The translations under genes and the position numbers were made by a program. Below are positions 1 through 64,000 of a stretch of 64,000 bases of DNA, piece by piece. Positions within the stretch are counted from its first letter, which is position 1. Every line of letters begins with the position of its first letter. The notes beneath the pieces are model-generated. The model had not been told where the DNA came from. It made no database searches and saw nothing but the letters and a program-made list of their open reading frames with translations. Origin of the DNA: Setoptus koraiensis (Eukaryota; Animalia; Arthropoda); the NCBI GenBank assembly GCA_048013815.1, contig CM106585.1, forward strand, positions 20,150,001 to 20,214,000. The letters run 5' to 3'.

Positions 1-221
1 GCTGGATTGTTGTTGCCAGTTGGAGAGTGTAGATCTTTGTGCAGCAAATTCTGCGTAGTTGGTGTCGTATTATCTTTTTTGGTGTGTTTCTTCCATACTT
101 TAGAGTTTGTTTTGTTGTTACCTTGTTGGCTGCAAACATCAATATTATTATCATTATTCCTGGCGACAATACGATGTTGCTGCGCTGAGTCTGCCGCCGA
201 TGTTTCCGTTAATTTACCCAT
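1..221 (-). CDS. Possible 5' end of a gene running off the window edge (MGKLTETSAADSAQQHRIVARNNDNN...), unknown product
   Basis: ATG at 221-219 preceded by an in-frame TGA (227-225); 73 open codons to the edge; Asn/Thr-rich like other proteins here. No homology recognised. Confidence 0.3.
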   Translation of the reverse strand, partial: MGKLTETSAADSAQQHRIVARNNDNNIDVCSQQGNNKTNSKVWKKHTKKDNTTPTTQNLLHKDLHSPTGNNNP

Positions 222-2184
222 GTATCAAACGAAGGCAAGAAGCGCTGGGGGACTAGCCTGTTAGTGGTAACAGCAGAGCGTTGTAGTAGGGGTCGTCACT
301 TTCAAGCTAGCTGCGAGGTTACTATAACCGTGTGTTTTTGTACTATAACAAGTCTTAGTTGTCGTCTCAGTTAGACTATGCCGATGTGTATAGGCATGTT
401 TGTGAGCGTGTCTATCTATATTTTTGGAAGATGGTGGTCTTGTCGCGTAGAGTTTATTGTGAGTGAATAAGCTGATAAATTATGATTTTGCTCGCAATGT
501 GTGCAAAGCAAACAGCGATAGATATTTCTGATGTGATCTGATACGTGCCCAACAACTATTTTCTTTTTTCGAATTGTTTCACGGACTTTGAATAATAATG
601 ATAATAATAATAGTAATAGTAAATCATTTGTAATAGGTGTGCGTGTGTGTGTTTACCCGTATAGCAATGTAAGCGATGATAATGAATTGCCACTAACACT
701 AACAACTGTTTTAATAGTAGGAATATTATTACTATTGCACTCAAATAATTTATAAATAATTTTTTTGCACATGATGATTAGGTGAAGAATTCTTTTTTCA
801 TGTTGTTGGTGATCGTGTGACGTTTCGTTGTCCCATAGACGTGATCTTGTTATCAACGATCTGTTATTGTTGTTAGAGTGGTCGGTGTATTTGGCGTATA
901 TCATCTTGGTTGCTTTGTTGACACATACGTAAAACACATACAAATACGAAGAAACGGCTACTAGTTGGTTAGTTATTTGCGATAGAAACAATCTTCTATT
1001 CTACACTGACTGACGATGCCTATCACAAAGTGTCTGTATATTGGTCGCTGTTAGTCGCTAGCCGGATTGTTGCAGATAACTGATGTAAATAATGAGTACT
1101 ATGGTAGTGAAATGGTTTGCGGCGACTCTATTGCACTTGTTTTCCGTCGACGATATTCACAAATGTGTGTTACAAACAATGTGGGTATTGTTTTTCGCAG
1201 AGAAAAAGCTCAGCTTCAGCTTGCCATGTCTGGTGGCGAGGCTGGGGCGCACAGTTTAGTAAGGCCACTACTACTGACTAGTCATTTGGCGTCCATTGTT
1301 TGCGTGGAGAGACTGCGTTGTCACTAATTTGTTGTTGTGTCTACTGATTTAGATTTTAATTATAAAATTCCGACGAAATCGACGACGACTGCGACGATGA
1401 CTGGGGCCACAGTGTGGAAATCCGCAATTGGAAGATCGCTGAGAACGACGATATTCGGTTGGATATTGGTGTTGTTATTATTGTTGTTGTTGTTGGTGTG
1501 AATTCTTCTGTGTGCGCTATCTTGTTAGCTAATGATCGCTAGATTTTGCTGATTGCTGTATTATTGTTGTTAATAATAATATTTTATCTCTTATTAAATA
1601 GAGAATCAGGATAAATGAATCGATGAGAATTATTTTCTATGTGTTATTAGTAAAAGATGGTTTACTTTCTCCGAATATTCTCCATCTATGTTGTGTAAAA
1701 ATTCGACGAATGCACAACACACACACACACACACGCACACACACACACACGCTCACATTCAGACAGACAGACAGACACACACATATGTGTGTAGTAGCAT
1801 CGAACTATTTTGAAAACACAACTGAGGAGTTTTAGTTCGATATTTCTAAAAATTACTCCTATCGCCAGCTTGCTGTGTTGAGAGCGCACACACACACACA
1901 CACTCGCTCGCTCGCTCGCTTTGCGTTTGTGCTCTTGCTATTCGATGGCGGCTACAGTGCCAGTGCCGCCATTACCACTAACACTATTACCATTGGCACT
2001 GTTACACTGGCTACAATGCAGTGAGTCTGACTGTGAGTCGCTAGTTCGAACTATCGAACTAAACTGTGCGCTCGTTCCTTCAACTCCGCACACATAAGCA
2101 CACACCACTCTATGCAAGAAGATTATCCGCGCTACAATGTGTGGCCCATGATGGTGCTTGTGTAACAACAATCAAAAGTTCGCC

Positions 2185-2306
<122 letters not shown>

Positions 2307-4675
2307 GTGTACACAAAAACACATGCACAGACTCGGTGGCGCACAGTCTATTCAGGCTGGTCTAGGCTGCGCTTTCTATAGGCGCGCTGCGTTGTTGGCT
2401 AGTGGTCGTTGGCAGTGTTACTGCGACTGCCGCTGCTGTAGTCAGCCAGCCAGCTATGGCCACCAGACCAACAACATCATGTCGTTGTTACCCCTGATAA
2501 TACTATTCCCTTTTCGCAGACACACAGTTAGAAAATCCCTCAACTCTACCGAGTTTGCATATGGCTGCCCTATGGAGCAGTCTATGGACGGTGCACACAA
2601 ATATAAGTTATGTAAGTGATATAAAGTGAAAAGCGAGCTGATATCCCGCGCAGACTAGACAGGCCGATGGCGTTCTCAAACCAATTGCCAATTGGACTCG
2701 CCAACAGACAGCCAGCCAGCTAGACAGCCAGCCGCTAGTCATCCGAGTCAGCAGATGGGCTAGATAGGCGAGTGGCAGGGCCAGTTTTCCAACACTTTCA
2801 GCTTCTCTGTCAAGACGTCTATCGTGAGGTGCCTTGCATCCTCACCCATCCACCCTCGCTCATTAGCTGGCTGGCTGGCTGGCTTGTTGGCTCAATCGGT
2901 CGCCTTGATTCGATGCTTACACGAACCAACGCTGCAAGTGTCTAGCCAGAAGTAGAGCTGCTTAGTTCGTTTAAGTTCCACCCCTGACCGCTTGCCTATG
3001 ATATGTTTATGCTCTCTAACGAGTGAGTGGTATATGTGATACAATTCGTTCGTTAGCTCAACAGCGGTCCAGTCAATGGCGGCAATCCTAATGGTCAGAT
3101 CAACGCTGAAAGAAACAACATTTATTGGCATACACATTTATTACCACTCACGCTGTCCGTCGTAAGTAGTATAATCGAAGCATCATCCATAGTGACTCGC
3201 TGATGCCGACCACTCTCTTGTGATTTGTCAGGTCTCAAAGTCCGAACGGTATTCGCTCCTTATGTATGGTTTGTCATTCTTCGTATGATGATGGCAAATG
3301 ATCATAGGTAAACTGCTGCTGCTGCTGATGCGGCGACCGCCGCCGCCGTCGTCACTGCCACCAACAGACAGGGAACTCTTTTGCGGGTCAGTTCGGCAGT
3401 TTTCGCGCGGGGCGGCTGAACACGATGACCAACGAAAATAGAGAGCGATAGAGAGATAGAAAAACTGCTGGACATGACCAAATATTATTAATAATGCAGG
3501 CACGAATAACATCGCACTGCTACTGGTATTGTTGTTGGACGTTGGTTGCTCACCATACGCAAGGACCTATGGATAGCATCAATTCAATAAGTTGGTTGAC
3601 ATCGCAAAACAACCTCAATGCACAGAAGAATCATCGCCATCATCCTGCTCATCTCTCGAACCATTGGCTTCGATAACAGGATTAAAAGAATTCGTAGCCT
3701 GTCGCACAGTAGTAGTAATAGTGGTGCTGGATAGACTCAAACATGACCAAAGACTCTCTAGCAGACAGGGCACTTCTGATATCTGGCTCTGGCCTGTGTT
3801 ACGCCTATACACACAGCTGATTTTTACTATTAAAATCAGATTGCAGGGACAGAACAACTTTTTTTCTTGCCAACAACGTCTTGCCAGCAACTTTGATCAA
3901 GCTGGACGTTATTTGGCGACACAAATTCAAGTTAAGCTCTCTCCCGCTTTGGCTCTCACCTGTGACCAACACCAAAAGACCAGACCAACATGGTAATGTC
4001 CATGTATCTGCAGCAGTTGAATGCGCTAGTTAGTTGCGTCTGGCTGAAATAAATGAAATGCTGGCTAGAAATGAACACACTGAATGATCACACCGAGTAG
4101 CAGTGCTATTACTATCATTACACAACATTGTCTCACAAGTGTAAAATAAATATATATATGTACATGAATGTGTGTATATATATATATATAAACGTATATG
4201 GTAGAAAATAACATCAATCAGAGTCGAGCTGACGCTACACATGTAGCCTTCGAGAGAGCGAACGATGTTTCGCAACGCTTGATAAAGGCTCAACAACGAC
4301 ATTGTAACTGTACTTTCCTAATGGCCCAGTCGAACAGGTGAAACAAAATCAAAACAGTTGCATGTGCGTGTTCGATGGCAGAATCATGAATGAATATCTC
4401 TTCTGTGTGCGAGAGCACATGCGAGAATTTCATGGATAAAACTGTGCCATACAACACACACTCACACGCATCCACTTGCAAGCGCGGTGAATGGTATTAT
4501 TTTTGTGTCATGATGGCCTTTGTTGCAAGCAAATGCTTCTCACAATAACGAAACTCAATTTCATTGCCTAGAATAATTTGTATATTATTATTATTATTAT
4601 TTAATTAAAAACTATTTTTTGTTTGAATAATTATTTATTTTCGGTGGATCGACTTAATAGGGAACTAAAGGGAAC

Positions 4676-5806
4676 ATGTCAACCCCAGGTAGCAAATATA
4701 TAGCCACACATGATGGAGTCTTTCATTGTGATGAAGTTACAGCATGTTTCATGCTTAAACAATTACCCACTTTCAAGGATCATGCTATTGTTAGGACACG
4801 AGATGAGAATCTATTAAATTCTGCCGATATTGTTGTGGATGTCGGAGGTGTGTTCGATAGCACCAAGAGAAGATTCGACCATCATCAGCGCACCTTTCAA
4901 TTGACTATAAAAGACTTTCATCCAAACATAAAGTCAACCAATCCCGACAAACCGATTAGATTGAGTTCAGCTGGACTTGTATACGCGCACTACGGTAAAC
5001 AATTCTTAGAAGAAGTACTCAAATCGACACTCAATAGTACCGACGATTCCGACCAAGTTGATGGTCAACATTCAGAAACATTCATCCTCAATCAGAAAAT
5101 GTTGGACGCTGTTTATGATAAATTTTACACTTCATTTATGGAAGAAATAGATGCTATAGACAACGGCGTTGATTTGGCTGCAGGTGAAGACATTGTCTAC
5201 AACTATAAAGTGCATACTGATCTGGCATCCAGAATATCAAGATTGAATCCAAGAAATGGATCCCCTTCGGCTCAACTCGAACAATTTCACGCGGCCATGT
5301 CGGTGGTTGGCGAAGAGCTTCTAGGGTGCGCAAAACAGCTTGCCACTTCTTGGTGGCCTTCGTTGGACAGACTTATCAATTGTGTCGAAGATCGGTATAG
5401 GGTGGACAAATCAGGAGAAATTATTGAAATTCCGACGGGAGGAGAGCTTAGCTGGAGGTCGTCTCTACTTGATGTCGAGGAGAAACTGTCCATCAAAGGT
5501 CAAATCAAGTATGTCATATACGAAAATCCACAGGATCAAGCAAAGTGGCGAGTTATGGCTGTACCGGAGGCTTCCAAGTCATTCAAAAGTAGATTGCCCC
5601 TTAAAGAGGAATGGCGCGGCCTGAGGGATGCTGAGTTACGCGAAAAATCTGGCATCCCTGACGTGCTTTTTGTACACGCGTCAGGTTTCACAGGAGGTGC
5701 TTTAAGCAGAGCGGGTTGCATTGCTATGGCCAAAAAAACGATGGAGTCCATTCAAACCAACGGCAATCAAGATGAAAACAAGGAAAAGAAGATGAAATCA
5801 GAGTGA
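4676..5806 (+). CDS. MYG1: MYG1 exonuclease (DHH family), copy A, 376 aa, no mitochondrial presequence
   Basis: Motifs IATHDGVFHCDE, VDVGGVFD, RFDHHQR, LSSAGLVYAHYG, EEIDAIDNG, FVHASGFTGG; in-frame TAG 18 nt upstream of the ATG. Confidence 0.95.
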   Translation: MSTPGSKYIATHDGVFHCDEVTACFMLKQLPTFKDHAIVRTRDENLLNSADIVVDVGGVFDSTKRRFDHHQRTFQLTIKDFHPNIKSTNPDKPIRLSSAGLVYAHYGKQFLEEVLKSTLNSTDDSDQVDGQHSETFILNQKMLDAVYDKFYTSFMEEIDAIDNGVDLAAGEDIVYNYKVHTDLASRISRLNPRNGSPSAQLEQFHAAMSVVGEELLGCAKQLATSWWPSLDRLINCVEDRYRVDKSGEIIEIPTGGELSWRSSLLDVEEKLSIKGQIKYVIYENPQDQAKWRVMAVPEASKSFKSRLPLKEEWRGLRDAELREKSGIPDVLFVHASGFTGGALSRAGCIAMAKKTMESIQTNGNQDENKEKKMKSE

Positions 5807-6121
5807 CCACAATGTAAAGTTATGAAGACAGTTGTTGGACGACGAATTTGTATTTAAAATCTATAGCCGAATTGATCAATCTTTGTCCGAACGGCGCCTC
5901 TTTTATGAACGATTTCATACCATTACTGTTTGGATAGAAAGATGTCTTTGTTTTTTCGTGGTTTTTCGTTCTTGTTGTTGGCCGTGGTTGTTGTTGTTAT
6001 TGTTGATATTATCGTCATCGAATGCTATATGTAACCCCTGATTCAGCATATTACTGTGCTCGATGTGATCACTGGTGAATAATTTCTGATTGTGAAATGA
6101 GGCTGTGTCTAGCATGGGATC
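4688..6121. repeat. Left arm of ~1.45-kb inverted duplication (partner 16079-17564)
   Basis: Coding and 3' flanking sequence align to the reverse complement of 16079-17564, e.g. GAAATCAGAGTGACCACAATGTAAAGTTATGA. Confidence 0.93.
5832..6121 (-). pseudogene. Truncated, frameshifted copy of the 3' end of the 1407-aa DUF4779-like gene
   Basis: Translates DPMLDTASFHNQKLFTSDHIEHSNMLNQG vs DPMLDMASFQNQKLFTNNHLEHSNMLDQG at 16079+; a net 4-nt deletion near 5950 shifts the frame; the 5' ~1310 codons are absent. Confidence 0.88.
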
Positions 6122-6277
6122 GTGCTGCAAGATGACAACGCCAGTATGGTGCTAGGCTTGCCCGCAATTGATCATAGATCTATGTCTATCTTATAGAAGC
6201 CTCTCTCGCCAAGTTAATTAGCTGAAGTTGATCCAGGTGAGAGATTAGTTCGCTCTGATTCGTTAACTCTCATCTAA

Positions 6278-6348
6278 GCATCGGTAGTTGAATGGTACAA
6301 TACTTCACTTCCAATGAAGTGGTCCGGGTTCGATTCCCGGCCGATGCA
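6278..6348 (+). tRNA. tRNA-Gly (anticodon TCC)
   Basis: Acceptor GCATCGG/CCGATGC+A, D-stem GTTG/CAAT, anticodon stem CTTCA/TGAAG with loop CT-TCC-AA (6310-6312), T-arm CCGGG-TTCGATT-CCCGG, T-run Pol III terminator just downstream. Confidence 0.93.
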
Positions 6349-6864
6349 TAAGCTTTTTGCCAATTAACTGGATTGTGAAGGTAAGATCAAAGTTTTTGCC
6401 AGTCTCAGAGTCAAAAGGCCAAGCATAGACGAGTTTTTGAATTGTAAAAAACGCCGATGATGAAACTTGATACTTTAACTGTGCACTTGGATAGAGCAAC
6501 CATTCAAGTTGATGATTTAATTAGCAGTTAATCAAGTTTTGACCAAGCACTTCAACTTTTCTGACCATCATGGCAGGGCATGCAGAACAGGTTCTCATTC
6601 TCCGTCCACTAACGATCAGCAACAACAAAAACATTGCACGGCGCCTGAAACACGCTTCCCCATCAGCTGATTCGTCTCCGTGCAGTCCCATGTGGAGGAC
6701 AGAACCGCGTGCGTCGGACAACCACTGTTCGCTGTGAATCTGGCCAAATATTTCATCAAGAACGCTTAGACTGAGGTCAAATTGAGAATTCATCCGACAA
6801 TCTATCCACCTGAACCATATAGTCCTAAATCATATCACACCAACACTTACTGACCAGTCTATCA

Positions 6865-7635
6865 ATGACGGAAACCACTTGCACATCACAAGCCGCGTCG
6901 CTGCCGCAGAAGAGATATTTTAGACAGAGGGCTCACGTAAATCCGATTGCCGATCACAATTTTGATTATCCTTTATCTCCCGATGAGGTTGACTGGGACA
7001 AATATTATAAATTTGTTGATGAAGAACAAAAGAATCTATCAAAAGTTAGATACCTTGATGTTGGCTGTGGATATGGTGGTCTACTTGTTGCCATGTCGCC
7101 CACTTTGGGCCCGAATGAACTAGGCCTGGGCATGGAAATCAGAACAAAAGTCAGTGAATACGTACAAGAAAGAATTCGTGCATTGAGGGAACAAAATAAT
7201 GGCCAATTTAGGAATATATGGTGTTTACGCACAAATGCCATGAGATACATACCCAACTATATAAATAAGGGACAATTGACAAAGATGTTCTTCTTGTTTC
7301 CGGATCCACATTTCAAAAAACAAAAACACAAGTGGAGAATAATAAACGAAGGACTACTCGCGGAATATGCCTACGTTTGTGCTGTAGGAGCAATAGTTTA
7401 CATTGCGACCGATGTGAAAGATTTGTACGATTGGATGGTCAAACATTTTAGTGAGCATCGTTTATTTGAACAACTAACCAGTGAGGAACTAGAGTCTGAC
7501 CAGACGATTGCTATGATCGTTTCAACCACTGAGGAGGGTAAAAAGGTGGAAAGAAATTGTGGCGATAAGTTTGTCTCGGCATTCCGGCGCATTGAACATT
7601 TGCCCCTCTCTTTAACAATGAATACACAACAATAA
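6865..7635 (+). CDS. METTL1: tRNA (guanine-N7)-methyltransferase (METTL1/Trm8), 256 aa
   Basis: PQKRYFRQRAHVNP, SAM motif YLDVGCGYGGLL, GMEIR, FPDPHFKK, ATDV. Confidence 0.96.
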   Translation: MTETTCTSQAASLPQKRYFRQRAHVNPIADHNFDYPLSPDEVDWDKYYKFVDEEQKNLSKVRYLDVGCGYGGLLVAMSPTLGPNELGLGMEIRTKVSEYVQERIRALREQNNGQFRNIWCLRTNAMRYIPNYINKGQLTKMFFLFPDPHFKKQKHKWRIINEGLLAEYAYVCAVGAIVYIATDVKDLYDWMVKHFSEHRLFEQLTSEELESDQTIAMIVSTTEEGKKVERNCGDKFVSAFRRIEHLPLSLTMNTQQ

Positions 7636-7648
7636 CAACAACAATAAC

Positions 7649-8717
7649 TCAAGTGTCAGTAGTTCTAGGAACTATAATACCAAATTTCAATCTTAGCTTC
7701 TCCATAAATACAAACGTCAATACAGTTTGGGGTGCCAATCTAATAAAAGCAGGAGTAAAACCCCTGAAGAAACCAATAAATCCTAGATCTGTTACAATAG
7801 AGCGTGCCACATCCATGGACCCTTTGTATGTGCCTGGCAAAACATTCATCATTCTTGTTTTCATCACGTCCAGAGGCTGGGTCATAGTAGTGGCAGAAAC
7901 TCCGGCCATTAAACTAGCTATTATGTGAGTAGAGGTATTGTCCTGAAAGAACCCGTTAGGTACTTTGTGTAATAAGGCATGTTTGAATTGGTCATAGGTA
8001 GATAATTGACCAATAGTCATAAGGATAGCACGACTAGTGGCCATAGATGTGCCGCTGAATAAAGTTTTGAGGCCCTCGTAGCGAATGATCATGGTTATAC
8101 CATCGAAGACGTGACTGTAATTACGTCGTAGGTCAAATGGTAATTTTATGTCATTTTGCATACGAACATTGACAACGTCTCCTGGGGTTCCCTGTAGTTT
8201 GAAGAACATGTGCCAACAACGATTGAGACGTTAGAATGATATGTAAGATTCAAAGAAAAAGATAGACATTATAATAATTATTATTATATAAGCAAAAACG
8301 TACCACGAAACCTCCAGCGGCTCCTGATACGGCGGCCATAAGAACTTTTTGATAGAATGGGGGATTCATGGAAGAGTCTCTAGATGCCGATTGCTTGAGC
8401 ACTTCATATAAACCAAACCTCGTTGTTGAATAAGTTAACTGACGCAATAGCGATGCTGATAATCCATTATAGAGAGCCGCATATCCTTGATTATTAATAA
8501 TTGAGATCGTGTTTTTCAGAAGGTGAAGCTCGTTGTTAGATTTGGCCGTTTGTAGATGAACCTTTAACAAGTCCAATGGGTGAGTAAGACACGCGGCAAG
8601 AGCCGACGCCACGCCACCGAAGTACCATTTGCCTAGTCGTGTTTCGGGGGGTATTTCAGCAACAGTTTCCAATAGTAGATCTATCTCTTTTGAATCCAAG
8701 TCGCGACTATTCAACAT
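7649..8717 (-). CDS. SLC25A10: Mitochondrial dicarboxylate carrier, 2 exons (8717-8304, 8191-7649), ~318 aa
   Basis: WYFGGVASALAACLTHPLDLLKVHLQ, GTPGDVVNVRMQND, TQPLDVMKTRMMN; 112-nt GT-AG phase-0 intron (8303-8192) joins GGFV|GTPGD. Confidence 0.93.
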
Positions 8718-8759
8718 TATCTATTTGTTTATTTAGATGATAGTTGTTTCAAATGATGA

Positions 8760-11100
8760 TCTCAATAGTTTGCTTCACTCTGTTGATTGACTTGACCTTG
8801 TGTGTCTCCAACGATAGTCTGTATATCTTTTCCCTAGTGATTATTCCTATTTATTCCTATAATTGATGATTACTTTATATAATATAATCAATTGTTTGTC
8901 TTCTTCATGGATCTCACTTAACTCTCAAGGCCTCTCTTTATCTCTTGTGAATGGATTGGATTTTTGCAGTAGAAGCAACCATATAACAGCAAGAATTGGC
9001 TTCAAAGTCATTAGGTCGCAAGCACGTTTTCAGCTAGGTAAACAGGACTTGATGGCACAAATGTTAGATATTGTTGACAGACTTTCTAGATCTAGATACT
9101 AGATGGAGGATGGTGTAATGTTAGTTGAGACAGATCTTTATCTTCAAACCATGGCTCGAAAAAATGTGTTCTAAATAGTTCGAATGCTCGAACACGGCGC
9201 GCATTTCGAATGGTACCACACTTGCAAATGAATAGTTCATGGACGGATACCAAGTCGATAGTGGTCACCGATGGTGAATTTCGCCATCGCAAGATCGCGT
9301 CGGCGAAAATACTGAGCAAAACCAAGTGTAACCTCGGCAAAGATTGAACATCTGAAATTTGTCACCATTTTGTCCGTCACAAGCGGAACATCCGGTTTAT
9401 TAGATATCATGCCAAGCTCTCTCAATTGTTCGTCGAAACGTTAGGCGCCTCACAAACCAGTTGCCTTTCTTGTTTGTTGTTTTTTTTTCTTTTCCAATAA
9501 AGAGTGGCCGAAAAAGATTTTCATTACCTGTCAGCAACTGCTTTCATCGCTGCCCAATCCCAAGAGTGGATGTCTATCAAATTCCTTAGATCAACCTGCA
9601 CAAGATGCGCACTGGATAGATTAATTGACTCAGATGCTTCGCTTATGTTATGATTCACATGCTAATCAGCAGATTATTGGGACCACTTCTGATTTATATC
9701 ATAAAACTCCTATGATAGGAGCAGGTTTTTAGAACTAACATCCCAACCAAAGCTCTGGTCAGAGCACAAAATTCTAACACCAGCAATCATCATTCAACAA
9801 TTGATCGAATTGTCACCATTTCAGTATTCTAATCACAAGCTGTCTTACTAGGAGAAGTTCAAGTTTGATTGAGGTTTTCCAACCTGGATAATTTCAGTGG
9901 ACAGCTTGGTCAGGAAGTTATGTCATAATAGAGTAGACAAAGACTATTATCATCCTCTATGACAGCGGTCGGAGTGTCTCTACATATTAGCAAATTGTTT
10001 TTTCAAATTCTAACCGTACAGATTATTTGTACCGTGATGAAAATTTCGTCTGGCCAATTGAAAGATTGCACAAACCATTCCATCATCGCGAACTTAGTAC
10101 CTTTTGTTATGGCCCGTTCTTATTGACAAGCCACTTGTCCATTGTTGACAGTAGTATGACTGCAGTGCTGTCCAGTCACCTGAATTACAGCAGTCAGATA
10201 TGGAGTAATTATTTAACTTTACCACTGTCGATCATCAACCATACAAAATCACTAGTAATAGACAATTTCCGTCAGCTCATCATCTGTCTAAAGTATAGAA
10301 GAGTAATCAACTTTTGGAACTTTAATTTCACCGTCACGTGCTGGTCAACCTACACTGAGAATATTTTGTAAAGTCTCATGATAACAACTGTGTCGACAAT
10401 TGTGCGGTAGGATGTGATTGATAGATCACAATAATACAGGCCACAATTGGATGACAAATAGTGATGTGTTTGTATTTTACTTGCTCCAACAGATATGCCC
10501 ACGTCAACGATTATCATCCAATGGTATATGGAGGATGAAGATGTCATGCACAATTGATGGAGACCTGAGCATTCATAGCTTATATTCTTAGTGAAAGTGG
10601 TTGCGCTTCTCATCCTCCTTCGGGTTGCCGATTCTTGGCTAGAATCCTTTTTATCCTGCTGCGATTCTTCGGTTGCTGTTGCCGCTGTCTCAACGCAACC
10701 AAATGTTATCTAGCCTCTGGAAAACGGCGATTCCTCTCTCAGCTAATGCAGTCACTATTAGCTTGAATAGAGAGACAAGTCGTACTTACTCCATGTTCTG
10801 TTGTTGTATTATTTAATGTCGATGAATTGGAACAAATTGTGACAAATTCGTTCGTTTGCATGAACTCGTATATCGAAGCTTTTCGTAATGTCTGGAATGG
10901 TTCGATGAGACTTGCTCACGTATAGCAACTTTCGATGCATTCTCTCCATTATTTTGGACTATAATGACTTTAGGAATATCAACATAGCACACACAAACAC
11001 ACCGATGAGCTAAACATTATTTGGATTAATAATAGAACTGGTGTGTTCTTTTTATTCAACAAAGAACATAGAAACGGTACATTGATAGAACTGGGGGTAA
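8760..11100 (-). pseudogene. Possible decayed membrane-protein gene (weak DEG/ENaC-like hints)
   Basis: 2.3 kb with no ORF >115 aa in a region where spacers are otherwise short; stop-interrupted protein-like stretches (ECSGLHQL..HWMII, FVTICSN, LFICKCG, PVYLAENVLA); donor-like GGA|GTAAGT near 10790. Family assignment is weak. Confidence 0.25.
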
Positions 11101-12145
11101 GAACGACAAAAAAACAAAACATCGGACAAGATTGCCGACTAGCAACAACAGCACATGTTTACCTGATACAAATAGATTGAATGGCTGCTTTTTTCTTATC
11201 TCTATTTTATATTGCATCAGATGCATCATTAAATGACTTTAACCAATAACAAGTAATCAACTATTGAGCTATTCGAATCGATCGATTGAATGGACTTGCG
11301 ATAGAACTGGAACTAAGCAAAGATGATGGTATAGTTATAATTGTCTTTCTTTCTCTCTTTCTCAATGGTTAGTCACTAGCTAGTGTAGATAGAGTCTAGA
11401 CGTAAGTTTAGTTAAACTATTTGACAACAACAACAACACGGAGATTGTGACATAGGAAAGAGGAAGGAGTTAGCCTCCGTCAGAGCACCTTTCGGGTTTT
11501 ATTTGGACGCCTTGAGAGTCCATCAACATTTGAATCAGCAACTACCTATTAGATGATTGATTGTAGATAGTAATGGCAGTAGCTTTAGTAGTAGTAGTAG
11601 TAGTGGGTGACATGACAACTGAAATCTAATGATGCATGAAACAATGATGATGATAATAATAATCTGAGTGGACAAACAGCACACACAGATACAGAGGGAT
11701 AAACTGAGAAAGAAAAAACCAAGAAGAACTAACTGTAAGCATTACATTATTTATATTTATAAAAGTTATACACTATGTAGCTGTAGAATTTGCATCATCT
11801 CAATATGAGTTCTAGTATTTACCATGCTCATTGGTTAGTAGGTGATCATCATTATTACTTGCCACTGTTGATCATGTTGTGTTTGCCGGTTAGACGAGTC
11901 GAGATTATTTGTCATTTGTCATTTGCATCATTTCGAAATTACACTGTTATGTTGCTTTCAGCAAGACGAACATGTAAGTTAGTATTTTATAACTCGAGGA
12001 GAATCGCGTCGGATAATCATGTCAGATATCAAACGTCACTGTTAGTGTAAACATCATTATTGTGAATCTATAACAACAACGCAATCAATCATGATTAAAA
12101 TCAGAACAAACAATTTGTGACAAGTGTGCATAATATCTACATATC

Positions 12146-15100
12146 ATGAAGCTCAACAAAATTGTTAAAGTTTACTACATCGAACTTACTAGATCATTAT
12201 TGCTCTTAATGATGAACAACAGTAACAAATTTACAAATATGAAATTCTCTGATCTCATCAAACAATCAACAAATTATAGAATTAATATTAATGCCGAAAA
12301 CAAAAAGAAATCTAAATCAAGCAAAACATGCCAACAATACCGGCGTGCGTTCAAATCTAGAGAATCGCCCCTGGGCAAGATGCCACAACAAAATGCAATT
12401 AACACCACGAGAATTTTATCCTCTCCTTCTTCTTCTGAACAGCCGTCATTGTTAGTATCACCGCTTCACAATGAAGACAGTGCTAAAGTTTGTTGCTGTT
12501 TGGGCAAAGTGTTATGTTTTAGTTTTGTCATTATAATAATAATATTCATGAATCAGAATTTATTCCTAGGCGTCCAATGTCTCACTACGAATCAACAATT
12601 CTCACCAACCAACAACAATTATTCACATTTGTCCATCACATCGATGAGCAAACCTAAAGAGGAAATAGATGCAAAGAGTATCGCCAATTCAACTATACAG
12701 CCATCATCGATAAGTGGTGGTGGCAAAAGTAACAGAGCAGAGCCAGATAAATTTAGATTAGTGTATGGGTTCGGTCCCAGCAGCAGCAGTGTCATTTCTC
12801 TGACGGATATGAAATCGAGCCAATCAACACCGACCAGCAACAATCAGACAGAGCAATCACAAACGGCTGCACAAAAATACCTGGATAAACACAAGTTTGG
12901 AGTTAGATCACATCAAACGGCAAACAATGACACTATTGTTGGTAGTATTATCACAATTAATGATACTAATAGTATTGTCAGTAGTAGTGTGAGCAAGTTT
13001 CCGGTTCAATTCAAGCCAATGGATGGCACCAAAGAGGAGCCAATAAAAATAGAATCCAGACGCTTCTTTCAGTCGGTCTTGCCACCCGTTGGCGAGCGCA
13101 ATGATAATTTAGTGGCATCATCGTCCAACAATCATCATCATCATCACTGGCATCGTCACCATCGGGCAGCCAACAACAATCAGTGGTCACCACACAAATC
13201 ATCGAACGGATTTTCAAATCAGTATCGGTCTAACACAAAGAATCAAGACCAGCAAGACTTTTACAATAACAGCAATCGTAGCAATCAAAACAGCGATTAT
13301 TATCGTGGCCAGGATATGGACGCTACTAATTCGGACACACTGGCCATAGGTATCGTCATACCTACGCCTAGTCGTTTGCAACATCCGATAGTCACGTCAG
13401 TCATGAATGTGCCTCCATTGTCAAATAAACTTTTTAATCATGGTGCTCAAAATAATGTCAAATCGATGATGCGAGATTTACAGCAAGCGGCTACAAACAC
13501 TGATGATCGTAATAAAGGCAATAATAAAAATCATCATCACGACAAAACTAACTATAGTAAAAAGCATGTTGAGGGCGGCGGTGAGCATTCGGACGACGGC
13601 CAGACGGACAAGGAGGCACATGGAGAGCATGAGCACGGTCATGATAATGAAAAGTTTTGGAAAAAGAAAAACTACGGTCACGATCACGAAGAGGGCGCCG
13701 GAAATAAAGAGGCCAAAGATGGTGGTAAATGGTACAAGGATAAGGGTCACAAGAAACATGGCTGGAAGAATGTTTATCATAAGGAGGAGTATGCCAATCA
13801 TCAGAAGTATCATGATATTTGGCGCGATAAGGATTGGAAGAATAAGAAAGCTAACGAGAAGATCCATTATGATCATGAAAAAGGAAAAATTCATCAGAGT
13901 CAACAAAAGAAGCAATATTTTGACAAGGACAACCACGGCAGCAAGTATCACCATCAGAATGACAACAAATGGAAAGTTTACAACAAGGATGAGGCAGAAA
14001 AGGGTGACAAAAAGCTCGAGTCACTAACAAAATTGTCACAATTGGACAATGGTCACCATAATAACAACGGCAAAAATAACGATGATGATAATGAAGATGA
14101 CAACGACAAAACAAACTCTCCAATCACTAGCAGTAGCAATGAAGATCCAGGACAATTAGACGAAGACGAGTTAGTTATCGAGAAAATGGCCAAACAATTG
14201 AGTCCGTCGTCTTCAATGCCCACCAATGTTATGAGTAACATGCTGACAATAACTCAGCCTACATCGTCCACCTCTAATCTTGTCAATGTCAGACATAAGC
14301 CAGCAAGCTCATCAAGTGGTAACAGCAATCAAGTGCACAACAGCATTAATGATATTCTCAAGACAGTACAAGATGACAACAACAATTATTCAAAATCGAG
14401 TGACGATTCATCAACGGACGATGGCGACTCCCCGAATAGCGCCAAAGACAACGGCAATGCAGGCCAATCCAATGAAGAGGACAGCATAGAGAAGGTAATA
14501 CCTGTAGTGGCACCGTCAACGATGGATACTAACAATAATAATAGTAATAAGAGGCCAAAGCCATCGAGTAGTCCCCAAGCGTCAGTACCAGCACCTCTGG
14601 CAACAAATACTAACACAAACACCAGTACAAACAAGAGTGCCAATCAATCAGTGATTTCGTCAGAGAATAATCAAAACAAAAAGAAAAATGACGACAGCAA
14701 TATTAAATTGATTTCGGTGACTGCGGCTAGCAAACAGCAAACCAACAAACCAGATCAGCTCGTAATCAATACGCCTATGGTTGTTCAGAGCGGAAGTTCA
14801 GAATGGAATAATAAGAACAATTTGACAACAGCTACCTCGAATAATCATAAAAACAAAACAACAACAGGGACAAACCAACAACAGCAACAACAATTGCTTA
14901 ACAACAACCAACAGCGACCAACATTCATCAATCCCTGGCCCATTCACGTGGCCATAGGCAGCCCAATGTTGACTAGTCAACCAATGAGAGCCTATAGCGA
15001 CAACAACAATCACGTGGCAGCTAACAGTGCCAAGAAGCAACAAATCACAAATGGTAACGCGCTGCCGGCCAACTTTAATCATTTGTTACCCATTCAGAGG

Positions 15101-16369
15101 CCCATATTTGTGAAGCATCTTCAAATGAACAGCGAGATTATATTGGGCAAATTGCCGGGTGTGTCGGATAACTTTGAATCGACAAAACTTCGATCAACAG
15201 CTACCAGATTGGGGCTCCTAAATGGCATGCAGCCTACACATATTCAGCACCATTTGACTCGGTTGCCGCAGCACCAAATGAGTCACTCGATGCCGAGTCA
15301 TCATCAGACATTTTATCCGGCGTCAATATTTGATTTGACCCAACCAAATGTGCCAATCAGCCATCTACCATCGCCAGCGCAAGGAATGAAAGCCGAACAA
15401 TCGGGCCTAAATATTGCACCCGAGGCATACAATGGTGAATCGGAAATTTTCGAGTATTCGCCAAGTGTCTTCTCGCCCAATCAATTCATCACTGACTATG
15501 ATCCTAGTTTAGACGATGAAGAGAGCTCACCATCTATGGAACAACAGATGCACCACCAACAGCAACAGCAGCAGCATTCTCAACCTGTCCAATCGTCAAA
15601 TCAGAAGCATGCCATGAGATTCATGGATCCTGTTGGAATGATGTTATCTAAAGTGTCCATGCATCATCCCAACGGTCTCATGCAACATCGCCCATCGATG
15701 CTGTTGTCTAGCTCATCAATCAGACTGCCACGATATGCCAAGAAGCCAAATGCTACAAGTATATTTTCGCTTCATAGAGACAAGCAGGCAACGGCGGCCT
15801 CGACACCTATTGGTCACCAGCAGAGAGGCAGAACAAAGAAAACGCAACAAGATAGTAAGAAGTCGCACAAGGTAGAGGGCGAGGGTAAATCCAAACGGAA
15901 GAAGCGAATGAAAAGTTATATTGGCTTAGGCAAATCACAAAAGCAACAGAAACATCAACAGCAGCAGCTTATGCAACAACAGTTGGCGACATTGGGAGAT
16001 ATTGGTGACGACGAATCCATAGAGTCTATAGTGCATTTCGACTCGCAGTCAATGAAATCTCACCATTATCCGCCTGCTGATCCCATGCTAGACATGGCCT
16101 CATTTCAAAATCAGAAATTATTCACCAATAATCACCTCGAGCACAGTAATATGCTAGATCAGGGGCAACAAATAGCATTCGACGATGACAATATCAGCAA
16201 TAACAACAACCACGGCCAACAACAAGAGCTTATAACAACAGGCAAACAAACAAAGATATCGTTCTATCCAAACAGTAATGGTATGAAATCGTTCATAAAA
16301 GAGGCACCGTTCGGACAAAGATTGATCAATTCGGTTAAAGATTTTAAAAATAAATTCGTCTTACAATAA
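12146..16369 (+). CDS. 1407-aa low-complexity (Asn/Gln/His/Ser-rich) protein with DUF4779-like His/Lys-rich segment; probably secreted; true start may be downstream
   Basis: Single 4.2-kb ORF; DKGHKKHGWKNVYHKEEYANHQKYHD resembles the arthropod DUF4779 signature (GHKTKGFHNVYHKDEY); signal-peptide-like hydrophobic stretch at ~12509-12580. Confidence 0.8.
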   Translation: MKLNKIVKVYYIELTRSLLLLMMNNSNKFTNMKFSDLIKQSTNYRININAENKKKSKSSKTCQQYRRAFKSRESPLGKMPQQNAINTTRILSSPSSSEQPSLLVSPLHNEDSAKVCCCLGKVLCFSFVIIIIIFMNQNLFLGVQCLTTNQQFSPTNNNYSHLSITSMSKPKEEIDAKSIANSTIQPSSISGGGKSNRAEPDKFRLVYGFGPSSSSVISLTDMKSSQSTPTSNNQTEQSQTAAQKYLDKHKFGVRSHQTANNDTIVGSIITINDTNSIVSSSVSKFPVQFKPMDGTKEEPIKIESRRFFQSVLPPVGERNDNLVASSSNNHHHHHWHRHHRAANNNQWSPHKSSNGFSNQYRSNTKNQDQQDFYNNSNRSNQNSDYYRGQDMDATNSDTLAIGIVIPTPSRLQHPIVTSVMNVPPLSNKLFNHGAQNNVKSMMRDLQQAATNTDDRNKGNNKNHHHDKTNYSKKHVEGGGEHSDDGQTDKEAHGEHEHGHDNEKFWKKKNYGHDHEEGAGNKEAKDGGKWYKDKGHKKHGWKNVYHKEEYANHQKYHDIWRDKDWKNKKANEKIHYDHEKGKIHQSQQKKQYFDKDNHGSKYHHQNDNKWKVYNKDEAEKGDKKLESLTKLSQLDNGHHNNNGKNNDDDNEDDNDKTNSPITSSSNEDPGQLDEDELVIEKMAKQLSPSSSMPTNVMSNMLTITQPTSSTSNLVNVRHKPASSSSGNSNQVHNSINDILKTVQDDNNNYSKSSDDSSTDDGDSPNSAKDNGNAGQSNEEDSIEKVIPVVAPSTMDTNNNNSNKRPKPSSSPQASVPAPLATNTNTNTSTNKSANQSVISSENNQNKKKNDDSNIKLISVTAASKQQTNKPDQLVINTPMVVQSGSSEWNNKNNLTTATSNNHKNKTTTGTNQQQQQQLLNNNQQRPTFINPWPIHVAIGSPMLTSQPMRAYSDNNNHVAANSAKKQQITNGNALPANFNHLLPIQRPIFVKHLQMNSEIILGKLPGVSDNFESTKLRSTATRLGLLNGMQPTHIQHHLTRLPQHQMSHSMPSHHQTFYPASIFDLTQPNVPISHLPSPAQGMKAEQSGLNIAPEAYNGESEIFEYSPSVFSPNQFITDYDPSLDDEESSPSMEQQMHHQQQQQQHSQPVQSSNQKHAMRFMDPVGMMLSKVSMHHPNGLMQHRPSMLLSSSSIRLPRYAKKPNATSIFSLHRDKQATAASTPIGHQQRGRTKKTQQDSKKSHKVEGEGKSKRKKRMKSYIGLGKSQKQQKHQQQQLMQQQLATLGDIGDDESIESIVHFDSQSMKSHHYPPADPMLDMASFQNQKLFTNNHLEHSNMLDQGQQIAFDDDNISNNNNHGQQQELITTGKQTKISFYPNSNGMKSFIKEAPFGQRLINSVKDFKNKFVLQ

Positions 16370-17564
16370 CTGTCCTCATAACTTTACATTGTGGTCACTC
16401 TGATTTCGTATTCTTTTCCTTGCTTTCATCTTGATCGCCGTTGGTTTGAATGGACTCCATCGTTTTTTTAGCCATAGCAATGGCACCCGCTTTGCTTGAA
16501 GCACCTCCTGTGAAGCCTGTCGCGTGTACAAAAAGCGCGTCGGGTATGCCACATATTTTGCGCAACTCATCACCATCCAAGCCTCGCCATTCCTCTTTAA
16601 GGGGCAATCTGCTTTTGAATATCTTGCTAGCCTCCGGTACAGCCGTAACTCGCCACTTTTTTTGATCATGCGGACTGTTGAATATGACGAATTTGATTTG
16701 ACCCTGTATGGAAAGAATTTCCTCGACTTCAAATAGAGACGACCTCCACGTTAGCTCCTCTATGGCGGGGATCTCAACAATGGCTCCTGATTTGTCCAAC
16801 TTATGCCGTTTTTTAACATAGTGCATAAGTGCGTCCAACGAAGGCCACCATGAAGTGCAAAGCTCTTTGGCGCATTGTAGCAGCTCCTTGCCAACCACCG
16901 ACATGGCCGCGTTAAATTGTTTGAGTCGAACTGGCGGTGATTCATATTCTGGATTCAATCTTGCTATTCTGGATGATAAATCAGTATTGAGTTGATAGTT
17001 GTAGATAATGTCTTCACCTTCAACCGAATTAACGCCGTTGTCTATAGCATCTATTTCTTCCATCATTGAAGAGTAAAATTTTTCATAAACAACATCTAAC
17101 ATTCTCTGATTGAGGCTTCGATTTGAATGTTGACCATCAACTTGGTCGGAATGGTCGGTACTATTGAGGCTGCTATCTGAATGCTGACTATCAACTTTGT
17201 TGCAATGGTCGTTACTATTGAGTGTCACTTTGAGCACTTCTGCTAAGAATTGTCTACCGTAGTGCGCATAAATGAGTCCTGCTGAACTCAACTTAGTCGG
17301 TTTGTCGGGATTAGTGCACCGAACGTTTGGATGAAAGTCTTTTATAGTCAACTGAAAGGCGCGCTGATGATGGTCGAATCTTTTCTTTGTGCTATCGAAC
17401 ACACCTCCGACGTCCACAACAACATCGGCAGAATTTAACAGATTCTCATCTCGTGTCCTAACAATAGCATGATCCTTGAAAGTGGGCAATTGCTTTAGCA
17501 TAAAACAGGCCGCAACTTCATCACAATGAAACACTCCATCATGCGTGGCTATGTATTTGTTACC
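16079..17564. repeat. Right arm of MYG1-containing inverted duplication (partner 4688-6121)
   Basis: Reverse-complement alignment to 4688-6121; ~54 nt longer because of an internal tandem duplication. Confidence 0.93.
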
Positions 17565-17672
17565 ATGAGGTGGTGGTGCTGTAAATTTATCTATAGATGA
17601 CATATTCGCAAACTTCTGTTGTTGACTATGCAATGCGCTAGAAACTAATCTTATTGACAATCTAGTCAACAT
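16395..17672 (-). CDS. MYG1: MYG1 exonuclease copy B, 425 aa, with predicted mitochondrial presequence
   Basis: Same DHH motifs as copy A; N-terminal MLTRLSIRLVSSALHSQQQKFAN is Arg/Leu/Ser-rich without acidic residues. Confidence 0.95.
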   Translation of the reverse strand: MLTRLSIRLVSSALHSQQQKFANMSSIDKFTAPPPHGNKYIATHDGVFHCDEVAACFMLKQLPTFKDHAIVRTRDENLLNSADVVVDVGGVFDSTKKRFDHHQRAFQLTIKDFHPNVRCTNPDKPTKLSSAGLIYAHYGRQFLAEVLKVTLNSNDHCNKVDSQHSDSSLNSTDHSDQVDGQHSNRSLNQRMLDVVYEKFYSSMMEEIDAIDNGVNSVEGEDIIYNYQLNTDLSSRIARLNPEYESPPVRLKQFNAAMSVVGKELLQCAKELCTSWWPSLDALMHYVKKRHKLDKSGAIVEIPAIEELTWRSSLFEVEEILSIQGQIKFVIFNSPHDQKKWRVTAVPEASKIFKSRLPLKEEWRGLDGDELRKICGIPDALFVHATGFTGGASSKAGAIAMAKKTMESIQTNGDQDESKEKNTKSE

Positions 17673-18247
17673 CTCAGACGCAGATCACGCTGATGATGAT
17701 GATGATGATGAAGATAGCTAGTCTAGTGAACGTCTGGATCAGATAAACGAGCACCTGTAATTAGTTACTGTAATTAAGTACATGTACGGCGCTGCAACGC
17801 TCAAATGTAAATAAACATGAACTCAACGACTGCGCCAGCTGATTACTCGAATTTTCTCGATACGCATGTCAATCACGCCTAAAAATCGCGGGCAAATTTG
17901 TAAAACATCAACTGCGTCGATCTGATGTGCACATAATATTGGGGCCTCCAATAAGTAATGAGATTAAGGTATTTCTTGTTGCACGATTCCTTCGGAATAT
18001 CACCCGCGCAATCGCCTCTCTCACGATACATCGAATGCAATGGTGAAAAACTTGAGTGGAGCCAATTTGTTCGAATAAAATGTGCAGAATTGAAGATGTC
18101 GAGAGAATCTCATTACATACTGAACACTCTAATATATTTACAACATTACTACAATGTATATAAAAGAAGAGAGAGGTTTAGTTTTACTCTCCATGAACAA
18201 TTCAAAATCTCCTATTCTTTTTTTTTCCTCTCGTCAGGAGCAATCAA

Positions 18248-20341
18248 CTAGGGGCGATTATTCTTGTAGGCTCTGATTCGCGTTGGTGGCTTCAGTTGCT
18301 TCAATGCCTCCTCTACTTTTTGATTGATTTCAATTGCATTGCTAGAGAGAGGAGCACAAAATACACTGGCGGCGTTAGTATTATTATTGCCAGTTATACC
18401 GTCAGATATACGCGCCGCATTTGTATCATTATCGGAACAGTTGTTCGTATTGTCGATCAAATTATTTCGTGTGTACAAAGAATAAATGCTATCGTTAAAA
18501 GGCATTTTTCTTCCTCTCTTTCTGTTGGTGTTGGTTTTAGGTTCTCTAAAGTTGTCATGTTTTTGTTGTTGCATCCGATGCATATTGGCCAAAAATGAGC
18601 TAGTTGATGTTAAAAACTTGGAAAAAAAAGTTTTCGGCAGGTGGTGATTAAATTCGGATGGTTTTTGGGTAAAAATCGCTGAGTTATCTTCGCTAGTTGT
18701 GGCTGCTGTTTCATTCGTAGATGTGCCTACAGCAGGAAAAACTTCAAAACAGTACTCAAATATAATCTTCTCTGGGCGATTTAGAGCTATATATAGTTCA
18801 CCAATTGTAATCGTCGAATTGTCATCTTTACTTGTCCAGCCTGCGGCCAACTTTTTTGGATCAATCATATGGGCAATTGAGACTACTTTATCGTTGCAAC
18901 TATTGGATACAGTTGGTGTTGACGTTGCTGCTTGTGATGTTGTCACTGAAGATATTTTAGGTTTTTTAAGGGGTGACAACGCTAGTCTGTCTCTGGAATT
19001 TTCAACAGGCTCAAAATTGCTAAGCCATTCGGAGAGCAACATATTTGCCGGTGGCATAGGTAGATCACATACAGGTTGATTGAAAGAGTTGGTTGGTCCT
19101 TGATTCTCGGATAATGAGGAACGCGAGTGATTAGATACTTCACTCCGCACTTGATTCATGCGTGCATGACTGATATGAGACATGGCATTGGAAGAGTGTA
19201 AAGACCTATCTTGTGTATCTTCATAAGCAGTTCGTGAACTTTCGCACCCCTCCATGGAAGCCACCATAGTCTGGAAAACGTTGAGTTGCTTCTCAAGCGG
19301 CTCATCAGAGGTGCTACTACGCTCTAATAAAATAGAGGCATCGGGTGTATTGAGAGTGGAGGAGGATGACTGTTTGGGCGCAGTGGTGTCTGTATTCTTT
19401 GGTCTTGATTCGTACATCTTCTTTTTGAAAGCATTCAAACTGAGATCCAGATGATTGTCCTGCACAACCCTTGTGATAGCCACTGAATTCAATTCGTGCG
19501 ATGGCGATGGCTTCAGTCTGAGTACTCGCACTGAAGGCTGTTTGTTTTGCTCTTCGATTTTATCGTGAGTCTGTGGTGCCGTTGTAGAAGAATCGTTCCC
19601 CGTATGGGGCACCAAAGAACTATTTTGTACATCAGATGATTGGTTCTGGTCAGTATTGTTGCTAGTAGGTGTTGGTGCAATCTTCAACCATCTATTAACA
19701 CTTTTCGAAAGTTTATTCGAGGATACTTTCCATTTGTTCTCCAAAAGATCAATTACGGGCGATAAGCGTCTCTGTAGCGATAGCCTAGCTGCAACGCGAG
19801 GATTCTGCGATAGAGACATTACTCGTAGCCAGTCAACGGTTGTGGCAGGATGGAATTCCACTATGACATCCTTGGGTAACTCGCTGGATGTTAATACTTT
19901 TAAAAACTTATCGTTGTCCGTACCCAATTGATTGATCTTCTTGAGAGCCTTACATGAAGGAGTCCTCAATCTGACGTTTTTGTTTCTGAATCTATATGTA
20001 GTGTATCCAGTGTGCACCAGATCGTCTAACAATTTCTTAGTTCTCTCATCAAATTTGAAACCAAATTTTTTCCAGATCTCACCGTAATTGATTAATAAAT
20101 ACAGCTCCTGCGTTACTTTCTCTATATCATTGGGCAGATTTATTAGTTGTGACAGTTTACCACAGAGCCTATTGTAAAAATTTCTGATTTGATCCCTGTT
20201 CCGTATCTGATCTGCCTTCCTGCCACAACGTTGTGCCATATAGTGCTGCATATTCTGGAAATCTTTCCCATATTCACCGATTGCCTCAAAGAACCATTTG
20301 ATATCATCATGAGTCAATGCGCGTGGCTTGATTGATGTCAT
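18248..20341 (-). CDS. CRAMP1: Cramped-like SANT protein (~697 aa from ATG at 20341; frame open to ~20405)
   Basis: DIKWFFEAIGEYGKDFQ..RNRDQIRNFYNR matches the cramped SANT region; LRTPSCKALKK, ELLINYGE-like YLLINYGE, QNPRV and GWT..ITIGELYIALNRPEKIIFEY match further cramped blocks. Confidence 0.88.
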   Translation of the reverse strand: MTSIKPRALTHDDIKWFFEAIGEYGKDFQNMQHYMAQRCGRKADQIRNRDQIRNFYNRLCGKLSQLINLPNDIEKVTQELYLLINYGEIWKKFGFKFDERTKKLLDDLVHTGYTTYRFRNKNVRLRTPSCKALKKINQLGTDNDKFLKVLTSSELPKDVIVEFHPATTVDWLRVMSLSQNPRVAARLSLQRRLSPVIDLLENKWKVSSNKLSKSVNRWLKIAPTPTSNNTDQNQSSDVQNSSLVPHTGNDSSTTAPQTHDKIEEQNKQPSVRVLRLKPSPSHELNSVAITRVVQDNHLDLSLNAFKKKMYESRPKNTDTTAPKQSSSSTLNTPDASILLERSSTSDEPLEKQLNVFQTMVASMEGCESSRTAYEDTQDRSLHSSNAMSHISHARMNQVRSEVSNHSRSSLSENQGPTNSFNQPVCDLPMPPANMLLSEWLSNFEPVENSRDRLALSPLKKPKISSVTTSQAATSTPTVSNSCNDKVVSIAHMIDPKKLAAGWTSKDDNSTITIGELYIALNRPEKIIFEYCFEVFPAVGTSTNETAATTSEDNSAIFTQKPSEFNHHLPKTFFSKFLTSTSSFLANMHRMQQQKHDNFREPKTNTNRKRGRKMPFNDSIYSLYTRNNLIDNTNNCSDNDTNAARISDGITGNNNTNAASVFCAPLSSNAIEINQKVEEALKQLKPPTRIRAYKNNRP

Positions 20342-20771
20342 GGGTACTACTGGGTCGTACACCTGTATTGGTCTCGCTTCAATGTCTATATTTACATATA
20401 TCCTGATTATATAATATGTCTATTTTGATATGATCCTAACCTTGATGCAATGATCAGAGATGTTGTGTAAAAAAGAGTGAGAGAAATTTCATGTTCATGG
20501 TAAGCTGAGATCAATAATAACAGTAGTGATTGGTACATGTTCCCAAATGATGGATCCATAGATGGCGTAGAGCAGCGCGCAGTTTAAACTGTTTTCCAGA
20601 GGGAAAAGACTAGACAAAACCGATGGGTTGAGCTGACCAGAGGGTAGAATACTACGTTCTGAATTTATTATAATTTTATTTAACTCTACAGTTGATTTCG
20701 TCATCGATTCTTGTTCTCAAATAAAACGGGATCTGATCTACGAACCGCGCCATGAGCAATATCATATTATA

Positions 20772-21253
20772 ACGACTAATAACAGTTCGACCTTAAGGTA
20801 TAAATGTCTGAAACGTATAGCTATCTTCGGGTATTTTGGGGACATAAAGCTCACTAGCTTTCTTCTCTAAACTCAGAATTTTCTTATGTCTCTCTACGGC
20901 CATTGCAAACGTTCGATATTCCGTCCTCATCTTCCTGTGACACTCATCAAAGTCATTTTCAAAACCCTGGCATTTCCTTGCTCCTTTCACAACACCGTAA
21001 GCCTCGTAGCATTCATGAAGGTTAAGCTCCATGTCAGCACAAGGGTGAACAAGTCCCTCATCGAATAGAGATTTTGATTGTGAGTGAACAGGTAACGGTG
21101 TCAACTCTCTAAATACGGTCTTGACTGGCAGAACGTTGAGTGGAAAATTGGCCATTGTTGTTCTATCCTCCTCTTCAAGGGCGTGATGTTTTTATCCTTT
21201 CCGTGTGAGCGTGTGACCAAACATACAGTAAATATTGACTGTCCAGTGTATCC
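20772..21253. repeat. Left arm of 482-bp near-perfect inverted duplication (partner 25830-26311)
   Basis: Five mismatches found by eye (3 synonymous in CDS, 2 non-coding). Confidence 0.96.
20793..21155 (-). CDS. NDUFS5: NADH dehydrogenase Fe-S protein 5 (15-kDa subunit), copy A, 120 aa
   Basis: Twin CX9C: CADMELNLHEC-YEAYGVVKGARK-CQGFENDFDEC, resembling insect ND-15. Confidence 0.88.
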   Translation of the reverse strand: MANFPLNVLPVKTVFRELTPLPVHSQSKSLFDEGLVHPCADMELNLHECYEAYGVVKGARKCQGFENDFDECHRKMRTEYRTFAMAVERHKKILSLEKKASELYVPKIPEDSYTFQTFIP

Positions 21254-21620
21254 AATAAGATATTATAGGATGCTGGATAAAACTGTTGATAACTTCTTGT
21301 GTTTGCGAACGAGAGCTACATCTAACCCATAAAAATGGATTGATAACCACAAACAGTTAGTCACATAGACGCTCTCAGATTATGGGCAAATATAGGAGAC
21401 GTAGAATAGCGCGTTATTCGAACAGCATTCTCGGACTCCGAGACTCGGAGAGCAGGAAACAGCAACACAAATGGCTTAAAGATCCAACGTGGCCTGCTTA
21501 CAATTGTTAGAATCCAGTCGAGCTCATTTTGTCATCTGGCTTGGTAGTTAGTGAGGGACAGCAACCATTTTATGTATGCAATCTCTAGCAGAATCTCTTT
21601 GAGTTAAAATATTATCAATA

Positions 21621-23309
21621 ATGGATACATTCTTGGAATTATTCAAGAATAGGGATCAATTCCATAAGCCCGGTGAAAATTACAAAACTGATGGATATGT
21701 TACAACACCAAATACTATGGCTTTACTTGCCAAGCACCTGGAAATTACTGGTGGCCAAGTGAGAACTCGTTTCCCGCCCGAACCAAATGGTATACTACAT
21801 ATTGGTCATGCCAAGGCCATAAATATAAATTTTGGTTTTGCCAAGGCTCACAATGGTATTTGTTTCTTGAGATTCGATGACACAAATCCAGAGAAAGAAC
21901 GTGACGAATTTGTCCACTCCATAGCGGAAATGGTCAAATGGCTTGGTTACGAACCATATAAAACAACCTATTCATCAGACTATTTTGATCAATTGCATGC
22001 TTACGCCGTGGACCTAATCAAACGAGGCCATGCCTACGTGTGCCACCAAAAGCCGCATGAATTGAAAGGCTTCAATCCACCACCCTCCCCTTACAGAAGC
22101 AGGCCAATCGAGGAAAGTTTGGAGTTGTTCGAGGACATGAGACTAGGTAAAATTGATGAAGGCCAGGCTTGTTTGCGAATGAAATTCACCATGGATGAAG
22201 GAAAACAAGATCCGGTGGCTTACAGGATCAAGTTCATGCCGCACCATCGAACCGGTAGCAAGTGGTGCATCTATCCCACATACGATTTCGCGCATTGTCT
22301 CTGCGATTCGCTAGAAAATATCACCCATTCCCTCTGCACGAAAGAGTTTCAAAATCGTCGTAGTGCTTATTATTGGCTGTGTAACGCATTAGATATATAT
22401 TGTCCAGTTCAGTGGGAATACTCAAGACTTAATATTAACTACACAGTAGTGTCAAAGCGCAAACTTGCGCAACTCATAGAGAATAAGATAGTCTCCAACT
22501 GGGATGATCCAAGACTTTTCACACTGGAGGCTCTTCGTAGGAGAGGGTTCCCATCAAAGGCCATCAATAATTTTTGTGCTAAGATGGGAGTGACTGGTGC
22601 CAACGCCACAGTGGATCCGACGATGATTGAGGCCGAAGTCCGTGACTTCCTCAATATCAGTGCACCACGAGCAATGGCAGTGCTAGAACCGATAAAGGTG
22701 AACTTGGTTAACTTCGAGGAAGTTTTTGGTGCGAAATCTCAAGTCATAGAAGTGCCTGACTTTCCGGCTGATCCAGAGAACAGTGTAAAGCATAAACTCA
22801 CAATTACGCCAGTCATATACATAGATCGCTCGGATTTCAAAAACATCTCCATTGTTGATAAAAACTTTCGCCGTTTAACTTGCTCCCAACCCGTTGGTTT
22901 GAGATATATACATCTGGTTATAACTGTAAAAGATGTTGTTCTTGATGCTAACTCAGAAGTAACGGAACTCAACGTGGTTTGTGAAAAAGCAGATCAAGCT
23001 ACAAAACCTAAGGCGTTCATACAATGGGTATCAGAAAGTCTCAATTGTCAAGTGCGTGTATATGAAAGGCTTTTCAAGCATCCAAATCCAGAGGATCAGC
23101 CCAACGGAATGTTGTCAGATTGCGCCGACAACTCTCTCCGCGTCTATAATGGAGCGTTGGTTGATTATTCTCTGGCCGAATTCAAGCCCTTCAATGTATA
23201 TCAATTTGAGAGAATAGGATATTTCTGCATCGATCCTGAGAGCTCTGCTAATAACCTCATACTCAACCAGACTGTAAGTCTAAAAGAGGATAAGGGTAAA
23301 AGCAATTAG
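21621..23309 (+). CDS. QARS1: Glutaminyl-tRNA synthetase, 562 aa, lacking the eukaryotic N-terminal domain
   Basis: [75 protein letters not shown]; in-frame TGA 21 nt upstream. Confidence 0.96.
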
Positions 23310-23466
23310 GATTGACTGTACGATACGATCTTACAATTTTTCTATCAAAACTTTTAAGCTATATACATATATTCAGAAAAACAGATAATATTTTCGAGAG
23401 AAGTACTTATAATATTGCTATATTGCTGTACTCATGATTATAAACAATGTAATGTTACAAATAACT

Positions 23467-24363
23467 TCAAGCTTCTAAATCATACACGAATAACATTTCG
23501 GATTTTGATAAACCTGCATCCTCCAAAGATATTTCGCTATTCGGTTTTGTTGTTGAGTCTGAAAGTTTTGCGTAGTTCGTAGAGTTACTATTACAACTAA
23601 ATTGTGATAGAATAGAATTATCATCCTGCGTGGATGAAACGGGTGTTGTTGGCTCAGAGGACGATGGCGTGTTACTCAAAATAGATGACGAATTCGCCAT
23701 GCTAACTGGTATATTTCTTCCATTAGTTAATTGAGGCTCGTCTTCAAAATCATCTGGTAGTGGTGGGCGACCTGGCAATTCCCTTCTAGGAAAGTTAGTG
23801 GTAATCTGAAAATTTAGAGGAGCGTTGTGGTGGCCGAAAACGAACCAATATAGATATTTAACTGGATTGCTTTTATGAAACTTCCTAACTATTCTAGAAC
23901 CATCTGGTAGCTTTATGACGAGCCTGATAATATCATCGGTTGGCGTGTCGCTCATTGAAGGTTCTTTGGGAAGCCTATCTAGAATAGTCTTTTTCAATGT
24001 AAGTAATTTATTGCGTATCAATGCTTGTCTTTGTTCATTCTCTTTGCGCTCTCTTTCCTGGGCCTCACTCTGTCTGGCCTCCTCTAATCGTTTTCGTTCC
24101 TTCTCTCTATCGGCTTTCAATGACTGCTGATAGGCCTCATCCTGCTCTTGGCGTATCATATCACGCTCTTGTCTTTCGATTCTTGCTATCGTCTGATGAA
24201 TATCTTCGTCAGCTGCACTTGAGCCAGTTGTAGATCTATTGGTGGGTGGGTTAGATGCTGATGAGGATGATGAAGAATTTCTATAATACAAATAAGCCAA
24301 ACCGACACAAACAATTGTTATGAAAACGTTGAAAGGAGAAGATGTTATTGCGTCTAATATCAT
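23467..24363 (-). CDS. FAF2: FAF2/UBXD8-like UBX protein (N-terminal hydrophobic helix, coiled coil, UBX), 298 aa
   Basis: IRQEQDEAYQQSLKADREKERK, IKLPDGSRIVRKF, FQITTNFPRRELP, SLEDAGLSKSEMLFVYDL match the FAF2 C-terminal half; UBA and UAS domains not seen. Confidence 0.8.
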   Translation of the reverse strand: MILDAITSSPFNVFITIVCVGLAYLYYRNSSSSSSASNPPTNRSTTGSSAADEDIHQTIARIERQERDMIRQEQDEAYQQSLKADREKERKRLEEARQSEAQERERKENEQRQALIRNKLLTLKKTILDRLPKEPSMSDTPTDDIIRLVIKLPDGSRIVRKFHKSNPVKYLYWFVFGHHNAPLNFQITTNFPRRELPGRPPLPDDFEDEPQLTNGRNIPVSMANSSSILSNTPSSSEPTTPVSSTQDDNSILSQFSCNSNSTNYAKLSDSTTKPNSEISLEDAGLSKSEMLFVYDLEA

Positions 24364-24483
24364 CCTGATGACGAAAATACAATGACGCAGCTGATTAAAG
24401 ACTTATGCTGAAATAAATAGGTCTGTCTCTGATGAGCGTAATGCGTGATGCGTATGTATTATTTATCAAGTATAAATTGTTAA

Positions 24484-25250
24484 ATAAGGATCCTCCAAGG
24501 GATGTGAACATAATTATGATTTCAGGTTGATAAAAGGCATTGTAAATGCTCTGTTTTGTTTATTGTGATGCGGGTGTTGATGTGATGTATGTGAAACGAC
24601 GGATCGTATGTAGCCCCGACTGTGACACGTTTCTCAAGGGGGCGCTGTGAACACTTTCCAATCCACTACTGCTTCTGAAGCGTCCCGCTAAATGTTTTAT
24701 TTTTATTTTTCTTTCTTCGTCATCGTTTGATTTCGGCAACACACAATAGACAAGTTATCATCCTTTTGCAAAGGCACGAGAATAAACATACCGACTGACT
24801 GTAACGGCTACTAAATTTATATCTCATACCCGATTCATTGTATGCATAAGAACCGGTTATTCTTGATTGAGCTTGATATCACGGAAATGCTTCTATAGTT
24901 TTTAGCTCAACAAAGTTGTCAACAACAAGTACGAGAGACGAACACTGTTGGATAGACGGTGTGTTGCAGCCAATGCTCACTATTACACATCAGCTGAAAA
25001 ACAGTCTTTATGGCAATGTGATACCAATAAGCGCCACCTTCAGGTCATTAGTTGCTATCAAACAACTGTGAAATTCAATCTTATGCGAAAAATACATCAT
25101 GAAAGGTATCGATGAGTATTGATCGAATAGACTTTTATCTATTCAATCGATCAAAATCTTAACCTTCTGGTTACTAAGGATCGAGCTCCATGAAAATCGC
25201 GCAATTTAAAAGTCACAAAAGGCTCTAATCCGTATAGCTTGATCGGCTTA
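24484..25250. repeat. Left arm of an old degenerate inverted repeat (partner ~26720-27246)
   Basis: rc(24484-24790) aligns to 26935-27246 (e.g. ATAACTTGTCTATTGTGTGTTGCC; AAACAAAACAGAGCATTTACAATGCCTTT; TCAACCTGAAATCATAATTATGTTC); weaker anchors at 25031~26898 (AGGTGGCGCT) and 25250~26722 (GTAAGCC). Confidence 0.85.
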
Positions 25251-25829
25251 CTGGTGGACGTCATCTTTTGTCCGAAAGTTGCCAGCGTGATCGACAAATT
25301 GGTCATTTTCTCGTGAATCGAATGCAGAATGTACAGAGAAATAATCTCAGTGACCAGAGATCGATTCATAGAACAATTGGTCAGAGTTTGATGGTCTATC
25401 AGCTGGGTCGAGGCATGGCCGTCATTTGAACCCGATTCTACAACCAAGGACTTGGTGTCTATCACAATTGTTCAGAATGTTGGAGTTGAAAGTTTCAAGA
25501 GGCTCGCTCAGATTGCTATCCACGAGGACATGCACGTGTTCATACTGTATCCAATGTCGCTTTTTCTGCTAGGCCATTTGATGATGAGATTGATTTTGAG
25601 ATAACACAGAGAGTATTCAATACCTACAGCAAAAGAGGCCGACTGGAAACACACTCGAACAGTGAGAGAGGCCGAGTGAAATGGATCTCCCACTTTGATA
25701 TAGAAAATCTGTTCGAAATACGCGCTATTATACAAGTTCTCGATTCGGGATGATAGACTATTTGTTATTATTGGTCATCCAAAGTATTCTCACTACTGCC
25801 TTGAATCAAGGAAGGAGAAGTACCCTGTC

Positions 25830-26311
25830 GGATACACTGGACAGTCGATATTTACTGTATGTTTGGTCACACGCTCACACGGAAAGGATAAAAACATCAC
25901 GCCCTTGAAGAGGAGGATAGAACAACAATGGCCAATTTTCCACTCAACGTTCTGCCAGTCAAGACTGTATTTAGAGAGTTGACACCGTTACCTGTTCACT
26001 CACAATCAAAATCTCTATTCGATGAGGGACTTGTTCACCCTTGTGCTGACATGGAGCTTAACCTTCACGAATGCTACGAGGCTTACGGTGTTGTGAAAGG
26101 AGCAAGGAAATGCCAGGGTTTTGAAAATGACTTTGATGAGTGTCACAGGAAGATGAGGACGGAATATCGAACGTTTGCAATGGCCGTAGAGAGACATAAG
26201 AAAATTCTGAGTTTAGAGAAGAAAGCTAGTGAGCTTTATGTTCCCAAAATACCCGAAGATAGTTATACGTTTCAGACATTTATACCTTAAGGTTGAACTG
26301 TTATTAGTCGT
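25830..26311. repeat. Right arm of NDUFS5 inverted duplication (partner 20772-21253)
   Basis: Begins GGATACACTGGACAGTC, ends TTATTAGTCGT; ~99% identical to rc of partner. Confidence 0.96.
25928..26290 (+). CDS. NDUFS5: NDUFS5 copy B, protein identical to copy A
   Basis: Identical 120-aa translation. Confidence 0.88.
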   Translation: MANFPLNVLPVKTVFRELTPLPVHSQSKSLFDEGLVHPCADMELNLHECYEAYGVVKGARKCQGFENDFDECHRKMRTEYRTFAMAVERHKKILSLEKKASELYVPKIPEDSYTFQTFIP

Positions 26312-26719
26312 CGTTTGATGTTCATTGCGGCGCAGTTAATAAATTAGGAATCCCCTGATCTAAGGGTGAGAACCAGAAATGAAAACAATGATGAAATAAT
26401 AAAATTGGAGTAACTAGTCAGAGCGTCATACTCCCGATAATCTCTATTGTTCCAAAGTCAGCAAGTCTGTCTGTAGCAACTCAGTCAACGAGAGCATTCG
26501 TTGCCGATCCAGTTGCGTTATTGGATATACGTGAAATTTATGCATGTTGAGTATTATTTTATTTAATGATCTTTGGACTTAAACTTAATCTTGGCCCTGG
26601 CGTCCATTAGGTCGTTTGTTCCTGCTGTGCTTTCTCTTGCAACTGTTCGTACATTTAAAGCTTCACACACGGTTTACAATAAATTTGTACCAACAAAAGC
26701 ACATAACAACAGCGATTCT

Positions 26720-27246
26720 TTGTAAGCCTCGAATCAAAGTACGGAGAGTATCTTTAATATTGGCCAAAAACTGTCTGATTTCCAGCGCACGCAAGCCTGA
26801 GTTAAATCAAATCGATCGTTGACAATCATTGTGGTTCATGCTAGATTTCTCGAAAGAACGAAGATCCGCAATTGTCTGTTAGCATTTGATAACATGTAGG
26901 TGGCGCTCATCTATTTCAGAAATTCTTATGAGAATCAGGTTTATCTCTGTGCCTCTGCATGTGGATTATAACTTGTCTATTGTGTGTTGCCTGAATCAAT
27001 TGATGACGAAGAAAGAAAAAGAAAAAGAAAACATTTAGGACGATTCACAAGCAGTAGATGATCGTAGAAAAGTGCTCGCAGCGCTCCCTTGAGAAACTTC
27101 CCGTAGTCAGACTACATAAAATCCGTCGTTTCACACTCATCGCATCTACACTCGCATCACAGTAAACAAAACAGAGCATTTACAATGCCTTTCGTCAACC
27201 TGAAATCATAATTATGTTCGGGTCTCTCCTTGAGGATCTTTATTAT
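26720..27246. repeat. Right arm of old degenerate inverted repeat (partner ~24484-25250)
   Basis: See partner; ends ~50 bp before the JARID2-like ATG. Confidence 0.85.
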
Positions 27247-27293
27247 TCAAAGCTCAAATAACTATTCCCCATCTACTTACTCAAATATCACTT

Positions 27294-28086
27294 ATGAGCC
27301 CGCCGGCCAATAGTGATCGTCTTCGTCCAAGACGGAGGGCTTCTCAGACACATGTAAGTCCGTTACGAATCGGGACGAAAAAATCATACAAAATATTGTA
27401 CTGTAAAATATCTCAATGTTAAAATTTAAATCTCTCCCTAAATATCTCAGTTTTTTAGGTACCAGCAGGCTGCTAACCCGTTGCGTGCCGAAGGAGAGGA
27501 TCTCAAAAAAGCCCTCATTGCCTCTCTTCAGGATGGCTCAAAAAAGAAGAAGGGGGGCATAACCGTCCAAGAAACTAACACTGCCACAACTACTAAAGCC
27601 AAAAGGTATGCTGCACTAAGAAAATTTGCATCCAATCAAACTAGGCCCACAGCAACAACAACCACTACAACAACGAGTCCCTCAAAAAACTGCCCACCTA
27701 ATCACACGCACGACAGAACACCCACAGAATATTTCCCTAAAACTTATAAGCCAGATACAGAGGATTTCTTGAATTTTCTCTGTGTCAGATTGCCACCGCC
27801 CAAGTTCGGCAATTTCGAATACAGCACCTTAGCGGCAGCCATTACAGCACATGCCAGAGGCGACTATCTCAACAGGCTCTCCAGCAAGATAACTAACGAC
27901 AACTTAAAGAAAGATATGAAATCGACCTCTCTAGCCGATGAGATGAATAATTTAAATGAGGTTTCTAAAGGTGAACTAGCTGTGGATAAATATTTAATCA
28001 AAGGTCTCATGACTAGCGAATTTGCTGGTGCATTCGCCGATGAAGAAACTTTGTTCGATCTGGTAACAACCAACGGTACAAAGTAA
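27294..28086 (+). CDS. JARID2: JARID2 N-terminal (PRC2-binding) region only; exons 27294-27353 and 27451-28086, ~231 aa
   Basis: Exon 1 ends CAT|GTAAGT; acceptor TCTCAG at 27450 keeps frame. EGEDLKKALIASLQD (UIM), KRYAALRKFASNQ (human RLQAQRK116FAQSQ), KPDTEDFLNFLCVR (human KPKTEDFLTFLCLR). Exon-1 model is less certain than the main ORF. Confidence 0.8.
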
Positions 28087-28380
28087 CAATAGAAGCTGGA
28101 TCTTCCATAAAGAAACTCAGGATTCTTGTATTTTTTGGTAAAACTCTCTTTCAAAGTCAACTTCAATGATTTAACATCAATTTGTAACGTTTGTATCCTA
28201 GACTATGGCCACAACAACATTGTCCATACATATCTAGAAAATTTAGTATCTCAAACAATGTAATGATATAAACATGTCCGTATTTATGAGTTTGTATATA
28301 GTTTGCGCTTTTCCCGGTTATCTTTAGACTCATTTCTGCTTTCGGTAAAGACTGTTGGAATACAGTAGATCTTAGTTTAA

Positions 28381-29616
28381 TTAAGGTTTGTAATTGAATG
28401 GGGTTCCCAATCTGTTATGCTCATGCTGGTCATAATAAGTTATACCTCTGATCTTAGACTCGAGGGGATTGAGATATACATCAGTATACAATTCTTCAAC
28501 TCCAATCTCCGGATCAGATTTGGCTTGGGTAGTGGCCACATCTACTTCCTTTCTGACTTCATTCTCAATATCCTTGAGTTCCTCTGCTGTTGCAAGAGAC
28601 GATTTTATCAATTTATCTTTGAAGGACGTAATGGGGTCTCTGAGTTGCCTAACTTCTTGAATTTCGTCTCTTGTTCTGTAGCTAGTTCCAGGATCTGACA
28701 TAGAATGACCAAAATAACGATAAGTGGCCATCTCCATCACGAGAGGACCTTTTCCCTGTCTACAATAGTCTGCCGCCCACTTGGTGGCCTCACGGACAGC
28801 CAATACGTCCATACCGTCTACCCAGATACCTGGTATGTAGTCTCCTCTAGTAAAGTAATCCGTGCTTGCGGCAGCTCTCTCAGCGCTGGTTCCCATACCG
28901 AACCCATTGTTTTCACAAACGAATATAGCAGGTAGATTCCACAATTTGGCCATATTGAAAACCTCAAAGATTTGCCCTTGATTCGCTGCACCATCACCAA
29001 AGAGCGATATGCATACATCGTCCCTATTAGCGTATTTGAGACCAAGAGCGATACCGGCACCAACTGGTACTTGCGCACCAACAATACCATTACCACCTGA
29101 GAAAATGGATGGATCAAGATTAGTATGAGTTTAAACTTAAATATTAAACAGCTATAATCAGATCTTCAAAGTTCCAAACATACCATATAATCCTGGCCCA
29201 TATAGATGCATAGATCCACCCTTGCCTCTTGTAGTACCTGTGGACCTTCCCGTGAGTTCTGACAGGATCTGTCTAACAGTGGAGCCTCTTACGTAAGCCC
29301 AGCCGTGGACTCTGTAAGCTGTGATGATTTCGTCTGTCTTACGGATGGCACTCTCCATACCGACAGCCACTGCCTCTTGGCCAGCATATAGATGACAAAA
29401 ACCTCTGATAATCTTTTCTTTGTAAAGGCTGTTAGCCGAGGCCTCCAAGCGCCTGATGGTCACCATTTGTTGAAAAATTTTAAGGCCTTCATCCCTGGTG
29501 ACCGTGACCTCTGTTGCCGGTCCTTGTACACCCTCAAGTTTGTGCAATTTGAATGGTTTGCAACTCTGAGTAGCCGAGGAGCAGAGTCCTCGCGATATAT
29601 TTCTGAGTGTGATCAT
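28381..29616 (-). CDS. PDHA1: Pyruvate dehydrogenase E1 alpha, 2 exons (29616-29184, 29096-28381), 382 aa
   Basis: [24 protein letters not shown]|[10 protein letters not shown] across an 87-nt phase-1 GT-AG intron, [26 protein letters not shown]. Confidence 0.97.
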
Positions 29617-30371
29617 GGTGGATAAATTGTGAGATATTTGTTATGGTTCTACAGATAAATGAATAGACAAGATCCCGAATAGTCTAAGCTAATTGAAAAA
29701 CAAAAGAAGATTGTGTAGGTCGGACCAGATATGAACTTATGTCAGGATATTGAGTGAGATACATTTACACGTAAATGTGTGTAGTATTACATAACGCATG
29801 CGCTCGTGTCGCAATACAAAAGGTGAGCGCTCACTTTGAATACAGTAGTTGCTATTTGTGTATCATGTGTTCATTGCACGCATGTGCACTTTCGTTTTCA
29901 TGTTATCACGGTGCTACAATAAAGTGCGTGTAATGTTTTAGTGCTGAAATATACTCGAGAGGGCGCTTCTGAACTCATGGACTGGTGACATGACTACGGA
30001 AAAAACAGCTAAGCAACACGAAGGCGTCGTCTGGTGGACAATTTTCGAGACATTTACCGTGCAACATCTTGTCGAGGCGGGTGCACTTGAATTTTTTACG
30101 GCGCGCTCTTTTGCACATCTGCGTTCGCTCAATAGTTCGGCACAAACAAACAAATCAACAACAATAACACGAGTTTTCGCCACGTTTCGGGCCCCAAATT
30201 AGATTGGTTCCATCGATGTATTATTAGTAATATAATTCAAATGATTCTGATTGTTCGTAAAATTGTATAATTTATTTATCCATTGCATCCATTATTACTG
30301 TTCACATGAACAAAAGAATCCCCTAATGTTGTCTATATATCACTTACAACGAGTTAGACATAGGCCATCAA
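29617..30371. promoter_or_regulatory. Probable divergent promoter region between PDHA1 and NDST
   Basis: Head-to-head genes 755 bp apart; no specific element identified. Confidence 0.4.
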
Positions 30372-33300
30372 ATGATTAGATTAAGCCTGTTAAATATAGT
30401 CATCAAACCAAAAAAGTTTCACCTACTACTGATATTATCCGTTTGGTGTTTTATTGTTATCCTACTAGCCATCAATAGCAACAGAAAGACAGAGCTACTG
30501 CAGCGGTCAGCGATCGATCTTCCAATATCAAGTCAGACCAATGGCGACATCGATGACGACAAACGATTGTCCGCCTCGAACTCTGCTCAGGTGGTCAAAA
30601 AAACACATGATAATAATAATCAGAACCCGTCGGAGGAGGCCTTAGACAAACAACCGAAGAGTGTTGTGAACAACGAGAAGAAAAATGTAGCCCAAGCCAT
30701 CTTTCCAATGTTTGCACCCGTCAATCCAAACCGTCCGTCCCTCAATTCTAATTTTTATCCATCGCAGTCATCATCCTCGTTTGACCCTCTCAATGTGATG
30801 AGGGGCCGAAGATCTAGTAGCGCATCTTCCTCTGCTAATTTTCACAATATGATTGATCGTCTCAACATGAGAGTATTGATATTAATCATAGTAAACGAAG
30901 AAAAGAGCAACTCGATAGAGCAAAGAAACAGCAACAACAATAATCTACATATTAGTCGTAACGTAAAACTAATTATTGACACTTTAGAATCAGATCATAT
31001 AGATTTCACCATAGATAGCACCCGTAATGGTATGCCAAATTCCTTATTGGCCAGTCATTCATCTATTGATGGACATGACAAGGCCGGCCTTCAATATCCT
31101 GTGATAATCATTGACGATCTCCTGAAATACGCCACACTTAATAGATGGCTCAAGGATCAATTAGATCGACACTGCCGAACGCATAACATAGGCATTATTG
31201 CTTTCTTTGATTTCAAAAATCCACCAAATAGTCGTTGGCAACACAGTGACAAGTCTTCCACATTAATTGAGGGATTTCCACTTTACTACAGGCGAGTATC
31301 TGAGTTACAATTGCATGACTATCGTCTCAACAGCAGATCAGCTATACCTAGAATACTAAAAACAAACCCCGACTTGGTGATGCAAGGTTGTGTCTCGCCA
31401 AATATAGACCACTCGCCGTGGTTTGCAATGTTCAGTGATCATCCAACTTATGAATCTGTTAGTTATGCTCGACTGGTGGCCAAAACAACTAGAGATAGAC
31501 AATCAGCAACTAGTAATTTTACAAGCAAACGAAAGAGAACAGATTCATTATCTAGAGCAAAAAGTAATAAGTATAGTCATGGTGATACAATCAAAAGACG
31601 CCAATCTAAAAGAGCCGCTACCACCCACAAGACCAGATACATCAATTTAGATTACTCTAGAGAATCCAATGAGATAGAAATATCCAACAATAGTTCAGCT
31701 ACTTTATCAAATACCAACGATATATATAGTGGAAATGTGATGGTTGATTTAGCGACCTTGGTCATGGCTGATCATGGGCTGTACGATGGTATTAGGCGTG
31801 TGATATTTGGTGGTGGCATTAATTTCTGGTATCACAGAGCTCTACTACTAGATGCTGTAGGTCATCTGTCAAATGGAAAAATCATATCTAGTCTAGATAG
31901 ATATATACAAATCGACATAGATGATATATTTGTTGGCGAGGTGGGCACCCGAATGAAATTGGATGATGTTGAGGAGCTGATTGAGGCACAGCGTCAGTTT
32001 GGCCTAGTGATCGATGGTGGCTTCAAGTTCAATTTGGGCTACTCGGGAAAATATTTTCTTCGTGGCGATGAGCTAGAGGACGAGGGCGACAGGCTACTAA
32101 TCAAATCAGCTAATGAATTCAATTGGTTTTGTCATTCGTGGAGCCACAGCAAGGCTCATCTGAGCGACGATTCTAGTCGCATCGAGCGAGAATTGATGCT
32201 AAATCAACAATTTGGCAAGAGATACAATTTGCCCATAATACAAATCAACAACAGCAACGAGGAAGAATCGCTTCATGCGTCGTCTGGCTTCCGCTATCAC
32301 CACCAGCCTTCAAACAGATTGGGGACACCAACGAGACTAGAGCAAGCATTAGCACAAAATTATGATTCGACTCACGAATCTGATGAGTATATCGAGACTG
32401 GTAATGGCAAAAAAGTGAATGAATTAGGTAGCGATGCCGAAACTTCTAGCTCACAGTTCACCTCTAGTTCAGTGAAGTCAATCATATTGAGTGATTTGGC
32501 TCATTATGGTGGCGATTATTCACCATCAATCGATGTTGACACTGCCAGCCAACAACATTCAAACAAATCGATGCCCAAAATTACTGGCACTAGCAATAAT
32601 AGTAATGATAGGAAGATAAACACCATGGTTGACCTGTCACAGCAGCAGAGACAACATGAAAAGAAACAGCAAAAAGAAGCGATCCGTCCGAGCGGAACTT
32701 ATTCGGTTGCTCCACATCATTCTGGAGGTGAGTAAATCTACTGTCGCAGACATAATCAAATTCTATCTACCGCTTTATGTTTGCGATGCATCCGCAACAT
32801 AGTTTGAATTGTGGGCGTCTAGGGTGTCGGAACTAACGGTTTTATTTAGGTTTATAGGCGTGTAATAGCAGTATTTATTTTATCGATCACGCTTGGCGTA
32901 GATTATCGCACAATTTTAATCATTCATAACTGTTTTCCATGTAGCTGTTTCGTTGGAACTGCCACAAATAATACAACACACATATTGGTACAGATAATAG
33001 AATTGGACTTTGAATCTCTTGACGTTGCCAAGTCATCAACCAGAATGCTGCTGACTGGTTGTTGTTGATCGTTTGTTTGTTTGTTGTTGTCTAGAGACCA
33101 TCAACAATAGTGTGTCCTATTCCTATGACTAGTGCTGGCCAAGATGATTTAAAAGAAATAAAGTAGACGATCCAGTGTATTATTGTCACCCTGTTGCCTG
33201 ATCTAGTTATATCCATTAGTGACACACGGACACATTTACAAAATGATTGATGAGAATGTGCGTTGTTTCACGTAGTCGCATCGCGTTCACAGTTAGTTAT

Positions 33301-36300
33301 CAACAACCGACATCACAATGGGTACGATAATGATTTCGGCCTACAGACACATTTATTACGATAAATGTTGCCCGATAAATATATCCCAAGTTGTCCATCG
33401 AATCATGATCGATGACTTAATGATTGAGGCCCTAACAATATTTGAGGCTGCCTAATGTGCAATCTGCGAGCTACCAGTCAGAGAGTGAGAGAGTGGCCCA
33501 GTGAAACAAACCTATTCCTTTGGCCCCGGATAATGCGTTGGCAGTGGGCCGATCATGCAGTCAACAAACTGTACGTCAAATGGCAAGTTATTATTTTCGA
33601 CTCGAACCGACAATGGAACAATCGTGCAAAACTGTATCTCGAATGTAGAGCCTCGAATAATAGGTGAGTGACCGGAGCAAACAGCAAGACCGACGAGTGC
33701 GTATCATGTGACCCATCATTGCTAGCTACGCGCCCAACGGAAGATTGACTTCGGTGACTTGATGCAAGAATAATCGCTGACTTTTTTTCGCTGATTTCCT
33801 ACGCCAATTCCGAGTCTTTTATCATGATAATACTTGCTCTTGCACTACACTAGAGAGTACAAGATGCAAAGGCGAGATGAGTGACGACAATTCAACTATT
33901 GTTGTCATTTTGTATTATGTATTTATTCATGTGCAAATGTTGAGGCTTAGCAAGATTATTCATGTATGAATATTAGGCCCTAGTGACAATTTTTAGTTCT
34001 TTGCGTCGCCTAAATTAGCACCGACCACTCATGCTAGACTTCTTTTCACCGCCACTCACACTAATTTTGTTATTTTAGACTCGGGTTTTATACTTGGCTT
34101 TAGTCGCTTGCTAATCTTGTTTATTTGGTTTGATCTAAATTTTAGATAGCAACACTTGGCGGCAAAAGAAGTAGCGCGCGAAATGACTAACTCTACAACT
34201 AATCATCATCAACTATATAATATCATACACATTTATACATATAGACGCATCGTGTTTAAATCACGTGCGAACTGCTCCGTTCACCCACTTTGTTATTATA
34301 TTAGCCACCAGGCAAATTGCACAACGGGCTGGCCGCATGTACACCAAATGCAAAAGTTCATTAATGTGGATATAGCACCAGAGAGCGAGGGGGCAAAAAG
34401 TCAACTAAACTGTATCATTGGCACCCACCGTCACAGTTATTATCACCCAGCGACATATAGAGAGTGAAAGAGAGAGAGCGGCGCCATCAGCGCCTGGTTA
34501 CCGACAGCAACAAAAGTGGGTCATTTGTTTAAACTATCGGAACTAACTAACGCTGCCATGATAATGGCTCTGCTGGCGGGTCGGCAGACACTAAAGTTAA
34601 GAGTGAAATAGCTCATTTGAATGTAATTACCATCACGTTTCAGCTATATAGACCTCAAGCAAGCTCACTAACGAATATAGTGACCTGTCTATCTTGTCCT
34701 TGGACCTATAATTAGAGGGATCAGTGGATGGGTGAAAATATTCTCTATCTCTATTCAGACACACATTGGTATATATATATATATATATATATACCAAATA
34801 GGCATATGTATAGATATAGGTATAGGCTAATGGCCGCCCGATGCAACTAGAGCGAGACACTGCAAGCTGGAATTGTCCAACTGACAGTTCGCGTCTTGTC
34901 ATTCGGTTTGAAAGTAGCTTGCCAGCAGTTTATAAGTTTATAACGAGCGGCGATCGAATCGCCTCTAGCTAGCCAGTTATTTTATTTTATCAATCTAAAG
35001 TGGCCAGCCAGCCAGTGAGCTAGCGTCTGACAGATGATTGGAGTGTTTGTTTTCCCAGCGTTGTAAGAGGCCCCTCGCTCCCATCGCAAGCCTGCTAAAT
35101 TCAGATACATAGTGCAGAGTGCCACAGAGAGTTATACAATAACTTTAATGTAACTGGCTGGCGGCGGCGGGTGTGTTCACCATCGTGCAATATTACTATC
35201 ACTGGCACTACTTGTAGTCTGTTTGTTTGTTTGTTAATTTATTTGCACTTTCACTTCCTATTAGATGGAGGGCCATTCAGCGGCCGGATCTGATCGGCGA
35301 CTCGATTCTGTTCGAATAGCTCGACTGGCTGGCTGGTCGACTTTGCTGACTAACCACTTGCAACTTTGTGTACAACTTTGCCGATTTTACTTCCCTTAGC
35401 ATAACGGGCCAAATAGATGAACGAGTTGAATGTGGCGCCGCATAGCATTTATTCCAATTCAACCCAGTAGAAAGGAAGAGGAAATTGACTTTGACTGAAC
35501 GGACCCCAAACTTGGCCAAAGTACCGACTGGTTTTGGGCTCAAACATTGTTTGCTTTCAGGCTTTCAGGCTTTCAGGCTCTCTGGCTCCCTGGGCCCCCG
35601 GGCCTCCGGCTGGTGCTCTGGTGGCGGGCTGACCGTAGCTTAGTGACGGGCGACCCTCGGGACGCTGACAGGCTCAAAGAAACCGCTGAGTTGGCCGGTG
35701 CTGCAGAGCCAGCTATTTGGCGTCAGTTGATTCAATCAAATAACTTGGTGGCGTGACAGAGACGAATATGAGACGAAACAGCGCCAACGTGTTTATCATA
35801 TGCCATTACATAATAGCACACACACACACATTAGTCGACTGAATTGGCCCACCATAAATCGTTTGTTTGTTTAGCCGGTCAATCCAGTGTGTTGGTGGCT
35901 GTCTAATCTTTGCAATTGTCCTAGAGGGGGCCCAGAGAATAATAGATTGAATCCATCTAAATTCTTCAATGCCAATTACTGGACGCCTCTGTTTGTCGGC
36001 TCAACCTAATTGACAGCCAACAGCGACGCTGGCGGACACAGCCAGTACCTATTATTATTATCCATTGCTCACTGTGTTTGAGTTAATATCCGACCAACCA
36101 ACAACATCGACAACATCATTGCATGTCGGCTGTTACAATAATACAACACGCGCTGTGACAACTACTGCGCGATAGAGATATCGACACAAGAGTCGCAAGA
36201 GATTAGTATGCAAATGGCCCACGTTTATGCATACGTTCTTGGGCATGAGCAAGCGGCCATCCGACTGGCAACGGGCCGGCCAAATGCAATATCGCAATGT

Positions 36301-39300
36301 CGCATAGCAGATTTGCGGGTGGCTAGATCGACACGGTGCGGTGGTTGCGACAAACAAACAAGTGAACTGAATCGCACGGACACTGAACAACAGCGACAAC
36401 AACTCCGTGGCGACGAGTAACAAGCTCTCTCACCTCCTCAATCTTTGGGCCTGGCGCGAATCGCATTGACAACAGCACACAAAGTCTTAATGTTGCCCCC
36501 CCCCCACGCTACACTGACTGATTTGCTCTGACACCAACTTTAAATGGCTCGCCAAACTGTCGCTATGTCCCCGAGACCATCGAGATTGTCAAGTGTGATA
36601 AGCGAGCGAGAGAGCGAACCATTTGCGAGTTGCGAGCAGCGCATAGGGTCGCTCGCTAACGGCGCGCTTACATGGGCGCCGGCTGATCGGTTGTCGTCGG
36701 CATTCGTAGGTGATGGTATTGATAAAATACTGGCCTGTTTCGTTCGTAAATAATATTGTCAGCGAGGCTCTTATTTTTGCACTATTGTCGTCTTGTTCTG
36801 GCCGCCACGAAACGACACTTTGCACCGCGCAGTTATATCTATATTATTGATCTTGGTGCTTACGGTCAAATGATTTTATATTTGCACTGCTCTTGAGCTG
36901 GCAATTTTGCGCAAACATTCGCCTCTGTTTCGCGAGCGACTCGAAGCTACTTGAGGCCGGTCGGACCGAAACGGAGCGGGACAATTCAGTGTTCACATAG
37001 ACTCTTTTGCGGGGCGACTGCCTGCGCGAAATGCCAAGATAAGACTGCTGATTATTAATAGGCGCCAATGTTTTTGCTCTATTTATCACCTTGCGATGGA
37101 GAGCGGGGGCACCCACTTGAGACGTTCGGCAAGAACGCATTGTAAATCAAGCAAGCCATTAGCGCGCCGCTCACTTTAAATTGAAACAACTTTCCCAACA
37201 AGCCGCTGACAGCCGCTGCAAGCCATTGCATTAGCCAGACTGCATTTAGCCGGTTTTGGCTGGTTTTAGCTGGCTTTGGCTGGGGCCGCGTCGAGCTGAT
37301 GATTGCACCGGCAGCTGACTTGGGCCAGTCCAATATTGGATTGTTTTTGTTCGTTTCCAGTCATTTTGTCCCAATGTCCGACGGTAATTGGGAGCCATAA
37401 TCCGACGCGTGCTGCCGTGACACACTGTTACTATTGTTTCTTGCTACCTCTGCCGCTAATTCAATTCTTATCCGTTGAAAGCGAGAACGTTCGACGGATA
37501 TAGCAATGAGAGCCATTCTATAGTGAGAGAGTTAGCTGACAACCGCGTTGCAACATTGCCAAAAAACAGACACTGGCCAAGAGCGTAAACAGATAAAATT
37601 GTCAAAAAGAGGGCACCTAGATTGCTGGCGAAAAGCATTCGCTTGCACCTCCATGGTTTTATGGCTAACTGAATTACTTACCCGACAAGCATCTTTTAAC
37701 CTGTCTCTCTCTCTATATATATATATATAACTGTTCTGTATTTGTCCGCTTTTTAGTATTTCCCATTCACGAGCCGCTGTACGAGGCCTGGAGAAAAGTG
37801 CTCAATGTGCAAGTGACCACCACAGAGGAATATCCACATTTGAGGCCGGCCAAATTGAGAAGGGGCTTCATTTACAAGGACATAATGGTGAGTTTCAACA
37901 CATGGGGGGTGCCGGCAACACGGCACATATATCAGCAAACATATAGCGGCAAACATATAGCACCAAACATATAACACCAAACATACAGCGCAACGGGGAA
38001 CGGAAATCAATTTGGGTCGGGCGTCCGCCCGGCAGCGCCGCGGCTCCGCCAGTCGACCCGTTGTCTGTTGGCGGCTCTAATTGTGGCTAGACACGACACT
38101 GTATCTGTCTAGACAAACAAAGAGCCTGTTAGTCGCTATCGACAGAGCCAATCAACAAATGGTGCCTTATGATTGATAGTGTTGCACACAATGGCGGCCG
38201 CAACAACCGCACAAACAGCGCCAACTACAACAACAGATATCGTGGCCGACGGAACGCAGTATCGAGTCACATGTCACAACGGTCACCAATAAATATCTCA
38301 CTCACACAATGTGAGATCGACGCCCAAAAATGACAACGAATTCAACACAAACACACATTATGCACGCTCGTATTGCGCAAGCCGCCAGTGTCCAGTTGTG
38401 TCCGATCGAGCCGGTTGGAGCAGGTTGTTTGCTGTTGTTGCTGTTGTTGCTGTATTTATCAAACGGTCAAAACTAGATCACGCGCTATGAGCAACAACGT
38501 GCCGGTCGAATCGCTACAATCACAGATAAACTAATGTTATCGGCGCCATGATGCCACAACTACCATTGCCGAGCACACCTACAAACAAAAGATAAATCGC
38601 GATTATTCCGTGTGCGACAATTCTACATCGGTCGTTGTTGTTAATGATGAGGTTTCACACAACCACAGATGACGACTGCAGATAAGATGGCCACATTGTT
38701 GTTACGGCGGATCTTTGCTGTTGTTCACCTTTGTCACTCGTTCTCGTCGCAACACGGTCACAATGGCTTGTGGTCAGCAACAGATAATGCGGGCCCCAGT
38801 CGCAGCGAATGGCCCAAACAAACAGCATCATTGGCACTAATGTTGTTATCATCGTTGTTTTTGTCGCTATCCACTATCACTAACATGACAACAAAACAAA
38901 CACACAATCTAGGTGCTGCCCAGACAAACTTGCGGACTTTACACCCACACCATATTCATGGATAAATATCCTGGCGGCAAACAAAAGTTGGACGCCAGCA
39001 TTCAAGGGGGCGAACTATTTCAGACAATTCTGCACAATCCAGTGAGTATTCTGCCTTTTATTTTCTTATTTCTACTTTTGTTTCTGGCGACGCAAAATAA
39101 ACGCGCGTGACAGACCAAGCAAAACTAAAAATGCTCAAAACCTAACTTTGTTTCGTTCCGCCGTATCTCTCGCCCCAATCAATTATAGGTGAGCGTATTC
39201 ATGACGCATCTCTCAAATTATGGCAACGATCGTTTGGCTTTGTACACCTTTTCGTCGCTGATAAATTTCATAATGAAATGGACAAATATCAATCTGAGAT

Positions 39301-40839
39301 CCAGCTCAAATCCCATGGACTTGGCCAAATATTACTTTGCGTCGCGCCCCGACGAGGTGGACCCCATCTGGTCGGTGCGTATCAAGCCTATTAAGGCGCT
39401 ATCTATCTTTATAAGATAGATAAGTATCTTTTGACAACATAACTCACATATTCGCCCCTCTGATCTGATTGTTCGAATCACGCAGAATCCATGCCACGAC
39501 AAGAGGCACGTCAGTATATGGAACAGGGGAGAGAAATGGTGCAAACGGGACAGATTGCCCCGATTTTTGATTGTGGGACCCCAGAAGACAGGAACAACGG
39601 CCTTGCATACATTCCTACAATTAGTGCCCAATCTGAAGACCAGCCGAGTCGACAAGACCACCACATTTGAGGAGCCGCAATTCTTCAATTCGAGAAACTA
39701 TCTTCGCGGACTCGATTGGTACATAGATCTATTCACTGCCGCCGCCCATGACAGTAATAATGATGTTAATAATAGTAACAATACCAATGACAATAACAAT
39801 GAGACCAGTAGAGCGACATGGCCAGGTAATCATGATAATAATAATAATAACAATAATTCTGACACGCCAGAGAGCGATAATAGTTTTTCCACTGCTGGCA
39901 GCCATGATGATAGTTATTATTTTGAGAAGAGCGCAACCTATTTTGATGATGCCTCTGTGCCCAGGAGAGCCTTTGCCTTGCTGCCCAAGGGAAAAATTGT
40001 CATAATGTTAATTAGTCCAATAGACAGGGCCTATTCATGGTATCAGCACATGCGGGCCCACGGTGATAAAATAGCCGCAATGTTCACATTTTACCAGATA
40101 ATAACGGCAACGGACAGTAGGGCCCCCAAGAGATTGTTGCAACTTCGCAGTAGATGTCTCACGCCCGGCCATTATGCCCAACATCTGCAACGCTGGCTGG
40201 CCTATTATCCGGCCGAACAGGTAATTTATGCCACACTAAACTAACTAATGTGAGCATCACATTTGACTGGCTTAATTGTTTCTTTATCTGACGAGATTTG
40301 TGCTTTATGTTCTGACTTTTCGTTACAATGTGTCCAACTAGGTGATTGTGATCGACGGACACTGGTTCAGACAAAACCCCAGCTCGGTTATTAATAGACT
40401 CTTGGCCATAGTCAATATACCACCAGTGATAGATTTCAACAAACTGTTAGTTTTTGACAAGAAAAAAGGATTCTTTTGTCAGGCAATTCAGGATCAGGAC
40501 AACAACACGAACGTATCCCGCTCTGATTTGGATAGAAAGCACCGGCGCCACCACGACCACCGGAAGGAAAGTGGACAAGATAAGTCCGTGAATGAAAGGA
40601 ACGACGCAGCTGATGAGACTCCTCAACACGCCAGCCACAAACGAGCCAATCACCCTATTACTCTGACTAAATGTCTGGGCAAGAGCAAAGGGCGCAAATA
40701 TCCACCGATGGATGCGGAATCCAGATTTTATCTCAGGCGTTACTATATGGCACACAATAGGCAATTGGCCAACTTGTTGTCTAACGAATTGAAGCAACCG
40801 CTGCCCAATTGGCTCGAGGACGAGATATCGTTTGGTTGA
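30372..40839 (+). CDS. NDST: Heparan sulfate N-deacetylase/N-sulfotransferase (sulfateless); exons 30372-32727, 37757-37887, 38913-39041, 39189-39374, 39486-40220, 40342-40839; ~1344 aa
   Basis: Type II TM; [24 protein letters not shown]|[74 protein letters not shown]; all five introns GT-AG with consistent phase (5029, 1025, 147, 111, 121 nt). Confidence 0.95.
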
Positions 40840-40864
40840 TAAAATTATTATTATTACTCATGTC

Positions 40865-41160
40865 TTATTTTGCACAGTTTTCGACACAACAATCTGGTAT
40901 TTGTGAAACTTTGATACTGCCAAGAATAAACAACTCGATGAATGATATTATCCATCGCCAACCATAACAGATAAACAGGAATCGCCATTTTATTCGCCTT
41001 TTGTTGCCCTTTGAGGCACCATTTAGGGCCGCCAGATGTCGCCGCTCTCGGAGCTGCTCCCAGAGGGTCCCCAGCGCCGTTTTATAGGCCAGTGTGTCTG
41101 GGTGTCTTGCCACAACAATAGCTAGTGCGTTTGAAAGGAAAGTTTTGCAGAGAATGGGTC
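40865..41160 (-). CDS. Candidate terminal exon of an unidentified gene convergent with NDST
   Basis: Acceptor-like CCCTGTCAG|GACCC at 41161, 98 open codons with hydrophobic C-terminal stretch, stop 25 bp from the NDST stop. No homology recognised. Confidence 0.25.
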
Positions 41161-41820
41161 CTGACAGGGACGACATATGATAGTGAAATGGCGGAAAATG
41201 GTATCATTTTGTAGTTGTTGGCGCTGGAGTGTTTATATTGTCGGTTGTTGGGTTGGGTCGCGCAAGAAGTTGGCGGCCCGACAATCGCCGGCAAGCCGCT
41301 AATATCTCTACACCAATAATATCTTTGTTGCATGTGCGAATGTGTGTGCGTAATGGGTCAAATCATTGGTGATAAGTAGTATCTCTGCTCAAGGTGACTC
41401 AACTATTAAATTGTTGGCCGATGGCTTGTTTTATCATTTCAATTTATCTGGCGGGGCCAGCGAAGGAGCTGGCAGCCGAGCGCTGGCGTGGGCCCGGCGC
41501 CAGTGAGATGAATTAAAAAGATTAAAGTCAAACTGCATTGCAACAAAGTGTCACAGTTTATTCCTGTCTGTCTGTCTGTTACCAGCGCTTGCCTGGTGCC
41601 CTTCCGATATGTTGCACGGTGTTGTGCCAGTTTATATCCAGACATTTAGATAGACACACTGTGAGAATTTACCATTAAACGCGTGCTTGCACGAGCAGTT
41701 CATTCCTTTGAATAGACTCATAGTCTCGGCTCTCTCTTGTGTCCGATCGCATTGAATTTGAAATAGTTTTCACAGCTCAATCCGTTGCTGCATCAGGCCT
41801 CTTTTCGCACGTTACAAATA

Positions 41821-41880
41821 GCCGATACATGAGCCGATATATGAGCCGATATATCGGCCGATATGTCGGCCGATTTTCTA
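41821..41880. repeat. 12-mer minisatellite GCCGATA(C/T)(A/G)T.. x5
   Basis: Directly visible; partly palindromic (GCCGATATATCGGC). Confidence 0.85.
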
Positions 41881-43648
41881 GCCGAGCCGGGGCCTGATCC
41901 GATGGGGCTCGCTGCGGCGACTTTGCACCGAGAGGCACGCGCTTCTCGCGCTGCGCAAGACTCTCTGGGCCTCACAGTCTGAGGCCTTCGCAGGTCCGAC
42001 CGATCGTCAATCATTTTAGCCTGGCAGCCATTTAGCTGGACACATACGGCACAACAGCTCTGGCTGGGCTAGGCCGGGCCGGCTGCGAGCAATGGGAGCC
42101 GCTTGGCTCCCTTGAGTGGACTTTTGATTTGTGTTGTTGCCGGGTTGTTGTTTGGTGTTTGCTGCTGTGGTTGCCGCCGGGCCCCTCCTCGGGCCCCATT
42201 AAGAATCCCCGCAAGAGGGGGAGAGAGATATATGTGTGTGTGTTGTTGGTGGTATTTCAAATTTCAAACAAGAACGAACAAATGAAAACAATCGCGCTCA
42301 GTTTGCTTTGAGCTAAATGAAAAGGACTTTTCTTTGCGTCTCTCTTTCTGGTCGTTGGCCGGCCGGTCCAACACAAACAGCCGAAACCCCTAGACCACTG
42401 AAACCAATATCAGGCTCGATATCGGCAGCAACAACAGCGCGCCAACAACAGAGGCACTTTTATCCCAAATCCTAATGATCATTATATATTCGCTCCTTCT
42501 TTCGGCCGCCAGGGCTATATTTCACCCTGTCCACTCTGTTTATTATGTCCACTGGCGTGTCGTTGTCGTCGTTGTTGTCGTTGTTGTTGTCGTTGTTGTT
42601 GTCGTTGTTGCTGTTTGTAGTTGGCTGGAGAGCGGGCCCCAAACACGCACAAAGTGCGCGAGCCACTCGAATGTATGATTTTTATCTCTGCCCGATTGGT
42701 TCAAGTTTTATCTGTCGTTGTCGGCTTGTTTGGTTCGCTTGTGTGTATCGGCCTTGGTTGTCGCGCTCGTCGAATCATCGGGGGCCACCCGATATTGCAT
42801 AATAGGCAAGCCGGCGAGAGGGGCTCGTCGCTGGGCTGGCCATGGCGGCCATTGGCAGCCATGGCGGTCAGTTTGGCCAGACAGACCAAACTGAAACTGA
42901 AACTGAAATTGAAACAGGCAAAGACACAGTGTACACAGTGTCTGTTTGCCAAGACACAACCCAATCGGTCACTAATGGCTTACAGTAGGTCAATTTCAGT
43001 TGCACATGCCGATACATATCCCGTGGCATATATAATACCATATAAATACCATATATATGGTATTTATATGGTATGGTTGCTGTAGCGGTGGCGCCCCCTG
43101 ACTAATTGAGCGCAACCATTATTATGTAACGGTCGGCCTAACCTAAATTGCAACATAATATAATAATATTAGTATTATATAATACACACAACAATGATAA
43201 TAACAACACAACAACTAGCAATGTTTAATGAGCTGTGGTGTGTGTGTGCCACTGCTGCGAGGCCAGGGGCCTCTCTGGCCACTGGCGCCAAGACGATCGG
43301 CCGGCCGAATCGGCGGGCTATTTACTTTTTATCGGGCTTGCTCCGATCAGCTGTGTGGCTGTACAGCCAAAATTTGCATCGTTGTTTGCTCGTTGTTGTT
43401 GTTTGCATAAATGTAATTGATGTGTGTTTATGTTGTACTTTATTGCGCCCCAGAGTTTATTGGGCCCCAACCAAACACTGTACTACAGTGACTGTAGTGA
43501 TATGAGAAGTAATGGCTCGCCGAAACGAGATGAGCCGGGCCGGGCCGGGCCCCAAAAACACTCTCAGGGTCAATATTTGCCCTGGGTGCTGCTGGCCTCA
43601 TGCGCGCTCATTACTGTTATTAAACTGGGCGCCGTTTATTGGTACGTG

Positions 43649-43649
<1 letters not shown>

Positions 43650-43691
<42 letters not shown>
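43650..43691. repeat. (CA)~21 microsatellite
   Basis: Directly visible. Confidence 0.95.
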
Positions 43692-43692
<1 letters not shown>

Positions 43693-46600
43693 CACATTGA
43701 TATTGATTGAGTGGCTTGCCAAAACTATTAGTTACTGCGGGCCGCTGCCAGCAAGTGCCAATGGCGAGGCAAGCATGTCTTTTTGTATTATGTGTATTAC
43801 ATAATAGGCGCCACTACTACTACTATTAATTGGCTTGCCAAGCGACAGACAAATGACAACAATAAAAAAATCTTTTTCTCCTTTGCGAGCTCGCCACTAT
43901 GGGCGCCCCAAACGCGGCGCCGTTTGGGGCCAGGATGTAGTCATTGTATCAAGGACACGAGTTGCGAGTTTCAATTAGTTTGATGGATTTTCAATGATGC
44001 CGCTGCATCGCGCCCTCTACTCTCTATACTCTATATGTATGTACAGTATATTTGGCCCCCACACTAACCATACAAGTTTATATATGCCCGCAAATATCTA
44101 GTGTCGGATGCGAATTTGCCAGAGCATTGTCAGAATGGGCTGCTGCAACTCGGTTGGCAGCTAGCGCAAACAAACTGTCTGCTGTTATTGCGAGCACAAT
44201 CGCTTAGCAATATCAATCAGTTGGCGGCAAACAAATTGCAATTTCATTTTAATTGTGATCACCACTCCACTTAGCCCTCAATGGACTCTATTGTTTTTTG
44301 GCGCTGTGTTGCCCCGAGCCATTTAATGCCAGTGTCCGGCATGTAAGCGGCCCCCACCCACACACTAATTGTTTGCGCAAAACAAAAATGTTTTTCGCGC
44401 CAATCACAACGCGCCGCACATTGAGGCCCATTGAATAGACATTGCAATTGAGTCAGTTGACAAAAACAAAGCCAGGCCTGTCACGCTGATCCGTCAGCTA
44501 GTCCGCTGTGTCGTCGCCTGTCGGGGCCCCGCCGAGCGGAGGCCAAACAATCGCACCGGCCGCACATCGAGGCGCCGACGTATCGGATATCTGGCCGCCA
44601 GATTCTGGCGGACATGTTTGCAACATTTGCGCGCCTGGCGCCGGCAAAAGCGCCGGTGTTCGCGAACCCACGCCTCGTGGGCCACGGGGCGCTCGCGCAA
44701 ACCGGGCGGATCGGTCCGCTTGCGGATCCGACCGGCTTGCGGGCTGCCGAGTGGAGCCCGGTCGCGTATTCTTTTGCCCGCGTCGCTAGCCGATTGCCGC
44801 CGAGCCGGCGGTCGCCGATCTTGGCGAATTTGTCGCCAGTGGGTGGCCGGCAAGTTGCCCACGAGGTCTTAATTTATCGCGCACAATGGCAGTTGCTCGC
44901 GGGCGGCCAATAAATTAACATGCCAGCGGGTGGGCGAACGGCGCCCAAAAATATGATAATCACGATAATGATTGTGGGCCCACCAATTTGGCGCCCCGAT
45001 CGCGCCCGCGATCGGTGGCGCGCGTTGCCGCTTGATTAGTCCGGCTTGCTTGTTACTAACAAGTTGTTAGTTTGGCTGAAAATGGCTGTGCGCCATGATT
45101 CAATTGGGGGCCCCAATTATTCAGGTGGCTGCTGGCGCGAGCCGATAACAAATTGAGGCCCGGCGCGCGTCTTGCCGACAATGTTGTCTTGTTGACGAGA
45201 TTTGCCAATGAGCGCGTTGCTGGCGGCTGTTGTTGTTCACGAAGGGGCGACATTCGCGACTCGAGAGTCGCGACTCGCGGGAGCTTGGGCCGAGCCGGCG
45301 ACGACGGCGCCAATCAGTGGCGCTGCCCCCTAATGACATCAGCGTGTCGTGCGCCCCAAACGACACAGGCCAACTACAGGCCAATAAATAAATTAATAAT
45401 TTGCGTTTCGTCGTGTGCCACCGCGGCAACCGATGCAAACGGGCCGGCCCGGCCCGGACCGACGAGCCATTTACGCTCAGCTAAACAAATGCGCGCCGCC
45501 GTGAACTATGCCAGCATGTTGGGCGCCCCTTTAAGCATGGGCAAGTTTACATTTGATTAATTTACTCGGTCGCTGGCTCGCCGACACTGTTTATCTCACA
45601 CGTACGACACGTACGCCACGACGGCATAATCTTGTAAGCGGGCCCCACACAATGGGCCGGCGAGCGGCGGCTTGCCGGAATGCCGCCCCAGCGCCACATA
45701 CTGTCTGATTGTTGCGTGTCGCCCTGTTGGCGGTCATTGTTACGCAATAAAACATATGGAAATATGTGTCACTTGCAGTATCTCAATCTGATAGTAGTTG
45801 TCAGCGGCGCCCAGTGTCTACGCGCTTGCCAGTTACACGTGGCAGAGATATATGGGCACGTGATGGCATTGATTTTGCGGGCCGGTCTCGATGTGCGCCC
45901 ATTATGATAATCACCTGCGCCGCCCCTAGCGCCGGCTCAATCTGGCCGGCCTGACTCGAGCCGGCTGCACGGGCCGACGCGCGGGCCCCGGAGCTCGGGC
46001 CCCGGAGCACGGCCGTGTCCGGCCTGACAGTCGCTCGGAAGAAGGTGGCTCGGATTGGCGCGACCCGCGCGCTGGCACGTAGCGCGTGCACCGCTGCGAA
46101 TGCCGTTATCATTATTACCGTGGTCGTCATCGTTATTATTATTATTCTTTTATTTATTATTATTCGGTGTTATCGTCATGGTGGCGGCGACACGTTCGTT
46201 GCCGGCGGCGGCCGTCGCCCGCGAGCCCGCCAGCCGTGCGGGCTAATGGCCGGTAATTTATATTTTTATTTATATTTATGTATCAATATTAATAGAGGCA
46301 CACACCGGCGGCCCGGTTCGGTGCGGTGCGGCCTTATTTGCAAGTTGCAACAACAATGAAAGTTATAGCGACGGCCACCAGACGGGATTGCGCTCGGATG
46401 CGAGACAGGTGAGCGGCTTCGATTTGAAAATATTCGTTTTGAATATGGGCGAAATGGGGCCGCTCTGGTTGGCTGTGTCTATTCAGGGGGCCGCATTAAA
46501 AACGCTTGTCGGCTCGTCGGAACAGTTTCATTTTATCGTAAATAGACCGGCAACAGTGTTGGCTGACGCTGTTAGCTGGTGCGTTTCAGTCAGTCAGCCA

Positions 46601-47101
46601 GCCGGCTATCGCAAACAAGTGCCAGGGTCGTCCATTTAGGGGCCCCATAGGTTGGGTGAGGCACGTGTGGGGCCCGTTTCGGCATCAGTTCGTTATAATC
46701 AGGGCGAGCTGGCTGACTGACTGGCTGGCAAACAAACAAATGAGGCCTTTTTATCTCTGTCTGACAACTGCAACAATAACTGTCGCCGATCGTAGCGCTG
46801 CCTGGGTCGCAAATCGCACCAGCAACCATCCATCCAGCCAGCCAGCCAGCGTGCAAAATAACGCCGGCGCCCCAAGTTGGGACCCCAACAGCCCGACGAC
46901 TGAAACAAAATCACGTCTCGCCATTGTGCCGGCCTCGGCGTCGCCGGCACGCCGAAGTAATCATCTTATGCTAATAGATATACTATATTGGTATGCGCCA
47001 CATAAATATATGTATGTATATACAATTTCGTTACAAGTTGCGCCCCGCGAAAACAGCCACCGCGGCGCCGTGTCGCTACGTTCCGCTTGGCACGGCGCCG
47101 T

Positions 47102-47210
47102 TGGCGCGACCTGGCGACTGGCGGCGTTCGCGAGTCGCGACCTAGCGACTGGCGCGACTCGGGCGACCTAGCGACTGGCGCGACCTAGCGACTCGGGCGA
47201 CCTAGCGACA
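47102..47210. repeat. Degenerate GCGACCTAGCGACT tandem array
   Basis: Repeated gcgacctagcgact(g/c)g units. Confidence 0.8.
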
Positions 47211-48919
47211 AAGACACCGCGGCGACAAAAAGGCCAACAATAACAGATTGTTGGTCGCTGGCAATTGTTTGCCGTTGTTAGCGGGCCGTTTAGCGGGCCG
47301 CCGCCAGGGCGCATAACATTAGCGACGGTGGCGCCAATAGGAAACAGCAGGCTAACCTTGAAGTGTAAGCGAGCGTCATTACTTTGCACGGGCTGCCGTG
47401 CCCGCGTTGCCGAGATTGTTTGTTGCATCAGCCTCGTGGCATCGTCCTATGCGCCGCCAATAGTTACGCAATACGCGCAGCCAGCGGATTGTGTGTTGGT
47501 GCAACTCGCATTGTGTTGGCTACCTAAACGCTGTTACGCAATGAATCCATCACACACACACGCACACGGCGCACGCACGCACGCACTCACCAACAAACTG
47601 GGGCCCGGTTAGCGGGGCCCCAGCGAGCGGGGCCCCGGCGCGCTGCCGCATCCGCGCCAGCAAGCCTTCGATGAGCACGGCACACAATCCGAACAAAACA
47701 ATAACATCTGGCTTCAGGTTGCATTCATGCATGTGAGGCTGCTGTGTCGACGCTGGCTGCTCGGCACTCGGGGCCCCAGTCGCCCCAGCCCGACAAAATG
47801 CACCGACAAACGGCAACGGCATCGCGTAACCGGCTTAAATGGCCAGCCAGTCTGCGCGACAATGCAGCTCGGGCGCGGGATAAGCCCCATCCAAGGCCCG
47901 CAACAAGCGCCAGACTAAGTAGCCATCGGATACGGCGCTCGGTGCCCGCAGTCCGGGGCACGGCCGCGCCAAATCTGGGCCGCACCGCTGTCGTGGCGCT
48001 GCAGTCGGCCCGGCCCGGCCGCCCAAGATGTGCCCGTCGGTCACATCCGCGAGCCAGACGCCGTCTAGTGGGCAGATTGGCCGCCCACTGTTGTTATATC
48101 CAATCGTTGGCGAGTCGCATCACAAGTTTGTAATGAGGCCCGTGCAGCCTCATTACTGGCCGGCTCAGGGGCGTCTGCGCCGCGCTGCGGCCAGCAACGG
48201 CGACACTGTCGCTAATTGAGCGATGGGCGGACACGATTCATCATTCGCGAACCGCCGATCCCGAATCGCCGATCGCGAACCGGTTTTCGAAGCGGCCGCA
48301 TCCCCCATTCACCTGGCCAGTGGCCGCTCATACCTGGCTGCGTGTCACATCGGGATATTCGCGGGTGGCAGCGACGCGGCAGCGCGTTTGCGGCGGCGAC
48401 CCAGCAGAAATGGGCTCAGAAATAAACCGCTTCCTGCCATTGCCGCTATTGTCGCCACTGTCGCCATTTTCGCACGGCAAAAACGGTAAAAATGGTCGTT
48501 TATGCTCGCCGCAGAGTGGCGCAAACACCCGAATCTTGGAGCCCGCAATTGTCGGCGCGCGCTTTTTAGCCCCGCTGTGGCGCGCCCTGATTGCGTCAGA
48601 ATTGGTTGCACCGAGCCGATAAAGGTGCATAGCGCCCTCTTCAAACTGACCTGTCCGATGCAACTTTCTAATAGAAAGTTTCTATCGACTGTCATGATGA
48701 TGAAAAGGCCAATGATGAGCGCAAACAATGCCCAACGCTCCGCCAGCAACGATACCCGGCCGCCCCGTCCTGTAGCCGGATGCCCGACGCATGTCGCATA
48801 TCTGGACATAGTATAGACATATATAGACATGTATAGACAGCATATGGACAGGATGTAGGCGCAGCCGTGTCTGGGTATGTTGCCAACATGGTGTTGGGCT
48901 CGCTTACGCGCAGGTGGGG

Positions 48920-48985
48920 CCCGACATGAACCCGATACATGCCCGATACATGCCCAATACAGACCCAATACATACCCAATACACA
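48920..48985. repeat. 11-mer minisatellite CCC(G/A)ATACA.. x6
   Basis: Directly visible. Confidence 0.85.
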
Positions 48986-49157
48986 CAAAATGCACCCCGA
49001 ATGCCCCCAATGTAGCGGCCAAATGTACCACGCACGTATCATAGTGTGGCGGTGGTGCGAATTTGGGTGCTGCTATCGAGTCGACAGTACCGACTATTGT
49101 TACGGTATTGCGACTCAAAATTTGCGCCCCGATAGTCACGCCTGCCCCGTGTCGCAC

Positions 49158-49233
49158 GGGCCCCGTCGCCAGTAGCGAGTGCAGCAATGGAGCCCCGACG
49201 CCAGTAGCGAGTGCAGCGATGGGGCCCCGTCGC
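49158..49233. repeat. ~32-bp direct repeat x2.4 (GGGCCCCGTCGCCAGTAGCGAGTGCAGCAAT)
   Basis: Directly visible. Confidence 0.85.
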
Positions 49234-50266
49234 GGTTGTCTGGCGAACGAGCGATTTTTTGGTGGCGCGCGCACCGGAATGTGTGCGCACAAGAATGATG
49301 CGCGGCGCGGCGCACCACAACACATCGCGGGCCCCATCTCGCTGCAGCACGTGCAATTGGCGCGCGTGCTACGTGGCGCGACGCGCCAGCACTCGACTGG
49401 GCGCCACTTGCGTTGTCAAGACAGTCAGACTTGGACCTAGCGGACGGAGCTTGATTTAGATTTGTAGCGATACAAACGAGTCTCATTAGTGTTGTGCAGT
49501 GTCATTTAAGCGTGTGCCCCTCAAGTGCGTATGCAATTGAACAGCGAGCAAGCGATATATAAAGAGCAATATATAAAGAGAGAGATATAAAGAGAGAGAT
49601 ATAAAGAGAGAGATTGAACGGGGCCCCAAGTCAGGAAGTTGCGTCGTGTAGTGGTCGTGGCGGCGGCGGTTGTCAAGTTGTTGATGCTGTTGTTGCGTAA
49701 TAAACAGTTAGCTTACAGTTAGTTACACTCAGTAAATAATAGTTGTCAAGACGCGAGCAAAAAGAAGAAGAAGAAAAAAATAGTTGTGGTAGCTTGTTTG
49801 CTCTTGTATCGCCGATGATTGAGTTGGGCCCAGCTTGCCAGGGCGCCCCAATGTGATGTTGCCAGTTAAGTCTAGTTAACAAGCAAACAATTGAGCAGTA
49901 TCAATTAGCAGCACTCGACACTCGACATTATAACTGGCGATAACGGGCGCCGATAGTTGTTGTTGTTGCGCAACATTCGGGGCCTCTTCACCTGCTAGCC
50001 AGTTGGTGTGAGCCGTTGCTAGCGGCCGGCTGCTGAAGTAATCGCGACACATACACACTCATTACGTAACAGTACAAACAAGAGAGCGAACAACAAACAA
50101 ACAAACAAACAAACAAACGAACAAACAAACGATCATCGCGCGCGCATCATCGCCCGTTATTACGTAATCAAACCTGACTAAACGACTCTCATCTGGCGCT
50201 ACTGGCAGCAAGTGCCATTCACTGACGTGCCATAATTGGCGCCACCCCTGGCCGCGAGCCCGTCAA

Positions 50267-50330
50267 CCGAGCAACCGAACAACCAAATAACCGAGCAACC
50301 GAGCAACCGAATAACCGAATAACCGAATAA
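50267..50330. repeat. 8-mer minisatellite CCGA(G/A)(C/T)AA x8
   Basis: Directly visible. Confidence 0.9.
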
Positions 50331-50941
50331 CGGTACAATTGTGTAATTGTATAATTGAGTGATTGCGTAATTGTGAACGCAATGATAACGGTGCACGAAT
50401 AACAACAACAACAAACGACAAGCAAGACACAGCGAGCGAGCAAACAAACAAACTATCACCGGACTGCCACTAATGATGGCCATCTAAAGTGGCGACAAGT
50501 TGACAGTTGCGACACGGCCTCCTCGGCACATGTTGCGTAATACTCTTATTGATCACACCATTGCGTTACATCATCACACCAATTCATTATCACAAGTTGA
50601 TTGAGTTGTGGCCAAGTGTTGAAAGTGCACGCCGGACCGGCGAGCAGGCCACCTACCGGCCGTATCATTACATACAGTGAAGCATATAAACCAGCTCGCG
50701 TAAACGGCCAGCCAGAAATCGGACGTGCCAAACAAGTTGCAACAAACGCGCGCCAACATACGCAAAATCGCCCCTGAATTTCACAAAGCATCTAAAATCT
50801 GCAAAAAAAAAAAATTAAATAAACCGCGCTAGACAGCCATCATTTTCGCCCCCACCCCCCAAACTGGGTAAGTCGAGCCGGCCAAGATTGCGCCCCCTCA
50901 ACAGCAGCCCCAACTTGGGGCCCCAAGTACTCATTAATACT

Positions 50942-50943
<2 letters not shown>

Positions 50944-51013
<70 letters not shown>
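50944..51013. repeat. (CA)~35 microsatellite
   Basis: Directly visible. Confidence 0.95.
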
Positions 51014-51015
<2 letters not shown>

Positions 51016-51220
51016 ACGGGCCCATTCTTTCCCAAAGAGCAAGTGCACGCCAGACGGAAAACCCTGACTCAGGGTCCCTGAGTAAGCTGATATAGTGAAT
51101 ATACTGATATGCAACTTGCATAATGCAAGCCGCACAAGGGCGACCGAAGGGGATCCGTGGCTCGCAAGCATGTTTGCATTTTTGTATGTTTGCACGCTCG
51201 GATATTCGAGTGCTCACATG

Positions 51221-51308
51221 TTCGGATGTTCGGATGTTCGGATATTCGGATGTTCGGATATTCGGATATTCGGATATTCGGATATTCGGATGTTCGGATG
51301 TTCGCATG
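51221..51308. repeat. 8-mer minisatellite TTCGGAT(A/G) x11
   Basis: Directly visible. Confidence 0.92.
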
Positions 51309-53156
51309 TTTGTGCGGGGGATCGCGCCGGCAGCAGGTCGTCGGCCGGCCCCAATCGTATGCATGAGGTCAGCCCAATTAAGCCACCATTAATTAGGCTG
51401 CCGCCCACCAACTTGCGCGCCAAAACGAGCGGCGAGCTCAACGGCGAGCCTGATCTGCGTCTTGGCGCTTGCAAAAAACAGGGCGCCCCTCACATAATTG
51501 GCCCCCGATTCTTGAGCGCGCCGCACGCCAGCGCTAATCCGCGCCGGGCCCCTCGGCTCGAGATCTATAATGGAGATAATCGTGAGATAACAATCTAACG
51601 CACTCCAAGTCACAGTCTCTAACTGTTGGAGTCAAACAGAAAACTTTGCGCTCGGATCACATACTCGCCGGAGCAAGCAAACGAGACAGGCCGCCTAGCG
51701 TCGCCGCGACGGGCCCCAGTTCGAGCGAAATTTCTCTCTCTCTCTCTCGCTCATCCAGTCAATGGCAGCAGCCCACTGACTAAATGGCAACTGGCTAACT
51801 GGCATTGTAAGCTGAAATAGCTGTCTTACCAACTGTCAGTGGCTGGCCAGCGATGCGCGCGCCCCCCTTGCCGTCGGTTGTTGGGCTTCTGGCCGGCCCG
51901 CCACGCAGCTGGGCGGCCTCGGTCGGGCCGGCTCGGCGCGCGCAAACAAACTGTAATTATGTCTGGCTGGCGATAAGACATAATAAGTGTGACTCCGGGC
52001 CACACACGCACTCCAACAATTTCGACACTGTGTTGGGGCCCCCTTTTTCCGTGCCTTCGTTGCGATCTTTCCACGGTTTTGTCCGCGATCTTGCCACGCT
52101 TTTGTTGGCCATTTTTCCAGTCTGCATGCTGTTGTGTCGTCATCTTTGTGTCGCGCTGGCTGCACTGAATTCTCGGAATTAGTGCAGCGATGTCCACTAG
52201 TTACGACGCTGACTGGCACTGGATCATGAAATGAAATTATCACGAAAATACCCCGAAAATGGCCCGATAAACGCGCCAGCGGCCTGACAGGAAAACGCCC
52301 CTGTAACACGTGATGTTAACAGTCCCGCTCGCCGGCGCGGTCGCCCGGTGAGCGAGACCAGACAGGCGACCGCGCCACAGTGAGACAAAAAAGCAAACTG
52401 TGTTTGTGAATAAAACCGAATAGAAAGATCGCAACCGGAATAGAGCGGCGAAAACCCCGCGCCGCATCAATCCGGATCACGGAACTCGGGCGCGCTTGTT
52501 TTTTGCCGGCTCTTCACGGTGAAAAACAACCGAAACACAAATCCGTGCCCAATACCAACAACAGGGTACGGCGCCAGCGAATTGGACAGGGGCCCCGTTG
52601 CCGTTGTAGCTGTCACTGGTGTGTCTGGCCGGTTGTCATTCACGGTCATTTTCATTATTTTATTTGGCCGGCTTATGATTGTTTGGCAAGCTGACCAGTG
52701 AAGTGTGCTGGCCGCCAGCTCGCCAATGGACCGGGCCTTGATAGACTGGCGCCGGGCCCCAATAGGCTGGCAGCGGGCGACGGGTAGCGGAGGCGGATCG
52801 CGCACTCGATTGCCGACGGGCCAGCGCTTCCGCCCCGAGATAACTCGCCAGCGGACTGGCTGGCGCACCGGCCAACGGAAGTGGCCGCAGTGGATGGCCA
52901 TTACGACCATCATGAGTGCATATATATTATCCGCCGGCTTATTTGTACTGGCTGTTTGGTCGGCGCGAGGGGACCATTTCGGCGTAACGTTGTTACGAGA
53001 TAAGACGCGCCGGACAATAAACATTTGGCGCCGCTGTCGCCGGCCAGCGCACAATATTGGTCACTGAAAGTTTCGCCCCCTGTCGCTGGCCGGTGCAAAA
53101 GAGACAACTGGCTCGAGATTTTCGGGCCGCGGTTACACTGGCGCCGGGCCGCCCGA

Positions 53157-53260
53157 CCGAGACACCGAGCGACCGAGACACCGAGACACCGAGACACCGA
53201 GACACCGAGACACCGAGACACCGAGACACCGAGCGACCGAGACACCGAGCGACCGAGGCA
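53157..53260. repeat. 8-mer minisatellite CCGAG(ACA/CGA) x13
   Basis: Directly visible. Confidence 0.92.
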
Positions 53261-54239
53261 GCGAGCGCCCGAGAAAACAATAAACATCCACGGCCGTACG
53301 CGCCGGCGACCATTAGACGCCAAACAGAGACAGCGGCGCTAAATATTGTCCTTGGCGGCCCGCGTGAAGTCCGGCGCGACACATAATCAGACTGTCACGA
53401 CACGAGTGGACAGGATGAGACGCGGCCGGACAGGGCGAAACGCGACGCCAGCCCAGAGATAAAACAGACAGAGCAAGGGGAGCCCGGCAGACGGGGGGAC
53501 GTGTTAATACGCTTGCGACACACGTATCACGTAATTTTGACAGGCCGCCCTGGCGGCCGCCAGCACGCGACGGGCCGGCGAAACGCGACGGACAGAAATT
53601 CTTAGAATCCGCAAATAGTGGCCGTAGGAGCCCGTATTGTGGTACTGTTGCACCGCGCACCGTTATCGTTTTGATTCTAATCAAATCGCGCGCCCCCTCG
53701 GCCCGGCCATGATATATTGCTCAACAATGTAGGTCATTTTGGCTGGCCGGTTGTCTGTCTCAAGCGAGTGCAAACTCGCCAAGACTCCAAACAACGACGC
53801 CCCATCGAGCGCACGAGCCCTCGGATGACAAACTTGCGTGCCGCTCCATTGTCGCGCTTGTACGGACATGTCGGGCCGGTTTAGCGTGGGGCCACTCACG
53901 GCCAGCGAGCTGCAAACACTTGTCGCTTTGGGGACACTCGTCGACAACTTGACAATGCCGCTCGCCAGCGAAACTGGCCACTACTACTGGTTCGCTAAAT
54001 GCACACTATGGACAGCGCCGGTTTATCTGTCGCGAAAATAGATAAACTGTGCCCGTGGCTAGACCCGTCCACTATGGCGCCGGCCCGAACAGGCTGGCGG
54101 ACAGAGAAAAAAAGATTAGTTGTGCCATAGTTCACAGGGCGAGCACTTAATGTGCTTATGGGGCCCGGCCGCGTTAACGGTGCTCCAGTGGCGCCGTTAT
54201 GATGCGGTCACTCAGCAATTTAAGTGGCGCGCTCGGGCC

Positions 54240-54378
54240 GGAGACATTTTCGGGTGGGAGGCATTTTCGGGGGAGAGACATTTTCGGGAGAGACACATTT
54301 TCGGGGAGAAAGACATTTTCGAGCGGGAGACATTTTCGGGGAGAGGCAACTTCGAGCGAGAGACAGTTTCGGGGGAGA
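54240..54378. repeat. ~17-mer minisatellite GAGACATTTTCGGG(G) x~8
   Basis: Directly visible, degenerate toward the right. Confidence 0.85.
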
Positions 54379-54749
54379 GAGAGGGAGGCAAAAAAGGGGC
54401 CCCTCTCGAGTGGCCCTCTAAATTCGCAGCGTGGCTTTTAAACTTTGGCCGGAATTCGCCCTTGACACTCTCGCGCTGTGCGGCTCCCAAACCGACAAAC
54501 CAACCAACCACCCGCAGTTGGCCCAAACTCGACACAGAGAATGTCCCCAGAAAGAACGTCCCCCACTGAGGGGGCTCGCCGCGTCCATTATCGCAAGATT
54601 GGGGCCCAACAACAATGATGGTCGGGTCATTCTGGCGATGAGTGCAGGTAGTGGGCGTAGGTGAGCGCGAGGGTTTTTGCATTGAAAACACCATTATGAT
54701 GAATGGGGCTCTCATGAAGAAAATAGAATTTAAGCCGGCAAATTGAGTT

Positions 54750-57700
54750 TATCGGATAGTGGCGCTTAGGGACTTTTCGGCGAAAAGTTTTCGCGTTTCA
54801 AATAGCGAGTTTGGCCGATCTGGCCACCAACGTTTGGCGCCTCTGAGTGAAATGCGCTCCTAAGCGTCCGAAGGAGATGTTTCGACCAGTGCCAACAGGA
54901 CAAACAGGCCTTTGTCACGAGGGGTCCATCTGAAATTTTGCGCCAACATTTTCGCCACTTATTTGTCAACTCAATTAGATAGGTGACGCTTCGGAGCTTC
55001 GTTCTATCCGGGCCCAGTCGAAATGGAAAACGCGAGCAAGAAATAGGCGAGACGGCCCACTGGGCGCCACTGGTCGACAGCACCTCTCTCTCTCTCTCTC
55101 GAGATGTATTCTATTGTCCGAAAACTTTCAAACACTTAGCTCGAACACCGAGTACATTGTGCAAGAGTGCACCGAAACCGAAAATGGGCGCCCTCCGTCG
55201 CCGGGATCGATGTTTGAGCAGCACATCGTGCTGAGTGTAAGTTTGTCGATGATTGTGCCCCAATTGTGCGGCCTCGACTGGCCCCATTGAGGGGCGAAAC
55301 AATGCTGACCACACCGCAGCGCAGTCGACGAGAAACAAACCGGCCGAAAATATCCGCGCTGTCGAACTGGGTTCGAAGGCACGTCGCACAGTCGCTTCCG
55401 ATTTGCGACTCACACAATTCAGCGAATTCTTTGAAACGTCGCGCAAAGTTTTCCAAGAAATACGCTGGCCAAGCATCAAAACTCCAGCGGTCATTGTTTT
55501 ATTTTTCACTGAACGCTCTCGCCTTGGTGGCCCCAATCAGTTTGAATGCCATATCTCACTGTTGGCCGCCAGCAGTGCCAGTGGTGCCCACTAGCGATTG
55601 TATTTAACAGTTACGTAATGTAGCACACTGGCTCACTAATGGCCCATGAACAACCCAGACGACAGCCACAAACGCACCAGCGGAGCCACACTGACCATGG
55701 AAATAGCTGCACTGGCGAGCCCTCGTTGGGCCTCATATATTCTTTGTTTGTTGGAAATATTCTTCTTGCAATTGTTGGCAAGTTTTGGCCGGGGCTCAAT
55801 AGTATTATTGGCCGCTCCAGTATCGCCGCCACTGTCGACATGGGTCAAGTTATCTTCGGTCGCTCAGGACGCCAAACACTAAATGATGTAGACTGTGCCC
55901 GAGTGCCAAGACTCGATTCAAACAAATGTTGTACAATTTGTCATGGTGAGCGGCCCTCTAAATCAGATTGTTGCCCAAAGATAATCAATCAGCTACTTGT
56001 GATGCTAGCCCAACGAACCGGTGGTTGGTTCGTAGGCCGCCTCACAGCGTAAAACTCTTGAATTCAGCGGCTGAAATGTAGCAAAACGATTGCAAAATAT
56101 ATGAGCCACTAGCTGTGACCATTTCCATCGCTCGCTCTCTCGTCAACACGATATCATCTGATGCGCGATTGCGGCAACTTAGATAACGGTTGACCTTTTG
56201 CCTGACTGGCCCATTGCACGAAAAGATCCTATCGGAAATTCAATCCATAATGCAAATACACGAAACTTATCTAGATTACAAGACTCGCCACATCGGCCGA
56301 GCTCTACAATGCAGAGCCTACATGAGATTTCCGATAAGAGAGCGTTCGCAACCAAATCCCGTTCGATCATCACAATATCAATTGGAAATTGAATCTTGGC
56401 CCATCGACCAAAAACCCCGAACCTCAAGCTCTGAGGCCCATGTTCGAATACATAATGCTTGAGGTTGTTTGCAACATGGCTGCTGCAACCAAAATGACGA
56501 GAATGCTTATTTTTGTGGACGCAGTTCAAAAATCAACCAGAAGATCCACGATGGACGATTCATTCATAAGAGTGCTTTGCATATGCACCACTGTTCGGTT
56601 GCAGCGTTTAGCCTGGAAAAGAATCATATTTCAGTTTATAAATATCTTGAAAAAGCCCTTTTATCGCTGCCTCTATTCTAGATAAATCTGGATAAAACAG
56701 GAGAAGAGGTTTGCGTACGAAAAAATGAACAGCGAAATTTCCACAACTGAATGACCGATTTTTTCCTCAAACGACTTCCGGATTCCTTGATACTGGCTAT
56801 CATTTTTGACAACATTGGCGTTTTTTTTTTCATCTGTCCTTCTGTCTCGTACGCAGAACCAAAAAACAAGAGTTGCGACAATTTGATATCGTCGACGAGA
56901 GGCGAACTCCGACATGCAGTATCCAGCGAACAAGCGGCGAAAAGGAGCTCATGACTTGGGGGCTCCAAGTGGGAGCTTGGCGTATCTTGTGAAAAGTCTC
57001 AATGGCTTACGATAAATCATTCGGAGTTGCTCCACAGGCTTGGATGCTTTCACAAAAAAAAATCCCGAACTGGTGGAGGCTCGGTTTTCGCCCGATGACT
57101 GGCTGAAAAAAACTTGTCTACTAAAAAACAAATCACTTCTAAAAATAGCTGCTGATCAATTTGCCGTTGATCAAAATGCGCGCATTGGATAGCTTTAATC
57201 GCCCGGCTTTAGCGAGAGGGTTTAAAACACAATTTGCTATAAATCAGAATCTGATTTAAATCGCACGAATGGCAGGAATGATTTCAATCGTGGTTTCAAC
57301 TCGGTGTAGATCATCATATCCATGACGCCTGAAAACCATGATTTAGAACATTTCTGTTGCCGCTTTAGTTGATCATCAATAAGAAATGGTTTGGTTTCGC
57401 GTCGCCGACTAGAAATTTCGATGAAAAATCTCTCCAATGCGACATTTATCCGCTCTTGATTTTTCAACTCATTTCGCGGATAATTGGTATACAATTTGCT
57501 GAGCTGGATATCCTTGGAATCGGCTTACATGTATATCGAAGCGCAGTAATTTGGGGAGGATCCAACAAAATGTGAGACATTGCAACAGTATCGACAGTTG
57601 AATTGATTCAGATTTAGTTGATTCAGTCCACCAAATGGGTATTTTTGAATTGCCGAAGTGCCGTCTTGTCACGCCGAGTGGTCGTCTCAGAGCGGCGCGT
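54750..57700 (-). pseudogene. Decayed coding-like island (old gene or transposon remnant, family unassigned)
   Basis: Lower GC, few microsatellites, stop-interrupted protein-like minus-strand frames (e.g. WPAYFLENFARRFKEFAELCESQIG, LFYPDLSRIEAAIKGLFQDIYKLKY, NLDKFRVFALWIEFPIGSF). Confidence 0.3.
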
Positions 57701-58065
57701 AAATTTTCAATATGACTCGAATCGATTCAACTCGGGCCTCATGGCAATTTGAGCGGTACGGCATGAAGAAGGTGAGATTTGGAAACGCGAATGGGTGCCA
57801 GTGTTAATGGGGCAAGGATAATAGCGGCGTTGATGAGGAATCGGACAGGTTAACTGGCGGGCCCCCATTGTTGGCAAGGCGAGTTGATTGATAGTAAATT
57901 GCATTGAGAGCGTAATGATGTTGCGGTGCCTTGGCCATGCAAATGAGCCGTGACCGTAACGGATCAAGGTGATAAAAAGTGAGAGCATCAATTATTTTTT
58001 TGTTTGTGCGCCTTTGTACTGTCTGGCACGGGTATAAGAACACGCCGGTCTTGGCAGCGAATCGA

Positions 58066-58146
58066 CTGCTGACGCTGGGCTATCTGATGGCCGTGGGGTA
58101 TCTGCTGGCCGTGGGGTATCTGCTGGCATTGGGGTATCTGCTGGCA
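58066..58146. repeat. 18-mer minisatellite GGGGTATCTGCTGGCCGT x~4
   Basis: Directly visible. Confidence 0.85.
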
Positions 58147-59740
58147 GCATCACTGTCATGGCATGGGCATGGCTCGGGATTATTATCCTATGCCTAATAA
58201 AACAGCCATGGGGTACATGGGGCCGCATAGTTGGGCCCGATGTTTCGCAACTCGCGAGCCGATGTTTGTTTTGTCTGACAAACAAGGCGAAAAGCCAAGA
58301 TAATCACTGCATAATCAGTTGATACAGGCGGCGTTTGTGATTGAACGTAATTCCAGTTTGCAGTATGTTGCGCTGGCCTCTTTTGTGAGGATTATTGTGG
58401 CCATTGGCCAGAAATCACACACACCCGCTGCATAATGGGGATTGACTTGTATCAAACAAGTTGTATCATACAAGTTGTGTGTGTATCCGTGGGCCTACAA
58501 CGCGAGCGCGATGTCAGCGAAAGATTTGATATACAAGCAGACTTTGGCCCCCATCCCCCCCCCAAACTGGAAACTTGCCAGGCCGCTCGCCGGGGCCCCA
58601 GTCACGGTTCTTGTGCGTCTTCTCTTCTGTTTGACAATTGCGAGCGTCCGTGGTTGTTTTGTTGTCGCCATTGTTGTCGTTGTCGGCGTTGTTGTTGTTG
58701 CCGTTGTCGGCGTTGTTGTTGTTGCCGTTGTCGGCGTTGTTGTTGCCGTTGTCGGCGTTGCTGTTGTTGGCGCTGGCTGCTGCCGTTAATAAGCACAACA
58801 CTGTCAATTGTTGGCTGGCTCACATAACTGCCAGCAATCGATCACACGCGACAATGGACAGGCCCCATGTCTCTGTCTCGATAAATAGATAGACTCGCCG
58901 GCCAGCGCCGCATGTATGCATAATATATCCGCCGATATATACACACACAATATATGCACAATGGCGTCTTCTCGCCAGTTGTGTCAGCCAGGAGTCGCTA
59001 GTTGTTGCAACAAGGCGACCGTGCAGCGGGCCCCAATCGGGCCCATCCAAACTGGATTGGTCATTGACGTGACACGCCAAGACGCCAGCGCCTGGCCGGA
59101 TAAAAACACACTCCGCCCTCCCCAATGCCCGCCCGCCCGCCCGGCTGGCTGGCTGGCTGGCGGCTCCCTGCGGCCTCTTAAATTTCGTCGTCGTCGTGTT
59201 TGCCAGATTTGCCAGATTTGCCAGATTTGCCAGATAAATAGTTGCTCAACTTACAACGCTGGATACTGTTACCACGCCGCATACTAACTACGGGCGCCAG
59301 GGGGCCTGGCTCCCCTCTCGCCGACAGTTGCGTTCTTTTTTGGGGCCCGTGGCTGGCAACGAGTGGCCAGGAGCCCCAGTTTCAGTTAGACTCGCTGCTC
59401 AATGAAGCGTTCGCCAGCGACAGTTGGCTAGACATGGGCATTAGCGCCCGCTAATTCTTTTCTGTCTGTCCCGCTCGCCCGGTGACGCCCATTCGCCCGT
59501 CGCCCCTCCCTCCCATGCTCCCACGCCGCCTAACAATGCATTTTTAGTTGGGGCACCCCGATGAAAAATCCGCTCACTTCATCCGTCGCACGCACCATTA
59601 TCCGCACCATCGCTCTCCCGGCCACATTTGGCCGGACACGCGAGCGGCCGCATTCCTGCCCGACGGAGCATTATGAGCCGGACGGGGGCAAGTTCGATTG
59701 GACGGGCTTCGCCGAGCAATATAAGCGGCCAAATATTGTT

Positions 59741-59810
59741 TCGGGCCGGCCTTTCCAGAGTCGGGCCGGCCTTTCCAGAGTCGGGCCGGCCTCTCTAGAG
59801 TCGGGCGGGC
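59741..59810. repeat. 20-mer direct repeat TCGGGCCGGCCTTTCCAGAG x3.5
   Basis: Directly visible. Confidence 0.88.
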
Positions 59811-61991
59811 CGGAACGGCGACCGAGAGCAGCGCCAAGAGCGGCCGCCCGATAGTGCGCAAATCAGATACCCGATCGAGCGACATTTAACGGGCCGCTTG
59901 TCAGGTGGCGCCCCATCGGTTGTAGCTCGCGAGCTGGGCTGCTCATTGTGGCGCATGATACGAATACCTTGTTATGATTATCACTTGCATTATTATCATC
60001 GCTTGCGATAATAATATGACTGGCGACTTGATATTCACTTGATATTGCGATTACCGAGCGAGCGGCGCGAGTTTGTCGGAGCATTATGTCACATTGATTG
60101 TGTTATAACTTTTGTTATGACGCGGGGCCTCTTGGCAAAAGGAGAACAGGTTGCAGTGTTGCATGTTGCAAGATTTCTGTTCTCGTTTCGCACGTTAACC
60201 ACTTGGTATTAAAATAAGCAGCGGGCCTCACTATAAATATATATAAATAAAGACCGTGCAAAGTAGCCAGCGAAAGCGGCGCCGCCAATCATGCGTGAAC
60301 CGGGCCTCGCAACTTGGGCCAATTCCCAAGTTATTGGGGCCCGAGTCCTGGTAGCCAGCATCGTTTATCCGTTAGTGGCCCGGTAGAGGGTAGTTGCGTA
60401 ACGGTTATAACGATCGCATAATGCAAGTTGTTGTCTATAACGAGTCGACAAGTCACAACGGCGGGCCCCCGGCTCAGGTGAGTGGCGAATCGCTTTTGTG
60501 TGCTTTTGTACGGGCGGGCCTTTGTCGAAGCGACAACAAATGCGCTTATCTAATCGCGCCGGATTTCATTTGAATTATCGCGCCCGATGGCTGGCCGCTG
60601 CTGTTGTCGCGGTTGTCGGTGCCTCGGCGACAACAGCGGACGGCGACGATTGTATATTCAACTGTCCGCCTTCTGGTCGACCGAATTGCACGCCGATGAG
60701 ACGGCGCCGGCCAGCGGTGCCCGATGGGGCCCGGGCGAGCCGTCGGGCTCGTTTGGGCCGGTGCAGCGGGCGAGCCGTCGCATCAGGCGACGACTTGCGC
60801 TGGCCGGCTGGCCGATTTTATCGATTCAGATCACGTGGCGACCTCATTATACTACGCCAGCGAACCGCCGGCTAGCCGAATTGTCTGGGGCCCGACAACT
60901 GTCTGTGGGCGCCGAGCCATCGACGCCCGCGACGGCTTGTGGGCGGCTTGCGCGAATTCGAGACGACGGCCACTGGAGGCGCCGAGGGGCCCAATTCGAG
61001 GCAATTGCGCCCAGTTGGCAGCCAGCGCCACCATGTAAGCCGGTGCTACCGTGCGCCGAGCCGGGCCGGCCCGGCCCACTCACATAATTATGGAAAGCAT
61101 TATGACGGCACGTATGGGGCGAGCCAATGCGAGCGCTGTGCGTTGTTCGGCGACCGTTGAGCGTTGTTTGTGCCGGCTCACAAATAAGCGCCGGACTTTG
61201 GGCTGCGGACGGGCGGACGGGCTAACGGGGTGAGCGGAGAACGGGCGAACGGGGTGAGCGGCCAGCGGGATCAACGGGCCTGTCAAGAGGGGACACGGCG
61301 CGCAACAGAACAGAGAGTGCTGTGCAGAGATTGCTTGCAATGTCGCCCGGCTCGATTATTTGGCGCGCCCAATACTGCAAATAATGAGGCGGTCAGCCCG
61401 AGACATGGAATCGATTATCGGTCGGCGGGCCGACTCGCCCCGCCCGGCCCGACAGGCAAGCCCGGCTCTGCGCACAGTGTAGCCAGACTGGGCGCACTTG
61501 TCAGCACCGGTCACGGCGGCCAGACTGGTGAGAGTGACCGCGCTGGTCGGACTTACCGAATTGGTCGGACTGGCGGACAGGTGAGCAACGACAGAGTTAA
61601 CAGACTCAACGAGTTACTCTACATTGTACAGAGTTTTGTTTGTTTGTCTGTAATTGTCGTGCTTGTTGCAGCATCGCCATTATTGCATCATGCATGACAT
61701 TGGCAAATGTCGCCGGCATATATTTGTGTATATTTATGTGTGTACAGTGTTTATTTGAGCACGCGTTTCTCTGGGCACGCGTTTTGAGGCGCGCCATCGA
61801 GCCAGCGGCAACAACGCTCTGTGACATACACTCGATCATTGATGGACATGATACGTTGCACAGGTACGAACCGGCACATAAACTACATAATACACGTAAG
61901 TTACGTAATGTAACATCATATTGTCGCGTGCAACGAGCACACTCGCTGGCCGGCGCAGTGCCGGCGACGCCATTGGCCATGATTGGCGCCC

Positions 61992-62085
61992 CTCACCTGG
62001 TCTCATGCCCACCTTTTCTGGTGCTCACCTGTTCTCGCGCTCACCTGTTCTCGTGCTCACCTGTTCTGGCGCTCACCTGTTCGTG
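61992..62085. repeat. 16-mer minisatellite CTCACCTGTTCT.... x6, five units containing CACCTG
   Basis: Directly visible. Confidence 0.88.
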
Positions 62086-64000
62086 CGACCCACAATCAGT
62101 TGTCGCTGTACTGTTTGTCTGTCATTTGGTCGTTTGTTTGTGTGTCATTGGGCCCGCAGTTGAAATTGAATTGAAACCGAGCTCGCGCTATGAAAACTGA
62201 CCGCAGTGCCACTATAATGATTACACTAATGGTGAGCCGGCAGCGGCAATGACGCCCACAACGACAACAACAACACCAACAACACCGACAGCGAAAACAG
62301 CAACAACAACGACAACAACAACAACAACAACAACAACAACAGCGACATCGACAGCGAGCGGCTCTGTTTCGGGGGGGGGGCACGCTCCCTGTCGGCAGAT
62401 TATTGAATTGTCCGTGGGCCCCTTCATGATATGCGGTCCATATTGGCAGCACAACAAACTCGAGAGAGAGATTGCGCTCGTGTGCCGGCCACGCGCTCGC
62501 GGCTGCTCGACGTGGCCGGCACACGAGCGATAGAGCAATATAGCGACCAAAATAGAAAAATGGGGCCCCAGACGGATATTTATGAGCTGCTGGCTGTTTC
62601 CATTGTTGCTGTTGTTGCAACTCTGGCCAATTTACTGCTGCGCACATACTTGATAACCGGCCAACAATGGCCGGCCCGTATGGCCCCGGTGGCCCGTCCC
62701 GAGCACGGTGCTACCTCGCTGTTGGACTGAATCCAAGATAAACGCACCTCAACAGAAGCCTCAAAGCGCCATGAGCGCAATATAGCGGCTGCTTAACACA
62801 CCAGAACACCAGAACACCCAAACACAAAAAGTACAAAAATACGACTGCGGCCGGCGCATGGATTCAGCCGTCCGTGGGCCGCTATAACCGTTATAACCGA
62901 CCGTTAAATGGTCGCTGCGTAACCTGGCGGTGGGGCCCAAAACACTTTTGGCAAGACTGGCTGTGAGCGGCACAACGAGCGACCCCGGCGGCCATTGTAG
63001 CATCATGCTATCAAGATAGTAATTGCCATCAGCCACGTACAATGTTTACACGGGCGGCCGGAGCGGTTTCGTTTTCATCATTTATCTGGGCATCTCTAGC
63101 CCAGATAAATTTGTATCTAGACTCTGCGGGTCATAGATACAAATCTGCACCTAGCGGCCATTTTGACACGTCGGCGCCATTGTGTTATCATTATTATTAT
63201 TATTATTATTACATAACGGTGTATATTTATATTTTGTATATACTCTCAGAGTATTACTCTGCTCAACGGCATCTGTCGTATAATGGACTCCAAATCCTAT
63301 TGTGCACAATGCGCACAGTCTGTATCCTGTGCATCAGCATCTACATGTCTGTATATCACACAATGCACGATGTGCTGCTCGCCGGCGCGCACATGGTGCA
63401 ACTGTGCTTGCGCCGCGAGCCTCGCGGGGCCCCAGCGGCCACTGCACTGGTAAGTTGCCAGTGGTAACTGTAGTTACCACCGGCCACCAGTTAGTAACTA
63501 GTGGTCAGTTACTGGAGTTAGTGGCCGATCCGCTGTAATAACGGGCAGTTGTGACAGAGAATCGGTGCGATATGGCAACACGATGATAATGATGATGGCA
63601 CGCCAAACTTGACAATAATTGTGTTTCGCATGCTAGATGGCGCACTGGCCGGTTGTAGTTTTTGGTCGGGCTCTGACCAAAAAACTGACCAGTGGGTGCG
63701 GACGCAAATATCCCAAGAGCACCCGATACAATTTGTATCATACAAGTGCGCCTAGGGTCGTTCGCGAGTCGCGACCTGGTGCGATAATTGCCAGCACACT
63801 GGCTGCTGCCACTGCGCGCATTGTGTCGGGGGCTCTGTATCGCTCAATGCGACGCTCTAACAAAGTGTGAGGCCCCCTCAACTTGAGACTGTCCACGCCG
63901 AGAGTGAGAGCGAGAGAGCAAAATTGGATCGGCGAATAAATTAGCATTCGCATCGAGCCGTCATCTGAGTGATTTGCGGGCGGGCGGAGCCGGTCGCCAG

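What the first reader, a model, noticed from the sequence alone, without database searches (positions are those of the whole stretch)
27294..28086. Mini-JARID2: a ~231-aa stand-alone PRC2-recruitment/activation module with no JmjN/ARID/JmjC
Seen: a short ORF carrying, in the right order, a strong UIM (EGEDLKKALIASLQD), an RKFA motif and KPDTEDFLNFLCVR, then a stop at 28086; PDHA1 is convergent 294 bp away and no JmjC/ARID-like ORF occurs on the + strand in the remaining 36 kb. Established: in human JARID2 (~1250 aa) these three elements bind H2AK119ub, carry K116 (methylated by PRC2, allosterically activating EED) and bind SUZ12. Inference: this lineage either reduced JARID2 to its PRC2-stimulating core or split it into two genes, giving a natural minimal PRC2.2 accessory subunit.
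Basis: partly seen in the sequence, partly recalled or inferred. Interest (0 to 1): 0.85.

Follow-up and report, generated by a model that had tools for sequence, protein, structure and literature searches.

The report
Stand-alone mini-JARID2 gene in a mite
This small, expressed and strongly conserved gene encodes only the front part of the Polycomb cofactor JARID2, the part that docks onto and switches on the gene-silencing enzyme PRC2, and it has short-only relatives in at least 35 related genomes, which makes it a natural test of what the missing Jumonji/ARID part is for.

Summary
A two-exon gene (27294-27353 and 27451-28086, + strand) encodes 231 aa. RNA-derived contigs of two runs confirm the GT..AG intron and run unspliced through the stop codon.

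A profile of the protein and 20 relatives hits only JARID2 in the PDB (nine best chains, E = 3e-8). The match runs in order from the ubiquitin-interaction motif to the SUZ12-binding helix. The window's protein also carries an ALRKFAS motif like human K116/F117.

No JmjN, ARID or JmjC domain was found in the protein or in the downstream ORFs of 95-100 aa or more on either strand.

New here:
- The protein belongs to a family of at least 36 clusters, 280-706 aa, found only in unannotated assemblies.
- In all seven other gene neighbourhoods that I examined, nothing Jumonji-like follows the gene.
- A close relative keeps the intron position and the stop codon, with dN/dS = 0.05.
- Only 9 of 34 members keep the RKF motif.

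PRC2 binding is inferred, not shown. I could not search the rest of the genome, so loss, fission and an extra paralogue remain open. The host is probably an eriophyoid mite (inferred). The scan had not noted this on other DNA.

The parts
27168..27293 (+). 5' leader of the transcript, with two short upstream ORFs (ATG at 27185, 8 codons; ATG at 27214, 15 codons)
   Evidence: The X4 contig starts at 27168 with adaptor letters before it. The uORFs were read from the sequence.
27294..27353 (+). Exon 1 coding part, 20 codons (MSPPANSDRLRPRRRASQTH)
   Evidence: It is identical at the protein level in the close relative L006.
27354..27450 (+). Intron, 97 nt, GT..AG, phase 0. It interrupts the conserved N-terminal motif.
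   Evidence: The joint 27353>27451 is present in contigs of runs X4 and X5. In L006 the intron has diverged with indels while both exons stay in frame.
27451..28086 (+). Exon 2 coding part, 211 codons plus TAA (28084-28086)
   Evidence: The stop codon is at the same place in L006, and the last seven codons differ only by two synonymous changes.
27324..27465 (+). N-terminal basic motif RPRRRASQTHFFRYQ (aa 11-25; the coordinates include the intron). It contains an RRRAS (R-R-x-S) site.
   Evidence: It is nearly invariant across the family (RPRRRASQTYFFKYQ). Its resemblance to the extreme N-terminus of human JARID2 is recalled from memory and was not tested.
27487..27534 (+). Ubiquitin-interaction motif AEGEDLKKALIASLQD (aa 33-48), predicted to be a helix
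   Evidence: It fits the UIM core (hydrophobic-x-x-A-hydrophobic-x-x-S). The family profile aligns it to the human JARID2 UIM from residue 25. AF2 predicts a helix with block-mean pLDDT of 73-79. A, A, S and L are invariant in the family.
27604..27639 (+). RYAALRKFASNQ (aa 72-83). K78 with the aromatic F79 at +1 is the counterpart of human JARID2 K116/F117.
   Evidence: phmmer aligns it to the human AQRKFAQS. The motif is present in only 9 of 34 family members, in three lineages. The importance of K116 and F117 is described in 10.1101/2020.05.28.122556.
27730..27801 (+). YFPKTYKPDTEDFLNFLCVRLPPP (aa 114-137), the counterpart of the SUZ12-binding (TR) helix of JARID2
   Evidence: It aligns to the human KPKTEDFLTFLCLRGSP. 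The profile also hits the 31-residue JARID2 peptide chain 9c8u_E at E = 5e-5. P, T, F, L, F, C and R are invariant in the family. AF2 predicts a helix with block-mean pLDDT of 74.
27874..27963 (+). Degenerate copy of two family motifs (RRPTRQSPRLASS-RKISE and YEEDMKRASIALEDMAQEI), here RLSSKITND...LKKDMKSTSLADEMNNLNEV
   Evidence: Alignments A1 and A4. All seven amino-acid differences from L006 fall in aa 161-192.
27985..28065 (+). Clade-specific C-terminal module DKYLIKGLMTSEFAGAFADEETLFDLV (aa 199-225)
   Evidence: G, L, E, F, A, F, A, D, E and F are invariant in the family, and the module sits at the very C-terminus in all full-length members. The profile of the C-terminal half shows no similarity to JARID2 or to any other PDB chain.
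28087..28380 (.). 294-bp spacer shared by the 3' ends of the two convergent genes
   Evidence: RNA contigs run through it without a break. One TATAAA lies at 28267.
28381..29716 (-). Convergent neighbour PDHA1 (pyruvate dehydrogenase E1 alpha), which sets the downstream limit of the gene
   Evidence: Pfam E1_dh, E = 2e-65 and 3e-24. Its intron 29095-29181 is spliced out in the same contigs.

Best explanation
This is a complete, expressed, two-exon gene for a 231-aa, mostly disordered protein. The protein is homologous to the N-terminal PRC2-interacting region of JARID2 and has no JmjN, ARID, JmjC or zinc-finger part. It belongs to a clade-wide family of short-only proteins (231-706 aa), probably of eriophyoid mites. 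Most likely mechanism, inferred from human and mouse JARID2: it is a string of short docking motifs that works as a PRC2.2-type cofactor. The helix at aa 117-134 would clamp onto SUZ12/Su(z)12. The UIM at aa 33-48 would bind the ubiquitin on H2AK119ub1 nucleosomes and so bring PRC2 to PRC1-marked chromatin. K78, with F79 at +1, would be methylated by E(z)/EZH2 and then occupy the aromatic cage of EED/Esc, which activates the enzyme allosterically. The invariant C-terminal module is a lineage-specific addition of unknown partner. I suggest, at low confidence, that it replaces a chromatin- or partner-binding role of the lost C-terminal domains. Shown here: gene structure, expression, purifying selection, homology to the JARID2 N-terminus, absence of Jumonji/ARID domains in the protein and in the window, and the family with its shared C-terminus. 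Inferred: every binding step and the link to PRC2. Open: whether the Jumonji/ARID half was lost, lives on as a separate gene, or persists in a second, canonical JARID2 gene.
For: Gene structure and expression: spliced contigs of X4 and X5 show the 27353>27451 joint and read on unspliced through the stop codon. Homology: PDB searches return only JARID2, with E = 0.0036 for the single sequence and E = 3.1e-8 for the family profile, which aligns in order from the UIM to the SUZ12-binding helix. Selection: the orthologue in the syntenic locus L006 (87% nucleotide identity) has 224 of 231 identical residues, dS = 0.288, dN = 0.014 and dN/dS = 0.049. Its intron has diverged with indels, and its stop codon and the tail after the putative donor are conserved with synonymous changes only. 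Family: 21 hits among 1.84 billion representatives and 32 in the word-index search are all 706 aa or shorter. Apart from one 60-aa gene-call fragment and two outliers, all end in the same motif. Neighbourhoods: in seven other gene neighbourhoods (six loci plus a gene table without DNA), the next genes downstream are DNA polymerase epsilon B, ATP synthase delta, an unknown membrane protein (in three) and PDHA1 (one contig ends at the gene), never JmjN, ARID or JmjC. No Jumonji or ARID Pfam domain occurs in the protein, the family, or the window's larger ORFs downstream. AF2 gives a disordered chain with confident helices only at the UIM and the SUZ12-binding helix. Literature: the mouse Jarid2 N-terminus alone restores PRC2 recruitment, and this needs the UIM (PMC5133711). 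K116me2/3 with the +1 aromatic residue binds EED and activates PRC2 (10.1101/2020.05.28.122556).
Against: No experiment or complex model links this protein to PRC2. I could not confirm that E(z), Su(z)12, Esc and AEBP2/Jing exist in this genome. Pfam's UIM model is not significant on the family (best E = 0.17, in 1 of 21 members). Only 9 of 34 relatives keep the RKF motif, so EED activation cannot be the conserved core function of the family. The best-conserved parts of the family, the N-terminal basic motif and the C-terminal module, have no assigned JARID2 function, and the C-terminal half has no detectable counterpart in human JARID2. The RNA evidence comes from unstranded assembled contigs, which drop rare isoforms. 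The rest of the genome could not be searched for a canonical JARID2.
Confidence: 0.7

Rival explanations
1. It is an extra paralogue. A canonical full-length JARID2 (with JmjN, ARID and JmjC) exists elsewhere in the genome, and this is a duplicated, truncated copy. It would act as a second PRC2.2 cofactor, or as a competitor that occupies SUZ12 without supplying the C-terminal functions.
For: It is not excluded, because no tool here searches the whole genome. In vertebrates, truncated JARID2 forms do coexist with the full-length protein (PMC6356158 and PMC9020659).
Against: The search of 1.84 billion representatives, which has no length limit, found no long protein sharing the strongly conserved N-terminal block. 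All 21 hits were 706 aa or shorter. That library holds at least 21 diverged short-only members of the clade, so a long member would probably have been sampled too. This is suggestive only, since a diverged canonical N-terminus could fall below E = 0.001.
Confidence: 0.15
2. It arose by gene fission. The Jumonji/ARID half survives as a separate gene elsewhere, and the two products may or may not still work together.
For: An unchecked note from this scan reports a 'catalytically dead JmjC-only protein' of about 300 aa, 162 kb beyond the window on the same chromosome (s1-330904). JARID2's JmjC domain is naturally inactive.
Against: That note assigns the JmjC to the KDM2/KDM7 type, not the JARID type, and I could not read the sequence. 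None of the seven other gene neighbourhoods that I examined has a Jumonji or ARID gene beside the short gene. The short proteins have their own conserved C-terminal module, which is not similar to JmjN.
Confidence: 0.2
3. These are the first exons of a longer canonical gene whose downstream exons were missed.
For: Eukaryotic genes can span other genes.
Against: The contigs of two runs read straight through 28062 and the stop codon. The seven codons after the putative donor and the TAA are conserved in L006, with synonymous changes only. All full-length relatives stop 4-6 residues after the same motif. The next gene is convergent, 294 bp away. The following + strand gene is NDST, and no Jumonji or ARID domain occurs in the larger downstream ORFs.
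Confidence: 0.03
4. It is a convergent mimic. On this reading an unrelated disordered protein evolved JARID2-like short motifs independently, as PALI1 did in vertebrates.
For: The similarity is confined to short linear motifs in a disordered chain. Convergence on the K-aromatic EED-binding motif is documented for PALI1.
Against: Three motifs (the UIM, the K-F motif and the SUZ12-binding helix) occur in the same order as in JARID2, and a fourth possible one is the N-terminal basic motif. The SUZ12-binding helix shares 11 of 14 residues with the human one. The profile E-value is 3e-8, and nothing but JARID2 scores above noise.
Confidence: 0.05
5. It is a JARID2-derived protein that no longer works with PRC2, for example a general reader of ubiquitylated chromatin or an adaptor built around the C-terminal module.
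For: The most conserved blocks are the N-terminal basic motif, the UIM and the C-terminal module. The PRC2-activating lysine motif has been lost in most lineages.
Against: The SUZ12-binding helix, whose only known role is PRC2 binding, has seven invariant positions across all 34 aligned sequences.
Confidence: 0.1

Closest known systems
JARID2 / Jumonji (human 1246 aa; Drosophila Jarid2), the PRC2.2 accessory subunit
   Same: It has an N-terminal UIM, an R-K-F motif matching K116/F117 and the SUZ12-binding helix KPxTEDFLxFLCxR, in the same order in a disordered chain. In mouse cells the N-terminal region alone restores PRC2 recruitment to H2AK119ub1 chromatin (PMC5133711).
   Different: It has no JmjN, ARID, JmjC or C5HC2 zinc finger. 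It is 231 aa rather than about 1250-2350. It carries a clade-specific C-terminal module with no counterpart in human JARID2. It is a separate gene, not an isoform.
Truncated JARID2 isoforms: delta-N JARID2 of human keratinocytes (PMC6356158) and the C- or N-terminally truncated jarid2 transcripts of reptiles (PMC9020659)
   Same: They show that the PRC2-binding N-terminus and the Jumonji/ARID body of JARID2 can exist as separate molecules.
   Different: Those are products of a full-length gene, made by cleavage, an alternative start or intron retention. The described delta-N forms are the opposite half, since they lack the PRC2-binding part. Here the N-terminal half is the entire germline gene, and it is fixed across a whole clade.
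PALI1 (LCOR isoform), the PRC2.1 accessory subunit
   Same: It is a disordered accessory protein whose methylated lysine, with a +1 aromatic residue, binds EED and activates PRC2.
   Different: PALI1 is vertebrate-specific, unrelated to JARID2 and part of PRC2.1. It has neither the UIM nor the JARID2-type SUZ12-binding helix.

Membership tests
JARID2 (Jumonji, AT-rich interactive domain 2) orthologue group | SUZ12-binding (TR) helix, human residues about 140-166 | tested here: met
   KPDTEDFLNFLCVR aligns to KPKTEDFLTFLCLR. The family profile hits the isolated JARID2 peptide chain 9c8u_E at E = 5e-5.
JARID2 (Jumonji, AT-rich interactive domain 2) orthologue group | N-terminal ubiquitin-interaction motif that reads H2AK119ub1 | tested here: met
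   The profile aligns the family's EEEDLKLALLASLQQ block (window: EGEDLKKALIASLQD) to human residues 25-40. It fits the UIM core pattern and AF2 predicts a helix. Ubiquitin binding itself was not tested.
JARID2 (Jumonji, AT-rich interactive domain 2) orthologue group | PRC2-methylated lysine with a +1 aromatic residue (K116/F117) | tested here: met
   The window has ALRKFAS (K78, F79), aligned to the human AQRKFAQS. Across the family it is met in only 9 of 34 members.
JARID2 (Jumonji, AT-rich interactive domain 2) orthologue group | JmjN, ARID, JmjC and C5HC2 zinc-finger domains | tested here: not met
   There is no Pfam hit in the protein or in any of the 21 family members scanned. There is none in the downstream ORFs of the window either. 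By the domain definition it is therefore not a Jumonji/ARID protein, only a homologue of the JARID2 N-terminal region.
JARID2 (Jumonji, AT-rich interactive domain 2) orthologue group | It is the only JARID2-derived gene in the genome (orthology rather than paralogy) | not testable with these tools
   No tool searches the whole genome of this organism. Scan notes give only unchecked leads.
PRC2.2 accessory subunit (functional class) | Physical association with E(z)/EZH2-Su(z)12-Esc/EED and stimulation of H3K27 methylation | not testable with these tools
   This is inferred from the motifs only.
UIM (Pfam PF02809) | Significant match to the Pfam UIM model | tested here: inconclusive
   The best E-value is 0.17, in 1 of 21 members. 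The model is very short, and the sequence fits the published consensus by eye.

The most novel reading that the evidence does not exclude
Eriophyoid mites have discarded the whole Jumonji/ARID body of JARID2 (loss, not fission) and run PRC2.2 with a cofactor of 231-706 aa made only of docking motifs plus a new C-terminal module. Most lineages have even dropped the EED-activating lysine. If the scan's unchecked notes on ARID1, ARID2 and ARID4 homologues without ARID domains hold, this would be part of a genome-wide purge of ARID DNA-binding domains from chromatin regulators during extreme genome streamlining.
Probability: 0.35. Interest if true: 0.78.

Novelty: new variant of a known kind. Interest (0 to 1): 0.62.

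Why it matters
What the inactive JmjC, the ARID and the zinc-finger part of JARID2 contribute has been unclear. Cell-based work shows that the N-terminus is enough for PRC2 recruitment. A whole animal clade that keeps only the N-terminal motifs, under strong purifying selection, is a natural deletion experiment. It defines the minimal set of elements that evolution retains: the UIM, the SUZ12-binding helix and the N-terminal basic motif. It shows that the K116-type lysine is dispensable in many lineages. It also points to a new conserved C-terminal module whose partner can be sought. The 231-aa protein is a convenient minimal reagent for structural and biochemical work on PRC2.2. In addition, the family is absent from the named protein records that the searches reached, so it is probably unannotated in eriophyoid genomes.

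Tried and rejected
- Pfam scans of the protein and the family gave nothing significant.
- ESM Atlas searches with the whole protein and with P0015:80-440 gave only low-scoring UIM-bearing or disordered proteins and no JARID2 cluster.
- I tried to obtain a canonical JARID2 sequence as a session id, to search for the Jumonji half, and failed. The word-index search with the family alignment returned only short family members. The search restricted to the SUZ12-binding helix of P0011 had 7 candidates, and all 6 reported were family members.
- The scan of metagenome contigs found 4 loci, all carrying the short form and several seen before.
- The profile of the C-terminal half against the PDB found nothing, so I dropped the idea that the C-terminal motif is a remnant of JmjN.
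- Raw RNA-seq runs X7 and X10, which carry the same species label as X4, laid no reads on the stretch. That label is probably the host plant, so these runs are no test.
- The text and 200 supplementary files of the Aculops genome paper do not mention Polycomb, Jumonji or ARID. The Floracarus preprint does not either.
- I asked whether the 1407-aa ORF upstream in the window and the 1435-aa ORF upstream in L003 are related. They are not.
- An Atlas search with the GlnRS gene did not resolve the taxon.
- Scan notes could not be read beyond the window's coordinates.

Full report
**What is in the sequence**

The + strand carries an ATG at 27294. Twenty codons follow, then GTAAGT. A long ORF follows that ends in TAA at 28084-28086.

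Assembled contigs of two runs (X4, X5) skip 27354-27450 (GT..AG). They then read without any further joint from 27451 to 29094, through the stop codon, the 294-bp spacer and into the convergent gene. That gene's own intron (29095-29181) is also spliced out. The contigs are therefore RNA-derived.

The X4 contig starts at 27168 with adaptor letters in front, so the 5' end lies near there. Two raw RNA runs with the same species label (X7, X10) laid no reads at all. The label is probably that of a host, so those runs are no test.

**The neighbours**

The neighbourhood is compact and intron-poor:
- GlnRS at 21621-23309 (+)
- a UBX protein at 23467-24363 (-)
- PDHA1 at 28381-29716 (-, E1_dh), convergent on the gene
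- NDST, whose deacetylase part starts at 30372 (+) and whose sulfotransferase part is at 39555-40241

Among the 37 + strand ORFs of 95 aa or more between 34 and 64 kb, the only Pfam hit is that sulfotransferase. The 28 - strand ORFs of 100 aa or more between 39 and 64 kb gave no hit.

**Is it JARID2-like beyond chance?**

- phmmer of the exon-2 product against all PDB chains returns JARID2 as its seven best hits (best E = 0.0036). Query residues 40-114 align to human residues 101-168, that is ALRKFAS to AQRKFAQS and KPDTEDFLNFLCVR to KPKTEDFLTFLCLR.
- A profile of the protein with 20 relatives raises this to E = 3.1e-8. The nine best hits are all JARID2. The alignment now starts at the human UIM (residue 25) and runs in order to the SUZ12-binding helix. 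The isolated 31-residue JARID2 peptide chain is hit at E = 5e-5, and the next non-JARID2 chain is at E = 0.19.
- Pfam finds nothing in the protein or the family, in particular no JmjN, ARID, JmjC or zinc finger.
- AlphaFold2 with the family alignment gives a disordered chain (mean pLDDT 55). Confident helices appear only at the UIM and the SUZ12-binding helix. That is the expected picture for a string of docking motifs.

HMMER against 1.84 billion representatives, with no length limit, found 21 relatives. All but a 60-aa gene-call fragment are 280-706 aa. The word-index search with the alignment found 32. All come from Logan, JGI or ENA assemblies, and none carries an informative name or an NCBI or UniRef record.

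The members share six blocks:
- RPRRRASQTYFFKYQ
- the UIM
- in some members, YSALRKF(A/P)SN
- KYKPETEDFLTFICFR
- RRPTRQSPRLASS-RKISE followed by YEEDMKRASIALEDMAQEI
- HLVKGLMTREFAGAFADEETIFESISNHKL, a near-invariant block that lies at the very C-terminus of every full-length member

The window's protein is the shortest and most divergent member, and its fifth block is degenerate.

The C-terminal half has no detectable similarity to human JARID2, to JmjN or to any other PDB chain. It is a clade-specific module, not a remnant that I can assign.

On a quick tree, the RKF motif occurs in 9 of 34 members, in three lineages: the window, P0002 and a clade of seven. Because the motif matches the human one, an ancestral motif lost several times is the simplest reading.

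**Stand-alone status in other genomes**

I examined seven other gene neighbourhoods: six loci (two of them are the same gene on different contigs) and one gene table without DNA.
- The next genes downstream are DNA polymerase epsilon subunit B (-), ATP synthase delta (-), a conserved membrane protein (three neighbourhoods; 51% identity between L003 and L005, no Pfam hit) and PDHA1 (-).
- One contig ends at the gene.
- None has a Jumonji or ARID gene.
- In L005, PDHA1 sits upstream and divergent, so the linkage is old but has been rearranged.

**Selection**

L006 comes from a close relative and is syntenic with the window (short gene, PDHA1, NDST), at 87% nucleotide identity.
- Both exons align without indels.
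- The intron is at the same place but has 26-nt and 4-nt insertions.
- The TAA is in the same position.
- 224 of the 231 residues are identical, with dS = 0.288, dN = 0.014 and dN/dS = 0.049. All seven replacements lie in aa 161-192.

**How it most likely works**

In mouse cells the Jarid2 N-terminal region alone restores PRC2 recruitment to H2AK119ub1 chromatin, and this needs the UIM (PMC5133711). K116me2/3 together with F117 binds the EED cage and activates PRC2 (10.1101/2020.05.28.122556).

By homology, I propose three steps:
- aa 117-134 dock on Su(z)12;
- aa 33-48 read H2A ubiquitin;
- K78/F79 is methylated and activates Esc/EED.

All three steps are inferred. The family-wide pattern keeps the UIM and the SUZ12-binding helix invariant, while the lysine motif is often lost. 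This suggests that recruitment and complex definition, rather than allosteric activation, are the conserved job. The role of the C-terminal module is unknown. I suggest, at low confidence, that it supplies a chromatin or partner contact that the lost domains once provided.

**What stays open**

I could not search the rest of the genome, and I could not obtain a canonical JARID2 as a query. Loss, fission and an additional paralogue are therefore not separated.

Unchecked scan notes give three kinds of lead:
- a 'dead JmjC-only' gene 162 kb downstream;
- ARID1, ARID2 and ARID4 homologues said to lack their ARID domains;
- a UTX said to lack an iron ligand.

The host taxon is inferred to be an eriophyoid mite. 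The scan has notes on two large pieces of the genome, one longer than 20 Mb. The genes are mostly intronless. The transcripts turn up in runs labelled as another organism. This matches published eriophyoid genomes with two chromosomes and more than 80% intronless genes (PMC11920263, PMC11879100). It was not tested directly.

**Verdict**

I found no description of such a gene in the papers searched. The nearest known forms are truncated isoforms of the full-length gene (PMC6356158, PMC9020659).

Noticed in passing
window 30372-40241 (+): The NDST gene is split. Its deacetylase domains lie in one 787-aa ORF (30372-32735) and its sulfotransferase domain in an ORF at 39555-40241. The roughly 6.8 kb between them has almost no long ORF, which is an unusually long gap for this intron-poor neighbourhood.
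   Followed up: partly
window 44000-64000: GC content jumps from about 40% to 52-58%. The region is full of overlapping ORFs of 75-330 aa on both strands, and none of those of 95-100 aa or more has a Pfam hit. The gene-dense, single-exon pattern of 4-33 kb stops here. This is unexplained.
   Followed up: partly
window 27185-27261: The 5' leader of the mini-JARID2 transcript has two short upstream ORFs (8 and 15 codons). In the relative L006 the second one lacks its stop codon and runs on to overlap the main ATG.
   Followed up: partly
window 28087-28380 and L006: The 294-bp spacer between the convergent mini-JARID2 and PDHA1 genes is covered without a break by RNA contigs and is well conserved in the relative. 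This suggests overlapping or abutting 3' UTRs.
   Followed up: no
L003:12187-13140 and L005:9426-10415: In two other species a conserved protein of 317-329 aa lies directly downstream of the short JARID2-like gene on the same strand. The two copies are 51% identical, have a hydrophobic membrane-like segment and have no Pfam family.
   Followed up: partly
L005:4699-6015: PDHA1 is also next to the short JARID2-like gene in this distant relative, but upstream and divergent instead of downstream and convergent. The linkage is ancient and a local inversion has occurred.
   Followed up: no
window 12146-16369 (+) and 18248-20362 (-): Two long single-exon ORFs (1407 aa and 704 aa) have no significant Pfam domain. 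The 704-aa one has only a weak Myb-like hit (E = 0.005).
   Followed up: partly
same genome, outside the window (scan notes s1-321343, s1-321409, s1-359807): First-stage notes say that the ARID1/osa, ARID4 and ARID2/BAP170 homologues of this genome all lack their ARID domains. Together with an ARID-less JARID2, this would be a genome-wide pattern. None of these notes was checked.
   Followed up: no
runs X4-X6 versus X7-X15: Transcripts of this locus occur at 99% identity in three runs labelled with organism C. Two deep RNA runs with the same label contain none. The label is probably a host on which this animal lives.
   Followed up: partly
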